NCBI GenBank assembly: GCA_045539475.1
Contig: JAZQFJ010000091.1
Span: forward strand, 28,003 to 92,002
DNA length: 64,000 nt
Reading direction: 5' to 3'
Source: Eubacteriales bacterium
GTDB lineage: Bacteria; Bacillota; Clostridia; Oscillospirales; JAAYXM01
Part shown: positions 1 through 64,000 of the stretch, one piece after another
Layout of the letters: each line of letters begins with the position of its first letter
Numbering within the stretch: the first letter of the stretch is position 1
Position numbers and translations under genes: made by a program
The notes under the pieces: model-generated
What the model was told of the DNA's origin: nothing
Seen by the model: the letters and a program-made list of their open reading frames with translations, nothing else
Databases searched by the model: none

Positions 1-1179
1 TGCCCTGAATGTGCAAAGCTCTCAAATGAAGAGAAGTTTATAAACCATGCCGTAAAGCTTATACGCCACCTGAAAGCGAAGGGCATGAAAAATGTTTATA
101 TCTATGCTGATATGCTGATAAATACTGTAGATCCGAAAAAATTCAGGGATATACTTTCAGAAAACGACATTCTCGACGTTACTGTCCTTGATTGGTGGAC
201 ATACAGAAACGATAAAGAACGTATGATGTTCAAAACCATGCATCCGGAACTTAATATGAGGTCAACTGTCAAGCCGTGGAATTCATATTACCATTGGGAT
301 ATGACCTTTGATGCCGTTCCGAATACCTTCAATCTCTGTGAGCTTGCAGATAGTGAAGGGTGCGCTGAAGGATTGCAGGCATATTCTGCGTGGGATAAGG
401 TTTGTGACAAAAACCACGTAAGCATGGCAGACTACAGCTGGAACTTCAAGGGAACGGGGACGGTTTCGGAGTATAATGAACGCTATGCATATCGCCGCTT
501 CGGGAATTATTATGACGAGGCAAAAGAAGCTCTTGCTCTTATGGATAAAATAACGGATGAGGGCATAGGAAACGCAAAGCTCACGGAAACAAACGTGGGA
601 AAGGGTATGGGAAACGTAACGCTTTTGCGCTCGCTTACATATTACGTCTATTCGTATGTTCGTGCAGATAAGCCATATCCGAGAAACTTTCCGGGAGAGC
701 CGTTCGGAAATCTTCTTGAGGACCTCGCTACATACAAGAAACAGCTTCGGAACATCTCAGAGATGGCACAGCGTGCAAGCCAAATCTTTGAGAAACTCTC
801 AAACTATGCCGACTGTGATAACTCACTTGCAAAACGTTTTGAATGTGAAGCAAGAAACTACGGCTGCATAGCAGACGATTATCTCGCCCTCATTGAGATT
901 TATGAGCTTATGGAAAAGAAAGAGAAGAATGAAGCGGTTTCGGGGAAAGTTGTGGCAATCGCAAAAGAAAGAAAGGCAGAAAGGGTTTCGCTTATGCTTG
1001 CTTTCGAGCGCACGAAGGAAGAATTTCTGCTTCCGAGCCATTTGCGTAATCAATCCATCTTCATGCAGCTTTTTACAGATATTGAGAGCTATGCTGTGAA
1101 CACAGAACCCGAAAAGCTTAATTTAAATATGTGCGACCTGAGTGAAATCGGAAGTGAAAACTTCTTTGCTCTGAGATGA
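1..1179 (+). CDS. partial CDS (5' end outside window); hypothetical protein, possibly glycoside-hydrolase-like (GH20-type TIM barrel)
   Basis: Frame 1 is open from nt 1 (CPECAKLSNEEKFINHAVK...) and runs into tracked ORF 85..1179. The family guess rests on overall resemblance only; no catalytic motif was verified. Confidence 0.4.
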   Translation, partial: CPECAKLSNEEKFINHAVKLIRHLKAKGMKNVYIYADMLINTVDPKKFRDILSENDILDVTVLDWWTYRNDKERMMFKTMHPELNMRSTVKPWNSYYHWDMTFDAVPNTFNLCELADSEGCAEGLQAYSAWDKVCDKNHVSMADYSWNFKGTGTVSEYNERYAYRRFGNYYDEAKEALALMDKITDEGIGNAKLTETNVGKGMGNVTLLRSLTYYVYSYVRADKPYPRNFPGEPFGNLLEDLATYKKQLRNISEMAQRASQIFEKLSNYADCDNSLAKRFECEARNYGCIADDYLALIEIYELMEKKEKNEAVSGKVVAIAKERKAERVSLMLAFERTKEEFLLPSHLRNQSIFMQLFTDIESYAVNTEPEKLNLNMCDLSEIGSENFFALR

Positions 1180-1206
1180 TAAATGAATTAAAAGGAGAGA
1201 TACGAA

Positions 1207-2535
1207 ATGTTAAAAGTAGGTTTTTCGAGAGTTGATATTACGCCTCCGCTCGGGCTTAATCTTGCGGGGTATTATCATCACCGCCCGGCAGATAATATCC
1301 TTGATCCGCTTTATGCATCGGCCGTTGCCTTTGACGATGGCGAAAAACGCGGCGTTATCCTCAGCGTTGATAATGCCGGAATCAATCAGGATATTCTCGG
1401 CAGAATCCGAGATTCAATTGCCGAAGCCTGCAATACGGTAAGAGAAGCTGTGTATATCGCCTGCACTCATACTCACCTTGGACCTCAAGTATTTGAGGGA
1501 AAGAATAAGTATGATGATCCGCCGGAATACTTAGGTTTTATCTCAAAAAAAGCGGTTGACGCCGCACGTATTGCAATGGCAGATCTCGCACCTTCAACGT
1601 TGTCATATACTCGCGGTGAGGCAAAGGATGTTTCGTTCCTTCGCCGCTATCGTATGAAGGATGGCTCTGCTCGAACAAACCCGGGATTTCTCAACCCTGA
1701 TGTTGTAGGCTTTATCGGTGAGGTTGATGAGCAGTCTCAGCTTCTTGTCATAAAGCGCGAGGGAAAGCCTGAAATCGGCATCGTGAACTTCCAGGTTCAC
1801 CCCGATGTTATCGGTGGCTGTGGGATTTCGGCAGACTATCCGAAGTTTGTCCGCGATACCTATGAAAAGCTTATTGACAATTCACGTTGCATGTACATCA
1901 ACGGTGCACAGGGTGATAGTAACCATGTCGACATACGCCTCGGCGAGGAGAAATGCCGCGGTGGGTATGACAGAGCGCGCTATATGGGAAGAAAAATCGC
2001 AATGTCTGTTGTTGCAAACTATGAGCTTCGCGAGGAAATAAAAGACACGAAAATTTCCTTTGCAAATAAAATCGTTTCCGTGAAGTACAATAAAGGTACT
2101 CCGGAAGAAGTCGAGTGGGCAAAGGGGCTTATGGCAGAGTATGAGAAGTACGGAGACCCGAACAAAATCCCTGGAATTGCCGAAAAAGTTGCCGGCGGAA
2201 CTCCCGTTCAGCTTGTTGCAAGAGCAAGTAGAATTGCCGGACTTTCAGAACTCAGCGATGAAAAAGAGCTCATTATCTCTGCTCTTGCTGTCGGTGATGT
2301 GGTGTTCGGCGGATTCCCGGGCGAACCGTTCACTGAAATGGGGAGAATTGTCAAGAATAACTCAAAATTTACTCTTACAATCCCGTCTTGCTGCACAAAC
2401 GGCTATGAGGGATATTATCCTATGATGGAGGCGTATGATGAGGCAGGCTATGAAGCAAACTCGGCAAGATATGAAAGAGGAACAGCTGAAAAACTTGCCG
2501 ATGAGCTGACAGGTCTTATAAATTCTTTAAAATAA
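1207..2535 (+). CDS. neutral/alkaline ceramidase-like domain hydrolase (uncharacterised)
   Basis: 442-aa ORF with RBS AAAGGAGAG about 8 nt upstream. The N-terminus MLKVGFSRVDITPPLG..LAGYY resembles the ceramidase_alk N-terminal family. Confidence 0.5.
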   Translation: MLKVGFSRVDITPPLGLNLAGYYHHRPADNILDPLYASAVAFDDGEKRGVILSVDNAGINQDILGRIRDSIAEACNTVREAVYIACTHTHLGPQVFEGKNKYDDPPEYLGFISKKAVDAARIAMADLAPSTLSYTRGEAKDVSFLRRYRMKDGSARTNPGFLNPDVVGFIGEVDEQSQLLVIKREGKPEIGIVNFQVHPDVIGGCGISADYPKFVRDTYEKLIDNSRCMYINGAQGDSNHVDIRLGEEKCRGGYDRARYMGRKIAMSVVANYELREEIKDTKISFANKIVSVKYNKGTPEEVEWAKGLMAEYEKYGDPNKIPGIAEKVAGGTPVQLVARASRIAGLSELSDEKELIISALAVGDVVFGGFPGEPFTEMGRIVKNNSKFTLTIPSCCTNGYEGYYPMMEAYDEAGYEANSARYERGTAEKLADELTGLINSLK

Positions 2536-2580
2536 ACCCAAATAGTATTTTATAGAGAAGAGTAAAGTGTATTGTGACTA

Positions 2581-2610
2581 AAAGCACGGGATTACATTCC
2601 CGTGCTTTTG
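2581..2610 (+). terminator. intrinsic terminator after the ceramidase-like gene
   Basis: AAAGCACGGGA (2581-2591) pairs with TCCCGTGCTTT (2598-2608), loop TTACAT, T-rich 3' side. Confidence 0.7.
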
Positions 2611-2626
2611 TCATGGTGCGCTCCGC

Positions 2627-2655
2627 TTGACAAAGACAGCGCGGAAAGATATAAT
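2627..2655 (+). promoter_or_regulatory. sigma-A type promoter of the lar operon
   Basis: TTGACA (2627-2632), 17-nt spacer, TATAAT (2650-2655), ~37 nt upstream of the larE start. Confidence 0.6.
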
Positions 2656-2691
2656 ATATAATTAAGAAAGTATGACAAAAGAGGTGCCCAA

Positions 2692-3438
2692 ATGACGCTT
2701 GCGCAGTTTTTTTCAGAGCATAAAAATGTCGGAATAGCGCTTTCAGGCGGCGTTGATTCCATATATCTTATGTATGTGGCGGTTTCTTGTGGTGCAGACG
2801 TGCGGGCGTATTTTGCAAAAACAGAGTTTCAGCCTGAGAGTGAGCTTCGTGACGCAACAGAAGCTGCTGGAAAGCTCGGCGTGCCGCTTCGTGTTATTGA
2901 TTTTTCTATTCTTAAAGATAAAAATATAGTTAAAAACGGTGCGGACAGATGCTATTTCTGCAAGCGCGGTATGATGGACAGAATAGCCGCGGCGGCGCAT
3001 AAGGACGGCTGTGAAATCATATGCGACGGGACTAATGCATCGGACGATGTTTCAGAAAGACCAGGCTTTTGCGCACTGGGGGAGTTTTCGGTTGTCTCAC
3101 CGCTGCGCATATGCGGAATGACAAAGGAAGAAATAAGGAATAGTGCCCGTGATGCCAGAATTCGGGTATGGGACAAGCCTTCATATTCTTGCCTTGCGAC
3201 GAGAATAAAGCAGGGAGAGAAAATTACGAAAGAAAAAATATCGCGTGTAAATGAGGCGGAAAAGGAGCTGTTCTCTCTCGGCTTTTCAAATTTCAGGGTG
3301 AGGCTCGGAACGGATGAAACAAAGCTTGAGCTTTCAAAAAAGGACACACAGTTGTATCGGCAGAATCAAAAAGAGACAGAAAAAGTATTGAAAAAGCATT
3401 TTAACTGTGTTATTGTTGAGCCGGAGGCGCGCGAATGA
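2692..3438 (+). CDS. larE: ATP-dependent sacrificial sulfur transferase LarE (PP-loop ATPase)
   Basis: PP-loop SGGVDS near the N-terminus and a CYFCK segment. Sits directly upstream of larB/larC with an ATGA stop/start overlap. Confidence 0.8.
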   Translation: MTLAQFFSEHKNVGIALSGGVDSIYLMYVAVSCGADVRAYFAKTEFQPESELRDATEAAGKLGVPLRVIDFSILKDKNIVKNGADRCYFCKRGMMDRIAAAAHKDGCEIICDGTNASDDVSERPGFCALGEFSVVSPLRICGMTKEEIRNSARDARIRVWDKPSYSCLATRIKQGEKITKEKISRVNEAEKELFSLGFSNFRVRLGTDETKLELSKKDTQLYRQNQKETEKVLKKHFNCVIVEPEARE

Positions 3439-4181
3439 GCAGTTTTCATATTGACATATTAAATAAAGTAAAAAACGGGGAAATGTCCGTCCGCGATGCG
3501 GAAATTATGCTCAAAGCCGAGCCGTTTCGTGATATTGATTTTGCAAAGGTGGATACTCACCGAAGGTTGCGCAACGGAGCGTGCGAGGTCATATATGGCG
3601 AAGGAAAAAGCGCAGAACAGATAAACGGAATTTTAAAAGAGCTGTCATCTGCCGGAGAAAAGAATGTGCTGATAACACGTCTATCTGCCGAAAAGGCAGA
3701 AAAGATACCGGGAATACGATATTTTAAAGAAGCAAAAATCGGTGTTTCAGGAGAAAATGCAAAGAGAACCGGATGCGGCAAAATCTTAGTTATAACTGCG
3801 GGAACGAGCGATATTCCGGTTGCCGAGGAAGCCGCACTGACGGCAGAATTTCTGGGCAACGATGTAAAACGTATATACGATGCGGGGGTTGCAGGACTTC
3901 ACAGATTGCTCCATCATCTCGATGAAATAATGAGCGCAAGTGTTATTATTGCCATTGCAGGAATGGAGGGTGCGCTTGCGAGCGTTGTCGGCGGTCTTTG
4001 TGATTGTCCTGTGATCGCGGTACCCACAAGCGTAGGATACGGTGCGGCGTTTGAGGGAATGGCGGCGCTCCTTGCGATGATGAATTCCTGCGCGAGCGGA
4101 GTGTCGGTTGTAAATATTGATAACGGCTTCGGAGCGGGATATCTTGCAAGTATGATAAATCACGTGGAGGAAAAGAAATGA
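3435..4181 (+). CDS. larB: nickel-pincer cofactor biosynthesis protein LarB (PurE/AIR-carboxylase-like)
   Basis: PurE-like C-terminal half: KILVITAGTSDIPVAEEA, IIAIAGMEGALASVVGG, PVIAVPTSVGYG. Overlaps larE and larC by ATGA. Confidence 0.85.
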   Translation: MSSFHIDILNKVKNGEMSVRDAEIMLKAEPFRDIDFAKVDTHRRLRNGACEVIYGEGKSAEQINGILKELSSAGEKNVLITRLSAEKAEKIPGIRYFKEAKIGVSGENAKRTGCGKILVITAGTSDIPVAEEAALTAEFLGNDVKRIYDAGVAGLHRLLHHLDEIMSASVIIAIAGMEGALASVVGGLCDCPVIAVPTSVGYGAAFEGMAALLAMMNSCASGVSVVNIDNGFGAGYLASMINHVEEKK

Positions 4182-5335
4182 GAACACTTTATCTCGAGCT
4201 TAATATGGGTGCGGCAGGTGATATGCTCGCGGCGGCACTTGCCGGTTTGCTTGATGATACAGAAAGCTTTGTGAAAGAGCTTCGCGGGATGAACATACCG
4301 GGTGCCGAGATAGTCATTGAAGATAAAAAGAGCTTTGGTATCAGCGGAAAGGCTTTTTCCGTGAAGATAAACGGTCACTCTGAGGAAGACGGGCATCACC
4401 ACGGTCACTCAATGCAGGATATCCGTCATATTGTTGAGAAGCTCAATACAAGCGAGGATATAAAGCGTGACATTCTTGCGGTGTATAATATAATTGCCGG
4501 GGCAGAGAGCAAGGTGCATGGCGTGGATGTGCGCGAGGTGCATTTTCACGAGGTGGGGATGCTTGATGCGGTAGCGGATATCGCGGCAGTATGCCTTGCG
4601 ATGAAGAAGCTAAACCCGGAAAGAGTGGTTGCAACTCCGGTTCACGTAGGTTCGGGTACGGTCAAATGTGCGCATGGAACGCTTCCGGTTCCTGCACCTG
4701 CCACAGCGGAGATTTTACGCGGAATACCGATTTACGGCGGGGCGGTGAGAGGTGAACTGTGTACGCCGACGGGCGCGGCGCTTCTTAAATACTTTGTATC
4801 ATCATTCGGGAATATGCCGGTGATAACGACAGAAAAAATCGGTTACGGAATGGGAAAACGCGAGTTTGAGACCGTAAACTGCGTCAGAGCAATGCTCTGT
4901 GAAGAGAACTGCGGCGATGATGTTTCAGAGCTTTCCGCAAACATTGATGATATGACAGGAGAGGATATCGCATACGCGGCAGAAATCTTTTTCTCATCCG
5001 GTGCGCTTGATGTGTGGACGGAGAGCATCGGGATGAAGAAATCCCGACCGGGAACAAAGCTGTGCGTGCTGTGCGAAAAGACACGCGCAGAGGAGTTTGC
5101 AAAGCTTTTACTGATGCATACAACAACCATCGGTGTGAGGGAAAATGTATGCACAAGATATGTTCTTTCGAGAAGGAATGTCACGGAGAAAACTCCGATA
5201 GGTACAGTGCGAAAAAAAGTCTCAGAAGGATACGGAATAAAACGAGAAAAGGTTGAGCACGACGACCTTGTGCGCCTTGCACGTGAAACAGGCAAAAGCC
5301 TTTTGGAAATAAAAAAATTTCTCTCGGGACGGTGA
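4178..5335 (+). CDS. larC: nickel insertion protein LarC (DUF111)
   Basis: N-terminus MRTLYLELNMGAAGDMLAAAL, His-rich stretch HSEEDGHHHGHS, and operon context with larE/larB. Confidence 0.85.
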   Translation: MRTLYLELNMGAAGDMLAAALAGLLDDTESFVKELRGMNIPGAEIVIEDKKSFGISGKAFSVKINGHSEEDGHHHGHSMQDIRHIVEKLNTSEDIKRDILAVYNIIAGAESKVHGVDVREVHFHEVGMLDAVADIAAVCLAMKKLNPERVVATPVHVGSGTVKCAHGTLPVPAPATAEILRGIPIYGGAVRGELCTPTGAALLKYFVSSFGNMPVITTEKIGYGMGKREFETVNCVRAMLCEENCGDDVSELSANIDDMTGEDIAYAAEIFFSSGALDVWTESIGMKKSRPGTKLCVLCEKTRAEEFAKLLLMHTTTIGVRENVCTRYVLSRRNVTEKTPIGTVRKKVSEGYGIKREKVEHDDLVRLARETGKSLLEIKKFLSGR

Positions 5336-5340
5336 GTGAT

Positions 5341-6039
5341 ATGTTCAATATAAAAATTGCAGATATCGTAGTCGGTATAGAAAACAAATACGAATATATC
5401 CGTGAGATGTGCCGTGATTATATAACCGAAGAAGCTGCGGAGTTTTGCATCAGTGTGACTGATGAGGAGATTATGCGAGAGGATGAGGTTGAAAAAAAAG
5501 GATTTCCGCCATTTTATCTTGAGACTCTTGCAGTTTACAGAAAAATCGCCGATATGATGCCGGAATACAACGGTTTTCTCATGCATGGAGTTCTTATGTC
5601 GGCGGAGGGGCGCGGAATTCTTCTTACTGCCGAGAGCGGAACGGGAAAGTCAACCCATGCAGCACTTTGGATGCAGCTTCCGGGAGTCAGGTGCGAGATT
5701 ATAAACGGCGACAAGCCGCTTCTCCGCATAATTGACGGATGTGTTTATGCTTACGGTACCCCGTGGTGCGGAAAAGAAGGAATCCACAAAAATAAGCGTG
5801 TTGCGCTTACCGACATATGCTTTTTGGAACGCGGAAAGGAAAACAGCATCTGCAACGTTGATAAGGGAGAGATAATGCAAAATCTTTTGCCGAGCATACA
5901 CATACCGCAAAATGACGGTGTGATGGCAGTGCTTGACGCGATTGATACGATGGCAAGGCTTGTTAATTTCAGAAGGATAAAATGCAATATGGATATTTCC
6001 GCGGCAGAAACCGCATACAATGAAATCGTGAAGAAATAA
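5341..6039 (+). CDS. P-loop protein, HPr-kinase C-terminal-like (function unknown)
   Basis: Walker-A-like LLTAESGTGKST. The start is ambiguous: ATG 5341, or GTG 5332 overlapping the larC stop. Confidence 0.45.
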   Translation: MFNIKIADIVVGIENKYEYIREMCRDYITEEAAEFCISVTDEEIMREDEVEKKGFPPFYLETLAVYRKIADMMPEYNGFLMHGVLMSAEGRGILLTAESGTGKSTHAALWMQLPGVRCEIINGDKPLLRIIDGCVYAYGTPWCGKEGIHKNKRVALTDICFLERGKENSICNVDKGEIMQNLLPSIHIPQNDGVMAVLDAIDTMARLVNFRRIKCNMDISAAETAYNEIVKK

Positions 6040-6109
6040 TTTACTTTTTTTCATAGATATGGTATACTTATAAAAAAGGCGGATACGCCGGAAATATGGA
6101 GGATTTGAT

Positions 6110-6718
6110 ATGGACAGAATATCTCTTAAGGAAAGAGCAAAGGAACAAATCAGAGGCAAAATATGGGATTTATTTTTGGTGACGCTTGTTGTTTCACTCA
6201 TAACAGGCGCGGTGAACGGAATACTCACCCTGCTTCCGGGAGTTGGAACGGTCGGCGCGATGGTTATAACAGCGCCGCTGTCCATAAGCGTTTTCAAGAT
6301 TTATCTTGACCTCGTAAACGAAAACAAAACCCCGGTTGTCGCAGATGCTTTTTACGGTTATTCGGACTTCGGAAGCTCAGTACTCGTTGTTGTTATTGTG
6401 GCACTTTTCACCTTTCTCTGGTCGCTTCTTTTCGTCATTCCGGGAATCGTTAAGGCGCTCTCTTATTCGCAGGCGTATTACATAATTGCTGAGAATAAAG
6501 GTATGCCGGCGATTGATGCGATAAACCGCTCAAAAGAGATGATGCATGGGCATAAGATGGATTATTTTGTGCTCCAGCTTTCCTTTATAGGTTGGGGACT
6601 TCTCGGAGTTATAACCTGTGGCATTGCATTCATTTGGATAGCTCCGTATATGAATGCAACATACGCAAACTTCTACAACAGCGTAAAAGCATCGTATAAC
6701 GCCGGAAATGTAGCATAA
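6110..6718 (+). CDS. DUF975-family integral membrane protein
   Basis: N-terminal ...LKERAKEQIRGKIW followed by several hydrophobic segments; length and layout are typical of DUF975. Confidence 0.65.
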   Translation: MDRISLKERAKEQIRGKIWDLFLVTLVVSLITGAVNGILTLLPGVGTVGAMVITAPLSISVFKIYLDLVNENKTPVVADAFYGYSDFGSSVLVVVIVALFTFLWSLLFVIPGIVKALSYSQAYYIIAENKGMPAIDAINRSKEMMHGHKMDYFVLQLSFIGWGLLGVITCGIAFIWIAPYMNATYANFYNSVKASYNAGNVA

Positions 6719-6742
6719 AAAACCGCATAATATAAGTAAATA

Positions 6743-6780
6743 TACCCTTGACATTCTCAGGTGTCAAGGGTATACTTTTA
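6743..6780 (+). terminator. hairpin terminator after the DUF975 gene
   Basis: TACCCTTGACA (6743-6753) pairs with TGTCAAGGGTA (6762-6772), followed by TACTTTTAAA. Confidence 0.6.
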
Positions 6781-6810
6781 AATGAATAATCAAATTGAAG
6801 GGTGATTGCA

Positions 6811-7749
6811 ATGATAAAGGTAGGACTTATAGGCTGCGGAAAAATAAGCGTAGGTCAGATTGCGGCATTTGATGCAACAGGAGACGCAAAGATTGTTGCT
6901 GCGTGTGATTTGTCCGAGGAGAACCTCAAAGTTGTCTGTGACAAAACAGGTGCTGTTGGATATAAGGATTATAAGGAGCTTATGACAAAGGAAGAGCTTG
7001 ACCTTGTGGTTATATCGCTTCCCCATTTTCTCCATGGAGAGGCAACGTGCTTTGCGGCACGTCTCGGTATAAACGTATTCCTCGAAAAACCGATGGGGAT
7101 TTCGGTTGCAGATTGCGAGAATATGATAAAGGTATGCAAGGAAAATGACGTTATGCTGTGGGTTGGTCATGCTCATTGTTACCACCCCGCATATATGCGC
7201 GCAAAAGAACTTATAGATTCCGGCGAGCTTGGCGAGCTTGTAAGCTTTGCGGAAACACGCAATATGAATTATTTTGCTGATTCCCGTCCGCGCTGGTTCC
7301 TCAAAAAAGAGCTCTCCGGCGGCGGAATAATGATAAACCTCGGTGCACACTGTCTTGATAAAATGAAGTATTTTTCAGAATCTGAAATTGATGAAATACA
7401 TGGCCAGGTACATATCCGTGAGGGCTTTGACTGTGAGGACAGCGCTCAGTGCTTTGTGAAGATGAAAAACGGGGTTACCGGTGTCATAAACCTTATCGGT
7501 CATACTGCAGCTTCCATGAACCCGACAACAGTCTATCTGACACGCGGCGAAATCCGCATTGGTGGCAAGGTTGAGTATTGCGGAGCAGACGGAGTGTTTA
7601 AAACAGAGGAGATAGGCGGCTCGGGTATGCCTCTGCAAATAAAGGCAGTCGTTGAAACTCTCAAGAAAGGCGAAAAAACACCGTTTATAGGCGGAGATTA
7701 CGGCCTTGACATTGTTCGCGCAATAAAGAAGCTTTACGGAGAAGCATAA
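6811..7749 (+). CDS. Gfo/Idh/MocA family NAD(P)-dependent oxidoreductase
   Basis: Rossmann N-terminus MIKVGLIGCGKIS. RBS GAAGGGTG lies 7 nt before ATG 6811; the track's GTG 6802 sits inside the RBS. Confidence 0.8.
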   Translation: MIKVGLIGCGKISVGQIAAFDATGDAKIVAACDLSEENLKVVCDKTGAVGYKDYKELMTKEELDLVVISLPHFLHGEATCFAARLGINVFLEKPMGISVADCENMIKVCKENDVMLWVGHAHCYHPAYMRAKELIDSGELGELVSFAETRNMNYFADSRPRWFLKKELSGGGIMINLGAHCLDKMKYFSESEIDEIHGQVHIREGFDCEDSAQCFVKMKNGVTGVINLIGHTAASMNPTTVYLTRGEIRIGGKVEYCGADGVFKTEEIGGSGMPLQIKAVVETLKKGEKTPFIGGDYGLDIVRAIKKLYGEA

Positions 7750-7790
7750 ATAACCGTGAGCCAAAAAGTAATAATTTAATATGTTGCTTA

Positions 7791-7819
7791 TTGATAAATA
7801 AGAGCCAATGTGATATAAT
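7791..7819 (+). promoter_or_regulatory. candidate promoter embedded in the oxidoreductase terminator
   Basis: TTGATA (7791-7796), 17-nt spacer ending in TGA, TATAAT (7814-7819). Confidence 0.45.
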
Positions 7820-7845
7820 ACAATTCGTTGCATTGGCTCTTTTCT
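7801..7845 (+). terminator. intrinsic terminator of the oxidoreductase gene
   Basis: AGAGCCAATG (7801-7810) pairs with CATTGGCTCT (7831-7840), then TTTTCTC. Confidence 0.7.
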
Positions 7846-8391
7846 CTATGTGAGAGGAGCTAACAATATGGGTAAAGGCCACAATGGACAGATATGTTCA
7901 TGTGACAGATGACTCGTTGTTAAAAGCAGAGTAACAGTTTGAAAGCAATACACTTTCATAGTGTTAAAAAAATGGCGAAAAAATGGCGAAGTAAATACAT
8001 AGTAAATGCTCAAAACCCTTGAAAATAAAGGAGATGTAGACAAATATGAAATTAGGTATAGTAAGATAACGAGTATTTTTATAACTCAATGTAAAGCACA
8101 TAAAAGTGCATAGAACCCTTGTGCTACAAGGATTTTTTGAAAATCAATTTTATAAAACATCATATAACTCCATAAAGGTTTATAAAAAAATGGTGTAAAA
8201 ATGGTGTAGTAAAAAATAATGATTTAAAGAAAAAGACCATTTGCAACGTTTAATTAAATAACTTGATGAATCCGATTTTGCACTTGGAGCAAAGTCGGAT
8301 TTTTAATTCATAATAACTTTTAGAAACAAAATTAGATATTTTGATTTGCGCGATTAAAATGAAAATAAGACTTGGTTTATTTTGATTTAGC

Positions 8392-8420
8392 TTGACAAGT
8401 TGAAATAAATTTATTAAAAT
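8392..8420 (+). promoter_or_regulatory. candidate promoter of the fic gene
   Basis: TTGACA (8392-8397), 17-nt spacer, TAAAAT (8415-8420). Confidence 0.5.
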
Positions 8421-8453
8421 ATAGATGTAATTTTGATTTGAGAAGGTGTTGAT

Positions 8454-9587
8454 ATGAGCAGATCCGGAGAATATATGACAAATTTAAGCGGAGAGGCTGC
8501 ATACAAATCATTTCGTCCGACACCATTGCCGGTAGAGGTGAATATGGATGCAGAAATGATTTCATTACTCACAGAATCTACAAAAGCTTTGGCAACATTA
8601 GATACACTGTCGAGATATATCCCGAATATGAACATGTTTGTGTCTATGTATGTGCGCAAGGAAGCATTATTGTCATCTCAAATAGAAGGAACACAGGCAA
8701 CATTAGAAGATGTTTTAGATCCTTTAATTGAGAAAAATGCAAACCAGAATGTTGCAGATGTAATTAATTATATAAATGCAACTGAGTTTGCGCTTGATCG
8801 CCTGAATACACTGCCGCTATGTAACAGACTTATAAAAGAAACTCATGAAGTTTTAATGAAGGATGTACGAGGACAGGAAAAGAATCCTGGTGAATTTCGA
8901 TATTCTCAAAACTGGATTGGTGCTGCAGGCAGTACATTGAAAAATGCACGATATATTCCGCCTAATCCCGAAGATATGAAACAGGCGATGTCTGATTTAG
9001 AAAAATATATAAATTCAGATGATGAATTGGATTTGTTGATTCAGGCAGCTTTAATTCATTATCAGTTTGAAACAATACATCCGTTTTTAGATGGCAACGG
9101 CCGTGTAGGAAGATTGCTAATTACTTTGTTCTTGATGGAGAAAAAAAGATTAAATACACCTGCACTTTATATTTCTTATTACCTTAAAAATAATCGAATT
9201 GAATACTATGACCGTATGAGTGAAGTGAGAAACAAGAATAATTACGAACAATGGATAAAGTTCTTTCTTCGTGCAATCAAAGAATCTTCAGAAGATGCAG
9301 TTGAAACAATTAATAAATTATCTGAATTGCATGATAAGAATATTGCAATTATAGAGCAAATGGGCAGAGCTTCAAAAACTGCAAAGGAAATCTTTCATTA
9401 CCTTGAGAAAAATCCTATTATAGACATTAAGAAAACAGCCGAAGAACTGTCGCTTGCATTCAGCACAGTTTCTGCTGGTGTAAAAAGACTTGAGGAGTGC
9501 GGAATTCTTGTTCAAACGAATAATGCAAATCGAAATCGCGTATTTGCTTATGAAGATTATCTTGGGATTTTAAGGAAAGATACCTAA
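8454..9587 (+). CDS. fic: Fic family protein (AMPylase-type, class II autoinhibited) with C-terminal wHTH
   Basis: Intact Fic motif HPFLDGNGRVGR, and the N-terminal inhibitory-helix motif SSQIEG, which matches (S/T)xxxE(G/N). Confidence 0.9.
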   Translation: MSRSGEYMTNLSGEAAYKSFRPTPLPVEVNMDAEMISLLTESTKALATLDTLSRYIPNMNMFVSMYVRKEALLSSQIEGTQATLEDVLDPLIEKNANQNVADVINYINATEFALDRLNTLPLCNRLIKETHEVLMKDVRGQEKNPGEFRYSQNWIGAAGSTLKNARYIPPNPEDMKQAMSDLEKYINSDDELDLLIQAALIHYQFETIHPFLDGNGRVGRLLITLFLMEKKRLNTPALYISYYLKNNRIEYYDRMSEVRNKNNYEQWIKFFLRAIKESSEDAVETINKLSELHDKNIAIIEQMGRASKTAKEIFHYLEKNPIIDIKKTAEELSLAFSTVSAGVKRLEECGILVQTNNANRNRVFAYEDYLGILRKDT

Positions 9588-9626
9588 TGACCAAGATTTT
9601 TATAAAAATAATGGGAGGTTTGAAAG

Positions 9627-10436
9627 TTGGAAGCAATTTTTGTATATTTAACAACCAATAAAGATGCGTTCACTGTTATGGGAGTCTTATTAACTTTGGT
9701 TATAAGCAGTATTTCCTTGTGGTTTTCTGTGAAAAACAATAAGGCAGTGCATTATGTAAATTCAGTAACAAAAAATCGCGTAGAATGGATTGATAAATTA
9801 AGGAAAAATATTGCCGAGTTTATTTCACTTTTAGACACGCAAGATTTAACAGACACATTCGTTGAAATGGATGATTTCGTTAAATATCCTTTTGGTGAAA
9901 AGTTAAGTAGACTTAATCAAATCGGAACAGAAATTAAGTTAATGCTCAATTTTTCAGATGAGTATGATAGAAAGATAATGGATAAGATTGAGCTTATAAT
10001 AATCAATTATAAAAATTTGTTCGTTAAAATTCAAAGAAATATATTAGAGAATGAGAAAAATAAAGCATTAATTTTTACGCCCAACAGTGAAGTTTTAAAA
10101 AAACAAAAATTGATAGAATCACTCAGTGAAGAGTTATTATCAGATATGCAGATATATTTAAAGTCTGAATGGAATCGAGTCAAGTACGAATCAAGAGGAA
10201 AAAATTACGAAAAAGAAACTCAGCTTTTTGATCTTGAAGAATTAATTGCGAAGAAATCAAATGCTGATTATAAAAACAACACTTGGAAAAGATTCTGTAA
10301 AAATACAAAAGCAAAAGTGAAAAGACTTTGGAGTTCGCATCAATGTTCAGTAATTATTATTGTTATTGCCTGCATTATTTTCTTTTTGAATATTCCTAGT
10401 GTTGTAAAAAATATTATTAATTTATTTGTCAAATGA
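9627..10436 (+). CDS. hypothetical membrane protein (N- and C-terminal TM segments, coiled-coil middle)
   Basis: TTG start 8 nt after GGGAGG. Hydrophobic segments VMGVLLTLVISSISLWF and VIIIVIACIIFFL; very AT-rich, Lys/Asn/Ile-rich. Confidence 0.5.
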   Translation: MEAIFVYLTTNKDAFTVMGVLLTLVISSISLWFSVKNNKAVHYVNSVTKNRVEWIDKLRKNIAEFISLLDTQDLTDTFVEMDDFVKYPFGEKLSRLNQIGTEIKLMLNFSDEYDRKIMDKIELIIINYKNLFVKIQRNILENEKNKALIFTPNSEVLKKQKLIESLSEELLSDMQIYLKSEWNRVKYESRGKNYEKETQLFDLEELIAKKSNADYKNNTWKRFCKNTKAKVKRLWSSHQCSVIIIVIACIIFFLNIPSVVKNIINLFVK

Positions 10437-10454
10437 ATACTGATGAAATAAACT

Positions 10455-10487
10455 AAGAGATTCTCTGTTTTGGAGGATCTCTTTTAT
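10455..10487 (+). terminator. hairpin terminator after the 9627..10436 gene
   Basis: AAGAGATTC pairs with GGATCTCTT (9 bp including one G-U), followed by TTATC. Confidence 0.55.
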
Positions 10488-10513
10488 CATATATCAAGAA
10501 AGGAGTGTTCACT

Positions 10514-11542
10514 GTGAAATGCTTGATGAAATATGATTGGGTAAAGCTTCCGCGTACTGCCCTGCCAAAAGGCAAGGGAGTAATGCGCTCGTGGGCACGC
10601 CTTGCATCGCGCGCAGCATTCAGGAAAGGACAAGCTGAGTATTGCGGACACACAAACCCTGTGAATGCCGGAGAATGGTCCGGAGGAATTGTCGGGGTAA
10701 AAAGCATTCTGGGAATAAAGAAACGTTCAGAAGCACTTGAAATGCTCGATAAGCTATCAAAGCTCGGGTATATCGGTTATTCTTTGGATGAACGAACAAA
10801 AAAGCTCACATACAGAATTTGTGATTGGGTGGTTAAATGCTCGGGAGCCGAATGTATGGACGGTAATGTCTATACGACTCAAGGATATGGATTCCTCTGC
10901 CTTCCACGCAATATAACAGAACGGCTTTGTGAAAAGAATTATAAATTTGAAGAATCAGACGCATGGTTGGATTTATGGTGCCACACGGTATTTGAGGATC
11001 CTGACAATGCGTTTTCTTTTTTTGCGCCGGTCATACAATATTCAAAACACGGTGCTATATTGACCTTGGAAACCTTGGGACAGCGTTGGAACTGGGAGAA
11101 AACAAAGGTATGGAGATTTCTGCAAAAGCATGGGGATGTCTTTGCTCTGTACCGTTTACCCGGCTCTTACGGCTGTCTCATTTATAATAAACTTTATCCA
11201 ATAAATAAAGAGGTTTCACTTCCTGCAGAGGAAGAAATTGTGAGTATTCTGGACAGAATACGTATTTTGGGTGTAAATACGCACAAAAGCGCAAATGATC
11301 ACGAACACATGAACAAGCTTGTTTCATGGTACAGCAAAACAGTTGTTCAGGAAATTGTCGCTGAAGCTTTGCAAAATCGCGTTGCACTTTCTGCCCATAT
11401 AATACGCGCGTATATTTCTCCTTGCAGGAATTGTAAGAATTGTGAATATGACTGCGGAAGTATATATAAGAACTCTACCACAGTTATTGAAGCGAATAAC
11501 ATCCGGGGACCATGTTTTCCTTCGGACATAATGAAATGCTAA
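10514..11542 (+). CDS. hypothetical protein with two winged-helix-like segments (possible replication/organiser protein)
   Basis: GTG 10514 lies 8 nt after AGGAG; alternatives are GTG 10505 and ATG 10526. wHTH-like segments: KKRSEALEMLDKLSKLGYIGY and LTLETLGQRWNWEKTKVWRFLQKHG. Confidence 0.45.
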   Translation: MKCLMKYDWVKLPRTALPKGKGVMRSWARLASRAAFRKGQAEYCGHTNPVNAGEWSGGIVGVKSILGIKKRSEALEMLDKLSKLGYIGYSLDERTKKLTYRICDWVVKCSGAECMDGNVYTTQGYGFLCLPRNITERLCEKNYKFEESDAWLDLWCHTVFEDPDNAFSFFAPVIQYSKHGAILTLETLGQRWNWEKTKVWRFLQKHGDVFALYRLPGSYGCLIYNKLYPINKEVSLPAEEEIVSILDRIRILGVNTHKSANDHEHMNKLVSWYSKTVVQEIVAEALQNRVALSAHIIRAYISPCRNCKNCEYDCGSIYKNSTTVIEANNIRGPCFPSDIMKC

Positions 11543-11557
11543 AAGGAGAATCGAAAT

Positions 11558-12190
11558 ATGAATAAAAAGAATAATATATCCCTGTATGAACAGCAGGAAG
11601 AACGCATCAGGGTGCAATCGGATGCGTTTATCACGCTTCTGACAGAACGAGGCATTCTTGGAGATCACAGAATTGATGACCAAAAGATCAGAAGTGCAAG
11701 ACAAACCAAGCAAAAAAACACCTACCACAACACCCTGATGCTCTTGAAAAATTACAGAACAATAGCGTGGATGCTCGAATGTTTCCCCGATGATGTATCA
11801 GTGGAATTGGAACGCCCGTTTGAAAAATTGGACAGGCTCATTGAGAATATTGACCTCGAAGTGGCGATGGGCAACAGAAAGCTTGAAAGCCGCATAGAAG
11901 GTGTGCAAAAATCCCGTATTTTGCTTGATAGGGTGAATGAAGCACTCACTGTCCTGAAGAAAAAGCCTGAAAACGGCGAGCTTTTGTATAACCTCATTTA
12001 TCAGACCTATATAACCCCCGAAAAGCTTGGACTTACGGATGTTCTGTATCGACTGGACATTTCACCAAGGCATTATTACAGACTCCGTTCACAGGCAATC
12101 ACTATTCTGTCAATCCGGTTGTGGGCATCCCCCGGAAAAGATGTGGATTTCTGGCTTGAAATGCTCACATTGCTGGAGGGACTGAGCTAA
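11558..12190 (+). CDS. putative transcription regulator with sigma-70 region-4 / ArpU-like C-terminal HTH
   Basis: C-terminal LDISPRHYYRLRSQAITILSIRLW resembles a region-4 HTH, plus LLKNYRTIAWML. Sits immediately upstream of the TTGGCA-repeat promoter. Confidence 0.4.
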   Translation: MNKKNNISLYEQQEERIRVQSDAFITLLTERGILGDHRIDDQKIRSARQTKQKNTYHNTLMLLKNYRTIAWMLECFPDDVSVELERPFEKLDRLIENIDLEVAMGNRKLESRIEGVQKSRILLDRVNEALTVLKKKPENGELLYNLIYQTYITPEKLGLTDVLYRLDISPRHYYRLRSQAITILSIRLWASPGKDVDFWLEMLTLLEGLS

Positions 12191-12199
12191 TGATTTCGG

Positions 12200-12267
12200 A
12201 CGGCAATAAATTGGCACAAAATTGGCAGAGTTTTGCCGATGACATGCAAATGAAAAAGTGCTACAAT
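12200..12267 (+). promoter_or_regulatory. TTGGCA direct repeats (11-bp phasing) fused to a sigma-A type promoter, copy A
   Basis: aCGGCA 12200, TTGGCA 12211, TTGGCA 12222; ATGACA (12239-12244), 17-nt spacer, TACAAT (12262-12267). The 34-nt core is 33/34 identical to 42770-42803. Confidence 0.6.
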
Positions 12268-12301
12268 GGTAGTGTCCAAAAGTGGGATCGGACAATAAAA
12301 T

Positions 12302-12344
12302 GTCGCTTTTAAAGCTTGATAAGCTTATGAAGGCGACTTTTTTT
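12302..12344 (+). terminator. leader hairpin plus T7 run upstream of the T4SS operon
   Basis: GTCGC (12302-12306) pairs with GCGAC (12333-12337), with an inner AAGCTT/AAGCTT pairing; then TTTTTTT (12338-12344), 35 nt before ATG 12379. Confidence 0.5.
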
Positions 12345-12378
12345 ATTGCCGAAATTTCAAGAAGAGGAGGTTATTAGT

Positions 12379-12747
12379 ATGAACAGACGGTTAAGCGTAA
12401 GCAATAAGCTCCAGACTGCTTACTGGTCGGTAGTAGCTGCGGCATCGGGAATGATTTTATCAATCAACCCGACAATGGCCGCACCTACTGTAGATATCTG
12501 GTCTCGTTTTTCAACGATTATGCAGGATATCTACGGCGAAATCGTTGCTATCAGTACCATCGTTGCAGTAACGGTTGCAGCTATTGCTTTGGTTGTCAGA
12601 ATGGTTTCACGAAACCAGCGTGCTGTTGATGAAGCGACAAGTTGGCTCAAGCGAATTGTAATCACTTGGATCGTTCTTAACTCACTTGGCTTTGTGGTTG
12701 CCTACTTACAGCCTCTAATCCAGGGCGGAAACTATACTGCACCTTAG
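12379..12747 (+). CDS. VirB2/TrbC-like pilin-type small membrane protein (candidate)
   Basis: ATG 12379 follows GAGGAGG. Signal-like N-terminus ending TMAAPT, then two hydrophobic helices. First gene of the T4SS operon. Confidence 0.5.
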   Translation: MNRRLSVSNKLQTAYWSVVAAASGMILSINPTMAAPTVDIWSRFSTIMQDIYGEIVAISTIVAVTVAAIALVVRMVSRNQRAVDEATSWLKRIVITWIVLNSLGFVVAYLQPLIQGGNYTAP

Positions 12748-12783
12748 TGTTTTTTCTGTCGGGCAATATGGAGGTGATGAAAA

Positions 12784-15585
12784 TTGCTTGACTGGATTTT
12801 TGAGGGTATAGTTTCGTGGGTAAGCAGCATTGTAACCGATATGATGGATGCAGTATCCGGTTTATTCCTGAATGCTCTCGGTACGGATATGACGGCGATG
12901 GAGGAATATTTCCCGTTTGTCGAAAAAGCTTTCACCGTTATGCAGTACACAGGATGGGCGATGCTGTTTCTGATAACGGTATGGCAACTGTTCAGAATTT
13001 TCGGAGGTCCGATTACAGAAGCGGAAAATCCGTGGACACTGCTTGCAAAAAGTTGCCTTTTTGCATTGCTTATCGGATATGCGAAGCCTATTTTCACAAC
13101 TGCACTCGACATTGCAACTGCTCCGTATACGGCACTTATGGATCTGACAATGTCAGCTGAGGATTTTACATTTGCAGGTGTCGGAAATGCGTTGAGTAAT
13201 GGTCTCACTACAATCATATCAGTTGTGTCGGTTGTAGGATTATTATTGCTTATCATATTGGAAATCGCATTAGGTTGGAACTATTTCAAATTATTGCTCG
13301 AAACTGTTGAAAGATATGTCGTTGTGGGTGTACTTTGCTATACATCCCCTCTCGCATATGCAATGGGAGCCTCGAAAGCCACAAGCAATGTATTCCGGTC
13401 GTGGTGCCGTATGGTAGGCTCACAGCTTCTGTTACTTGTCATGAATGTATGGTTCCTCAGAGGCTTTAACAGCTCTATGGGGCAGTTCATGGGTAACGGC
13501 GGTGCACTTTCAACCGGACAAGGCAGTATATTTCTGTGGTTGTTTTGCGCATTGGCGTTTTTGAAAACAGCACAGAAGTTTGATAGCTATCTTGCTTCCA
13601 TAGGACTCAATGTAGCTCAGACCGGAAGCAGTATGGGTATGGAACTGCTTATGGCGGCAAGGGTTGTAAGCGGCATAGGCAGCAACGTAAAAAGTGCAGG
13701 AAATGTGTTCAAGGGCGGAGGCTCTGGCACCGGAACAGGCGCGGCTCCGACAGGATTTGCAGGTGGTTTTGCGAACAAGTTCAAAGGCAACAGTTATGTT
13801 CGCGATGCCGTTGTCAATGGCGGTTCGCGCATGGGCATGGGTGGAACCATCGGCTTTGTGGGCAGAATGTTCGGAGGAATGGCGGCGCGAAACGGCGCAA
13901 CCTTAAATGGTGAGTCGATTTCATCTGTTGCATCAAGAACCGCAGATGTTTCAGGCACTATTGCAGGAAACATTGCAGACAGAAGTCTTGGTAATTATAT
14001 GCCACACATGGCAGGTCAAAAGCTTGCTGATACTCAGATTACAGGCGGACATATCAGAACTACGTCTGTTGGTCCGGACGGAAAAAATACTTCTGTTGAG
14101 ATGTTTAGTGCAGCTCAGTATGAGAAGCCGGATGTACCGCATTCCGTAGTGACAGCATCAGATGGCAGTCAGTGGTTCCAAATGGCAAGCGGCAGCGGTG
14201 CAGGCGCATATTATGCTGTCCCCGAATTTAACGGTGATGCATCTGAAGCCGGAAAGGTTTCCGCGACATTCCCCGACGCAGAAGAAGGTACTATCCTCAG
14301 AACTGCAGATGAGGGTGTTATTGAAGCAAGCTTGCCCGGAGAAAATTCATTGTTGTATAGCAGTGCTATGTATACCGAGCCTGAAGGTGAACACTCTGTT
14401 GTAACCGATGCAGACGGTAATGAATGGTACAAGATGTCCGCTGAAGGGATTGCAGACGGTTCGGTCAATGCGCCTGAGTATATTGGTAGCGAGAATGTTT
14501 CCTTCCCCGAAATGGACGACAGAACATCCATTACTGCTGTTGGTGATGGTGTTATGGAAGCAAACGGCGCGGACGGTAGCTCAATGCTTTATAACAGCGA
14601 AATGTATGCTGAGCCTGAAGGCGAGCATTCAGTTGTTACCGACTCAGAAGGTAACAGATGGTATCAGATATCCGGAACGGACACGCCTCCTCAATTTACA
14701 GGAGATAATGGTGTTTCGTTCTCTGCAATGCCTGAAGGCACAGAGTTCACCCAGACTGGAAACGGTGTCGTTGAATCAAGCGGCGCTGACGGTGGTTCAA
14801 CACTTTATAACAGTGCTATGTACGCTGAACCTGAAGGTGATCACAATGTTGTTACAGCCGATGACGGAAGTAACTGGTATCAGATGTCGAGTGCAGACCT
14901 TGCAAACGGCACGGTATCAGCTCCGCAATATATCGGAAATACAGCAGATGCACCTCAAGGTGCTGTCAGATTCCCAGAAATGGCAGACGGAACTACATAT
15001 ACTCCTGCCGGGAACGGTGTTGTTGAAGCAAGCAGAGAACCCGGTAACAACACGCTTTGGTACAGCAGTGCTAATTTTGAAGAGCCTGATGCTCCTCATA
15101 CCGTTATGCAATCCGCTAATGGTGTTGACTGGTATGCGATGCAACCAAACGCAAGTGCTCCTGAATTTGAGGCCGGCGAAGCTGCAAATGCATATAATCG
15201 GGCGCAGTTCGGGTCCTTTATGCCGGGATATGAGCATAATGTTGTTTCTGTTGACGGAAACGGACGTCAGGACGGATACTTTGAGGTTCGCAATAAGGAC
15301 GGCAGTGGTACAATGTTCTACGATACCGCACAATACGCTGCTCCTCGTGGCAATTATCAGGTGTTTGAGGATGTCAACGGAAGTCAATGGTATGCAATCC
15401 ACGGCGAATCGGCTGTTGAAAGAAAGCCTGTATTTGATGCAGACGGTAAGCCTGTATATGAAAACGAGAATACCGTCAAGACAAAGACGGTAGAAACAGT
15501 TCGTTACAAGAATACACCGTCAAGATACAGTGAACCAAAGCGGCGTGAAAAGACAGAAATAAAACAGCCGAAGCGTAAACGATAA
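12784..15585 (+). CDS. VirB6/TrbL-like polytopic T4SS membrane protein with a long repeat-containing C-terminal extension
   Basis: About 290 aa with 6-7 hydrophobic segments, a Gly-rich linker, then six ~75-aa repeats. TTG start 6 nt after GGAGGTG. Confidence 0.7.
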   Translation: MLDWIFEGIVSWVSSIVTDMMDAVSGLFLNALGTDMTAMEEYFPFVEKAFTVMQYTGWAMLFLITVWQLFRIFGGPITEAENPWTLLAKSCLFALLIGYAKPIFTTALDIATAPYTALMDLTMSAEDFTFAGVGNALSNGLTTIISVVSVVGLLLLIILEIALGWNYFKLLLETVERYVVVGVLCYTSPLAYAMGASKATSNVFRSWCRMVGSQLLLLVMNVWFLRGFNSSMGQFMGNGGALSTGQGSIFLWLFCALAFLKTAQKFDSYLASIGLNVAQTGSSMGMELLMAARVVSGIGSNVKSAGNVFKGGGSGTGTGAAPTGFAGGFANKFKGNSYVRDAVVNGGSRMGMGGTIGFVGRMFGGMAARNGATLNGESISSVASRTADVSGTIAGNIADRSLGNYMPHMAGQKLADTQITGGHIRTTSVGPDGKNTSVEMFSAAQYEKPDVPHSVVTASDGSQWFQMASGSGAGAYYAVPEFNGDASEAGKVSATFPDAEEGTILRTADEGVIEASLPGENSLLYSSAMYTEPEGEHSVVTDADGNEWYKMSAEGIADGSVNAPEYIGSENVSFPEMDDRTSITAVGDGVMEANGADGSSMLYNSEMYAEPEGEHSVVTDSEGNRWYQISGTDTPPQFTGDNGVSFSAMPEGTEFTQTGNGVVESSGADGGSTLYNSAMYAEPEGDHNVVTADDGSNWYQMSSADLANGTVSAPQYIGNTADAPQGAVRFPEMADGTTYTPAGNGVVEASREPGNNTLWYSSANFEEPDAPHTVMQSANGVDWYAMQPNASAPEFEAGEAANAYNRAQFGSFMPGYEHNVVSVDGNGRQDGYFEVRNKDGSGTMFYDTAQYAAPRGNYQVFEDVNGSQWYAIHGESAVERKPVFDADGKPVYENENTVKTKTVETVRYKNTPSRYSEPKRREKTEIKQPKRKR
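14095..15480 (+). repeat. six tandem ~72-85-aa coding repeats (core Y.SAMYAEPEGEHSVVTD.DGN.WYQMS)
   Basis: Repeat cores read at KPDVPHSVVTASDGSQWFQM, EPEGEHSVVTDADGNEWYKM, EPEGEHSVVTDSEGNRWYQI, EPEGDHNVVTADDGSNWYQM, EPDAPHTVMQSANGVDWYAM, APRGNYQVFEDVNGSQWYAI. Confidence 0.85.
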
Positions 15586-15593
15586 AACATATT

Positions 15594-15630
15594 CGGACAG
15601 CCTGTTTGAAAACTCAGGCTGTCCGTTTTG
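15594..15630 (+). terminator. intra-operon hairpin plus T-run between the VirB6-like and hydrolase genes
   Basis: CGGACAGCCTG (15594-15604) pairs perfectly with CAGGCTGTCCG (15615-15625), then TTTTG. Confidence 0.65.
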
Positions 15631-15641
15631 TATGAGGAGGT

Positions 15642-17111
15642 GTGCGAGTGTCAGAACCGCAAAAAAACCAAATAGGTGACGGCCATGATAATTATGCCGG
15701 AGCCGCCAAGCAAATGGCAACTGCTGCAAAAGAAGTAAGTAAAGCCGCGGCAAAAACTGCGGCGACGGAAGGTGCAAAAGCAACTGCCAATGCGGCTGCT
15801 GCAACCGTAAAAGCCGGAGTAGAAGGAGGAAAAGCCGTTGCGGAGATAGCAACCGGAACTGCTGCAGGCGGGCCGTGGGGCGCGATTATCGCTGCTGCAT
15901 GGGCCATGAGGCATACCTTATTCAAAATACTTGTTTGTATTTGCCTGTGTCTTGTTTTTTTGATTGTTTTAATCGTATCATTACCGTCCATAATAATGGA
16001 TTACATCTTCGGGACTGATGAAGCTCCGCCTGCTGAAGGAGTCACAGTTACGCAAACATATAACGACCTTGCAGATGCGGTATCGGCGGTGATTGAGGAG
16101 GGGTATAACACCTCTTATGCCGAGGTCGAGAGCATTATTGCAGACGGCGGATATGATTATGATCTATCTATGGCATCACTTATAAATTACGCACAAAGCT
16201 CTGCGGGCTATGATACCTGTTATATTTTAGCTGCATATTCAGCATCTATGGAACAGAGCGGAACAAGTCAGGATGATATGATATCCAAGTTGAGAAGCGT
16301 TTCTGACCGTATGTTTCCTGTCACATATATAGAAAAAACAGGCATAAAAGTAATTACAGCACCAAATGGAGATCAAACGACAGTAACTGTAAAATATGTT
16401 GAATGTACTATCCATCCTTTTGATAATACGGTTATAACAGATGCGTTTGAGATAGACATAAATGCTCAGTACAATCAGTTTAATATCACATATGGAGAAG
16501 CAATTACAAATATGGCAAACTCACTCAAAATGACACTGTACGGCTCTTTGGGAGATGGTCAGGCAGTTCCGCTTACCGATGCAGAGCTTGTAACCTATGT
16601 CAACAGCCAGGGCGTTACCGGTGCAAGAAAAGCACTTCTGGAAACGGGGTTATCTCTTGTCGGTAAGGTTCCGTATTTTTGGGGCGGCAAAAGTGCTGCC
16701 GGTTGGAATGACGAGTGGAATACGCCAAAGGTAGTTACGTCGGCCGGATCGGCAAGTACCGGAACCATTCGACCTTTCGGTCTCGACTGCAGTGGATTCA
16801 CTTCATGGGTGTATTTAACTGCGTTGGATATCAATATAGGAGCCGGTGGCTCCGGACAATATTCCAATACAGTTTCAGTATCAGCTTCGGATTTAAAAGT
16901 CGGAGATCTTGGGTTTCTTGCCAAATCCGGCGGTAACGGCTGGGAACATGTTCTTATGTTTGCAGGATATGGTGATAACGGCGAACGGATGTGGGTTCAC
17001 TCTACCGGTGGTGTTGGTGTCATTCTTAATTCTCCAAGCTACGACTCCGAACTGGTGCTGCGGCGCATAAAGACAATAGATTTTGATACGGCGATTCCCG
17101 TATCTCCATAA
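15642..17111 (+). CDS. T4SS-associated cell-wall hydrolase, N-terminal TM plus C-terminal NlpC/P60 (C40) domain
   Basis: GKVPYFWGGKS...RPFGLDCSGFTSWVY contains the catalytic Cys context. TM segment ILVCICLCLVFLIVLIVSL. Alternative start GTG 15648. Confidence 0.8.
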   Translation: MRVSEPQKNQIGDGHDNYAGAAKQMATAAKEVSKAAAKTAATEGAKATANAAAATVKAGVEGGKAVAEIATGTAAGGPWGAIIAAAWAMRHTLFKILVCICLCLVFLIVLIVSLPSIIMDYIFGTDEAPPAEGVTVTQTYNDLADAVSAVIEEGYNTSYAEVESIIADGGYDYDLSMASLINYAQSSAGYDTCYILAAYSASMEQSGTSQDDMISKLRSVSDRMFPVTYIEKTGIKVITAPNGDQTTVTVKYVECTIHPFDNTVITDAFEIDINAQYNQFNITYGEAITNMANSLKMTLYGSLGDGQAVPLTDAELVTYVNSQGVTGARKALLETGLSLVGKVPYFWGGKSAAGWNDEWNTPKVVTSAGSASTGTIRPFGLDCSGFTSWVYLTALDINIGAGGSGQYSNTVSVSASDLKVGDLGFLAKSGGNGWEHVLMFAGYGDNGERMWVHSTGGVGVILNSPSYDSELVLRRIKTIDFDTAIPVSP

Positions 17112-17119
17112 ACAGGTAG

Positions 17120-17515
17120 GTGATTGAATTGGAAGAAAGAGAATATAACAACATTTATGCAATACCGGCAAACTATACCGATTCCGGTAAACTATTTGGC
17201 GGAATGCTTGAGCCGAGAAATGCCGTCGAAACAGTTATCGTCATACTTCTTATCGGATATCCTGAGCTTATGCTTATTCCTATGCCCGGCACTATCAGAA
17301 TTGTTGTAATGACGATAACGCTGATTCCATTGGCAGTTATTGCGATGATGGGCATTGACGGTGATTCTCTGTTTCAGTATACGGGACACATATTCCGCTA
17401 CTTCCTCAATCGCAGAACATTGCATTTCAGAAGGGTGGGATATAAATATGAGCAAAGCCAACTCAAAAAAAGAAAGAAAACCGACAAAGTCAAGGAAAAA
17501 GCCGGAAAAGCTTGA
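17120..17515 (+). CDS. small two-TM T4SS protein (VirB3/PrgI-like by position and topology)
   Basis: 131 aa with two hydrophobic helices, located directly before and overlapping the VirB4 gene. Confidence 0.45.
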   Translation: MIELEEREYNNIYAIPANYTDSGKLFGGMLEPRNAVETVIVILLIGYPELMLIPMPGTIRIVVMTITLIPLAVIAMMGIDGDSLFQYTGHIFRYFLNRRTLHFRRVGYKYEQSQLKKRKKTDKVKEKAGKA

Positions 17516-19979
17516 GTTTGTACAGGACTTCATACCGGTCAGAAACATAAATTACGGCGTAATTGAAACTACTGATGGCAGGTATATAAAAATATTGGAA
17601 ATAGAACCAATCAACTTTATGCTTCGTTCAAGTGAAGAACAGTTTGGTATTATATCCTCATTTGCAAGCTGGCTCAAAATCTCACCTATGCGACTTCAAT
17701 TCAAGAGCATTACACGTAAGGCTGATTCCGACAAGCATGTTGCTATGGTAAGAAGAGAGCTTGAGGATGAGGAGAACGAACAGTGCAAGCACCTTGGTGA
17801 GGGGTATCTGAAGCTGATCAAAGACGTCGGAAGCCGAGAGGCACTGACCAGACGCTTTTTTCTTATATTTCAGTATGAGGATATGCACCGTACCGATAGT
17901 GATGATATCGGTAAAATCTACGGAGCACTTCAAACCGCCGAACATACTGCAAGAGCGTATTTTCTGCAGTGCGGTAATTCAATATTGCAGCCGAAGGATC
18001 CCGATGAGGCAACAGCGGAAATCCTGTATATGTTCTTCAACAGGCGTTCCTGCGTAGATGAGCCGTTTTCATCCAGAGTAAACCGTGTTGTTGTCGATAC
18101 GATGGCAGCTAAGAACAAAATAATCGGCATAGATCCCGTCCCTCACATAAAAATGGTAAACTTTATCGCACCGAGAGGCATTTGCCTTAAACACAGCAAT
18201 TACATCGTTATGGATGGGCTTTATTACTCATTTCTCTTTATCAAGGGAGACGGGTACCCAAACGCAGTCCGGGCAGGATGGATGTCATCGCTTATAAATG
18301 CAGGCGAAGGCATTGATGTTGATGTTCATCTGCGTCGTGAAAACCGAAGCAAAACCATAGATAAGGTTGCACAACGCATCAGGCTCAACCGCACAAAGCT
18401 TCGCAGTATGCAGGATACAAGCACTGATTATGAGGAACTTACAAACTCAATCCAGTCCGGATATTTTATAAAAAACGGAATTGCCAACAACAACGAGGAC
18501 TTGTTTTATATGTCTGTGTTCATTACAATCTCCGCTAAGAGCTATGATGAACTGATGTGGCGCAAGCAGCAAATGACCGATATGCTCAAATCAATGGATA
18601 TGTATACCAGTGATTGCAGGTTCAAGCAGGAAGCTGCGCTAAAATCCGTTATGCCATTTTTAAGTATTGTTCCATTCCTTGAAAAGAAATCTCAGCGGAA
18701 TGTGTTGACGAGCGGTGCGGCATCCACATATATGTTCACAAGTTTTGAGATGTCCGATGATACAGGAGTTCTGCTCGGTGTCAACCGTCATAACAATTCG
18801 TTGTGTATTGTGGACCTGTTCAATACCAAGAAAAACAAGAACGCAAACCTTAACCTGCTCGGAACAAGTGGCGCAGGCAAGACCTTTACGATGCAGCTCC
18901 TTGCTCTTCGCATGAGGATGCGCGGCATTCAGTGCTATATTCTGGCACCGATCAAGGGACATGAGTTTCGGCGCGCCTGTAACCATATAGGAGGTCAGTA
19001 TGTCAAGATTTCTCCCGGTTCGCCGCATTGCATCAATGTTATGGAGATACGGCATACGCTAACACCTGAAATGGAGCTTATTGACGAGCTTGACTACAGT
19101 GAGCCGACATCAATGCTTGCTCAGAAGGTTCAGCAGCTTATGATTTTCTTCTCGCTTCTCATCCCGGATATGTCCAATGAAGAAGAACAGCTTCTTGACG
19201 AGGCGCTTATAAGAACTTATGCTGATTTCGGAATAACACACGACAACGACTCGCTGTATATTGACAAGGACGCAAACCCTCCGGTAATGAAAAAGATGCC
19301 TATACTCGGTGATCTGCACAGAAACTTACTCGGCAACAAAATGACCGAGCGAGTTGCGGTAATAGTCAGCCGCTTCGTTACAGGCTCGGCACAGTCCTTT
19401 AACCAGCAGACCAACGTGGACCTTACGAACAAATATATTGTACTCGACTTATCCGAGCTGAAGGGTAAGCTTCTGCCTGTTGGAATGATGATAGCCCTTG
19501 ATTATATCTGGGATAATATCAAGGCTGACATCACGAAGAAAAAAGCTATCCTGATCGATGAAATCTGGCAGCTCATAGGCGTTGCGTCCAATAAGAATGC
19601 GGCGGAGTTTTGTTTGACTATATTCAAGACGATACGAGGCTTCGGCGGTGCGGCTATTTCTGCAACACAGGACCTTTCTGATTTCTTTAGTCTTGAGGAC
19701 GGTAAGTATGGCAGAGCTATTATAAATAACTCCAAGAACAAAATAATCCTGAACCTTGAGCCTGATGAAGCCCGGTATGTTCAGGATGTACTGAAGCTTA
19801 CCAAAACAGAAATCCGATCCATTACCCGTTTTGAACGCGGTGAGGCTCTTGTGTATTCCAATAATAACAAAGTTCCCGTCGTTATAAAAGCCTCCAAGGA
19901 GGAACAGGAAATGATTACAACTGACCGTGCTGAGTTGGAAGCGATACTGAAAGAGCGAAGAAAAAACAAAAGCGTATAA
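17448..19979 (+). CDS. VirB4-family T4SS ATPase
   Basis: Walker A LGTSGAGKTF and Walker B AILIDEIW. N-terminus FIPVRNINYGVIETTDGRYIKILEIEPINF is typical of Firmicutes VirB4 homologues. ATG 17448 is preferred over the tracked 17355. Confidence 0.9.
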   Translation: MSKANSKKERKPTKSRKKPEKLEFVQDFIPVRNINYGVIETTDGRYIKILEIEPINFMLRSSEEQFGIISSFASWLKISPMRLQFKSITRKADSDKHVAMVRRELEDEENEQCKHLGEGYLKLIKDVGSREALTRRFFLIFQYEDMHRTDSDDIGKIYGALQTAEHTARAYFLQCGNSILQPKDPDEATAEILYMFFNRRSCVDEPFSSRVNRVVVDTMAAKNKIIGIDPVPHIKMVNFIAPRGICLKHSNYIVMDGLYYSFLFIKGDGYPNAVRAGWMSSLINAGEGIDVDVHLRRENRSKTIDKVAQRIRLNRTKLRSMQDTSTDYEELTNSIQSGYFIKNGIANNNEDLFYMSVFITISAKSYDELMWRKQQMTDMLKSMDMYTSDCRFKQEAALKSVMPFLSIVPFLEKKSQRNVLTSGAASTYMFTSFEMSDDTGVLLGVNRHNNSLCIVDLFNTKKNKNANLNLLGTSGAGKTFTMQLLALRMRMRGIQCYILAPIKGHEFRRACNHIGGQYVKISPGSPHCINVMEIRHTLTPEMELIDELDYSEPTSMLAQKVQQLMIFFSLLIPDMSNEEEQLLDEALIRTYADFGITHDNDSLYIDKDANPPVMKKMPILGDLHRNLLGNKMTERVAVIVSRFVTGSAQSFNQQTNVDLTNKYIVLDLSELKGKLLPVGMMIALDYIWDNIKADITKKKAILIDEIWQLIGVASNKNAAEFCLTIFKTIRGFGGAAISATQDLSDFFSLEDGKYGRAIINNSKNKIILNLEPDEARYVQDVLKLTKTEIRSITRFERGEALVYSNNNKVPVVIKASKEEQEMITTDRAELEAILKERRKNKSV

Positions 19980-20028
19980 TGCGCAAAATACGCATTCCAT
20001 CCATTTTACGCATAAGGAGGTGAAAAAA

Positions 20029-20589
20029 GTGTTGCTTGATGATGAAAAATATGTGATTAAGTGGCTATCTCAGTATGGAGCATTACCGACAACACAGATT
20101 GCAAAAATGCTCCGAAAGAAGCCCGATGTTGCGATGAAGATTATAAAGAATCTGAAACGATTCCATCAGGCGAGCGATGTAAAAGGCGGTTATTATCTGG
20201 GAATTGATCCTATGAGCCAGCCCGATCAGAGAATAATACTTGCTGTGTGGGTGCTTCTCAAATTCATAGACCAGGTCGATCCTATGGCTCACTACCCGGC
20301 AGTGTATCCTTCGCAGATATTTTTCTTGAAGGACAACATCGGGTACGAGATTGTAACGCTGTATGAGGGAGAGGAGCATTTGCTGAAGCTTTTGCAGCCT
20401 GATGAAGATTTGAAATACATTATCATCATCCCTCATATCTCTATGGCGGCAAGGCTTAAACTACCAAAAGCCCCTTGCTTATTTGCAACAGTTGATTTTA
20501 ACGGCAAGGATGAGCCGGATGTTACATTCTACACGGAAGGAGATATTGCGGATGAAACAAAAGAATTCATTTCAAAAAGTGCTGGATAA
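20029..20589 (+). CDS. hypothetical protein (wHTH-like N-terminus) within the T4SS operon
   Basis: GTG 20029 lies ~10 nt after AAGGAGG (the track uses GTG 20020). LSQYGALPTTQIAKML is HTH-like. Confidence 0.45.
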   Translation: MLLDDEKYVIKWLSQYGALPTTQIAKMLRKKPDVAMKIIKNLKRFHQASDVKGGYYLGIDPMSQPDQRIILAVWVLLKFIDQVDPMAHYPAVYPSQIFFLKDNIGYEIVTLYEGEEHLLKLLQPDEDLKYIIIIPHISMAARLKLPKAPCLFATVDFNGKDEPDVTFYTEGDIADETKEFISKSAG

Positions 20590-21256
20590 AGCAGAGAATA
20601 GAATACAGTTAATGAGCGAACAGGCAAAATCTGTTCGCTTTTTATATAACAGCGGACTAATCGATGAAGCCTATGAGAAAGCAATGCAATTGGAGGAAAG
20701 CTCCGAGAAATTAGTTTTACTCACACGTGCACTTCCTGCATACACAGGAAAACCCCAGGCAAGCATGGAAATCAGCAACGTAATCCGAAGCTGCATCCAC
20801 GTTGAAATCGGATTCACTTCTGAAGGCTGGTTTTCGGTTCGCATACCAACCCTTCTCCCCAAGAAAAGCACGGGCTCTGCCGATTATGTCCGCTCGTTCC
20901 TGTATCCGGCTATGAACGATTTTTTCAAAACAGCGCCGCCCGTTCGTTACACCGACTGTGATTTGATTTACAGGCATGTATATGATGAAGCGAGAAACGA
21001 GCGGCAGCGGCGGGATCACGATAATATAGAAATCAACATGGTATCGGATATCATTGCACTGTATGTAATGCCCGATGACGGACCGAGTATATGTTCGCAT
21101 TACTATTGCAGTGCAAAAGGAAAAGACGAGCGCACGGAAATTTATGTAGTACCCAAAAAAGACTTTTCAGTGTGGTTAGCCTTAGAAAAAACAATGCCGG
21201 ATTCGGGGGTGAAGCTTTATGAAACGCCGTTCCTTTCACGAAAAAAACAGATGTAA
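20552..21256 (+). CDS. hypothetical protein
   Basis: ATG 20552 follows GGAG. The ORF continues to 21256 and overlaps the previous gene by 38 nt. Confidence 0.45.
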   Translation: MKQKNSFQKVLDKAENRIQLMSEQAKSVRFLYNSGLIDEAYEKAMQLEESSEKLVLLTRALPAYTGKPQASMEISNVIRSCIHVEIGFTSEGWFSVRIPTLLPKKSTGSADYVRSFLYPAMNDFFKTAPPVRYTDCDLIYRHVYDEARNERQRRDHDNIEINMVSDIIALYVMPDDGPSICSHYYCSAKGKDERTEIYVVPKKDFSVWLALEKTMPDSGVKLYETPFLSRKKQM

Positions 21257-21306
21257 AAATCGCGGAATTTACGGCAAGAAAAATTACACACGTTTAGGAA
21301 AACAGC

Positions 21307-21384
21307 AAAACCGCAGAAAATCAGCGGTTTGGGGTCGATATTCTACTCGGAATTGCGCCAAAGAGAGCAGTCATAATGGCGCAA
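21307..21384 (+). other. two inverted repeats in a 156-bp intergenic gap (candidate oriT or operator)
   Basis: AAAACCGC/GCGGTTT (21307-21330) and TTGCGCCA/TGGCGCAA (21353-21384). Confidence 0.3.
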
Positions 21385-21412
21385 AATTCTTACAGAGCGA
21401 CGGTGAGCAACT

Positions 21413-22546
21413 GTGATACACATTCGCCCGGGCAGTCAGGCGGGCAGTCTGCTCTCCATTCTCTCCGTGGTCGGTGAGTACCCGTATTCATCACTTCGAT
21501 TATTGGGAAATGAGCGTTGCTTTCGTATGACGGTCCATAAGCTTTCTGAGAAACAAGTCTTATACAACTCTGAGTCTGGTGAGCGGCTTACCTGCCGAGC
21601 TCTCAGTATATCCGGGAAAGGTTCCGGGAAAACGATCAGGCTGATGCGACCTGCTCTCTCTATACTGGAATGGATTTCACCTGAAGCTCTCCCTTCATAT
21701 CTGAGCACTTTCCGAAATCACAGGTTTTCGGGAGACGTGTCGCATATCCTGCGAAATCATCGGATTGCAGAAGCGATAGTAATGTGTATGCGAACGGGAA
21801 TGGAGTACCGTCCGTATATGCTGCCCAAGCTTCAGAACAGGGAGATTTTCTCTGTCATACCGAGCCGGACTGTATTTTATCCATCCAGGTGCCTGAAGTA
21901 TATTGGTCAGCTTGAGATGAATAAAACAATGTTCACACGAATTGTCGGTGCTGTATTTTCGCATCGGAAATGCTTTGCAGTGTACAACACCCGCAACTCT
22001 GTTATGAAGTGGTCAGGTATGGGAGAGTTCAAGGCATTGCACAGTTTAATCGAAACCGCCAGATGGAATGCCGGCATTATTGATATTGATTCAGCGATTC
22101 TTTTCGGTCAGTCTGACAAAGTGTTGTTGGATACACTGGAGGACAATGAGGCGAGCAAACGACTTGAGTTTCGGTTTGACAGAATTTATCATCATATACA
22201 CTTTGTGCCGCTCAATGATTACGGCATCAGGTTATTGAAGATTATATGCATCGAGGATGTCAGTAAAAAACTTCTTGATACTCTGTTTGAGTCTGACAGT
22301 TTATCTTGCGGTCTCGGTTCTTTCGAGTATGATGCTTTCTTTGATAATAAATATATATTATCGCACTTGGATGGCGATATCGCGAGGCTCATTCGATTTA
22401 AAGAAGCTGTTTCCGCAAATCGGTATGACAGTGAAGTGATATGCTTCGAGTTCCAGGCGGATTATGTAAACGAGTTTCTTTCAGGACTTGCAAATGTCAA
22501 GGTTATTCAAATGAGTCTGGTGGAAGAAGAACTTGGACTTATGTAA
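21413..22546 (+). CDS. hypothetical protein with wHTH-like N-terminus (possible relaxation/accessory protein)
   Basis: 377-aa ORF with a GTG start, located directly upstream of the coupling protein. No HUH or relaxase motif recognised. Confidence 0.5.
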   Translation: MIHIRPGSQAGSLLSILSVVGEYPYSSLRLLGNERCFRMTVHKLSEKQVLYNSESGERLTCRALSISGKGSGKTIRLMRPALSILEWISPEALPSYLSTFRNHRFSGDVSHILRNHRIAEAIVMCMRTGMEYRPYMLPKLQNREIFSVIPSRTVFYPSRCLKYIGQLEMNKTMFTRIVGAVFSHRKCFAVYNTRNSVMKWSGMGEFKALHSLIETARWNAGIIDIDSAILFGQSDKVLLDTLEDNEASKRLEFRFDRIYHHIHFVPLNDYGIRLLKIICIEDVSKKLLDTLFESDSLSCGLGSFEYDAFFDNKYILSHLDGDIARLIRFKEAVSANRYDSEVICFEFQADYVNEFLSGLANVKVIQMSLVEEELGLM

Positions 22547-22561
22547 GGAGGTGAATTCATC

Positions 22562-24469
22562 ATGGACCGTAAGAAAAGAGCACTGGGAATTGCAATTATT
22601 GTCATACTGGGATTTGCAGCGCTGATGTACTTGTCGGGGCTACTGGGACAATTGCTGGCTAACTATTCCCTCTGGCTGGAATCGGGTGGAATTTCGGGCG
22701 ATACTCCGATGCCCGCATTGAGCTGGAATTTAATAAGATGCTTCCGGCAGTCATTTACTTCTGACGGGTTAAAAGCGATGCTTATAATTCTTGCTGTGGG
22801 TGGTGGCATCTTTGCATATATCAAGCTTCATGATAAGTTTGACGGCAAGGAGTATGATCCGAGAGGATTTGCAAAGAGCAAGACAGGTGCTTATGGTACT
22901 GCATCTTGGATGACAGAAAATGAGATGAAGGATGTTCTTGAAATAGCTACCCCTGGAAAAGCTGAAGGTATTATACTCGGTGAATACAATGGAAATGTGG
23001 TTTGCCTACCAAAGAACACCAAACTGAACCGACACATTGCCATATTCGGTGCATCGGGAACTATGAAGTCGCGCGCCATCATCCGGAACGCATTGTTCCA
23101 AGCAATAAAACGAAGTGAGTCTGTAGTAATCACCGATCCAAAAGGCGAGCTTTATTCGGATACCGCTGAGCTGTTCCGAAGTGAGGGTTACGAAGTAAAG
23201 GTATTCAATCTCGTGCATCCTGAGCATAGTGATTCGTGGAACTGTATGTCAGACTTACAGGGAGATACGCTACTTGCACAAGACTTGACCAATGTCATAA
23301 TTGGGAACACCAGCAGCGGGAAGGGCGACCATTTCTGGGATAACGGCGAAGCTAATCTGTTGAAAGCGCTTGTTTTGTATGTGGACTTTGATCCAAGCAG
23401 AACACCCGAGATGAAAAACCTACCTGCAGTGTATCAGCTTTTGACTCAGTATAGTGAGCGACAGCTTACAGCAATGTTTGAAAAGCTTCCGATGGATCAT
23501 CCGGCACGTGCACCGTATAACTTGTTTGCTCAAGCCAGTGATACTGTGCGTTCGGGAATTATAATCGGACTCGGAACCAGATTGCAGGTACTGCAGAATA
23601 AATCCGTAGCAGCAATCACAAGTCGGTCTGACATAGACCTTACTGCACCGGGTAAACGCAAATGCGCGTATTTTATAATCCTCAGCGACCAGAACACCAC
23701 GATGGCGTTTCTGTCATCTCTGTTCTTTTCATTCCTTTTTACCAAACTGACTCGGTACGCCGACTCCACTTCCGAACAGCGCTGTGACGTGCCCGTTAAT
23801 ATGATACTCGATGAGTTTAATAACATAGGCAAAATCGGAAGTGCGGCAGACGGATCTGACTTTGCAAGAACACTCAGTGTTATTCGTTCAAGGGATATAA
23901 AGGTTATGATGGCTGTACAGAGTCTGGGACAGTTGCAGAACAGGTATCCGAACAACCTTTGGCTTGAGATACTCGGCAATGCGGACTTGCAACTTATGCT
24001 CGGTTGCTCGGATAGCGAAACAGCCAGCTTTTATTCTGAGCGTGCAGGAGAAATGAGCATTCAGATTGATACTACCATGACAGTGCGGCAAACTATGGCA
24101 GTTGCGCAGGTAATACCGCAATATCGTCATACTGAAGGGCAAGGTCGAAGAAAACTTCTTACTCCTGATGAAGTTCTTCGGCTTCCGAACGAAGAACTCC
24201 TGTGTGTTATAAGAGGACAGAATGTACTGAAGCTTGATAAGTTCGATTTTACCAAGCATCCGATGAGCAAAATGATTAAACGCGTTTCCATCATGGACTA
24301 CAACCCGTCGGCGCTTCCTCATACTGATTTCTATAATCCAGTAAATTTGGATACCCAGAGTCCGGCCGAAATGATTCTTCCGGAAAAAAACGAAGAAAAA
24401 CAGCCTGACTCCAAACCGAGTTCAAGGAGAAAACTCTACAGCTCAGCAACCCCGCCAATTGAATTTTAA
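22562..24469 (+). CDS. VirD4/TraG-family type IV coupling protein
   Basis: Two N-terminal TM segments, Walker A IFGASGTMKS, Walker B MILDEFNNIGKI; length 635 aa. Confidence 0.9.
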   Translation: MDRKKRALGIAIIVILGFAALMYLSGLLGQLLANYSLWLESGGISGDTPMPALSWNLIRCFRQSFTSDGLKAMLIILAVGGGIFAYIKLHDKFDGKEYDPRGFAKSKTGAYGTASWMTENEMKDVLEIATPGKAEGIILGEYNGNVVCLPKNTKLNRHIAIFGASGTMKSRAIIRNALFQAIKRSESVVITDPKGELYSDTAELFRSEGYEVKVFNLVHPEHSDSWNCMSDLQGDTLLAQDLTNVIIGNTSSGKGDHFWDNGEANLLKALVLYVDFDPSRTPEMKNLPAVYQLLTQYSERQLTAMFEKLPMDHPARAPYNLFAQASDTVRSGIIIGLGTRLQVLQNKSVAAITSRSDIDLTAPGKRKCAYFIILSDQNTTMAFLSSLFFSFLFTKLTRYADSTSEQRCDVPVNMILDEFNNIGKIGSAADGSDFARTLSVIRSRDIKVMMAVQSLGQLQNRYPNNLWLEILGNADLQLMLGCSDSETASFYSERAGEMSIQIDTTMTVRQTMAVAQVIPQYRHTEGQGRRKLLTPDEVLRLPNEELLCVIRGQNVLKLDKFDFTKHPMSKMIKRVSIMDYNPSALPHTDFYNPVNLDTQSPAEMILPEKNEEKQPDSKPSSRRKLYSSATPPIEF

Positions 24470-24489
24470 TTTATAAGGAGGTATGAATT

Positions 24490-25920
24490 ATGCCAGCTAA
24501 GAAACCTACAGTTACTCCTGAAGAAGTGACAACTCCTCAACTTGAGGGAGAAAATGAAGCTAATTTAATAGACCGTAGTCAGAATTCCGAAGTGGCAACA
24601 TCGTTACCCCAGACCGAAACTGAAATCGTATCTGATGAAGCCACCATCATGAATGCGCTTAACTCCAATAATGAGACTGTATCTGAAGACGTGCCCATTG
24701 TCCAGACCGAACCAAACGAAGAAAACCCTTCAGCCGCCGGCTTTGAAGACGCCATGAATTCAGGAGAAAACAATGCATCTCCTCAGACTGATGCAGAAAC
24801 TCTGGAAAATCTCGCTCCAGAGCCCCCTGCTGCCGAAGAGGCGACAGAAACTCACGATGAGAACCAGACCGAACCTGAAAAGCCAAAGCGAACCCGAAGG
24901 CGGAAAGCGGATCCTGAAGATTCACAAAATCAGTCTGATACAGCGCCTGGTTCTGATAAGAATGCCAACCCGGACGGTGTCGAGATTGCTGATAAGCCTA
25001 AGCTTAGAATCAGTCTGCCAAAGCGCTCGGATATTTTATCAATTGATGACGAGCTGGGTGTCGTCACCGATGCAGATAAAGCAAAGACGGAGCTGCTCGA
25101 CCTGCTCGAATCCTACCGCGGCAAAAAACATCTGTCCGGGAAAATTCAGGGCATTGAAAATCCGACCGGGGAGCCTTCAAAATCCCTTGCAGTCCTTGCT
25201 TACGGTGAGTATAAGGTTATCATTCCTCTGCACGAAGCTGTTGAACCGCCGGATGATTTGAAAGGTCAGCCGCTTGATTATGCACTTAATTATATGCTGA
25301 ACAAACGGCTTGGCGCGGAAGTGGATTATATTGTAAAGGGTATTGATGCAAAAACAAAGATTGTAGTGGGCAGCCGTGTGGAAGCGATGCGGAATAAGCG
25401 CAAGAGCTATTACTTTGGCACAGACCGGGATGGGAACTACCTGCTTTATTCCGATATATGTGCTGAAGTCAGGGTTGTATCCGTAGTACGTTCGGGAATA
25501 TTCGTTGATCTGTTCGGACTTGAGGTGTTCATCCCGTTGCGGGAACTCAGTTATCAGCGGTTAATGGATGCAGAAGGATATTTTGCACCCGGACAAAGAG
25601 CACTCGTGAAAATCCTTGAGATCGACAGGTCAGACCGAAAACATATCCGCGTTAAAGCCTCAGTAAAGCAGGCGGGCGAGAACCCGTATGAAAAGGCACT
25701 ACGTAAGTACACTATAGGGAACCGATATGTCGGTACGGTCAGTCTGGTGGATGTGAACGGGGTATTCGTTTCCCTTGACGGTGGCATTGATTGTTTGTGT
25801 AATTACCCAAAGCGCGGCCGCCCGCCAAAGGGTGCAAGAGTTACCATAAGAGTTCTGGGCATCAACTATAACACCAATCGTATGTGGGGTGCAATCACGC
25901 ACATTGCAGCGGCAAGATAG
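24490..25920 (+). CDS. S1 RNA-binding-domain protein with an acidic disordered N-terminus
   Basis: S1-like OB segments, e.g. ICAEVRVVSVVRSGIFVDLFGLEVFIPLRELS and GNRYVGTVSLVDVNGVFVSLDGGIDCLC. The N-terminal ~170 aa are rich in E/P/T/N/D. Confidence 0.7.
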   Translation: MPAKKPTVTPEEVTTPQLEGENEANLIDRSQNSEVATSLPQTETEIVSDEATIMNALNSNNETVSEDVPIVQTEPNEENPSAAGFEDAMNSGENNASPQTDAETLENLAPEPPAAEEATETHDENQTEPEKPKRTRRRKADPEDSQNQSDTAPGSDKNANPDGVEIADKPKLRISLPKRSDILSIDDELGVVTDADKAKTELLDLLESYRGKKHLSGKIQGIENPTGEPSKSLAVLAYGEYKVIIPLHEAVEPPDDLKGQPLDYALNYMLNKRLGAEVDYIVKGIDAKTKIVVGSRVEAMRNKRKSYYFGTDRDGNYLLYSDICAEVRVVSVVRSGIFVDLFGLEVFIPLRELSYQRLMDAEGYFAPGQRALVKILEIDRSDRKHIRVKASVKQAGENPYEKALRKYTIGNRYVGTVSLVDVNGVFVSLDGGIDCLCNYPKRGRPPKGARVTIRVLGINYNTNRMWGAITHIAAAR

Positions 25921-25959
25921 CGATGTATAAAATGAGTATGACGAGAGGAGGTGTTACAT

Positions 25960-26373
25960 ATGTCAGGTTTTAATCTCAACGCAGAGGAAAAGCAGCGACG
26001 TAAGGAGATATCCGAGCACACCAGAAAAATGATTCTGTCCATACTGGAAATTGAGGAGCAGGATGAAACCTCCGTGATGACCGGATACCGTGGCTATTAC
26101 TTGCAGATTTCCTTTTCTGAGTTACATCCGCTGATGGTATTCTGCCTTGCCCGCCCCCTGAAGAATACAGGTGAAACGAGACAATTAAGGTTTATAAATG
26201 ACTTAAACCTCAAAAGCATTCTGGGCAGTCATTCCATCAACAAAGACGTTGGCTGCTATTCCTACCGCGTAGCACATTGGCTGGATAAAGAGCTTGAGCC
26301 AACCAGATTCTATGAAATCCTTGACCGCTGTGTCGATGAAGCTGATAAGAGCTATAGTCGTCTGGCGGTCTGA
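25960..26373 (+). CDS. hypothetical protein (possibly YbjN-like)
   Basis: ATG 25960 lies 8 nt after GAGGAGG. The family guess is weak. Confidence 0.4.
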   Translation: MSGFNLNAEEKQRRKEISEHTRKMILSILEIEEQDETSVMTGYRGYYLQISFSELHPLMVFCLARPLKNTGETRQLRFINDLNLKSILGSHSINKDVGCYSYRVAHWLDKELEPTRFYEILDRCVDEADKSYSRLAV

Positions 26374-26402
26374 TTTTATATAAAAATAAAAGGAGCGATA
26401 TT

Positions 26403-26588
26403 ATGAAAAGAGATGTCTCTGGGCAGAAATGTCCCTCGTGTGAAACGGGAAGGCAAATGCTTTTTCTTGATCCGCGAGAGCTTTTCTGCCCGTATATTAG
26501 TAATCACAGAGGACATTCATGCGCAATGTATGTCCCGATACAAGCCAATTCAATTTCTGAAATTTACAAGGAGGAATTTGTCAAATGA
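26403..26588 (+). CDS. small Cys-rich (zinc-ribbon-like) protein
   Basis: 61 aa with CPSC...C..., RBS AAAGGAG upstream, and a stop that overlaps the start of the giant gene (ATGA). Confidence 0.45.
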   Translation: MKRDVSGQKCPSCETGRQMLFLDPRELFCPYISNHRGHSCAMYVPIQANSISEIYKEEFVK

Positions 26589-29500
26589 AGACCAAATCAA
26601 AATTAAGATCATTCTTGTCAGCATTACTTGCGCTGGCTATGCTTCTCAGCTCATTCCCGATGATAACTTATGCAGCTCAGTCCAATGAGTATGTAGACCC
26701 TGCAGATATGTGGCTCTCATCCAATAACAGGACCAATGAGCTCGATGTAAATTCAACAACGACGTATGAAACCCAGTATTGTGCTATATGTGATAAGGAA
26801 ACAACGGTGCTTACATACAGAGTGCCCGAATACACACGTTCGGGTGAAACGGCTCTTAACCGAGATGTAAGGTACTCGGATGGCACAAAGATTGACGGAA
26901 GAGGACAAGGAAATCTCGACAGCGGAACCCCGGGCGTTGATGCATATTTTACGGGGTATCATTGGACGAAGGTTGTTTGCCAGAACTGCGGAACGATCAA
27001 CTCGGGAAGCAATCAACAGTCATATGGATTCAATAACAACGTCTATTCGTTGCATAGCTGTGATAATAACTTTTTCCTGCAGTTTGATAACACAACCCAC
27101 GAGCATTACAATGAGGAGTACCACCTTACAACGCTCAAACGTGGCGAATACTGTAAATTCTGCAAAGGTACATATGCAAGAGCAACGCAAGGACTCCAAG
27201 AGCATAGCTTTGTTGAAAATATCGACGGACAGGTCGGAAACAACAGATTTTATATTGCAGAAATCTGTAGTGATTGTGGGTATGAAACAAGTGAATATGT
27301 AACTGCAAAGTCTGTTGTAACTTCCTATTACGGTGTTGAAGACGGAGAAGCACATACTCTCGCTGTAAGCGATTTGTCAGATAGCGGAGTTCGCACTTCC
27401 ATCCGCTACGGAACATCTGCTGACAACTGCACGAAGACATCTGCACCGAATTATACTCAGGCGGGATATTACACGGTTTATTATGAAATAGACTATTCCT
27501 ACGCCGGAGAGGTTATGACAGAAAACGGTGTATCGTATGTATGGCTTGTAGCCGAAGATGAAGATAGCAATGGAACTATAGTAGTTCTTCCGCAAACTCA
27601 CGAGCACGAGTTTCATTATCTTGAAACAATAAAGCCGAGCTGTGATGAGCTTGGATATGACAGATTCCAGTGTAACGGTTGCGGACAGCTTGAGAAGCGA
27701 AACTATACGCCGTCACTCGGTCATGATTATGATGATATCGTTATAAGAGAAGCAACCTGCAAACAGGGCGGTCTTGTGTTAACACTCTGTGCAGATTGCG
27801 GTGACTTCTATCAAACGACAACTGCAACGGGCGCTCATTCATACAAGTCTGTAAACCATACCCCGACTTGCCGTAACGTAGGATACACAGAGTACACATG
27901 CGAAGTGTGTGGCGATAATTACATTAATAACATTCAGCCGCTTATCTCTCACTCATATGAGAGAATTACAAAAGAGCCTACATGTATAGATCGTGGCTAT
28001 ACAACATCCACCTGTACGATGTGCGGATATAATTATGTTGATGACTATGTCGATGAGTTGGGACACAGTTGGGATGAGGGGCATACAGTAACCGCGTCCA
28101 CCTGCACAGGCGAAGGTATTATGGAGTACAACTGCCAAAACACAGGTTGTACTGAAAAGATGATTCAGGCAATGGATGCTGCCGGACACACTCCGGGGGA
28201 CGAAGCAACCTGCACAGAACCTCAGAAGTGTATTGAGTGTGAAACAGTGCTTGAACTTCCGAAAGGACATGCCTATGACAGTGAAGTTACAGCCCCTACT
28301 TGCACTGCAATGGGATACACGACCAATTCCTGCATAAGCTGCGGGGACACGTACTTGTCAGATTATGTGGATCCTACTCCTCACGAATACGAGGAAACAG
28401 TTATTCCGGCGACCTGTACGAGCCTGGGGTATTCAGTATTCAGGTGCGCAGATTGCGATGATGAGTACAAAGCGGACTACACCGATATGCTGGAGCACAC
28501 CTACGTTGAAGACGTTACGGCTCCGACCTGTACCAGTCTGGGATATTCGACATTTACCTGTTCCGGGTGCGATGCAAGCTACGTGGGCAACTATGTGGAT
28601 AAGACACCTCATAATTATAACAAAGAGGTAATCCCACCAACGTGTGTGGAGCACGGACATTCCGTGTACGAGTGTCCTGATTGCGGAGCAAGCTACATTG
28701 ATGAGATTGTGGAGAGCACCGAGCATACATATGAGGAAACAAAGATTCCTGCAACATGTACATCACTCGGCTACAGTATTTTCAAATGCACCGACTGTGA
28801 TGATGAGTATGTAAGCAACTATGTGGATAAGCTTCCTCATGACTATGAAGCAACTGTTATTCCTGCAACATGTACCGGTCTTGGACATTCCGAGTATCAG
28901 TGCAAGAACTGCCCGGATAATTATAAGAGCGACTACACAGAGCCGACGGGACATAATCCGTCAGACTGGATTATAGATACCCCTGCAACCATCGAGCACG
29001 CAGGAGCTAAGCATATCGAATGCTTAACCTGCGGAATAGCACTTCAGGAATCGGAGATTCCGCAGCTCATTGATGTGGATCGCAGCGATGAGGACGGCGA
29101 AGCTTTAGTTGGCGCATACAGCATCATCCTGACAGACTCAAAGAACATCCCTGTTTTTGACAGCGAGATTACAATTGATGTCAATGACAATGTCACCATC
29201 AGACTTCCGGAGAAAAGGCTACTGGACTATAAGGACCAGACAACTATCACTGTTTTCAATACCGAAACGCAGGAAGCTGTAACGGGACTTCGGATCTTTG
29301 TTTATGATGCAGCGAATAATGCAGCAACAGGTGCAACAGATGCAAACGGACAGCTTAAGGTTCCGAATAATCAGTCCTCTACAGGAGATGATAACGGAAC
29401 CATCGGCAAAGACGAAAATGAAGAAAAGCTTACGTTTGTTGTCCGTGTATCCGACAAGGAAAATGTGGTTATTCCGGATTGTGATGTTTACATCGGCGAG

Positions 29501-31948
29501 AGCAATAATATTGTAGTGGATCTCCCCGAAGGCATAAAGCCATCTGTTGAAGCTCCCGTAATTGTAACTGTTGAGGATCAGTATGGTAATCCGCAGAAGA
29601 ATGTTACCATCATTGCACTCGGCGACAATGATTATATAGAAAAAGGCAAAACCGACATCTATGGCCGTGTCACACTCCCGATGGTAAACGAAGGTTTTAC
29701 AAATGATGAAGGGCACGTAACTGTCGATAACATCAATGTTATTGTCAACGACGAAATCGGTCTGATAGCAGATGCGTTTGTTAAACACAACGAGGATGGA
29801 ACCGTTTCGGTTACGCTTCCTGAAGGAAAAGGCATCAGCCATTCAAATCGCATTACGGTAACAGTACTCGACTCTGAAGCTCTGGCAGTTAAAGATAAGT
29901 CAATTACTGTAACTGATCTTGAAGAAAAGACTTATACCGACATAACGGATGAATCCGGCAAAATCGTTGTCCCGCCGCTTTCGGAAGATTACTCGGATGA
30001 AACCGGTATGGCAGTTGTAAATGGATACACTGTGTTTATCGCCGACGAAATAAATCCGATTGTTGATGCCTTTATTGAAATTGAGAACGGTGCTATCAGT
30101 ATCGCGCTTCCTGAAGGTGCAAATATTGATTATAACAACCGTATCACGGCGACCGTTACAAAGGATGACGAGCCTGTCAAGGATATCCCTGTTAGCTTTA
30201 CCGATACAACAGGTAAGACCGAAATCAATCTGACAGACGAGAATGGTAAGGCAGTTGTCCCGCCTGCAAACATTGATTTCACTGATGTGAATGGATTTGC
30301 GCAGGTTGACGGATATTCCGTAACAGTTAACGATGAAAAGGGCTTTGTGGAAAAGGCGTTTATAACTCACACGGAAGACGATAAGCTTGATATAAAGCTT
30401 CCGGATAATCTCTTGATCGAGTACGGCAACAGAATAACCGTGCAGGTGCTTGATAAAGAAACGCAGGCGCCGGTGAAAGACCTCGTGGTCATTGTAAACG
30501 AAGTCATTGTTCCGACAGAGTCCGGCGAAGAAACACCTGTGGGCAAGACTATGACGGATACCACTGATTCCAAGGGTATCGCGGTATTCCCACCGCTTTC
30601 TGAAGACATCACTGACAACGAAGGTGGTTCCAACGTAACCGACAAGACCGAAGAAGAGGACAAGGATACTGACGGAGACGGAACTCCCGACACTCCGGGT
30701 GAAACGATCGAACAACAGTATATCGTATCGGTAAAGGATACCAAGGGTATCATCCCTGATGCGTTCGTGAAAATCAGTAACGGCAAGATCAGTGTTACAT
30801 TACCTGAAGGAAAGACTTTGACAACAAGTAATCAGACAACAGTCACGGTTCTTGATAAAGAGTCAAAGCCGATATCGGGTGTAAGCGTTACAATCACTGA
30901 CAGCAGCAACACCTCCAAATCCGGCACCACCAATGCAAACGGTCAGGTGACACTTCCCGTCAAGTCCTCCGGTGGAGGTGGCGGTGGCGGCGGTAGCAGC
31001 TCCTCTGGCGGAGGTGGTGGCTACTACAGTGGCGGCGGAATCGGAGGCTCATACTCATCTACAACCGTGAATGTTGTCGATAAGGACGGCAAGACCGTAT
31101 CTGTTTCCAAGTCCACAACCACGACCCAAGCTACACTCACACTTCCTGCAGGCAAAAATCTGCTCAAGGATGATAACTATTATAAAATTACGGTAACTTC
31201 TGGTTCTCAGGCAAAACCTGGTTATACTGTTGTACTGAAAGACAGAAGCGGTAACGAAGTAAGCGGAGTCACGGATGCTTCCGGTAAGCTAACGCTCCCG
31301 GGTGTTAAGCATACAGCATATATCTTCGGATATCCGGATGGAACCTTCAGACCGAATGGTAACATGAGAAGAAGCGAAGCTGCGGCAATCTTTGCGCGTC
31401 TTATTGCGGAAGCGAAGAATGAAAGTATTAGCGGCAGAGCTTCTTTCAAGGACGTTGATTCTGATGAGTGGTATGCATCTTATGTTGCATATCTTGAAAA
31501 ATATGACGTAATACGCGGATACTCCGATAATACATTCCGCGCAGACAACCAGGTCACACGCGCGGAGTTTGTCGCTATGAGCGTCCGATACTACGATTTA
31601 TTCGGCGATTTACCATCTGTTTCAAACACCAATAGATACAGTGATGTGTCTTCAAGCTACTGGGCGGTTAAAGAAATCTCCGTCGCAAAAGAAATAGGTT
31701 GGCTCAACGGATATGCTGACGGCACATTCCGCGGTGATAACAAAATTACGCGCGCAGAAGCCGTGACCGTAATTAACCATGCAACGGAACGTAATCCTGA
31801 TAAAGAGCATATCAACGAAAACTTCACCAAGCTCAACAGATTTACGGATATAACCGATAGCAGCGCATGGTTTTTCTATAATGTGATGGAGTCTTGTAAC
31901 ACACATCTCGGCGCGGCATCAAGCGACGGCGAGAACTGGATAGACTAA
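26585..31948 (+). CDS. 1787-aa secreted surface protein: Cys/His mini-domain repeats, Ig-like repeats, Gly linker, three C-terminal SLH domains
   Basis: Signal peptide MKTKSKLRSFLSALLALAMLLSSFPMITYA. About 13 repeats of H.Y..(5-7)..TC...GY....C..C...Y, then ~95-aa repeats with TDE.GK.VVPP. SLH motifs: FGYPDGTFRPNGNMRRSEAA, IRGYSDNTFRADNQVTRAEF, LNGYADGTFRGDNKITRAEA. Confidence 0.85.
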   Translation: MKTKSKLRSFLSALLALAMLLSSFPMITYAAQSNEYVDPADMWLSSNNRTNELDVNSTTTYETQYCAICDKETTVLTYRVPEYTRSGETALNRDVRYSDGTKIDGRGQGNLDSGTPGVDAYFTGYHWTKVVCQNCGTINSGSNQQSYGFNNNVYSLHSCDNNFFLQFDNTTHEHYNEEYHLTTLKRGEYCKFCKGTYARATQGLQEHSFVENIDGQVGNNRFYIAEICSDCGYETSEYVTAKSVVTSYYGVEDGEAHTLAVSDLSDSGVRTSIRYGTSADNCTKTSAPNYTQAGYYTVYYEIDYSYAGEVMTENGVSYVWLVAEDEDSNGTIVVLPQTHEHEFHYLETIKPSCDELGYDRFQCNGCGQLEKRNYTPSLGHDYDDIVIREATCKQGGLVLTLCADCGDFYQTTTATGAHSYKSVNHTPTCRNVGYTEYTCEVCGDNYINNIQPLISHSYERITKEPTCIDRGYTTSTCTMCGYNYVDDYVDELGHSWDEGHTVTASTCTGEGIMEYNCQNTGCTEKMIQAMDAAGHTPGDEATCTEPQKCIECETVLELPKGHAYDSEVTAPTCTAMGYTTNSCISCGDTYLSDYVDPTPHEYEETVIPATCTSLGYSVFRCADCDDEYKADYTDMLEHTYVEDVTAPTCTSLGYSTFTCSGCDASYVGNYVDKTPHNYNKEVIPPTCVEHGHSVYECPDCGASYIDEIVESTEHTYEETKIPATCTSLGYSIFKCTDCDDEYVSNYVDKLPHDYEATVIPATCTGLGHSEYQCKNCPDNYKSDYTEPTGHNPSDWIIDTPATIEHAGAKHIECLTCGIALQESEIPQLIDVDRSDEDGEALVGAYSIILTDSKNIPVFDSEITIDVNDNVTIRLPEKRLLDYKDQTTITVFNTETQEAVTGLRIFVYDAANNAATGATDANGQLKVPNNQSSTGDDNGTIGKDENEEKLTFVVRVSDKENVVIPDCDVYIGESNNIVVDLPEGIKPSVEAPVIVTVEDQYGNPQKNVTIIALGDNDYIEKGKTDIYGRVTLPMVNEGFTNDEGHVTVDNINVIVNDEIGLIADAFVKHNEDGTVSVTLPEGKGISHSNRITVTVLDSEALAVKDKSITVTDLEEKTYTDITDESGKIVVPPLSEDYSDETGMAVVNGYTVFIADEINPIVDAFIEIENGAISIALPEGANIDYNNRITATVTKDDEPVKDIPVSFTDTTGKTEINLTDENGKAVVPPANIDFTDVNGFAQVDGYSVTVNDEKGFVEKAFITHTEDDKLDIKLPDNLLIEYGNRITVQVLDKETQAPVKDLVVIVNEVIVPTESGEETPVGKTMTDTTDSKGIAVFPPLSEDITDNEGGSNVTDKTEEEDKDTDGDGTPDTPGETIEQQYIVSVKDTKGIIPDAFVKISNGKISVTLPEGKTLTTSNQTTVTVLDKESKPISGVSVTITDSSNTSKSGTTNANGQVTLPVKSSGGGGGGGGSSSSGGGGGYYSGGGIGGSYSSTTVNVVDKDGKTVSVSKSTTTTQATLTLPAGKNLLKDDNYYKITVTSGSQAKPGYTVVLKDRSGNEVSGVTDASGKLTLPGVKHTAYIFGYPDGTFRPNGNMRRSEAAAIFARLIAEAKNESISGRASFKDVDSDEWYASYVAYLEKYDVIRGYSDNTFRADNQVTRAEFVAMSVRYYDLFGDLPSVSNTNRYSDVSSSYWAVKEISVAKEIGWLNGYADGTFRGDNKITRAEAVTVINHATERNPDKEHINENFTKLNRFTDITDSSAWFFYNVMESCNTHLGAASSDGENWID

Positions 31949-31959
31949 TTTTAAAAACA

Positions 31960-31988
31960 AGGTCCGGAGGACTTATTTCTCCGGACCT
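31960..31988 (+). terminator. hairpin after the giant surface-protein gene (weak T-run)
   Basis: AGGTCCGGAG pairs with CTCCGGACCT (10 bp), followed by TCATAAT. Confidence 0.45.
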
Positions 31989-32010
31989 TCATAATAAAGG
32001 AGTGAACTTG

Positions 32011-32517
32011 ATGAAAACTAAGCTTTTTAGCATGGTATTTGCCATACTCATATTTTGTGCATCAGTTACCAACGTCTTTGCAGCTCAGGGGACCGAGGGT
32101 AATGAGCTTCAAGTGGTTGAACCCCAACAACTTGAAATTCAGCTCGGTATAGAATGGGCAGGGGTTGAATTTATGCTCAGAACTGATGCAGGCGTATATC
32201 CAACAATCATTGCGGTAGATAAAACCGGAGTATTATCACTTGAAATCGGAGGCAGTAAGGAATATATCCTTTCTTGCCTGCATTCATCTGTCGCAATTCC
32301 TGATGCAATGTTATTGCAAGCTCCTGTCACGAGCGAGAATGAACCTCAGACAACTGTCATGGCGGAAATTGAAGGCATTGAAAAGGTAATTCCTGTATCA
32401 CACATTGTTATGTTTGTTGTAGGCAGCATAGTTGCTGTAGGTATTCTGATTGCAATTTACGTCTCAAATAAAAATAAGCGTGTTGTGCAAGATGACGAAG
32501 ATGATGACGAGTTTTAA
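32011..32517 (+). CDS. small secreted, C-terminally membrane-anchored protein
   Basis: ATG 32011 follows AAGGAG. Signal peptide ...VTNVFAAQG, C-terminal TM MFVVGSIVAVGILIAIYV, acidic tail DDEDDDEF. Confidence 0.55.
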   Translation: MKTKLFSMVFAILIFCASVTNVFAAQGTEGNELQVVEPQQLEIQLGIEWAGVEFMLRTDAGVYPTIIAVDKTGVLSLEIGGSKEYILSCLHSSVAIPDAMLLQAPVTSENEPQTTVMAEIEGIEKVIPVSHIVMFVVGSIVAVGILIAIYVSNKNKRVVQDDEDDDEF

Positions 32518-32608
32518 TAAAAATTGCTCTCCAGACTGACTTCAAAACCGAAAAAGCAAAACTTTGAGAAAAGTTATGTTGAATATTCACAAATCTTTAC
32601 CAATAGGC

Positions 32609-32637
32609 TTGACGAAAGGGTTGCATTTTGATATACT
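32609..32637 (+). promoter_or_regulatory. sigma-A type promoter with extended -10
   Basis: TTGACG (32609-32614), 17-nt spacer ending in TGA, TATACT (32632-32637). Confidence 0.6.
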
Positions 32638-32644
32638 ATAACCG

Positions 32645-32895
32645 TGACAGGAGCTTGCATCCAGGCTCTCGGTACATCGGACGAATTCCCGGTGTTAGAC
32701 TTGTTGATGATTGATACAAGGAACCGTTACGGATTTAGCGCACAGAGCGATCCATAATGATGCAAGCCAAATTGAATATGGGGCCGGAGGGCTGCTTAAT
32801 ACTTTACAGAGTCAATCGTCGGGATGAGACAACAAAATTCCCGACACGTTGGCTCTGTATTGCCATTTTTGCAGACTTTCCGGCCTTTTTCTTTA
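32645..32895 (+). ncRNA. ~250-nt structured 5' leader (two multi-stem domains, the second closed by a terminator-like stem plus U-run)
   Basis: Pairings read by eye: GCTTGCATC 32653-61 with GATGCAAGC 32759-67; GGCCGGA 32782-88 with TCCGGCC 32879-85, then TTTTT; CAGAGTC 32807-13 with GGCTCTG 32851-57; GTCGGGA 32818-24 with TCCCGAC 32839-45. Confidence 0.5.
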
Positions 32896-32913
32896 CAATC
32901 GGAGGTGACTTTA

Positions 32914-33384
32914 ATGAGTAAAAAGACTAAAAAAAGAAAGGGATTGAACAAAGCTCCCATGCGGTGCCCGTATTGCGGCAGCAGTGTGATTCTGCGAAGT
33001 GCTGACGGTATTTATCAGGACAACAGCAGAAATACTATGCTTTATGTATGTTCACACTATCCGGAGTGTGATGCTTACGTAAGAACACATTCCGGGACCA
33101 GGGTTCCGGTCGGTAGTATGGCAAACTCCGAGCTCAGGGCACTGCGCAGGAGCGCTCATCATTATTTCGACCAGCTATATAAGTCCGGGTTCATGTCAAA
33201 GGACGATGCATATTACTGGCTTTCGAGTATTATTGATGCCCCGCTGTCTCAGGCGCATATTGGATACCTGAGCGAATATTACTGTAAGCAGGTCATTGAG
33301 CAGAGTAAAGCATATCTTGAGCAGTGTCGCAGTAAAAGGAAGAAATCCGGGCTATATAAGGCAGGGGGTGCGCTTGCATCATGA
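32914..33384 (+). CDS. zinc-ribbon protein, DUF3268-like
   Basis: ATG 32914 lies 7 nt after GGAGGTG. Motifs CPYCGSS...CSHYPECDAYV, then GSMANSELRALRRSAHHYFDQLY and AHIGYLSEYYCKQVIE, matching my recollection of the DUF3268 pattern. Confidence 0.55.
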   Translation: MSKKTKKRKGLNKAPMRCPYCGSSVILRSADGIYQDNSRNTMLYVCSHYPECDAYVRTHSGTRVPVGSMANSELRALRRSAHHYFDQLYKSGFMSKDDAYYWLSSIIDAPLSQAHIGYLSEYYCKQVIEQSKAYLEQCRSKRKKSGLYKAGGALAS

Positions 33385-33926
33385 AACTCACTCTGCAGCA
33401 ACAAAAATTAGTCGAAGATAATCTCGGTTTGGTAGGCAAAGTAATTCAGCAAAAGGTCCGCGGCTTACATAACATTCCTCATTATACATATGACGACCTG
33501 TTCCAGATCGGTTGTATCGGGCTCAGCAAAGCTGCAGCGACGGATAAGGGTGGGACATTTTCGACATATGCATACAGACTGATCTGGAATGAAATATGCG
33601 ACACTCTCGTGTATGCATCAAAAAAGTATTCAAGGGAGGATGCGTATGAGGATGTTGGACTTGTTTTCAAGGAAGAGACTAAAGATTTTGGCGATACAGC
33701 AAAGATAGAGCTATATGATGTTATATCGGAGGCGAAGCGTAATGTTTCGCCATCGGTTGCACTTGGCATTGATGCTTTGCTCCTTATGAACGATGGATAT
33801 ACCGCTAAAGACATCGGCTCTTTATTCGGTAAGACAACAAATACGATAACGGCACTTATATCTAAGGCAAAAAAGCATCTTCGCTCTATTCCCGAGCTTC
33901 GGGCTCTTAACCGCGAATCGGTATGA
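33381..33926 (+). CDS. sigma-70 family RNA polymerase sigma factor (small, group 4-like)
   Basis: Region 2-like DDLFQIGCIGLSKAA...FSTYAYRLIWNEI and region 4 HTH YTAKDIGSLFGKTTNTITALISKAKKHL. ATGA overlap with the upstream gene. Confidence 0.8.
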   Translation: MKLTLQQQKLVEDNLGLVGKVIQQKVRGLHNIPHYTYDDLFQIGCIGLSKAAATDKGGTFSTYAYRLIWNEICDTLVYASKKYSREDAYEDVGLVFKEETKDFGDTAKIELYDVISEAKRNVSPSVALGIDALLLMNDGYTAKDIGSLFGKTTNTITALISKAKKHLRSIPELRALNRESV

Positions 33927-34297
33927 AGAAAAAACTGTTTATTATCCCGGTACTATTCTTTGTGTTGGTAATGGTTTTGTTCCGCTGTGTTATTTACATC
34001 GGATATGTTCCGTCAGGATCAATGGAGCCGACTATCCCGGCAGGAAGTAAGGTGATAGGTATTCGAATAATCCCGGAGCTTGAGAAAGGTGATATTATTG
34101 TTTTCGGGTATGGAGATACATATATGATCAAGCGCATTGCCGCGAGCCCCGGGGACAAAGTAGGAGGAGGTATTGTACCGGAAGATTGCTATTACGTTCT
34201 TGGTGACAATTCAGCAAATTCCTATGATTCGAGATACTGGGAGAATCCATTTGTGCATCGCAGCAGAATCAAGGCGATAATTATTTGCAAGGTATAA
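33923..34297 (+). CDS. signal peptidase I (S26 family, short form)
   Basis: Catalytic Ser box SGSMEPT, Lys box MIKRIAASPGD, box E LGDNSANSYDSRYW. ATGA overlap with the sigma gene. Confidence 0.85.
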   Translation: MKKKLFIIPVLFFVLVMVLFRCVIYIGYVPSGSMEPTIPAGSKVIGIRIIPELEKGDIIVFGYGDTYMIKRIAASPGDKVGGGIVPEDCYYVLGDNSANSYDSRYWENPFVHRSRIKAIIICKV

Positions 34298-34305
34298 AAC
34301 AAAGG

Positions 34306-34348
34306 CCGTCTGTAGAATTGATATCTACAGACGGCTGATACTTTTTTG
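34306..34348. terminator. bidirectional terminator between convergent genes
   Basis: GCCGTCTGTAGA (34306-34317) pairs with TCTACAGACGGC (34325-34336); T-runs on both sides. Confidence 0.7.
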
Positions 34349-34356
34349 TTTTGAGG

Positions 34357-34635
34357 TTATTCTTTTTTGCTACCGATAATTCTGTCGGGAAAGACTGATG
34401 CGTTAATTAAATCGCCCGGATCCACTTCCAAAGCATCGGCAATGTTAAAGAATACCTCCAGGGAGAATGGATGTGCAATACCCGGTGCTTCAATCGCACT
34501 AATGTGCGAACGACTGACCTGAGCAAGTTCGGCCAGCTTTTCCTGCGACAAACCACGCATTTTACGAAGTGTGGATATTGCGATACCGAGTTGTATGAAC
34601 CTATCGCGGTTCTTGAAACCGACTATACCACTCAT
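34357..34635 (-). CDS. XRE-family helix-turn-helix transcriptional regulator
   Basis: LRKMRGLSQEKLAELAQVSRSHISAIE is a classic Cro/C1-type HTH. Confidence 0.85.
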   Translation of the reverse strand: MSGIVGFKNRDRFIQLGIAISTLRKMRGLSQEKLAELAQVSRSHISAIEAPGIAHPFSLEVFFNIADALEVDPGDLINASVFPDRIIGSKKE

Positions 34636-34905
34636 TTCAGATCACCTGCCTCTTATATATTATTATACTTCCTGACAGTGTTTATGTCTGTGTTTTTCGG
34701 TAAGCACTTGACTAAAGTGGTAAGCAGAAGTATAATAAAATGTAAATGTGCTTATAAAGGTGAGCGTATTTGTGTGAGGGTGAGCAACTATGGGTTTTAT
34801 CTGTAGTGGCTATATTGGAGAAAGACGGTCACCGCTTTTGCTATGTGGGAACCAGTAATAGTAACAAAGCGGAAAATGAAGTGGGTTTGTTAAGGAAGTG
34901 AAGGT

Positions 34906-36036
34906 ATGAGAGAAAGAATCCTGTCGCTTATTATTGTGTGTCTGTTTATATTAAGCTTGCCAATTACAGCTTTTGCCCATAGCGGCAGAACGGATGGCAG
35001 AGGCGGACATAAAGATAATAAGAACAAAAGCGGACTCGGACGTTATCACTACCACTGCGGCGGATATCCTCCGCATCTACACACAAGCGGTGTATGTCCA
35101 TACAGAGGCGGAGCCGGCTCGTCAAGCAAGCGTTCATCTTACTCAAGCACTCCGAAACCGGTGTACGCGACAAGAATCAATGCAGTTAATATTCCGGGTA
35201 GCATAAATGCAGGAGAATCTGCAACACTTAAAGCAGCTGTATATCCGTCAAATGCAGAAGATAAGACTGTATATTGGGAAAGCTCAAACCCGAGCGTGTT
35301 ATCAGTGAGCTTGACGGGGGAATTAACCGCTGTTGGCGTTGGGACAGCAACAATCACTGCAAAGACATCGAGAGGAACATCAAAGAAATTCAATATCATG
35401 GTAAAGGAAGTATTTGCAGATAGCATCAACATTTCTGATAACAAAGATGAAATTCTGCTCGGGGATAGCGAATATCTGAAATGCGTGTTTATGCCACAAA
35501 ACACCACTAATAAAGCGGTGCAATGGGCCTCATCTGATGAAAATGTGCTTTCTGTGTCTGCTGACGGCAGAATAATTGGTAAAGGTGTAGGTGTTGCAAC
35601 TGTTACAGCAACACATAAGGAGCTGACAGATACCTTGGTAATTGAGGTAAAGCCCATTGATGCTAAAAGCGTTGAGTTTATATTGCCTGATGATATTGAA
35701 AGAAACGAGGCTCAGACACCAAGAATAAAGAAGAACAGTACATTACAGATTCAAGCTATAATCGAACCTGAGAACACTACATATAAGGAGATTGAATGGA
35801 GTGTAAGTGATGAAACTGTTGCTTCCATAGATGAAAGCGGATTGCTTACTGCTTATGAAACGGGAACGGTTGTGATTACCGCAACAGCAGTAAGTGGTGT
35901 GTCAGAAGAAATTGAGATAGAGATATATTCTGATATAGGATATGCTGTTGCGGGTGTCGGAGGCGCTGTTGCAATTGCTGCAGGTGGAGCTGCCTGGTAT
36001 TACAGAAAGAAGAAAAAGGAAGAAGAAGCTGAATAA
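34906..36036 (+). CDS. secreted YHYH-domain protein with three Big_2 (Ig-like) domains and a C-terminal TM anchor
   Basis: Signal peptide, HSGRTDGRGGHKD...YHYHCGGYPPHLH, Big_2-like LTAVGVGTATITAKT / IIGKGVGVATVTATH / LTAYETGTVVITATA, and C-terminal AVAGVGGAVAIAAGGAAWYYRKKKK. Confidence 0.75.
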   Translation: MRERILSLIIVCLFILSLPITAFAHSGRTDGRGGHKDNKNKSGLGRYHYHCGGYPPHLHTSGVCPYRGGAGSSSKRSSYSSTPKPVYATRINAVNIPGSINAGESATLKAAVYPSNAEDKTVYWESSNPSVLSVSLTGELTAVGVGTATITAKTSRGTSKKFNIMVKEVFADSINISDNKDEILLGDSEYLKCVFMPQNTTNKAVQWASSDENVLSVSADGRIIGKGVGVATVTATHKELTDTLVIEVKPIDAKSVEFILPDDIERNEAQTPRIKKNSTLQIQAIIEPENTTYKEIEWSVSDETVASIDESGLLTAYETGTVVITATAVSGVSEEIEIEIYSDIGYAVAGVGGAVAIAAGGAAWYYRKKKKEEEAE

Positions 36037-36067
36037 CATAGAGGTTGCAAATCAGTTACATAATTAG

Positions 36068-36108
36068 AAAGAGGACTTCGGAACTTTAGTACTTCCGAAG
36101 TCCTCTTT
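36068..36108. terminator. bidirectional terminator
   Basis: AAAGAGGACTTCGGAA (36068-36083) pairs perfectly with TTCCGAAGTCCTCTTT (36093-36108). Confidence 0.8.
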
Positions 36109-36111
36109 CAT

Positions 36112-36726
36112 CTATATTTCAGAAAATGCCAACCATTGCACTGTATAGGTGTCATATGAAAATCTGCATCCGGCGCTGTTTTCAACCCAGTCGCATTTGA
36201 TACTGTACCATCCGCGAAGTTTTGATCGCAGGTGTGAATCCGTTGAAATCGGTTCAACCCATACTCTGTCATATTCTCGAAGCTCGAAACTTTCAAGGGG
36301 CTGTGTTTTTGGAACTGCACCTTCTGAATATTCCGGAGCTTTGTAATATATCTCTTTCGCTTCCTCAAACGGCACAACGACATTGTCCGGAGCTAAAAGC
36401 AGCATGCTTATAGAATCAACAATCATCCAGCCGTATTCGGTTGACCATACCGGTTGTCCGTGCATGATACGAAGGTTTGTCTGAGGTATCTGAATATCTG
36501 ATTTTTCACTTCCGTTTAGCCGAACACTGCCATTTGTTGTGTTACCAAGCAGGAAATCTGTTGAAACCTTATATAACTCAGCCATTTTGAGAACACTGTC
36601 AATGGTCGGAGATTTTCTTCCGGCTTCCCATGAACTGAGCGTTGGTTGAGAAACGCCAAGCTTTTCCGCTGCCTCAAGCAACTTCAGTTTACACATCTTT
36701 CTTGCTGTTTTGAATTGTCTTGGCAT
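36112..36726 (-). CDS. XRE-family HTH regulator with an uncharacterised ~130-aa C-terminal domain (repressor candidate)
   Basis: N-terminal KLKLLEAAEKLGVSQPTLSSWEAGRKSPTIDSVLKMAELYKVSTDFLLG. Confidence 0.75.
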   Translation of the reverse strand: MPRQFKTARKMCKLKLLEAAEKLGVSQPTLSSWEAGRKSPTIDSVLKMAELYKVSTDFLLGNTTNGSVRLNGSEKSDIQIPQTNLRIMHGQPVWSTEYGWMIVDSISMLLLAPDNVVVPFEEAKEIYYKAPEYSEGAVPKTQPLESFELREYDRVWVEPISTDSHLRSKLRGWYSIKCDWVENSAGCRFSYDTYTVQWLAFSEI

Positions 36727-36798
36727 ATTATCACCGCCTGAATCGGATATAGAGATGTTTTAACGCGGTCAAAAGTCATCATTCTTGTCGGTGTTTTA

Positions 36799-36960
36799 TT
36801 ATCCCCGGCAATTTAAGCTCATTTCCCGTTTACGTTCTTCATATTCGGAAATTTCGCTCTCGTTTGCAGATCGGATATTAAATTTACCGCAATCGGGGCA
36901 TTGTTCTGGTTCACTTGTTCTTTCAAAAAGAAACCGACAGTTATCACATGCATATATCAT
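36799..36960 (-). CDS. 53-aa zinc-ribbon (rubredoxin-like) protein, not in the ORF track
   Basis: My translation: MIYACDNCRFLFERTSEPEQCPDCGKFNIRSANESEISEYEERKREMSLNCRG. CxxC...CxxC, with an AGGGTGA RBS upstream. Confidence 0.45.
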   Translation of the reverse strand: MIYACDNCRFLFERTSEPEQCPDCGKFNIRSANESEISEYEERKREMSLNCRG

Positions 36961-36979
36961 CTTTAGTCACCCTGCAAAG

Positions 36980-37150
36980 TTATTTTAGAATAATCCATTT
37001 GACATTTTTTCTATCACCGTCATTATCTATAATCTCAGCTTTTTGCAATTTAGTCAAATATCGCTGCACTGATCGTAATGGAATTGGCAATGCATCAGAT
37101 ATTTCTCTTGATGAAGCAGTAGGATTTTTTGAGATAAATTTAAGAATCAT
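36980..37150 (-). CDS. 56-aa winged-helix DNA-binding protein, not in the ORF track
   Basis: My translation: MILKFISKNPTASSREISDALPIPLRSVQRYLTKLQKAEIIDNDGDRKNVKWIILK. The RBS is weak. Confidence 0.4.
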   Translation of the reverse strand: MILKFISKNPTASSREISDALPIPLRSVQRYLTKLQKAEIIDNDGDRKNVKWIILK

Positions 37151-37261
37151 TTCTTTGTTCGCGCCAATGTTCGCGCCATGTATTGTGCTGCTGCCGACAT
37201 CGCCGACATCTCTTATATTAAGAAAAAGTGTGATTCTGTCGGGTTACGGAAGTTAAGTCAA

Positions 37262-37471
37262 TCATTTCGAATTCTCCTTGCAATTGGATTTTATATATTT
37301 ACCGCTCTTTATCCGAGCATCAGCAGGTTTTTGAGCAGTTATAGGTATCATCCATGTGTTACCGATTTTCTGAGAATCAGCGATTCGACCTTCGGCGCAC
37401 AGAATTGCAACCCTTCTGTTTGAAAGTCCCCACTTGGCAGCGGCTTCTGTAGTAGAAATGAATTTCACCAT
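37262..37471 (-). CDS. excisionase-type / MerR-like small HTH DNA-binding protein
   Basis: MVKFISTTEAAAKWGLSNRRVAILCAEGRIADSQKIGNTWMIP is the HTH_17 pattern. ATG 37471 lies 5 nt after GGAG (the track uses GTG 37477). Confidence 0.65.
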   Translation of the reverse strand: MVKFISTTEAAAKWGLSNRRVAILCAEGRIADSQKIGNTWMIPITAQKPADARIKSGKYIKSNCKENSK

Positions 37472-37500
37472 ACTCACTCCAGTCAGATATCATATAATAT

Positions 37501-37529
37501 ATTATATTCGCTTTGCTGAATAATATCAA
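37501..37529 (-). promoter_or_regulatory. candidate promoter of the minus-strand Xis-like operon
   Basis: On the minus strand: TTGATA, 17-nt spacer, TATAAT (plus-strand coordinates 37524-37529 and 37501-37506). Confidence 0.5.
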
Positions 37530-37617
37530 GTTGTTTCGTATTAATTTCTTTGGATTGTTGTAAATTTCAAATCATATCCGTGTAATTATATTGAAAACAT
37601 GAAAGGAGGTTTTCAGT

Positions 37618-38220
37618 ATGAGAAAAAACAAAATACGCATCATATCCATTTTAATAGCGGTGATTACGGTGTTTTCCGTCATACCGGCGCACGCTCAGAC
37701 AATCCCGCGCGAAGCTATTCCGGACAACACTCCCCAGCAAGCTGTCGATGTTGCAGAACACTACATTAAAAACACATTGATAAAGGTGCAGAATGGGATG
37801 GGGTATGCTGATGCAAAGGGTGAATCCAACAGAATCCTATTCAAAGCCTTTATCAACAAACAGACCTGCGGATACAGCTACGGTTTACTCACGATTATTG
37901 CAAATAACGCAATGTTCGAGTATAGGGATATGTATTTGCGTCCACAGGCTTATGCCGCATATGAAAAGCAGGTTAAAATTCTGCTTGCAGATTTAATTAA
38001 AGCTGTTGAGTGTGGGAAGATTACTTATGCTGATGCCAAGAAAGAGGCATACAATCGAATCTACAAATCTGTTGACCCGTCATATAACCCGAGCGACAGG
38101 TTCCTCGTTGACTTTTGTTATTGGGATGTGATTTCGGTAGACGGTGCTATGTTCAACAGAGCAAGAAAGGTTCTGCTTGATGCAGAAGCGAGATACAAGA
38201 AGCAATCCCTATGCGCTTAG
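37618..38220 (+). CDS. secreted hypothetical protein
   Basis: Signal peptide MRKNKIRIISILIAVITVFSVIPAHAQ, with RBS AAAGGAGG upstream. Confidence 0.6.
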   Translation: MRKNKIRIISILIAVITVFSVIPAHAQTIPREAIPDNTPQQAVDVAEHYIKNTLIKVQNGMGYADAKGESNRILFKAFINKQTCGYSYGLLTIIANNAMFEYRDMYLRPQAYAAYEKQVKILLADLIKAVECGKITYADAKKEAYNRIYKSVDPSYNPSDRFLVDFCYWDVISVDGAMFNRARKVLLDAEARYKKQSLCA

Positions 38221-38229
38221 TCAAAACGC

Positions 38230-38362
38230 TTGCATTATCGGGTAATGTTTGATATAATATAAATATAAGTTTCACAGTTACCCTATAAGGTAATTACAGT
38301 TTTCTTTGTCTGCAAAGTGTCTGAAGGTCTTGTACCATCAGGCACTTTTTTATTTTCTTATG
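38230..38362 (+). ncRNA. promoter + ~95-nt structured leader/small RNA + intrinsic terminator, repeat family copy 1 of 3
   Basis: TTGCAT 38230-35, 17-nt spacer, TATAAT 38253-58, ATAAGTTTCA, hairpin GTTACC/GGTAAT, then terminator AGTGTCTGA...TCAGGCACT followed by TTTTTTATTTTC. Confidence 0.6.
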
Positions 38363-38450
38363 CTTCTTTGTCAAGAAGCACATAACTGCACAGAGCGCAG
38401 GAGCGTTCCTCCGCGTTTGTGTCGTATATACTCAAGGGTGAAAACTCAAA

Positions 38451-38490
38451 AGAACTCAGAGAATGAAGATATTCTTTGAGTTCTTTTTTT
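38451..38490 (+). terminator. strong intrinsic terminator downstream of copy 1
   Basis: AGAACTCAGAGAAT (38451-64) pairs with ATTCTTTGAGTTCT (38471-84), 14 bp with one G-U, then TTTTTT. Confidence 0.8.
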
Positions 38491-38595
38491 ATATAAACAA
38501 GTGCCTTCAAGGCTCTGTTCAGGTATATTCCGGGGAGTCTTAAGGCTTACCCGCAATATAAATATTTTTCTATATAAGGAGGTAGGTGCTTATGA

Positions 38596-39069
38596 ATGTG
38601 CATCTGCAAATCAATCAAAAAGGCGGTGATTCATTTGTTTGATGATCTGCCTGAGACAGACTATGTCCTGTTTCTTATTCCTACACTGGCAGAGATTATC
38701 TGTGAAGATGTAACGGACAAAGTTCGTGAACTTCATTTCTCTGCATACAGACAGCTTCAGGCACATCTGAACTTCTATAAGGGACGAGGATATTGCGAGA
38801 AGCTACTGTGTAGAATTGCGAAAAAGAAAGGACAACTGATTCTCAAAACCACATCAAAGGCTAAAATGGAAAAGCTTATGAAGCCTCAAGCTCCACATTA
38901 TAACGGTGCAGAGTTCATACCGGACGAATACAACGTTCCGGAAGAAGAACTTATATGCTGGAGCGAAACTTCCTTTTTAGGACCTCTGAATCACATTGCT
39001 TACAAGAGGTACATGAAGGTGTTCGGTGAAGTTTTTCCGGATGAAGCCAAAAAATTATTACAACCATGA
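38596..39069 (+). CDS. hypothetical protein
   Basis: 157-aa ORF ending in an ATGA overlap with ligA. Its ATG is 12-13 nt from GGAGG, and an out-of-frame ATG at 38592 is better placed. Confidence 0.45.
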   Translation: MCICKSIKKAVIHLFDDLPETDYVLFLIPTLAEIICEDVTDKVRELHFSAYRQLQAHLNFYKGRGYCEKLLCRIAKKKGQLILKTTSKAKMEKLMKPQAPHYNGAEFIPDEYNVPEEELICWSETSFLGPLNHIAYKRYMKVFGEVFPDEAKKLLQP

Positions 39070-41069
39070 AAGGAGACTGCACAATAATGAGTGCGAATAA
39101 GTATCAGACAAATCTTGAAAGGATGAAAGAACTCATCCATATTCTTAACGAGGCAGATATTGCTTACTATCGGGATGATAATCCTATTATGACCGATTTT
39201 GACTACGACAGGCTCTTTGATGAGCTGAGCGGTCTTGAGCGGGACACAAAGCTTATTCTGTCCAATTCACCCACCCAGAAGGTGTCGGGAGAAATACTTG
39301 AGGAGCTTACCGAAGTAAGACACACAAAGCCGATGCTTTCTGCAGGAAAAACAAAATCTGTTGCGGATCTTGCGAAGTTTGCAGGAGATAAGGATGTTAT
39401 CTTGTCGTGGAAGCTTGACGGTCTTACTCTTGTACTTCGGTATGAGAACGGCGAGCTTGTCCAAGCGATTACACGCGGTCGTGAAGGCATAATCGGAGAA
39501 GATGTTACGCATACGGCGAAAGTATTCCTCAATATACCGCTGACTGTTCCGGTAAAGGAATCGTTTGAAGTCAGAGGCGAAGGCGTGATATCATGGCAAA
39601 ACTTTGATGAGATCAATTCCGGTCTGCCGGAACCATATGCAAATCCGAGAGGCTTGGCATCCGGAAGCACCAGGAAACTTAATGCAAATGAAGCAAAGAA
39701 AAGATGTTTGGAGTTTTATGCCTTTGAGTTGATTTCTGATAAAATCAGTCATTATGATAAAGAGGAACAGCTCCACTTCCTTGCTTCAAACGGCTTTGAT
39801 GTTGTCCCGCATAAAAGGATTTACGGACCTTCTACACTTGAGGAGATTCAGCATGAAGTTGACAGATTCAATCCCAAGGAATACAAATACGCAGTGGATG
39901 GACTCATTATGGAATATGCTGATATCGCTTATGGTAAGAGCCTTGGAGCAACAGGTCATCATGAGCGCCGACTGATAGCCCTTAAATGGGAAGACGAGCT
40001 TTATGATACTAAGTTTCTTGGAGTCGAGCTTGCTACTACCAGAACAGGTATGGTAAGCCTTACTGCCATTCTGGAACCGGTTACTATCGACGGTACGGTT
40101 GTCACCAGGGCATACCTGCATAATTTTGACATTTTCAACAGTTTCCAGTTCGGAATCGGTGATACGGTCAAGGTTTATAAAGCAAATATGATTATTCCGC
40201 AGATTCAGGAGAATGTTACGCAGAGTAATACATATCAGCTGCCTATGACTTGTCCGTGCTGCGGCGAACCTTTAACAGTGAAGGCTACATCCGGCGGAAC
40301 GAGCTTTTTGTATTGCAATAATTCCGAGTGTCCTGCAAGACTGGTCCAGAAGTTCGTGCACTTCTGCGAGAAAACACGTATGAACATTGAGGGACTTTCG
40401 GAAAGGACCCTGGAAAAGTTTATCGGACGTGGATGGATACGCAATTTTGGAGACCTGTATGAGCTTGAAAAACATAAGGATGAAATTGTAAATACAGAAG
40501 GCTTTGGTGAAAAATCATATCAGCGATTGCAGGCATCTATCGAAAAGAGCCGAAAATGTACGCTCGATAAGTTTATTGCCGGACTTGGTATTCCTATGGT
40601 TGGAAGACATGCAGGAAAAATCATCAACCAGTATTTTGACGGAGACTGGAATGCTTTTGAGCAGGCTATCATTGATGGCTATGACTTCACAGCACTTCCT
40701 GATTTCGGTCAGACTATGCGTGCCAACATATACACATGGTATGCAGATGAGGAGGAAGCAAAGCTTTGGCGTCCGCTACTTGATAAAATCAAATTTATAA
40801 AGGAGAATCATACTATGAACGCTACTGAGAAAACAGTATTTTACGGAAAAACCATCGTTGCTACAGGAAAGCTTGAGAACTATACCCGTGATGAAATTCA
40901 GGCGAAGATCATTTCGCTGGGTGCAACCCCGGCTTCATCTGTAACAAAAAAGACAGACTATGTAATCGTCGGTGAAAAGGCTGGGAACAAGCTTCAAAAA
41001 GCGTTAAATCTTGGCATCCGAACACTGACAGAAGAAGAGTTTGAAAACTTGCTGGTATCCGATAAGTAA
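39066..41069 (+). CDS. ligA: NAD-dependent DNA ligase LigA (element-borne copy)
   Basis: Ia domain DIAYYRDDNPIMTDFDYDRLFDEL, adenylation motif SWKLDGLTL (KxDG), C4 zinc finger CPCCGEPL...CNNSECPA, C-terminal BRCT-like KTIVATGKLENYTRDEIQAKIISLGA. Alternative start ATG 39087. Confidence 0.9.
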   Translation: MKGDCTIMSANKYQTNLERMKELIHILNEADIAYYRDDNPIMTDFDYDRLFDELSGLERDTKLILSNSPTQKVSGEILEELTEVRHTKPMLSAGKTKSVADLAKFAGDKDVILSWKLDGLTLVLRYENGELVQAITRGREGIIGEDVTHTAKVFLNIPLTVPVKESFEVRGEGVISWQNFDEINSGLPEPYANPRGLASGSTRKLNANEAKKRCLEFYAFELISDKISHYDKEEQLHFLASNGFDVVPHKRIYGPSTLEEIQHEVDRFNPKEYKYAVDGLIMEYADIAYGKSLGATGHHERRLIALKWEDELYDTKFLGVELATTRTGMVSLTAILEPVTIDGTVVTRAYLHNFDIFNSFQFGIGDTVKVYKANMIIPQIQENVTQSNTYQLPMTCPCCGEPLTVKATSGGTSFLYCNNSECPARLVQKFVHFCEKTRMNIEGLSERTLEKFIGRGWIRNFGDLYELEKHKDEIVNTEGFGEKSYQRLQASIEKSRKCTLDKFIAGLGIPMVGRHAGKIINQYFDGDWNAFEQAIIDGYDFTALPDFGQTMRANIYTWYADEEEAKLWRPLLDKIKFIKENHTMNATEKTVFYGKTIVATGKLENYTRDEIQAKIISLGATPASSVTKKTDYVIVGEKAGNKLQKALNLGIRTLTEEEFENLLVSDK

Positions 41070-41087
41070 TTTATCAGCACATTATTG

Positions 41088-41124
41088 CGGCGTAGCAAAT
41101 CTTAGGATTGCTGCGCCGTTTTTC
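41088..41124 (+). terminator. intrinsic terminator after ligA
   Basis: CGGCGTAGCAA pairs with TTGCTGCGCCG (11 bp with one G-U), then TTTTT. Confidence 0.8.
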
Positions 41125-41142
41125 ATTTATGGAGGAAATTTT

Positions 41143-41652
41143 ATGTATAACGGTAAAGAATCGAAATCCGACCGCTTCATAAGGATTGCAGAGGCGAGAG
41201 TCAATAAGCTCATCAAAATGATCAGGCTTCTCGGAAACTGCTCTATGAAATGCAATTATGAGTTCACTCAAAATCAGGTCAGTCAGATATTTTCAATTCT
41301 CTATGATGAACTGTATAAAGCGCGTGCAAAATATTCAATTGCAAAACGCGATAAAAAACGGTTCTCGCTCTCAAATGAGTCTGAGAAATATATGCAGGAA
41401 TACCCTCATACTGATTTGCAGCTTCCGGACGGGACAACGATCAGAGCGACAGCGATTGATGATGAGAACTTCCCGGCGATTAATATTGACCTTATAGATT
41501 TTGAGAAGGACGAACGTCTTTGCTTTGTGGAATACAATCCGGAACGCAGCTCCTGTCACAAGGTTTGCATAGGTGTTTATCAGAGTGATAAAGACGAAAC
41601 TGTATTCTATGAGCAATATGTCCGTGACAATTCACATTCACAGCCTTTATAG
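41143..41652 (+). CDS. hypothetical protein
   Basis: ATG 41143 follows GGAGG. The tracked upstream extension (41041) overlaps ligA and its terminator. Confidence 0.55.
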   Translation: MYNGKESKSDRFIRIAEARVNKLIKMIRLLGNCSMKCNYEFTQNQVSQIFSILYDELYKARAKYSIAKRDKKRFSLSNESEKYMQEYPHTDLQLPDGTTIRATAIDDENFPAINIDLIDFEKDERLCFVEYNPERSSCHKVCIGVYQSDKDETVFYEQYVRDNSHSQPL

Positions 41653-41669
41653 GCAGAAAGGAAATCATT

Positions 41670-42089
41670 ATGAATAATCGTGTCAAATATGCCATGAAGC
41701 TTCACTGGAACGAGGTGGCAAACATTATCGGTAGAATTATATCCACTTTGCTTGGACGTGAAGTAATCTGTACCGCAAGGTACGAAGACTATAACTATTG
41801 GTGTGCAGCCACGACGGAAGACGATACATTCACAGTGGAAGAACTTAATATATTGCTTAACTTTATCGCTGCAGATGCAAGTGTCCGCTACGACAATATC
41901 CCTCATGATGCAGGCACAAGCAGATCTATTGCCATGAACCTTTCGGAGATGCTGCTTTCGTTATGTCTGGAAACAACCTGGGAGCACGCATCAATCTGCA
42001 GAGATGGGCTATGGCTCGTTGGTATTGATGATGTATCTGCACTTTCAAAATCTATCAGTAAGCGAGGTGTTGGTAATGTCACAGCTTAA
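41670..42089 (+). CDS. hypothetical protein
   Basis: 139-aa ORF with RBS AAAGGAAA upstream; its start lies within a 38-nt junction that is repeated at 56786. Confidence 0.5.
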   Translation: MNNRVKYAMKLHWNEVANIIGRIISTLLGREVICTARYEDYNYWCAATTEDDTFTVEELNILLNFIAADASVRYDNIPHDAGTSRSIAMNLSEMLLSLCLETTWEHASICRDGLWLVGIDDVSALSKSISKRGVGNVTA

Positions 42090-42675
42090 TGTCAATCAGA
42101 TAACTCGCAAGGACGCGAGAAACCGCTTTGTTGAAAGCCTCAACGATGCATTTGATATAGGTAAAATCCATTTTGTATTTGCTACATACGATGTGAACAA
42201 GCCATCAGGCCAGCGACAGACCAATAATGTCCATATATACATCAATGTGGACGAATATCTGGAGTTGTGCCGAAAACTGGAATGCGGTGAATTCAAGCAT
42301 ATGATGCAGACCAAGAAGAAAAATAAAGACGATAGTCCTTTGTTTGAACACCTTGGCGGTACATCAGCGAAAATTCTTGCTGAAAGAGGCAGGACTCGCA
42401 AAGACGGGAAAAGCTTATCAAGAACAGCAAAGCTCACGGTCGGAGACAGTACTGATCTTGTATTTTGGGTGAACAGCGGTCCCGGAGAAGCTGATGCTAA
42501 GGGACTTATTGTTCCAAAGTTCGGCAGTAAACCGGAAAACTCCGTGGTTCTCGGTATGAGTTTTGAGTCATTCAGTGAGCTGTTGCTATCTACCAAAATG
42601 CATTATTTTGCATGGCTTGCTACTAAATACGCAAAGGCAGCTGATAAAAGCTCTCGTGTGGGAGATAACGCATAA
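42076..42675 (+). CDS. hypothetical protein
   Basis: ATG 42076 lies 7 nt after GAGGTG and overlaps the previous gene by 14 nt. Confidence 0.5.
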   Translation: MSQLNVNQITRKDARNRFVESLNDAFDIGKIHFVFATYDVNKPSGQRQTNNVHIYINVDEYLELCRKLECGEFKHMMQTKKKNKDDSPLFEHLGGTSAKILAERGRTRKDGKSLSRTAKLTVGDSTDLVFWVNSGPGEADAKGLIVPKFGSKPENSVVLGMSFESFSELLLSTKMHYFAWLATKYAKAADKSSRVGDNA

Positions 42676-42714
42676 TGTTGGAACCGAAAACAGTGATTGC
42701 TGTACAGTTATGAA

Positions 42715-42753
42715 GAGACGGTGGGCATAATTATATGCCTTCCGTCTCGTTTT
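42715..42753 (+). terminator. intrinsic terminator
   Basis: GAGACGG.GGGCATA pairs with TATGCC.TCCGTCTC, then GTTTT. Confidence 0.7.
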
Positions 42754-42758
42754 ATATA

Positions 42759-42827
42759 TTGGCATAAACTTGGCACAAAATTGGCACAGTTTTGCCGATG
42801 ACAAGATAATGTGCAACGCGGTATAAT
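42759..42827 (+). promoter_or_regulatory. TTGGCA x3 (11-bp phasing) fused to a sigma-A type promoter, copy B
   Basis: TTGGCA at 42759, 42770 and 42781; ATGACA (42798-42803), 18-nt spacer, TATAAT (42822-42827). Confidence 0.6.
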
Positions 42828-42839
42828 AGTAACGTCGAT

Positions 42840-42875
42840 AAGTGGGTTCGTAATCTGATCCCACTTGATTTTTTT
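42840..42875 (+). terminator. leader hairpin plus T7 run between promoter B and the first gene
   Basis: AAGTGGG (42840-46) pairs with CCCACTT (42860-66), then GATTTTTTT; the RBS follows at ~42881. Confidence 0.55.
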
Positions 42876-42889
42876 GTAAAAGGAGTATT

Positions 42890-43264
42890 ATGAAAATGAA
42901 ATATTGTCCATACTGCGGTGCTGATCTGTTAGGCGGTACCGCTTCTTTCTGTTCGGAATGCGGAAAGCCTATCAGAAAACGAAAACAGGATGCAAAAAGT
43001 GGGAAAAAGTATCAGACACATAAAAGAAAGAAAAACAAATACGTGGCGGCTGAAGAAATTGTTCTTGACAAGGAAGCACCCCCTGATGAAACTGCAGAAA
43101 CCGTTGATGATGGATATGACGGATACTATGATGATGTCCGACCTGCAGATGAGAATATTGAGCGTCCGGGGCTGGATAAAGCAATTGTTAAGAATCTCAT
43201 CGTTATTATCGCCGGAGTAATTGCGGCTATAAGTATTTGCGTCATGGCGATGTACTTTATGTAG
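42890..43264 (+). CDS. zinc-ribbon protein with C-terminal TM anchor
   Basis: YCPYCGADL...FCSECGKPI, a basic then acidic linker, and C-terminal LIVIIAGVIAAISICVMAMYF. Confidence 0.6.
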   Translation: MKMKYCPYCGADLLGGTASFCSECGKPIRKRKQDAKSGKKYQTHKRKKNKYVAAEEIVLDKEAPPDETAETVDDGYDGYYDDVRPADENIERPGLDKAIVKNLIVIIAGVIAAISICVMAMYFM

Positions 43265-43317
43265 TAGTTGTAAATCAGTGTGGAAACTCGTGTAATTAGT
43301 ATGAGGTGATTTTTTCT

Positions 43318-43881
43318 ATGCTGTACTTATCAAAAGGTGTTTTGTGTAAGGACTCGACAACAGATACAGTCCGTGTTGCGCGTGGGGATGCAGTGTTTGT
43401 TCTGACAAAATCTGAATCCGAAATCTGGCTTAACGGCAGGTTTAATATAGTTTCCGTTACTGATGATAAAAAGGTAAATGCTGTAATCTCACTATATGAA
43501 AAGGGACTTGCAGAATTTGATGAACTATCCGATGCGCTTGGGCAATACAGACTTCTGTCGCGTTGTATCTGCTGTCCTGCCAAATCCGCATTTATCAAGG
43601 CACCGCTTTTAAAGACGGAAAAAACTGTGATGCTATGGCTTGATAATGCAGGAATCCGTCTTTCAACTGCAGAGCTTGTATATCTTATGGAAAATAAGGT
43701 CAGACCTTCGGGTAATCTTTTCGGCGATGAAAACGCCCAGGCACTTATAGAAACAATATATACCAAAGATACGATTTTCGATAATATCCTTGAAAACCGT
43801 ATGGAATACGCGAAATGCAGAAACGAGATTGTTTGTGCGATTCTGACTCTACTAAAAAAGAAAAGGATTGTGATGCTGTAA
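43318..43881 (+). CDS. hypothetical protein
   Basis: ATG 43318 lies 8 nt after GAGGTGA. Confidence 0.5.
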   Translation: MLYLSKGVLCKDSTTDTVRVARGDAVFVLTKSESEIWLNGRFNIVSVTDDKKVNAVISLYEKGLAEFDELSDALGQYRLLSRCICCPAKSAFIKAPLLKTEKTVMLWLDNAGIRLSTAELVYLMENKVRPSGNLFGDENAQALIETIYTKDTIFDNILENRMEYAKCRNEIVCAILTLLKKKRIVML

Positions 43882-44330
43882 TGTTTCTTAAAGAGCTTTA
43901 TCGGGACTTACCGTATATACTGAAGAAGAAAATAGTAATTCATGCTGCAATTGCATTGTTGGCAATGATTTTGTTGTTTGTAATAAGCTTTTGTTTTTCG
44001 GATATTATACTGATGCTCCCCTGTTTGTTTTTGAGCGGTCTGATGATAGTGAAAGCTGCGTTTTTGTTTTACAATTGCATTGCCGGTAACTACATTGAGA
44101 TTACCGGCATATGCTCCGATGTGGAAAAAACGACTATCAGGAAGAAGGTTAAGTATGTAATCCTGAGAGCAGAAGATAAAAAGTTAAAGCTCAATACTCA
44201 TTACAACTTGAAAAATATATGTGTCGGAGATGCTTTGACAGTGTATATATCAAAAAAGGCGTCGCTATATTATAAGGACGGAATGTATATTGCCAATGAG
44301 TTTTACGGAGTTGTCGTTAATGATGATTAA
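43881..44330 (+). CDS. hypothetical membrane protein
   Basis: TAATG overlap with the previous gene; two hydrophobic helices followed by a soluble C-terminal domain. Confidence 0.5.
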   Translation: MFLKELYRDLPYILKKKIVIHAAIALLAMILLFVISFCFSDIILMLPCLFLSGLMIVKAAFLFYNCIAGNYIEITGICSDVEKTTIRKKVKYVILRAEDKKLKLNTHYNLKNICVGDALTVYISKKASLYYKDGMYIANEFYGVVVNDD

Positions 44331-44342
44331 TTGATTAATGAA

Positions 44343-44470
44343 TTGACTATTTTTACTTGATATGATATAATAAAAATATAAGTTTCAAGGTTTCAGTAAG
44401 AGAAATCACAGTTATCCAAGTTTACAAAGTGTCAATGAGCACATTCGTGCTTTTTGGCACTTTTTTATTT
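44343..44470 (+). ncRNA. promoter + structured leader/small RNA + terminator, repeat family copy 2 of 3
   Basis: TTGACT 44343-48, 17-nt spacer, TATAAT 44366-71, ATAAGTTTCA, hairpin GGTTTC/GAAATC, terminator AGTGTCAA...TTGGCACT followed by TTTTTTATTTTC. Confidence 0.6.
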
Positions 44471-44546
44471 TCTTGATTTCTGCCCGGCTACGGGTTGAAA
44501 TAAATATATTTTTTTAGCAGGTAACCCCTGCAGAAAGGAGTTTTCC

Positions 44547-45041
44547 ATGTTGAAAGTATTCTCAACAAATGTCGTTGTATCGAAAGGTTTCAACGGCGCC
44601 CCGGCACTCAAATTTTTCAAGGACGACAACACCAATACCAGGAGCGTCAGATTCCGTATTGGTAAGAAGGTCTATGACTCGCGTGCCGAAAACAATGCCC
44701 GATGGCTTAATTACAGCGTCAAGGCTTTTAATGGCTTGTGCGACCGCATCGAGAAGATGAATATTGAAGAAGGTGCGTACTTGAACATTTCAGGCAGACT
44801 TGACGAAGAGACGTGGACGGATCAGAACAGCGGAGAGACGAAGATGGCAGTGGTCATCATCCTTGATGAGATAGAATATGCCGGCGTCGCGAAACCAAAG
44901 GAAGGTTCAGCTAACGTCCAGACAGCCAAAGCAAACGCTTCAGCAGCTCCTGAAGCACCCGCGCAGAACCCCACAGACTCCGATAATTTTACCGGTTTCC
45001 AGAATTTCGGCGGCAGTGGCGGAATGTTCGATGAAGAATAG
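44547..45041 (+). CDS. ssb: single-stranded DNA-binding protein
   Basis: OB-fold N-terminal ~110 aa, a Gly/Pro/Ala-rich linker, and the acidic C-terminal tip GGMFDEE. Confidence 0.8.
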   Translation: MLKVFSTNVVVSKGFNGAPALKFFKDDNTNTRSVRFRIGKKVYDSRAENNARWLNYSVKAFNGLCDRIEKMNIEEGAYLNISGRLDEETWTDQNSGETKMAVVIILDEIEYAGVAKPKEGSANVQTAKANASAAPEAPAQNPTDSDNFTGFQNFGGSGGMFDEE

Positions 45042-45069
45042 GAGCTAAAGTGAGATCCGGCGTAAATTA

Positions 45070-45113
45070 AGCGCACATGAGTATCTTTTGATAATCTCGT
45101 GTGCGCTTTTTTT
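45070..45113 (+). terminator. intrinsic terminator after ssb
   Basis: AGCGCACATGAG pairs with CTCGTGTGCGCT, then TTTTTTT. Confidence 0.75.
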
Positions 45114-45134
45114 GCGCCTGTGAGGAGGTAGTGT

Positions 45135-45518
45135 ATGACAAACGAAAGCTTTACCCTCTTATCAAATGAGGAAAAGAACAGAAAACTCAAAAACGTATTG
45201 CTCGAAAAGTCGGATAAGCGGCTTACTGAGGAGGAAACCAGAATTATCATGATCCATATTTCTCTCAATAAGCAATATGTTATCAAGAACTATTCGGAGC
45301 CTATGAGTTTTCTCGCTGCTTTAGCTGCTTCGGACAGCTATGAAAGCCAGACAATACTCGGCAGTGCTTTGGCAGGAGTCCCCGACATTTCAATGACTAT
45401 GTTCGATGATTCCAACGCTGCCGCGGTAATCACAAAAACAAACCGAGACGGGAATCCACTGTATTGTGTTCATGTGTATATCCCGTCATCCCGTACCGAA
45501 AGGAGATCTGAGATATGA
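45135..45518 (+). CDS. hypothetical protein
   Basis: 127-aa ORF with RBS GAGGAGG upstream. Confidence 0.55.
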   Translation: MTNESFTLLSNEEKNRKLKNVLLEKSDKRLTEEETRIIMIHISLNKQYVIKNYSEPMSFLAALAASDSYESQTILGSALAGVPDISMTMFDDSNAAAVITKTNRDGNPLYCVHVYIPSSRTERRSEI

Positions 45519-46258
45519 AAGTACCCGTAGGGAAGGGCACTATTGTAAGAGAGACTTTGCTCATCATAATAGCATTGATGCTGTTTGTGTTTATGTGCAG
45601 GCTGTGGCCGATACTGCTCTTTATGATTGTCGCTTTGTTTGTTGCAATGATTATTCTGCTATTTAAAGCATCGTCAGAGCCGAAAACGGTTGAGCCGAAG
45701 CCCATACCGTCAACAGTAAGACAACCGGTACGGATACCTTCGCAAAATGATGTATACGCACTTGCGTATTCTGTCATACTCAGACGGATTACCGAGCTTG
45801 TCCATGAAAAATATCCTCAGGCGCGTTGGATTTGGGAAGCGTCAAATGCACGCAACCTTATAGAAAACGGGGAAGATGTATACATTCTCTTGAATCGTGC
45901 CGGAGGATATGGCAGGGCTATGGTTAAAATAGTCAACCTGAGTGTCGTGGATGTCGTGTTTGGTGTTCCGGAAATTGACACATTCCCCGATGCTGCGGAT
46001 ACAGACGCTGAAGACGCGGATGAGGGTGTGCCGGAAAACTATGAGCTGATAGCCTTTGAATGGGTTCAGGCACACATTATTGATCTGAACAACAGATGCA
46101 ATGAAGCTATCGGTGAAGGCAAAAATATGGTCATCATTACGGAGGCTGAGCTTCCTGTACGGGAGAGTTGGATTGATGTATGTAAACAGCTTCAGAAGTC
46201 CGAAATCGAAAACCTTGAATGTATTCCGGAGGGAATACAGATTAATCTCACGCATTGA
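45515..46258 (+). CDS. hypothetical membrane protein
   Basis: ATGA overlap with the previous gene; N-terminal TM pair LLIIIALMLFVFMCRLWPILLFMIVALFVAMIILLF. Confidence 0.5.
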   Translation: MKVPVGKGTIVRETLLIIIALMLFVFMCRLWPILLFMIVALFVAMIILLFKASSEPKTVEPKPIPSTVRQPVRIPSQNDVYALAYSVILRRITELVHEKYPQARWIWEASNARNLIENGEDVYILLNRAGGYGRAMVKIVNLSVVDVVFGVPEIDTFPDAADTDAEDADEGVPENYELIAFEWVQAHIIDLNNRCNEAIGEGKNMVIITEAELPVRESWIDVCKQLQKSEIENLECIPEGIQINLTH

Positions 46259-46278
46259 AATGCAGAAAGGAATTTACA

Positions 46279-48153
46279 ATGAGTAATGTCACTAATCTTT
46301 TTAATTTCGGTCGCGCTCTGCCACATCCATTTGATAGCGTGACAAATAAGAAAGTCAAGGTATCGTCAAAGTATGGAGACGGAACCACATCAACATTGTG
46401 TTCGACGGTTATAAAAGCCGTGAATGCCGCTTGTGCTTGCATGAACGGTACAGGACAGGGTGCGTTTGGAACGCTTGACAGCAAGGGTATTGCTGAATAT
46501 AAGTCATCAAACAGCGCTGATGAATATCATTTGGTTGTGTATGACAGCACGGTAGGAAATCTTCTCGCTTGCGTATATGATAAAAGCACGGAAGTGATTG
46601 AAACATATACAGCTCATTCCTCTGCAAGAGACGGCGCTGCTATTGTTATGGCCATGCTCCCGGCTCTTATGGTGGATGATGAGTTCAAGGAGAATTTTGA
46701 TACATATTATGATCAGTTTCTTGCAGGATTTCTGGATATGGCTGTTACCACGGAGGCGATGGCATATATGTGTGACAACGCATATCGCCGCATCAAGGAC
46801 GATGGCTGTGCAGCGCATGTCCCTGTAGAGATTGACAAATCGGGTAATATCATGCACGTGTCGAGAAGTCATATTGACTCAGGTAATTTTACTCCGCATG
46901 CAGTTATTGGCGGAGAGTTTACTATTTTCGGTTCCACCGGACCTGCAACGATCAAAAAAGCCAGTACCTTCATTGAGCACAGTGACTTTGTAAGAAAATA
47001 CCCATTGAATTCATCAAGAGCACTTACCCCCGAAGAAGAGCTGATGGTGCCCGAGCTTCCTGAATGGTATATCATACCTCCGGAGGTCGTAGACATTTGC
47101 AAGCACGCACAGCACACCACAGGAAAGTCAATGCAGATGCGAAACTTTCTTTTACGTGGTCCTGCCGGTACAGGTAAGACAATGGGAGCAAAGGCTGTTG
47201 CAGCAGGACTCGGGCTTCCGTATAAGAAGTATACCTGCTCTGCTGGAACGGAAATATATGATTTTATCGGTCAGATCTTTCCGGATGCCGAAGGAGGCTC
47301 AACAGGAGATATACAGCTTGACCGTGAACGGCAACAGCTAAAGAGCATGGGTGGAATCAACTATACAAACGTTGCGAAGCTTATGAACCTGCCCGATCTG
47401 GACGATATGGATTACGATCCCCAAGGCGTGTATAAAGCGCTCACAGGGAAGGATAAGCCAAACGCATCCACTCAGGACTGTATGCTTATCGTGCTCAATA
47501 AAGTGACAGATAAGATAAAAGAGCTTTCCAGACGCGATGAAGCAAGTGCGTCACAAGGGCAGAGTTTCACTTATGTCGAAACCGATTTTCTGACAGCGCT
47601 CAAGAACGGATATGTTGTTGAGGTGCAAGAACCCACCACAATTATGCAACCGGGTGTATTGGTCGGACTCAACTCATTGCTTGAGCAGACCGGATCCATC
47701 ACGCTCCCGACCGGTGAGGTTATCGAACGCCATCCTGATGCTGTGGTTATCGTTACTACTAATATAAGCTATGAAGGCTGCCGCGGTATGAACCAGTCTG
47801 TCATTGACAGAATGAGTCTGGTGTGCGATGTCGAGGCTCCGGCACCTGAAGTAATGGTCCAGAGAGCGATGAGTGTCACCGGCGCAACTGATGAATACCA
47901 AGTAAGCCAAATGGTTCAGGTGGTAAACGATATTGCGGAATACTGCAGAACTCATGGCGTTACCGATGGTTCCTACGGCATGAGAAGCCTGATCGACTGG
48001 ATTGAAAGCAGTGCGATCACGAACAATGTCTATGAATCGGCATTATACACCATTATAAGCAAAGCCACTACGGACGAACTGGAACGTGAGGCTTTGATAA
48101 CATCAGTGCTTGAGCCTATTTTTGCTCCACCGAGGAAAAGAGCTTCAGCATAA
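46279..48153 (+). CDS. AAA+ ATPase (MoxR / CbbQ / CobS-like, AAA_5) with a ~290-aa unknown N-terminal domain
   Basis: Walker A LLRGPAGTGKTM and Walker B-like GYVVEVQEP, plus ITLPTGEVIERHPDAVVIVTTN. ATG 46279 follows AAAGGAA. Confidence 0.75.
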   Translation: MSNVTNLFNFGRALPHPFDSVTNKKVKVSSKYGDGTTSTLCSTVIKAVNAACACMNGTGQGAFGTLDSKGIAEYKSSNSADEYHLVVYDSTVGNLLACVYDKSTEVIETYTAHSSARDGAAIVMAMLPALMVDDEFKENFDTYYDQFLAGFLDMAVTTEAMAYMCDNAYRRIKDDGCAAHVPVEIDKSGNIMHVSRSHIDSGNFTPHAVIGGEFTIFGSTGPATIKKASTFIEHSDFVRKYPLNSSRALTPEEELMVPELPEWYIIPPEVVDICKHAQHTTGKSMQMRNFLLRGPAGTGKTMGAKAVAAGLGLPYKKYTCSAGTEIYDFIGQIFPDAEGGSTGDIQLDRERQQLKSMGGINYTNVAKLMNLPDLDDMDYDPQGVYKALTGKDKPNASTQDCMLIVLNKVTDKIKELSRRDEASASQGQSFTYVETDFLTALKNGYVVEVQEPTTIMQPGVLVGLNSLLEQTGSITLPTGEVIERHPDAVVIVTTNISYEGCRGMNQSVIDRMSLVCDVEAPAPEVMVQRAMSVTGATDEYQVSQMVQVVNDIAEYCRTHGVTDGSYGMRSLIDWIESSAITNNVYESALYTIISKATTDELEREALITSVLEPIFAPPRKRASA

Positions 48154-48180
48154 CTATTATGAGAGGAGGTTAACCCTGTA

Positions 48181-50481
48181 ATGGCAAGGGTGAATCACAA
48201 ATTAGTCAAAGAGCGCTTGAACGAAAAGCGCAGTAAAATAACTGATCGCCAGTTCTTCACATCACGACTGCTCGCAGGTCACTTTGAAGACATGGCGGCT
48301 GCACAGACACGGCGGTATAAATATAACCGCCGTGTCCACGTCAATCTTGTATGGGAACCTGACAGCAATATGATGGCGATGACGAACAACAGAGTTATTC
48401 TCATCAATTGCGGTAATAAGTTCATTACCAAGGTCAGAGGGCGCGAGAACCGCTATCAGATAGTGTGCGGGTTCTTTGCTCACGAGCTTGGACATGTTCT
48501 TTATACAGACTTTCTTGCAGGTCAGACTCATATCAATTTACTTGGACAAGGCAAATGGTTTCCTGAAAAGCCGATTTTAAAGACGAATGCAGATATACGA
48601 AACGAAGCCGCGCTTTGGGATTATGCAAATGATTCCGAAGAAAATATGCAGGCAGTACAGTATATAGCCTCTGAAATCAGCAATGTCATTGAGGATGGAT
48701 ACATAGAGGATCGTATGCTGCTGAATTTTCCCGGCAGACTGAAATACGGTCTGGAAAGCTTGAGAGATATTCATTTTGAGCAGATGCCAACCGTTACTCA
48801 ACTTATTGAAGAAGAGGACGATGGTAAAAGACATTTGTTTGAAAGTATCTTGCAAAATATTCTGTCTTATGTCAAGTTCGGTGAGATAAAATACGGAGAT
48901 GAGCCGCTTAATGATGTGCGCATTAAAACTGTTTTTGATCTCATTCTTGATATAGACAGTGCCCTGATAAGCAATTCAGCCAAAGACAGAATACGGATAA
49001 CCAATTATATCCTTGTCCACTGCTGGGAGTATCTTTCGGATTATCTGGAGGAATGTAAGAAACGGCATCAGGAAGCAGTCGCTTCCGGTGCGGCTGGTAC
49101 AATTTCGGAAACACTTGCAGGAATGCTCGGCTCAATTACCGGCGGATCCTTGACAGGTACAGGTGACGGAACTCCCGTTGCGCAGTCTTCCGGTGGTCCG
49201 GTCAATACGGTAACAGCGATAAGGCGTGCAAAAACCAAAGCCGATGCCGGGAAGGCTGATGAAGAGAAAGCCGAAGATGCGACTGGAAACGGGTCCGGTG
49301 ATGATAATAATGCTTCTCAGACCGGAACGGAAAATGAAAATGCTCTGTCTGGGTCTGGAGATGATGACGGTACCGATCCGGTCGAAGAGGGTTTGAACCC
49401 CATTGACGACGGTGGGAACAGAGGCGGAAAGCAAGAGGTGTCTGAGTCTGAGGGCGGACGAATTCCGTATCATCAGACCAACACACTGTATGCACCTGAA
49501 GGCGGAACGACTGAATATGACAATGATTATCAGCGTGAAAAGTATGACAGAGCCGCTACGGACATTGAAAGGATACTTGATAAAATGGCAGAAAAGGCCG
49601 CTTGTACTGAGCTTGAGAACGCCAGAATCAAGGAACTGCGTGATGTGGCTCAAAACATCTCATACGGAGATATTCACAGCGGTGTCAACGTCCGTATAAA
49701 TCGCATAAACAGTGTGGATGAGGAGCTTGTAGAGCAATTTAATGATATTGCAGCACCGCTGCTTGCCATATCCAAACAGTTGACACGCAGTGTTATTCGT
49801 CAGTTCGATGATTATAGACGCGGTGGTAAACAAACAGGGCTTATGATGGGACGAAGGCTTGAAGTGAGAGCTTTATGCAGAAACGATGGCAAGGTCTTTT
49901 CAAAGAACGCCCTTCCTAATGAAATTCCGCAATTGTCGGTGGGGCTCCTACTTGATGAATCAGGTTCTATGGGATGCGATGACCGTTGTACATATGCAAG
50001 AGCCGCAGCTATTATCCTGCATGATTTTTGTGAAAGTCTGGATATCCCGGTTATGGTCTACGGTCATTCAACCAGCGGCAGTGATGTCTGTTTATATTCA
50101 TATGCCGAGTTTGAAGGCTTTGATAATAACGACAAATACCGTCTGATGGATATTCACGCCAGAGGCAGTAACCGCGACGGTGCGGCGCTCAGGTTTGTTG
50201 CGGAGCAATTGTCCAAGAGAACTGAGGATGTTAGAATCCTCATACTGGTTTCAGACGGACAACCTGCGCATTCAGGATACAGCGGAACCGCAGCCGAGGA
50301 AGACCTGCGCGGTATCAAGCAGGAATACCAGAGAAAAGGCATCTTGTTCATTGCTGCAGCCATTGGGGATGATAAGGTGAATATTGAAAGGATATACGGC
50401 AATTCATTTTTGGATATAACCGACCTTTCCCAGCTCCCCGTTAAGCTGACATCTATAATCAGAAAACACTTAAGATTTTAA
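48181..50481 (+). CDS. von Willebrand factor A (CobT-like) protein with an N-terminal HExxH motif and an acidic low-complexity centre
   Basis: MIDAS LLLDESGSM and ILVSDGQPA; N-terminal FFAHELGHVLYTDF; central stretch DEEKAEDATGNGSGDDNNASQTGTENE. Confidence 0.75.
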   Translation: MARVNHKLVKERLNEKRSKITDRQFFTSRLLAGHFEDMAAAQTRRYKYNRRVHVNLVWEPDSNMMAMTNNRVILINCGNKFITKVRGRENRYQIVCGFFAHELGHVLYTDFLAGQTHINLLGQGKWFPEKPILKTNADIRNEAALWDYANDSEENMQAVQYIASEISNVIEDGYIEDRMLLNFPGRLKYGLESLRDIHFEQMPTVTQLIEEEDDGKRHLFESILQNILSYVKFGEIKYGDEPLNDVRIKTVFDLILDIDSALISNSAKDRIRITNYILVHCWEYLSDYLEECKKRHQEAVASGAAGTISETLAGMLGSITGGSLTGTGDGTPVAQSSGGPVNTVTAIRRAKTKADAGKADEEKAEDATGNGSGDDNNASQTGTENENALSGSGDDDGTDPVEEGLNPIDDGGNRGGKQEVSESEGGRIPYHQTNTLYAPEGGTTEYDNDYQREKYDRAATDIERILDKMAEKAACTELENARIKELRDVAQNISYGDIHSGVNVRINRINSVDEELVEQFNDIAAPLLAISKQLTRSVIRQFDDYRRGGKQTGLMMGRRLEVRALCRNDGKVFSKNALPNEIPQLSVGLLLDESGSMGCDDRCTYARAAAIILHDFCESLDIPVMVYGHSTSGSDVCLYSYAEFEGFDNNDKYRLMDIHARGSNRDGAALRFVAEQLSKRTEDVRILILVSDGQPAHSGYSGTAAEEDLRGIKQEYQRKGILFIAAAIGDDKVNIERIYGNSFLDITDLSQLPVKLTSIIRKHLRF

Positions 50482-50583
50482 TAATCAACAGTTGCCCGAA
50501 TGAGGGTAAAAAAATGATCGATACGGGCAACTGCAATATCTGCTGTTGCCCGTGATATGTCTTATCACGAAAGGAGCATTTAT

Positions 50584-51702
50584 ATGCATTTTTTAAATTT
50601 GATAACAGTAGATATACCTACAATCACACCTGAGCCTGAGATGGATGCACGAGTTCAAGAAGAACTTGAGAAATTAAAGGCTATAAGGACGGATAAGAAT
50701 TTCTTTGCGGACTACTACATAGAAAAGCTCAACAGCCGTTCCAATGCGTTCGGACGCAAAGTTGATACGGAAATCGACATAAAGCTTGAACCGTACAATG
50801 AGCAGACCGAAAACCCTGAATACCTTGAATTTGATGATCGTACCGATGAGATTCGCCAGGACTATGAAACAGGTAAAACCGATTGCATCAAATTTCCCGG
50901 CGGAAAATACTACAGTGTATATCATTATATGGTTCGCAATAAATTCATTATTGGCGAAGACGGTTTGGTTTATCAGAAGGATTTCGGACAATTACATCAC
51001 CCAAAACGCTCGAAACGTGCAAAGAAAATGACAGCATTTAAAGACTTCCCATATAAGAAGATGTATAAGACTATGGATGCATTTGCACGAGAAGAATATT
51101 GTCTTTACTATAATGAAGACTTTAAGGGATATGGTTATTTGTGTAATCCGAATGCTTTCTATGACTGGTATCAGATCGGTGGTCGCTGGCCGTTTGTATT
51201 CCTTGTTAAAGATAGCTGCCAAGAGTTTTCAATCGGAGAACGTAGCTGGGGTATTCATGAAGTTCCACCTTCACCCGATGGTTACAGATGGGTATGTGCA
51301 GCTCGTAAAAAGGATATTCAATGGAAAGTTATGTTTGAGTGCAGAAAAGAAAATGCGATCAAAAACTTCCATGAACTTGAAAAAGGCTTCGCTGAGGGTA
51401 AAATTCCTGAAGGTTGGTATGGGAATATCAACGAAAAAGGAATTGTCGGGTTTATGGAAATGCTCTATGTCAAAGGCGAAACTGTACAACAGTACCTTGC
51501 CCGACATAGAATTATCCGTAAATACAAATACCCGTCTTTCCCTTATGGTTATCTTGATGATCAGGGCGAATATCACAGCGAAGACTCAATGCCTTCTAAG
51601 AATGACAAAAAGGCAAAGCGTATGTGGCATAGAAAAGTCAATCGCTTTATTGACTCACTCCACGATGAGACCGTTTTGGTCGTTGTTGACTGTCATATTT
51701 AA
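50584..51702 (+). CDS. hypothetical protein
   Basis: ATG 50584 follows AAAGGAG. Contains the conserved-looking segment NPNAFYDWYQIGGRWPF. Confidence 0.5.
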   Translation: MHFLNLITVDIPTITPEPEMDARVQEELEKLKAIRTDKNFFADYYIEKLNSRSNAFGRKVDTEIDIKLEPYNEQTENPEYLEFDDRTDEIRQDYETGKTDCIKFPGGKYYSVYHYMVRNKFIIGEDGLVYQKDFGQLHHPKRSKRAKKMTAFKDFPYKKMYKTMDAFAREEYCLYYNEDFKGYGYLCNPNAFYDWYQIGGRWPFVFLVKDSCQEFSIGERSWGIHEVPPSPDGYRWVCAARKKDIQWKVMFECRKENAIKNFHELEKGFAEGKIPEGWYGNINEKGIVGFMEMLYVKGETVQQYLARHRIIRKYKYPSFPYGYLDDQGEYHSEDSMPSKNDKKAKRMWHRKVNRFIDSLHDETVLVVVDCHI

Positions 51703-51716
51703 TGAGGTGCTGGAAA

Positions 51717-52610
51717 ATGATTTTGAATGAACATGGTAAATCCTTTGAGTATGACGGCATTAAGTATGCTATAGGCGATGTTGTCATCGGTACTGATGTA
51801 AGTGAGTATGAAGGACTGGCAGGTACAATAATCGAAATCCGAGACGGCGAAGACAAGGAAACAGAAAACGAAACACCTGATATTTACTGTTCTTTTGAAC
51901 CGCCTTTGTTACCTGAAGATGTAAGGATTCTTGAAGAAACCTTTTCAGACCTTTACGAAGCGCCTAAGACAATTGAGGATATCTTGCTTGATATGGTAAT
52001 TATGGCTCCTGAGATGATTGTTCCTGCGGATAAGCGTTCCCGAAATGTCCGAAAAATTAAATTATATGCCGTTACAGAAGACTGGGTTAATAATGATGAT
52101 GAATATGGGCAATCGACTACGCTTTTTGCAACAAAGGAAGCTGCTCTGAAGGAGTTCAAACTTCTTCTTGCGACCGAGGCTCTTAATGGCATTATTTCGA
52201 ATATCAAGGGAACCTATGATTATGTCGAGGAATTCAGTTCTATAGACTACAAGTGTTATGCGGATGGTTTCCATGAAGGAAACCATTATCACGTTGCAGT
52301 TGAAGAAATGGAACTGTTCCTTACTCCGTCATCCCTTGAGCAAATGAGAAAACTTGCACAGGATATTGCATACTGTGCGGATTTCATTGAGCAGATTGAA
52401 CCTTGGGAAGAAATTGCCGAGATGTCCACATCACAGTATCATAAGATGATTACCGATCCGGAACTGCCGGAACGCATCAGGAAAGCTATTGATATGAATG
52501 ATGGTTACTGGGATTCTTACTGGCAGAGCATTTCTGAAGTGGCTCATCGCATTGTCAAAGAAGCCAAAGGAGATGGATGTAATGCAAATTCCGAAAACCT
52601 GTCTTCATAA
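51717..52610 (+). CDS. hypothetical protein
   Basis: ATG 51717 lies 7 nt after GAGGTG. Confidence 0.5.
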   Translation: MILNEHGKSFEYDGIKYAIGDVVIGTDVSEYEGLAGTIIEIRDGEDKETENETPDIYCSFEPPLLPEDVRILEETFSDLYEAPKTIEDILLDMVIMAPEMIVPADKRSRNVRKIKLYAVTEDWVNNDDEYGQSTTLFATKEAALKEFKLLLATEALNGIISNIKGTYDYVEEFSSIDYKCYADGFHEGNHYHVAVEEMELFLTPSSLEQMRKLAQDIAYCADFIEQIEPWEEIAEMSTSQYHKMITDPELPERIRKAIDMNDGYWDSYWQSISEVAHRIVKEAKGDGCNANSENLSS

Positions 52611-52800
52611 ACATCGTGTTGAGCAGTATGGTGATTACTGCAGAACGAGTCTTTTCTTTATTTCATACGGAGCAACATTAACCTGTATTGACTGTCAGAA
52701 AACATATTCTTATCGCAGTCTGAGGTTAAATATGCATCCCATAAAATACATAAAAAACCGTCGCAAAGAACGGTTGTATCAAGATGAATTACCATTTTAA
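52582..52800 (+). CDS. small Cys-containing hypothetical protein
   Basis: ATG 52582 follows AAAGGAG; 72 aa. Confidence 0.35.
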   Translation: MQIPKTCLHKHRVEQYGDYCRTSLFFISYGATLTCIDCQKTYSYRSLRLNMHPIKYIKNRRKERLYQDELPF

Positions 52801-52817
52801 TTTAAGGAGGTCCCACT

Positions 52818-53366
52818 ATGACTTTTTTTGATTTTCTACAATTGGTTGGAGGCTTGATATTGGCTTTTGGCTATCTGCCTCAAATCACACAATTGCTCCG
52901 TACAAAATCTTGCGGAGATCTTAATCTTAAAACATATCTGTATCTCACATTGGGTATAGGATTGATGGAAATATACGCAGTCGATTTGTCAAAGAACGAC
53001 TATGGGGATATGTTTTTGATAACAAACACACTTTCACTAATACTCGTATCATTGATTTCTACCTTGATTATCAGATACAGACTTCGTGAGTATAATCGTA
53101 TTATGAAAGAGCGTAATCCTGATTTGGTTACACATCATGCATATTATGTTACAAAATGGGAAGACGGCTCAAAGGTAATTACTCCGTGTGAAGTAAACGT
53201 CAGAACGAAGGAGATTACGAAAATTTATAGTTCTCCATACGATATTGATTCGACATTGGAATCAGAAGCACTTCTGCTTTATGATACCGAGTATGAGGTT
53301 TATTCTGAAGAACACTGCACCACCAAACGCACGGCAAACATAGAAGACAATTGGGTTCCGTGGTAA
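52818..53366 (+). CDS. PQ-loop (SemiSWEET-like) three-TM domain fused to a ~90-aa soluble C-terminal domain
   Basis: LILAFGYLPQITQLLRTKSCGDLNLKTYLYL carries the PQ motif in TM1, followed by two further TM helices. Confidence 0.55.
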   Translation: MTFFDFLQLVGGLILAFGYLPQITQLLRTKSCGDLNLKTYLYLTLGIGLMEIYAVDLSKNDYGDMFLITNTLSLILVSLISTLIIRYRLREYNRIMKERNPDLVTHHAYYVTKWEDGSKVITPCEVNVRTKEITKIYSSPYDIDSTLESEALLLYDTEYEVYSEEHCTTKRTANIEDNWVPW

Positions 53367-53381
53367 TTGCGGAGGTGTATT

Positions 53382-54308
53382 ATGAGTAAACCCAATCGTG
53401 CTCTTACCAGCATAGTGTCATACCCGGAACGTGGTGAAGGTGGAAATAACCGTTATCGTGGCAACTGTTCCCCGAGGCTTATCGAGGACCTGATAGGTTT
53501 TTTCAAACCCGGTGAAGTTTGCGATTACATGTGCGGCAGCGGAACAACAAGAGCTGCTGCAGATAAATGCGGTATCAAAAGCCATCTTTACGATCTGCAC
53601 AGTGGGTTTGACATAATGAATTGTGAGATTCAGGAACGCCCTGAGTTCATTTTCTGGCATCCTCCATACTGGGATATAATAAAATACTCGGATGTTATGT
53701 ATAAGGCGTCTGATGTTGAAAATCGGTATGGATACAATCCTATGCAGTTTGATCTATCCCGGATACCGACATGGGAAGGTTTTGTCAAAGCAATGAATTA
53801 TGCTATGATGAAGCAATTTGCATCGCTTGAAAAAGGTGGACGTGTAGCGGTACTTATGGGTGACATCAAGAAAAAGGGTAAGCTATACAGTATGCTGTCT
53901 GAAATAATTAAGCCAGGTACACTTGAGAATATCATTATCAAGACCCAGCATAACTGCGTTTCGGACAACACGACTTATAGCGGCACATTCATTCCGATTT
54001 TGCACGAGTATGTGATGATTGTTCGCAAGGACGAATCGCTCATTATCCCGGTTATCACTGCTAAAGAGTATATAACCGATATGCGTGATATCAAAGAAGC
54101 GTCGTGGAAGGATGTTATCGCCTCTGTCCTGGAGAAAAGCGACTCTGAAGTTTCACTTGCGTATCTTTACGAGCAGCTTGCAAACCATAAAAAGACAAGA
54201 ACAAATAAATGGTGGAGAGAGAAAATCCGCCAGACCTTGCAGTGCAATCCTGCACACTTTCTTCATACCGGTCGCGGTATGTGGAAGCTTAACAGGAGTA
54301 CAGCATAG
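53382..54308 (+). CDS. orphan DNA methyltransferase (candidate; motif I then motif IV order)
   Basis: AdoMet-binding CDYMCGSGTT and a catalytic-type FWHPPYW motif. ATG 53382 follows GGAGGTG. Confidence 0.6.
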   Translation: MSKPNRALTSIVSYPERGEGGNNRYRGNCSPRLIEDLIGFFKPGEVCDYMCGSGTTRAAADKCGIKSHLYDLHSGFDIMNCEIQERPEFIFWHPPYWDIIKYSDVMYKASDVENRYGYNPMQFDLSRIPTWEGFVKAMNYAMMKQFASLEKGGRVAVLMGDIKKKGKLYSMLSEIIKPGTLENIIIKTQHNCVSDNTTYSGTFIPILHEYVMIVRKDESLIIPVITAKEYITDMRDIKEASWKDVIASVLEKSDSEVSLAYLYEQLANHKKTRTNKWWREKIRQTLQCNPAHFLHTGRGMWKLNRSTA

Positions 54309-54316
54309 TTTAGTTG

Positions 54317-54347
54317 AGAGGGGTGTTATTTCGGTAGCACCTCTTTT
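54317..54347 (+). terminator. hairpin terminator after the methyltransferase gene
   Basis: AGAGGGGTG pairs with CACCTCT (one bulge), then TTTTGC. Confidence 0.5.
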
Positions 54348-54394
54348 GCTTTAGTGGAATAAGCGTACATTGCCCTATTTCTTCTGCAAATGAA

Positions 54395-54516
54395 TTGACT
54401 ATAATGAGGTTTTCTGATATAATAAATATATAAGTTTCAAGGTTTCCATAGAGAAATCACAGTTATCAGAGTTTACGAAGTGTCGTTTGCGCCATGCGCA
54501 GATGGCACTTTTTTGT
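54395..54516 (+). ncRNA. promoter + structured leader/small RNA + terminator, repeat family copy 3 of 3
   Basis: TTGACT 54395-400, 17-nt spacer, TATAAT 54418-23, ATAAGTTTCA, hairpin GGTTTC/GAAATC, terminator AGTGTC..TGCGC CAT GCGCA..GGCACT followed by TTTTTTGTTTTC. Confidence 0.6.
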
Positions 54517-54620
54517 TTTCTCGCCCAATATTTTGGACACAAGCCGACATCACCTTCGGGTTATGTTGGCTTTTGTTATATATTATCAAAGGCGAAAGCC
54601 TCAAAGAAAGGAGCATTTCT

Positions 54621-55760
54621 ATGCTACAATGTCAAGACGGTTTTTACACCACGTTCAGTTCCTATCCCACAATGAGGAACTACCATGAGGAACAGGCGAA
54701 AGAAAGCAGGTGGGTTCGCTGCAAGGTAAACGAGCTGCAGATTGAAGCACTTGACGATCCTTCGACTATGTACTCACGCCCCATCCCGTTTGCTTCGGGA
54801 ATCACAAGTGAAGCTGTGCACGACACAGCGAAAAACCTCGGCCTGGCTATGGATATTGATGGTAAAGCATACCCCATCCGTACCACGGCCTACAAAAGCC
54901 TGCTCGACAGAGCGAAAATCGGAGGCACCGTTCTCCCCAAACTCAGCCGAAAAGTGTTATCGGATGTTCTGAACGAATGTCTGAAGCTCTATCCCTCGGA
55001 TGCGCTTGTGCTCATAAGGGATCAGAAGGTATCCGCCGTTCACTCAGGTGATGAAGTGGATTATTCCGTTCTGCCGATTGATGAGCTTCTGGGCACTCTT
55101 CAGGATAAGCTGGATGCACGCTTTCCGGGAAACGAGTTTGAATACGGTTACTCGGATCATTCGATTACCAGTGCATCTTGGACGATGCCGAATCAAAAGG
55201 ATGACCTTGTCGGCGATTATGCAAAGCATTTGACCGCAATAGGTAAATCATACCTTGCAAAGAACCTTGTGCCGGGTATCAGGTTTATAACGTCGGACAC
55301 GGGGGTTGCTTCCGCAAAGGTATCGGCTCTGCTTATGGGCGGTCAGTATCCTATCCATATAGGGAGCTGTATTGCGGTGGATCACAGACATCAGTCCAAG
55401 GTCGAGAATTTTACAAATGCACTCGACCAGCTCTTTGCTCAGTTCGGGGATTCTGTTGCAAAGCTTCAGAAGCTTACGGAGATTACACTGTCATATCCGG
55501 TCAATGCAATGACAAGGATTTGCAAAAAACTCAGTATGCCGAAGAAAGCTGCACTCGGAGCAATCCGGATGTTTGAGATGTCATACGGTGGCGGACCTGC
55601 AACGGCTCATGACGTGTTTATGGCGATGCAGGAAATTATGTTTCTTCTAAAAACAGAGAATACCCCGGAGAGTAAGCTCTTGTTTATTGAAGAGAACCTT
55701 GCCAGAACCCTGTCTTTTGATTGGGATCAGTATGACCTTGCAAAGGCGGTGAACTACTGA
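54621..55760 (+). CDS. DUF932-family protein (common on conjugative elements)
   Basis: ATG 54621 follows AAAGGAG. The tracked extension (54480) would run through the copy-3 terminator. The family call is by overall resemblance. Confidence 0.55.
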   Translation: MLQCQDGFYTTFSSYPTMRNYHEEQAKESRWVRCKVNELQIEALDDPSTMYSRPIPFASGITSEAVHDTAKNLGLAMDIDGKAYPIRTTAYKSLLDRAKIGGTVLPKLSRKVLSDVLNECLKLYPSDALVLIRDQKVSAVHSGDEVDYSVLPIDELLGTLQDKLDARFPGNEFEYGYSDHSITSASWTMPNQKDDLVGDYAKHLTAIGKSYLAKNLVPGIRFITSDTGVASAKVSALLMGGQYPIHIGSCIAVDHRHQSKVENFTNALDQLFAQFGDSVAKLQKLTEITLSYPVNAMTRICKKLSMPKKAALGAIRMFEMSYGGGPATAHDVFMAMQEIMFLLKTENTPESKLLFIEENLARTLSFDWDQYDLAKAVNY

Positions 55761-56797
55761 TGGCAGCACCGATTATCCTGTGTGACACTGCCGGGATGGA
55801 CAGACCGACTTGGCTGGCCTGCCGAATGCACGGACCAAAGGGTGATATACCTTATACGGTCGGCGGCAGCGATGTTGCAGCGATTTTTGGTGTATCACCG
55901 TGGACAACACCCTTAGAGCTTTGGATGATCAAAAAAGGAAGAGCAAAGCCTTCTGTGAAGGCGAACGCAAATCAGCTGGAGATGGGACATTTCCTTGAAC
56001 CGATTGCAGCACACTTTTATGCGTTGAAGACAGGAAATACTGTGATTGAGGATACTAATATGTATCAGCACGCAGACCATAAATATGCATTGGCAGACAT
56101 TGATCGCCGAATTATTCGTGCGAACGACGGCGAACCAGGTGTACTGGAATGCAAAAGCTGTACATATCACAATGCTTCGGAATGGGCGGACGGGAAATAT
56201 CCGTTGTACTATGAATTTCAGCTCAGATACTATCTTGCAGTTCTCGACTTGAGTTTCGGAGACTTCTCAGCGTTATGGGGAAATAACCCCGATAACGATA
56301 TGGCTATGCCGGGGCTTACCCGGGACAAAGCCAAGGAGGATATGATATTTGAACGTCTTGACGAATGGATATGGAGTCTTGAGCATGATAAGCCGCCTAC
56401 GATGGACAGTATTGCGCCTAAGCTCGCTCTTGAATCTCTTGCAAGAATTTACGGAGCCGGTGACCCCAGTCTCCCGACAATAAATTTACCTGCGAAGTTC
56501 GAGAGACATGCACGTCGAATCCTTACCTTGCAGGATGAAATAGCGCTTTGCAAGAGCGATATCAAAAAATATGAAAAGGAGATAGAGGCACATTCAGTGC
56601 GAATCGCGGAGTTGATGAAGAAACACGAGCATGGGGTTATGGAAACAACCACAGATAGAATTCTTATTGATTTCGCAACTAAAACATCAACACGAACAGA
56701 CACAACACTGCTTAAGAAAAAGTATCCGGCTATCCATAACGAGCTGGTAACAACATCTGAAAGCAGAAAACTTAAATTGTCTGTCCAGCCTTTATAG
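55760..56797 (+). CDS. YqaJ-like (lambda-exonuclease fold) recombination exonuclease
   Basis: YTVGGSDVAAIFGVSPWTTPLELWMIKKGR is the YqaJ signature; also LECKS. Confidence 0.75.
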   Translation: MAAPIILCDTAGMDRPTWLACRMHGPKGDIPYTVGGSDVAAIFGVSPWTTPLELWMIKKGRAKPSVKANANQLEMGHFLEPIAAHFYALKTGNTVIEDTNMYQHADHKYALADIDRRIIRANDGEPGVLECKSCTYHNASEWADGKYPLYYEFQLRYYLAVLDLSFGDFSALWGNNPDNDMAMPGLTRDKAKEDMIFERLDEWIWSLEHDKPPTMDSIAPKLALESLARIYGAGDPSLPTINLPAKFERHARRILTLQDEIALCKSDIKKYEKEIEAHSVRIAELMKKHEHGVMETTTDRILIDFATKTSTRTDTTLLKKKYPAIHNELVTTSESRKLKLSVQPL

Positions 56798-56813
56798 GCA
56801 GAAAGGAACCATT

Positions 56814-57383
56814 ATGAATAATAACAATATTTTAAACTGCGAATGGGAACGATTTCTTGACACACAGATGCTTGATTACAACCGTTGTTGTCAAAAAGCA
56901 TATATTTGCTCTCCGCTCGGTGCGGAATCCAAAGATGTAATTCTGGAGAATATGCACTGTGCAAGAGCGTATATGCTTTATGCAGACGCAAGGCTCAATG
57001 TTGTATCAAGAGCACCTCATGCGTATTTACCTCTGCTGATCAGTGAAAAAACACCTGCAGAACGAGCACTCGCGCTTGAGTTCGGTATAAAGCTTCTTGA
57101 ACAGAGTGAAATACTTCTTGTATGTGGTATGCGTATCAGTGCGGGTATGAGAAACGAAATCGCAAGGGCTGCCGCACTCCGTATGGAAATAGTTACTTTC
57201 GACGACGATATGTTTACGGAAGTGAAGAAAATCGTTACCAAAAACGGAGGGAACAAAACTCTTGTCACACTTAATAGGGATCATCCTCTGTTAGCGTCAT
57301 TGAACCCCATTTATTACAAAGGTGGTGATGAGTTGTGGTCAGATTTCTTGAAAAGCTTAGGCTGCGCTCACAACAAAAAATGA
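56814..57383 (+). CDS. DUF4406 / nucleoside 2-deoxyribosyltransferase-like protein
   Basis: YICSPLGA...ILLVCGMRISAGMRNEIARAAALRMEIVTFD matches the usual layout of the family. Confidence 0.4.
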   Translation: MNNNNILNCEWERFLDTQMLDYNRCCQKAYICSPLGAESKDVILENMHCARAYMLYADARLNVVSRAPHAYLPLLISEKTPAERALALEFGIKLLEQSEILLVCGMRISAGMRNEIARAAALRMEIVTFDDDMFTEVKKIVTKNGGNKTLVTLNRDHPLLASLNPIYYKGGDELWSDFLKSLGCAHNKK

Positions 57384-57406
57384 CGGATTTTCGCGATAAT
57401 AAAGCG

Positions 57407-57520
57407 AACTCCCGGAACGGATCACAATCGTATGCTTGTAATCTCAAAACAACAGGACGCAGTCTTGTTTCAGAGATAATTGATAAGTTTTTCGATATGA
57501 TTCGTCGCCGGGAGTTTTTC
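57407..57520 (+). other. ~110-nt long imperfect hairpin closed by a 9-bp stem plus T-run, upstream of the helicase gene
   Basis: AACTCCCGG (57407-15) pairs with CCGGGAGTT (57508-16), then TTTTT. Inner stem AACAGGAC/GTCTTGTT (57450-57469). Confidence 0.5.
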
Positions 57521-57575
57521 TTTTCCCGGACATATAACTTGTTTGCTCTTGCGGTTATAAGAAAGGAGCGATGAT

Positions 57576-59759
57576 ATGTTATGTCGGTTTAGCAGGTTGG
57601 TTTATCCGCAAAGGCTTGAGAGCATATCCCCCGGCAGCTACATGGTAGCACTCTACACGCCTTGTGAAAGGATTCTCGACAGTACCGGTGAGGCTCTTAA
57701 AACAATCAAGGCTGTGGGGTATTCGTTGCCCACTTCGGATTTGTTTCGCTATGAGCTGAAAGGTCAGTGGAATAAGAACTCAAGACATGGTCTTCAGTTT
57801 GAGGTGGAAACATTTGAGGAAGTTATTCCTCCGACAAAGGAAGGTGTTATTGCATACCTCTCATCGGGACAGATTAAAGGCATAGGTCCAAAGCTTGCAG
57901 AAAAGATATATTCGGTTTTTGGGCTGGACGCGTTGAATGTACTGGATTCGGAGCCTGAAAAACTCATAGTTATTCCGGGAATAAGCGAAGCTAAGCTCGA
58001 AAAGATTTATGATTCATATCTTGCTAACCGCGCAGCGAGAAACGTCATTGCCTTTCTTACTCCATACGGGATTACGCCGAACCGCGCATTAAAGCTCTAT
58101 AAGGAATACGGTAACGATGCCATAAAGATTGTGAAGGAACATCCGTACAGACTTTGTGAGCTTGCAGGTGTAGGATTCAAGACCGCGGATAAGATTGCAA
58201 TGAGTATGGGATTTGATATGCTCTCTCCGGAAAGGATCTCTGAAGGGATACTCTATACGCTGACAAACGCAGAGGAAAGCGGACATCTGTGCATAGAGAA
58301 GGATAATTTCATCGGTGAGTGTATGAAAACACTTGATACGCCCGAACTTACCGCCGGAATAGTCGGAAGGCATGCAAACGAACTTATACGAAACCAAAGA
58401 ATTTGTGTATATGACGACTGCCTTTACAGCGGCAGGACGTATATTGCAGAAAAAGCACTCGCGATATATCTTGAGCGTCAGATTTCATTGTGTCGGAATT
58501 ATCAGTATGACAATCTTGATGTCGAGCTGGATAACGAGGAACGGTTGCTGAAAATAAAGTTTGCACCCGAGCAACGTGAGGCAGTTAAGACCGCGCTCAC
58601 TAACGGGATCTCCATCATTACCGGAGGTCCCGGTACGGGAAAGACTATGATACAGCGTGCCATACTCGATATTTACAGCCACAGAAACCCGCGGAATATC
58701 ATCTGTTGCTGTGCGCCTACGGGACGTGCGGCACGGCGCATGGAAGAATCTACGGGATATGCAGCATCTACCATTCATAAAGCACTTTGTCTGGCGGCAG
58801 GTGAAGACGGCGAATACGGAAGTCCGGAAAACATTGATGCAAACCTTGTTCTCATCGATGAGACTTCAATGCTCGATGTATATTTGTCCGGAAAGCTGTT
58901 TTCTGCCTTAAAAACAGGCACACAAGTAATTTTTGTCGGAGATGCCGACCAGTTGCCTTCAGTTGGTCCGGGCGCTGTTCTGAACGAAATGATATGCTGT
59001 GGCAGGATTCCTACCGTAAAGCTTGAAAGGGTGTTCAGGCAAGCATCCGGCAGCCGCATTGCTACAAACGCAAAGCTTATCAAGCAGAACAATGTGGGGC
59101 TTGAATACGGTGATGATTTTCAGTTTATAGATTCGAGCGATATTTCGGCTTCGGCAGAGATTATTGCACGAATTTATGCTGAGGAAGTCGAAAGATACGG
59201 AGTGGATAATGTTGCACTGCTTACACCATTTCGGCAGAAGACCGATACCGGTGCAAATGCTCTGAACGAAAGAATACGCGATATTATTAATCCGAGCTCA
59301 CCTCAGAAACTTGAGATTACTCGCGGAATCCGCATATTTCGCTGTGGGGACAAGGTCATGCAGATAAAGAATCGGGACGATGTCAGTAATGGTGATATAG
59401 GTTATATTATCAAAATCGAAGAAGAAGCCGGAGAAAAAACGGCGTTTATTGATTTTGGTGACGGCAGAGTCAAGGAATATGATCCCGCAGACCTCGATCT
59501 TATCGATCTCGGTTATGCATCCACCATCCACAAGGCTCAAGGCGCTGAGTATAAGTCAGTTATCATTAACCTGCAGAATGCGCATTATGTGATGCTCACA
59601 CGACCGCTTGTTTATACTGCGGTAACGCGTGGTAAAGAGCATGTCATATTTGTAGGTCAAAGACGTGCGCTATGCACTGCAATTAAAAGAACAGATACCG
59701 ATAAGCGAGGCACGCGCCTTGCGAAGCGGTTGTGTGATTACTCTAATCTTAACTCTTGA
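57576..59759 (+). CDS. RecD-like SF1 DNA helicase (HhH plus AAA_30 plus UvrD_C)
   Basis: Walker A ITGGPGTGKTM, motif VGDADQLPSVGPG, motif VI-type TIHKAQGAEYKSVI. Confidence 0.9.
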   Translation: MLCRFSRLVYPQRLESISPGSYMVALYTPCERILDSTGEALKTIKAVGYSLPTSDLFRYELKGQWNKNSRHGLQFEVETFEEVIPPTKEGVIAYLSSGQIKGIGPKLAEKIYSVFGLDALNVLDSEPEKLIVIPGISEAKLEKIYDSYLANRAARNVIAFLTPYGITPNRALKLYKEYGNDAIKIVKEHPYRLCELAGVGFKTADKIAMSMGFDMLSPERISEGILYTLTNAEESGHLCIEKDNFIGECMKTLDTPELTAGIVGRHANELIRNQRICVYDDCLYSGRTYIAEKALAIYLERQISLCRNYQYDNLDVELDNEERLLKIKFAPEQREAVKTALTNGISIITGGPGTGKTMIQRAILDIYSHRNPRNIICCCAPTGRAARRMEESTGYAASTIHKALCLAAGEDGEYGSPENIDANLVLIDETSMLDVYLSGKLFSALKTGTQVIFVGDADQLPSVGPGAVLNEMICCGRIPTVKLERVFRQASGSRIATNAKLIKQNNVGLEYGDDFQFIDSSDISASAEIIARIYAEEVERYGVDNVALLTPFRQKTDTGANALNERIRDIINPSSPQKLEITRGIRIFRCGDKVMQIKNRDDVSNGDIGYIIKIEEEAGEKTAFIDFGDGRVKEYDPADLDLIDLGYASTIHKAQGAEYKSVIINLQNAHYVMLTRPLVYTAVTRGKEHVIFVGQRRALCTAIKRTDTDKRGTRLAKRLCDYSNLNS

Positions 59760-59772
59760 AAGGAGAATACAA

Positions 59773-60222
59773 ATGGCTACTATATTGGCTAAATTCAAGA
59801 AAAGGCAATCCGACATAAATGAGCAGATTGCTGCAAGCAGCCTTCCGCTTGACGAGTTGCTTGTTATGCAGGAGCTCAATTATCGCATCAGTGTACTGGA
59901 AACATTCCAGTCCTTTTGTAAGACGGCTCCGGCAACAACTGATGCAAAGGTTCTTGTGCAGCATTACAGGCTTGTTGATGTTTGTGTGCGTTATCTGCTC
60001 ACAGACCATAAGTTCGGACTGTCAACCGATGAAAAAGGTAAAACAAAGCGCGAAACAGCACATAAAGTTTTGGAAGAGATAATCCTCACCAACCAAAGAC
60101 AGTTTTCGAGCTTTGTGGCTGAAACGCAGGATCAATACAAACGGAGGCTCTCTGAATATATCAATGCAATTTTACCTATGTGGTTGCAGTACAGAGACAC
60201 CTACATAACAATAACTCTATAG
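59773..60222 (+). CDS. hypothetical protein
   Basis: ATG 59773 follows AAGGAGA; 149 aa. Confidence 0.5.
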   Translation: MATILAKFKKRQSDINEQIAASSLPLDELLVMQELNYRISVLETFQSFCKTAPATTDAKVLVQHYRLVDVCVRYLLTDHKFGLSTDEKGKTKRETAHKVLEEIILTNQRQFSSFVAETQDQYKRRLSEYINAILPMWLQYRDTYITITL

Positions 60223-60233
60223 GAGGATCAGGT

Positions 60234-61007
60234 ATGAGTCAGAAAAACTCGAATGAGAAAGCGGCTATGATGCCATATATAGAAGACATCAATAAAATCG
60301 AAGGCTTTGATCCCGCACCGTTTGCGATAGATTATACCGACCTGAAAACAGGAGAGGTAAGAAAACGCTTGCCGGTTGTGATCAGGATTGCAATGTTTCG
60401 TATGAAGCATCTGCAAGGAAAGATTGCGGTTCAGGCAACTGCCGTTAAAGACGGCTTTGTCGCACAGGCAAGGGTATATCCGAACTACAAAGACGGTCCG
60501 GATGAGTTCCTTGCCGAAGCCTCGGCTTTCAGGGGCGCGTGTCCGGATAAACCCTCTGTTTCACCACGCGAATGGGCGCAAACGGCAGCCGTAGGGATTG
60601 CGCTTCGCAATGCCGGATTCGGAGTACAGTTTGATGTTGCAGGCGAAGATGTTGTTGAAACTATGGATGATGAATTTTCAGGCTCAACAGAAACATCGGC
60701 TTCAGGTGTAAAACCGGATGTAATGCCTTCAGGTTCAGAGAAAAGTCCGGATGCAGAATATACTGTTGCGCCGACATACAACGCTGAACCGCCCAAAGAA
60801 CTGACGCTTGAGGAACGGGTTCAGGAAGCTATGAAGGTTCCTTGCCCGATTGCCAAATTTAACGGCAGACCGCTTGGAGAGGTTCTTCGTGAAGACCAGA
60901 ATGCTGTTGTGTGGACGGCTACAAAATTCAGCGGTGATGAAAAAATCAGAGAAGCTGCACAGCTTATATGTGAATATGCCATGGAGCAGACACAAACTGA
61001 TGCGTAA
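60234..61007 (+). CDS. Rad52/Sak-like single-strand annealing protein (candidate)
   Basis: LPVVIRIAMFRMKHLQGKIAV and AQTAAVGIALRNAGFGVQF resemble the R..WFR and AeT.A..RAL...GfG segments of phage Sak/Rad52-type proteins. Confidence 0.45.
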   Translation: MSQKNSNEKAAMMPYIEDINKIEGFDPAPFAIDYTDLKTGEVRKRLPVVIRIAMFRMKHLQGKIAVQATAVKDGFVAQARVYPNYKDGPDEFLAEASAFRGACPDKPSVSPREWAQTAAVGIALRNAGFGVQFDVAGEDVVETMDDEFSGSTETSASGVKPDVMPSGSEKSPDAEYTVAPTYNAEPPKELTLEERVQEAMKVPCPIAKFNGRPLGEVLREDQNAVVWTATKFSGDEKIREAAQLICEYAMEQTQTDA

Positions 61008-61060
61008 ATTTTTCGGGAAATCAGGGGATGGCATTAAGCTGTCCCCGGAAAGGAGTCTGT

Positions 61061-62125
61061 ATGGAGCGGTTCCACATAACGGATGTAATATCGTTGCTTA
61101 ACTTACCACCTCCGCCGCAAGGACGTAGTTCATACTACATACAATGTCCATGCTGTGATGATTCCCCACGCGAAAAGCATCTGAATATCAACTTAAGAAA
61201 GGATGTATTCCGATGTCCTAAATGCGGTGTTTTCGGCGGTATCTTTGATTTCTACGCGTTATTCACGGGAGTGCCGAGAGATAAAGTGCATAAAACACTT
61301 CTAAATAGCCTCGGTGCTCCTGAAAAGCTCAACAGGAGCAGAAAAAATGTTACATGCACTCCTGTTGTTGAATGCCCTGTTACGGATATCGAAACACGCC
61401 ACGCTACATATTCCGCGCTCCTTTCCAAGCTATCGCTTGCTCAGGACCACAGACAAAATCTTCTTGAGCGAGGATTAACCGATGATGATATATCAAGGCT
61501 CGGCTACAGAACAACGCCGGTTGTCGGTATGTCAGTCATCGCCAGACAGCTTCAGACTGAAGGATATTATCTTGCCGGTGTTCCCGGATTCTTCAGAACA
61601 GACAGCGGAGAATGGTCTTTTGTTCAGGAGCAAAGAGGAATCCTTATTCCGGTAAGAGATGTACGAGGCAGAATACAGGGACTTCAAATACGCCGTGATA
61701 ATGTTCAGAAACGAAAATTCAGGTGGGTTTCCAGTGCTGATAAAAAGGACGGATGCCGGGCTGAGGCGTGGACGCATATCGCCGGTCCCGTAAGACCAAT
61801 GGCAGTGCTTACTGAGGGACCGATGAAGGCAGATGTGATTCATTCACTTACAGGGCTCACGGTAATCGCGGTTCCGGGAGTGAATACTTTAACTCAGCTT
61901 GAGAAGACGTTGAAGGAATTACGCAAAGAAGGATTATGCGAAATAATGACCGCCTTCGATATGGATTTATCCACGAACGAGCATGTTCAAAAAGCGTACA
62001 ATCAACTGCTTAAGCTTCTTGATGATATGAACTTCAGATTTGGGACCTATGTATGGATCCCCTATTATAAAGGACTCGATGATTTTATTTGGGAATATAT
62101 GCTCAAATGCAGAAAATCACAGTAA
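61061..62125 (+). CDS. zinc-finger (CHC2-type) plus Toprim-domain primase-like protein
   Basis: CPCCDDSPREKHLNINLRKDVFRCPKCG, Toprim-like AVLTEGPMKADVIHSLTGLTVIAVPGV and AFDMDLS. ATG 61061 follows AAAGGAG. Confidence 0.7.
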   Translation: MERFHITDVISLLNLPPPPQGRSSYYIQCPCCDDSPREKHLNINLRKDVFRCPKCGVFGGIFDFYALFTGVPRDKVHKTLLNSLGAPEKLNRSRKNVTCTPVVECPVTDIETRHATYSALLSKLSLAQDHRQNLLERGLTDDDISRLGYRTTPVVGMSVIARQLQTEGYYLAGVPGFFRTDSGEWSFVQEQRGILIPVRDVRGRIQGLQIRRDNVQKRKFRWVSSADKKDGCRAEAWTHIAGPVRPMAVLTEGPMKADVIHSLTGLTVIAVPGVNTLTQLEKTLKELRKEGLCEIMTAFDMDLSTNEHVQKAYNQLLKLLDDMNFRFGTYVWIPYYKGLDDFIWEYMLKCRKSQ

Positions 62126-62132
62126 TAATTTA

Positions 62133-62170
62133 TGAGGTACAGCTACACAAAACGCTGTACCTCATTTTTT
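62133..62170 (+). terminator. intrinsic terminator after the primase gene
   Basis: TGAGGTACAGC pairs with GCTGTACCTCA (11 bp), then TTTTTT. Confidence 0.85.
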
Positions 62171-62264
62171 GTGAGTATTTAACCGATAAAAAACGTATTT
62201 TGTTGTAAATGCGCATTTTAAAACGTGTAATTTATATAGATTAATAAAAATTGGAGGTATAAAA

Positions 62265-63182
62265 ATGTTAATTTCAATCGACCATGGTAATTCAGCTATC
62301 AAGACTCTGAACCACTCGTTCGTTTCGGGGCTGTCCGAACACACAGTGAGACCGCCAATCTCAGATGAGATACTTGAGTATGGAGGAAGCTACTGGACGC
62401 TCAGCAGTAAACGGATTACATACATGATGGATAAAACCGAGGACGAGCGATTTTTTGTTCTGACGCTGTTTGCTATTGCAAAAGAGCTTGAATCCGCAGG
62501 CAGATATATGCCTGTAGAGAATATTGACCTTGCAGTCGGACTTCCGCCTGAGCATTACGGTGTGTTAAAAGAGCGTTTTGCAAACTATTTCAAGAAAGAA
62601 AATGAAGTTCGCTTTGTTTATAACGACAGGGCGTATTGTATCGTTATAAACAGAGTAATGGTGTTTCCACAGGCTTATGCGGCTGTTGTTCCCAAGAGCA
62701 ACCTTGTTGTAACTACCATGCGAATGTTCGTTGTAGATATAGGCGGATACACAACTGATGTGCTTCTCCTTCGTAACGGTAAGCCGGATATGCAGTTCTG
62801 CCGAAGTCTGGAGTCGGGGATTATAACGATGAACAATGAGATTGCCCGCAAGGTTAATATACTGCATAACATGAATATTGACGACGAGCACGTCAGTGCT
62901 GTTCTCAGTGGTAAAGAAACTATCCTGCCGCAAGAGGTCAAGGATGCAATAGTGGCAGAAACGAAAATCCATGCAAAGGGCATTCTGGATCAGCTCCGTG
63001 AACTGCAGGTGGATTTGCGTTCAAACCCGGCAATATTTGTCGGAGGGGGAAGTATTCTGCTCCGTCCGTTTATTGAAAATTCCCCGTTAGTGGCAAAGGC
63101 GGAATTTATTACTTCGACGAATGCGAATACCATAGGGTATGATATGCTCGGTCGGATGAAGCTTTCCAAATCGACCTCATAA
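62265..63182 (+). CDS. ParM/StbA-like actin-type partition ATPase
   Basis: MLISIDHGNSAIKT (phosphate 1), VVDIGGYTTDVLLL (phosphate 2), IFVGGGSILL (adenosine). Confidence 0.75.
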   Translation: MLISIDHGNSAIKTLNHSFVSGLSEHTVRPPISDEILEYGGSYWTLSSKRITYMMDKTEDERFFVLTLFAIAKELESAGRYMPVENIDLAVGLPPEHYGVLKERFANYFKKENEVRFVYNDRAYCIVINRVMVFPQAYAAVVPKSNLVVTTMRMFVVDIGGYTTDVLLLRNGKPDMQFCRSLESGIITMNNEIARKVNILHNMNIDDEHVSAVLSGKETILPQEVKDAIVAETKIHAKGILDQLRELQVDLRSNPAIFVGGGSILLRPFIENSPLVAKAEFITSTNANTIGYDMLGRMKLSKSTS

Positions 63183-63196
63183 AAGGAGGTTTTCTG

Positions 63197-63562
63197 ATGT
63201 TCAAAGACGGTAAGTACCGATTTTCGCTCGGCTTTGGCTGTGGTGAGAAGGAGAGACGTGTCGGCGAGTTTCTGGAACGGCTCGGAAATCGCAAGAGCAG
63301 TCTGATTGTTGATGTACTGAATGAGTATATTGACAATCATCCAGAGCTTGAAAACTCGTATGGGAAAATACAGATAAAGATTTCTGCTCCCACACCTGAT
63401 TACAGCAGAGAGAAAATTGAGAAGATGGTACGTGAACTGGTTGGTGAAATGATTGCAAATACAAAGGCTGCCGCCAATACACAGAGCATATCTGAAGGTA
63501 TTGATGCCGGCAGCCTGGATGAAAACATTGCTATGATGCTTGATAATCTTGATGGGTTTTGA
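63197..63562 (+). CDS. ParR-like ribbon-helix-helix adaptor (candidate)
   Basis: Small gene directly after parM. N-terminal YRFSLGFGCGEKERRVGEFLERL fits a beta-strand plus helix (RHH). Confidence 0.45.
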   Translation: MFKDGKYRFSLGFGCGEKERRVGEFLERLGNRKSSLIVDVLNEYIDNHPELENSYGKIQIKISAPTPDYSREKIEKMVRELVGEMIANTKAAANTQSISEGIDAGSLDENIAMMLDNLDGF

Positions 63563-63613
63563 TGGGGTGAATGATGAACTGCGACTAACGCCTCGCAAAG
63601 CGCGCGGTAAAGG

Positions 63614-64000
63614 TTGCCCGAAGATTTATCCGAAGAACGAAAGCTTATTGTGAAGAAAGCGTGCTCACTCGTTGGTAAGGTAACATACTTTTGGGGCGGT
63701 AAATCATCGTGCATAGGTTGGGATTCCGAATGGGGTAAGATGAAGCTTGTAACAGCGGAAGGCAGTCGCACAACGGGATATATGCGCCCGTTCGGACTTG
63801 ATTGTTCGGGATTCGTCACTTGGGTATTCATCAACGCCGGATTCTCCGAAAGCTACATCGGTCACGGCGTTGGAAATCAGGCGGCAAAGGGTGTTCGTAT
63901 AACTTGGGATGAAGCAGAACCCGGTGACCTTGCTGTATATTCCGATAGCTCACACATCGGCATAGTAGCCGGACGCAAAAACAACGGAAGCCTTCTCGTC
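63614..64000 (+). CDS. second NlpC/P60 (C40) peptidase, 3' end outside window, start uncertain
   Basis: LVGKVTYFWGGKSS...RPFGLDCSGFVTWVF parallels the 15642..17111 hydrolase. The frame opens only after the stop at 63608; possible starts are TTG 63614 or GTG 63650. Confidence 0.6.
   Translation, partial: MPEDLSEERKLIVKKACSLVGKVTYFWGGKSSCIGWDSEWGKMKLVTAEGSRTTGYMRPFGLDCSGFVTWVFINAGFSESYIGHGVGNQAAKGVRITWDEAEPGDLAVYSDSSHIGIVAGRKNNGSLLV

What the first reader, a model, noticed from the sequence alone, without database searches (positions are those of the whole stretch)
54395..54516. Copy 3 of the repeated leader module heads the DUF932-YqaJ-helicase-annealing-primase operon
Promoter spacing and conserved blocks are identical to the other copies. 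Here the terminator interior is TGCGC-CAT-GCGCA, different from copies 1 and 2, while the closing AGTGTC/GGCACT stem and U-tract are retained. The six-frame ORF 54480..55760 would translate through this terminator; a start at ATG 54621 with AAAGGAG avoids that.
Basis: seen in the sequence. Interest (0 to 1): 0.6.

Follow-up and report, generated by a model that had tools for sequence, protein, structure and literature searches.

The report
Terminator-gated leader before ICE recombination operon
Copy 3 is a real member of a widespread, uncatalogued promoter-leader RNA-terminator cassette of gut Clostridia conjugative elements; here it carries a second conserved terminator, so the recombination, helicase and primase genes behind it probably need regulated read-through to be expressed.

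Summary
At 54395-54519 there is a near-consensus sigma-A promoter (TTGACT-17-TGaTATAAT), a ~50-nt leader and a strong intrinsic terminator (T1). The cassette is homologous to copies at 38230-38352 and 44343-44467. This scan already followed up copies 1 and 2 on this window (e1-3609411, e1-3609412, e1-3609416), and I reach the same core reading independently.

New for copy 3:
- **Start codon.** ATG 54621 is the start. Almost all of the 120 listed homologs are 379-380 aa and the N-terminus is conserved from Met1. In 35 of 39 orthologous leaders an in-frame stop closes the upstream frame.
- **Second terminator.** A second hairpin plus U-tract (T2, 54537-54579) is present in 39 of 39 orthologous leaders, with compensatory changes. 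A third terminator (T3, 57407-57524) lies inside the operon.
- **Leader anatomy.** The leader is one covarying hairpin (P1) flanked by four direct 'AGU' units. The last unit is the 5' arm of T1. No alternative antiterminator pairing exists.
- **First gene.** Its product is DUF932-like by fold only, not by HMM.

Best reading (about 0.5): a constitutive promoter gated by terminators, opened by a factor that acts on the nascent leader, probably processively. The factor is unknown and no transcript data could be obtained. The family has no Rfam match. It is a new variant of a known kind.

The parts
54316..54349 (+). Intrinsic terminator that ends the upstream (methylase) operon
   Evidence: Hairpin GAGAGGGGTGTTA..TAGCACCTC followed by TTTTGC. 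Equivalent hairpins are present in L026 and L028.
54395..54423 (+). Sigma-A-type promoter: TTGACT, 17 bp, TGaTATAAT. TSS inferred near 54430.
   Evidence: In 56 non-redundant family members the spacer is 17 bp in 53, TG is present in 53, the -10 is TATAAT in 45, and the -35 matches at 5 of 6 or better in 49.
54432..54439 (+). Unit U1 (AAGUUUCA), about +3 to +10 of the RNA. It is also a -10-like nAGUnU hexamer.
   Evidence: AGU is present in 57 of 58 representatives. It lies 9-10 nt after the -10 in 43 of 56.
54441..54458 (+). Hairpin P1 (GGUUUC-CAUAGA-GAAAUC)
   Evidence: Folds. Covariation: all 6 pairs show changes on both sides; 92% of cells paired against 79% in shuffles and 38-54% when slid. 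The loop is not conserved.
54459..54484 (+). Units U2-U3-U4 (ACAGUUAUC AGAGUUUAC GAAGUGUC), AGU every 9 nt. U4 is the 5' arm of T1.
   Evidence: The array AGT-N5-7-NGT-N5-7-AGTGT occurs only at the three modules in the 64 kb.
54477..54519 (+). Terminator T1: 16-bp stem, CAU loop, U6-G-U4
   Evidence: The base is invariant and the interior covaries.
54525..54536 (+). Small hairpin H0 (CCAA-UAUU-UUGG)
   Evidence: Fold. It recurs in most orthologous leaders.
54537..54579 (+). Second terminator T2: AAGCCGACAUcACC-UUCG-GGUuAUGUUGGCUU, then UUUUGUU
   Evidence: Present in 39 of 39 unique orthologous leaders, at -12 to -26 kcal/mol with at least 4 U. 7 of 8 consensus pairs show compensatory changes.
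54590..54601 (+). Hairpin H3 (AGGC-GAAA-GCCU) before the RBS
   Evidence: It covaries: GGCGG/CCGUC and GGGC/GCCC in relatives.
54607..54613 (+). Ribosome-binding site AAAGGAG
   Evidence: GAAAGGAG is near-invariant in 37 aligned leaders.
54621..55760 (+). First gene: 379-aa DUF932-like protein (by fold only)
   Evidence: No Pfam, PHROG or NCBIfam hit.
55760..57383 (+). YqaJ/RecE-like exonuclease (55760-56797) and a DUF7768 protein (56814-57383)
57407..57524 (+). Internal terminator-like long hairpin T3, between the DUF7768 gene and recD2
   Evidence: A simple terminator sits at the same place in L026 and L027. Coordinates.
57576..62125 (+). RecD2 helicase, an 87-aa ORF and a 275-aa ORF, both of unknown function, and the DUF3854/Toprim primase
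62132..62170 (+). Strong terminator T4 after the primase gene; probable end of the operon
38230..38352 (+). Copy 1 of the module (before the ligase operon). It is followed by its own second terminator at 38448-38490.
44343..44467 (+). Copy 2 of the module (before ssb). A strong terminator lies after ssb at 45069-45113.

Best explanation
Copy 3 is a terminator-gated expression cassette.

**Default state.** A near-consensus, activator-independent sigma-A promoter fires. RNA polymerase stops about 85 nt later at T1. Anything that escapes meets T2 about 60 nt further on, and T3 inside the operon. The default product is therefore a short RNA, and the DUF932-like/YqaJ/DUF7768/RecD2/primase genes stay silent.

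**Open state.** Expression needs an antitermination event set up on the nascent leader. The hairpin P1 brings the 5'-terminal unit U1 next to the tandem units U2-U4 (CAnAGUkU, period 9-10 nt). The last unit is the 5' arm of T1. A factor that recognises these single-stranded units (most likely element-encoded, possibly RNA polymerase itself) either holds the T1 arm open or, more likely, converts the elongation complex into a terminator-resistant form. The tandem terminators T1, T2 and T3 point to the second option.

**Wider logic.** The same cassette in front of the ssb and ligase operons makes the three DNA-processing operons one regulon.

**Shown:** the anatomy, its conservation and covariation, and its positional orthology.
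**Inferred:** promoter activity, termination, the existence of a factor, and processivity.
For: **Promoter**
- It is fixed to the leader in nearly all of 56 representatives.

**Terminators**
- T1 is a strong terminator.
- T2 is present in 39 of 39 orthologous leaders, with compensatory changes.
- Copy 1 also has a second terminator.
- Internal terminators lie after ssb and before recD2, and the latter is conserved in L026 and L027.

**Leader**
- P1 covaries, with G-U pairs on the sense strand only.
- The AGU units are conserved while their flanks vary. This also holds in copies not retrieved by my search pattern.
- The U1-U2 distance varies from 26 to 35 nt with P1 length. Adjacency is therefore kept in RNA, not in DNA phasing.
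- No antiterminator alternative fold appears.

**Distribution**
- The cassette sits at the same three orthologous sites in elements whose proteins are only 57-70% identical.
- There are typically three copies per element.
- A more distant ICE (G179; DUF932-like protein 32% identical) has a non-homologous leader but the same order: promoter, T1, T2, small hairpin, RBS.

**Precedent**
- Processive antitermination in Gram-positive conjugative elements is established: conAn of pLS20 (PMC8191782) and canT of Tn916 (PMC11658703).
Against:
- No factor was identified. The 200-aa protein encoded just upstream of copy 1 has a signal peptide and few homologs. The element's S1-domain protein also occurs in related ICEs where the model finds no module.
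- The invariance of ACAGTT, AGTGTC and GGCAC is partly an ascertainment effect of the search pattern.
- Copy 2 lacks a canonical T2.
- A 50-nt leader with one hairpin is much smaller than any known RNA-only processive antiterminator.
Confidence: 0.5

Rival explanations
1. Lambda-Q-type, DNA-templated antitermination. U1 (nAGUnU, A at position 2 and T at position 6) acts as a -10-like element that holds sigma-A in a promoter-proximal pause. An element-encoded Q-like protein boards the paused polymerase and carries it through T1, T2 and T3.
For: - The architecture (constitutive promoter, short RNA, terminator) matches PR'-6S-tR'.
- U1 lies at a nearly fixed 9-10 nt from the -10.
- Its hexamer keeps the two key -10 positions.
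- Several terminators lie downstream.
Against: - The -35/-10 spacer, where a Q-binding element would sit, is not conserved among distant members.
- This model does not need P1, yet P1 covaries strongly.
- No Q-like protein appeared among the roughly 60 ORFs of the window scanned against Pfam, a few of them also against PHROGs or NCBIfam.
- U2-U4 are unexplained.
Confidence: 0.15
2. Local, non-processive protein-mediated antitermination of the HutP/LicT/TRAP kind. A multimeric RNA-binding protein binds the AGU units and sequesters the 5' arm of T1 only. T2 and H3 are leaky attenuators or mRNA-stabilising or processing hairpins.
For: - There are three to four triplet repeats at a regular 8-10-nt spacing, and the last one lies inside the terminator arm.
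- No RNA alternative fold exists.
- Copy 2 has no canonical second terminator.
Against: - T2 is a full hairpin plus U-tract, kept in 39 of 39 copy-3-type leaders, and it has no AGU array of its own.
- Copy 1 and the distant G179 element also carry tandem terminators.
- No partner protein was identified.
Confidence: 0.15
3. The product is the short RNA itself. Three strong promoters make abundant ~85-nt RNAs with exposed AGU units. These act in trans, as a protein sponge or a base-pairing sRNA. Read-through into the operons is a fixed low leak.
For: - The promoter is consensus and T1 is a strong terminator, so the short RNA should be the main product.
- The single-stranded sequence is conserved.
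Against: - No complementary target better than chance, or shared between copies, exists in the 64 kb.
- The cassette is always placed directly before one of a few operons, in the sense orientation.
- T2, H3 and the RBS context co-evolve with it.
Confidence: 0.1
4. The direct repeats are DNA operators for an element repressor, as with the heptamer pairs of Reg576 on plasmid p576. The terminators are only insulators against outside transcription.
For: - The 9-bp period equals the p576 dual-motif layout (PMC8708921).
- A repeated regulatory sequence before several establishment-type operons is the EGeRS logic described for pLS20 and p576 (PMC8708921).
- A cI/RstR-like HTH repressor is encoded at 36112-36726.
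Against: - The repeats lie at +30 to +55, inside the transcript and overlapping T1. They do not lie over the promoter.
- The array occurs nowhere else in the window, for example not at the repressor's own promoter.
- The U1-U2 DNA phasing is variable.
- Terminators downstream of the promoter cannot insulate it from upstream transcription.
Confidence: 0.07

Closest known systems
Phage lambda late control: PR' - qut - 6S RNA - tR' with Q protein
   Same: A constitutive strong promoter is followed within about 100-200 nt by a terminator, so a short RNA is the default product. Downstream genes need a terminator-resistant polymerase. A -10-like hexamer lies in the initially transcribed region.
   Different: No conserved DNA element lies in or next to the promoter spacer. 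A covarying RNA hairpin and tandem single-stranded repeats are present. There are three copies per element. No Q homolog was found.
nut (boxA + boxB) / N of lambdoid phages and put RNA of HK022
   Same: A short cis-acting RNA lies just downstream of each early promoter. There are several copies per genome. The element combines a linear sequence with a hairpin, and several terminators lie downstream.
   Different: The loop of P1 is not conserved, whereas the boxB loop is. put has two hairpins. Here a terminator is an integral, sequence-invariant part of the module. There is no sequence or Rfam similarity.
conAn1/conAn2 of pLS20 (PMC8191782) and canT of Tn916 (PMC11658703)
   Same: Both are processive antitermination systems in Gram-positive conjugative elements whose operons contain several intrinsic terminators.
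   Different: conAn2 is 260-600 bp and canT about 340-450 nt, and both are complex. There is one copy per element, in front of the conjugation operon. Here the leader is about 50 nt, comes in three copies, and precedes DNA-processing operons rather than the T4SS operon.
EGeRS establishment-gene regulatory sequences of the pLS20/p576 plasmid family (PMC8708921)
   Same: A conserved regulatory sequence is repeated before several operons that encode ssb, anti-restriction and DNA-processing ('establishment') functions.
   Different: EGeRS1 is 420-750 bp, GC-rich and has no constitutive promoter. EGeRS2 is a promoter with repressor operators and no terminator. There is no sequence relation.
HutP / TRAP / LicT-type RNA-binding antiterminators
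   Same: These are regularly spaced triplet repeats or a binding site that overlaps one arm of a terminator, with no riboswitch-like aptamer.
   Different: The triplet (AGU) and the period (9-10 nt) differ. No cognate protein was identified. Tandem terminators argue for more than a local effect.

Membership tests
Intrinsic (Rho-independent) terminator | A stable GC-containing stem-loop immediately followed by a U-tract | tested here: met
   T1 has 16 bp followed by U6GU4. T2 has about 13 bp followed by UUUUGUU, and is present in 39 of 39 orthologs. Function in vivo was not tested.
Sigma-A / sigma-70 housekeeping promoter | TTGACA and TATAAT hexamers, a 17-bp spacer, and optionally an extended -10 TG | tested here: met
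   11 of 12 hexamer positions match, with TG. The promoter is conserved across the family. Activity was not tested.
The repeated module of this element (copies 1 and 2) | The same order and sequence of promoter, U1, P1, U2-U4 and T1 | tested here: met
   Alignments. Covariance model scores are 79-93 bits.
Any Rfam 15 family | A score at or above the family gathering threshold | tested here: not met
   The only hit in the window is DUF3268 RNA, at 32646-32768. In the permissive search of 54380-54640 the best match is rli56 at 19.8 bits against a threshold of 47, E 0.53.
Lambda Q-type antitermination | A promoter-proximal -10-like pause element | tested here: inconclusive
   U1 fits nAnnnT at about +2 to +8. 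Pausing was not testable.
Lambda Q-type antitermination | A conserved Q-binding DNA element at the promoter, and a Q protein | tested here: not met
   The spacer is not conserved among distant members. No Q-like family appeared in the Pfam scans of about 60 window ORFs, nor in the PHROG and NCBIfam scans of the few ORFs tried there.
conAn (pLS20) processive antitermination | A 260-600-bp conAn2 RNA region directly downstream of a conAn1 gene at the head of the conjugation operon | tested here: not met
   The leader is about 50 nt, has no preceding small gene, and is not at the T4SS operon. The description comes from PMC8191782. No conAn1 profile was available to search.
RNA-only processive antiterminators (put, EAR, canT) | Acts in cis without an element protein on heterologous downstream terminators | not testable with these tools
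   This needs reporter assays. There was no Rfam EAR match.
Riboswitch or T-box | A multi-helix aptamer with conserved junction or loop nucleotides, and an expression platform with mutually exclusive folds | tested here: not met
   There is a single hairpin with an unconserved loop, and no alternative fold.
DUF932 (PF06067) for the first gene | A match to the Pfam HMM | tested here: not met
   No hit, even at E up to 10, for the window protein. No hit at E up to 1 for any of 19 family members.
DUF932 (PF06067) for the first gene | The same fold as DUF932 proteins | tested here: met
   The AlphaFold model has pLDDT 87. The top BFVD hits are DUF932/TIGR03299 phage proteins, at E 1e-12 to 1e-13 and TM 0.6-0.7. 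No PDB match reached E <= 0.001.

The most novel reading that the evidence does not exclude
The module defines a new factor-dependent processive antitermination system. The smallest known leader (about 50 nt) presents four AGU units, brought together by one hairpin, to a multimeric element-encoded RNA-binding protein. That protein boards RNA polymerase at the promoter-proximal terminator and carries it through T1, T2 and the intra-operon terminators. This would switch on the whole DNA-processing regulon of a very common family of gut Firmicutes conjugative elements.
Probability: 0.2. Interest if true: 0.8.

Novelty: new variant of a known kind. Interest (0 to 1): 0.55.

Why it matters
- **Spread.** These conjugative elements are very common in human-gut Clostridia. 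The first gene's family has 1680 protein clusters at 90% identity (E <= 0.001), and one variant is listed in 547 blocks of the assembly collection. The metagenome scan for the leader stopped at its 120-locus limit.
- **What the cassette controls.** It controls ssb, a ligase, a methylase, a recombination exonuclease, a helicase and a primase. These are functions an element needs to replicate, transfer and establish itself.
- **Possible use.** A compact, portable unit of promoter, leader and double terminator, whose opening factor is unknown, is a testable handle on when such elements become active.
- **Mechanistic interest.** If the mechanism is processive, it would be the smallest antitermination signal so far.

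Tried and rejected
2. **Host relatives.** Inspection suggests these are not modules. The module travels with the element, not with the host.
3. **Phage and plasmid collections.** There was one unannotated phage-labelled contig and no plasmid relative.
4. **The 200-aa protein encoded just upstream of copy 1, as a Q-like factor.** Rejected. It has a signal peptide and only 60 homologs, and it is replaced by unrelated ORFs in other elements.
5. **The S1-domain protein (24490-25920), as the factor.** It is present in all three module-bearing genomes found. Related S1 proteins also sit next to the coupling protein in ICEs where the model finds no module. This is not informative.
6. **Antisense target of the leader inside the window.** Nothing better than chance was found.
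7. **Extra operator-like AGT arrays elsewhere in the window.** None.
8. **P1 as a specificity determinant.** The sequence is the same in copies 2 and 3 of some elements but different in others. Only the structure is constrained.
9. **Leader peptide.** There is no RBS and no conserved ORF, and the frame is interrupted in orthologs.
10. **Homology of the first gene to a solved structure.** None by sequence and none significant by fold in the PDB.

Full report
**1. Observation**

- The -35 is TTGACT (54395-54400). A 17-bp spacer follows, ending in an extended -10 TG, and then TATAAT (54418-54423).
- After the -10 comes AAATATATAAGTTTCAA.
- Next is a hairpin GGTTTC-CATAGA-GAAATC (54441-54458).
- Next is the stretch ACAGTTATCAGAGTTTACGAAGTGTC.
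- Last is a 16-bp terminator stem with a CAT loop, followed by T6-G-T4 (54477-54519).

The support for a real third copy is as follows.
- The promoter string is unique, with zero matches expected by chance.
- The repeat finder ties the region to 38224.. and 44337.., and the three copies align throughout.
- All three fold into the same two hairpins, with z-scores of -3.6 to -4.6.
- The interiors of the three terminator stems differ but all pair. The base AGTGTC/GGCAC and the U-tract are identical.
- A covariance model built from the copies and their close relatives scores copy 3 at 79-93 bits.
- The whole genome holds exactly these three copies.

**2. Context**

The window carries an integrated conjugative element.
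- Transfer functions: a VirB4-like ATPase, a VirD4 coupling protein, a TrbL-like protein and an NlpC/P60 hydrolase.
- Regulation and excision: an excisionase-like ORF and a cI/RstR-like repressor.
- Other regulatory parts: a sigma factor behind a DUF3268 leader RNA.

The gene upstream of copy 3 is a DNA methylase that ends at 54308. It is followed by its own terminator (54316-54349). Copy 3 therefore starts a new transcription unit.

Behind copy 3 lie, in order:
- a 379-aa protein;
- a YqaJ/RecE-like exonuclease;
- a DUF7768 protein;
- RecD2;
- two unknowns;
- a DUF3854/Toprim primase.

A strong terminator follows at 62132-62170.

**3. The family**

A strict pattern found 8 relatives in species genomes. 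A looser pattern hit the 120-locus limit in metagenomes. The models R1 and R2 confirm 91 copies, which reduce to 58 representatives below 90% identity.

- *Promoter.* Almost every copy has the promoter at a fixed distance. The spacer is 17 bp in 53 of 56, TG is present in 53 of 56, and the -10 is TATAAT in 45 of 56.
- *P1.* P1 covaries on all six pairs. 92% of cells are paired, against 79% in shuffles and 38-54% in slid controls; 115 cells are changed on both sides against 39 expected. Its loop is not conserved.
- *Position.* The cassette sits at the same three places in elements whose proteins are only 57-70% identical: before ssb, before the 379-aa gene, and before the ligase operon. Occasionally it precedes a methylase or a single ~150-aa gene.
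- *Frequency.* A sample of 150 genomes of the class gave three further carriers. Two of them have three copies at similar spacing.
- *Catalogue status.* Nothing in Rfam 15 matches.

Earlier agents of this scan reached the same core conclusions for copies 1 and 2 on this window. I re-derived them independently.

**4. Start codon**

- Almost all of the 120 listed homologs, down to 69% identity, are 379-380 aa and cover 99-100% of the query; the exception is one of 403 aa.
- In 43 orthologous loci (39 distinct leader intervals) the protein starts M(L/Q)xCQDxYxTTF at the Met equivalent to 54621, behind GAAAGGAG.
- In 35 of 39 leaders an in-frame stop lies upstream of that ATG. In 30 of them it lies downstream of the start of T1.
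- 14 of 39 have no alternative in-frame start at all.

The GTG at 54480 sits inside the T1 stem and has no RBS. The long ORF is an accident of this copy.

**5. What is new for copy 3**

Between T1 and the RBS there are three further conserved structures:
- a small hairpin H0 (54525-54536);
- a second terminator T2 (54537-54579), with a stem of about 13 bp, a UUCG loop and UUUUGUU;
- a small hairpin H3 (54590-54601).

T2 is present in all 39 distinct orthologous leaders, at -12 to -26 kcal/mol, always followed by at least four U. Seven of its eight consensus pairs show compensatory changes.

The other terminators found are these.
- Copy-1-type leaders also carry a second strong terminator (38448-38490).
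- Copy-2-type leaders carry a hairpin without an adjacent U-tract. However, a strong terminator follows ssb (45069-45113).
- Inside the copy-3 operon, a terminator-like structure separates the DUF7768 gene from recD2 (57407-57524). A simple terminator occupies the same place in L026 and L027.
- A more distant element (G179; first-gene protein 32% identical) has a leader that the model does not recognise. It nevertheless keeps the same order: consensus promoter, T1, T2, small hairpin, RBS.

**6. Leader anatomy**

Apart from P1, the conserved positions are single-stranded and form direct repeats.

| Unit | Consensus | Position |
|---|---|---|
| U1 | uaAGUuUCa | about +3 to +10 |
| U2 | cACAGUUu | directly after P1 |
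| U3 | CAgAGUUu | after U2 |
| U4 | CAnAGUGUCA | 5' arm of T1 |

- AGU is invariant in U2 and U4 and is present at U1 in 57 of 58 representatives. U3 is AGU in about two thirds and NGU or GAU in the rest.
- The spacing from U2 to U3 to U4 is 8-10 nt.
- The units persist in copies that were not retrieved by my pattern.
- The U1-U2 distance varies from 26 to 35 nt with the length of P1. The four units are therefore neighbours in folded RNA, but they are not phased on DNA.
- G-U pairs place the structures on the sense strand.
- No alternative pairing could compete with T1.
- The leader has no complementary partner in the window.
- The AGT array occurs nowhere else in the 64 kb.

**7. Mechanism**

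The anatomy suggests the following, and I commit to it at about 0.5. A strong promoter that needs no activator is gated by T1, with T2 and T3 behind it. Expression therefore needs regulated read-through, set up on the nascent leader.

Three things make a processive modification of RNA polymerase the most economical version:
- the tandem terminators in two of the three cassette types;
- the intra-operon terminators;
- the precedent of conAn (PMC8191782) and canT (PMC11658703).

The repeated units point to a multimeric single-strand RNA binder. The fixed distance of U1 from the -10, and its nAGUnU form, keep a Q-like sigma-pause model alive.

Rivals are listed separately with their tests. The factor is unknown. 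The secreted 200-aa neighbour is excluded. The S1-domain protein is neither supported nor excluded.

The repetition of one regulatory cassette before ssb, ligase, methylase and recombination genes parallels the 'establishment regulons' of the pLS20 and p576 plasmids (PMC8708921). The parallel is in logic only, not in sequence or mechanism.

**8. The first gene**

There is no Pfam, PHROG, NCBIfam or PDB sequence match. An AlphaFold model from a 19-sequence alignment (pLDDT 87) matches predicted structures of phage DUF932/TIGR03299 proteins at E 1e-12 to 1e-13 and TM 0.6-0.7. It matches nothing significant in the PDB. The label 'DUF932-like by fold' is fair. Membership by HMM is not met.

**9. 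Limits**

- All functional statements are inferred from sequence.
- The invariance of three blocks is inflated by the search pattern.
- Metagenome loci are short, so gene content of whole elements could not be compared.

Noticed in passing
window 41643-41678, 46252-46287, 56788-56823: A short hairpin (GCCTTTATAGGC), an RBS and the first codons ATGAATAAT/ATGAGTAAT are repeated three times, once inside each of the three module-headed operons (family D7). This may be a shared translational or processing signal, or paralogous gene starts.
   Followed up: no
window 24490-25920; G179:C15, G071:C1, G037:C16: A 476-aa protein with one S1 RNA-binding domain sits directly after the VirD4 coupling protein. 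The same adjacency is kept in more distant conjugative elements. Its role is unknown.
   Followed up: partly
L161 (G179:C9:53500-57500), minus strand about 2420-2720: A distant element has a different, longer leader before its DUF932-like gene but the same logic: TTGACA-17-TGATATAAT, two tandem terminators, a small hairpin, then the RBS.
   Followed up: partly
window 45069-45113: A strong intrinsic terminator lies directly after ssb, inside the operon that continues into the MoxR-AAA/VWA genes. This implies differential expression or a need for antitermination.
   Followed up: partly
window 37618-38220: A 200-aa protein with an N-terminal signal peptide is encoded immediately upstream of copy 1. 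The adjacency is kept at 48-66% identity in G117, G147, L007 and L109.
   Followed up: partly
L084:2506-2597, L115:3344-3436, L079:894-983: Some elements carry extra copies of the module in front of single ~150-aa genes inserted just upstream of the DUF932-like operon, or directly in front of the methylase gene. The cassette seems to be reused for cargo genes.
   Followed up: no
window 56814-57383: The DUF7768 protein matches a PHROG annotated as nucleoside 2-deoxyribosyltransferase (E 1e-12). This is an unusual partner for a recombination exonuclease and helicase.
   Followed up: no
window 62265-63182: A ParM/Alp7A-like actin gene follows the primase terminator, which is unusual for an integrated element.
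   Followed up: no
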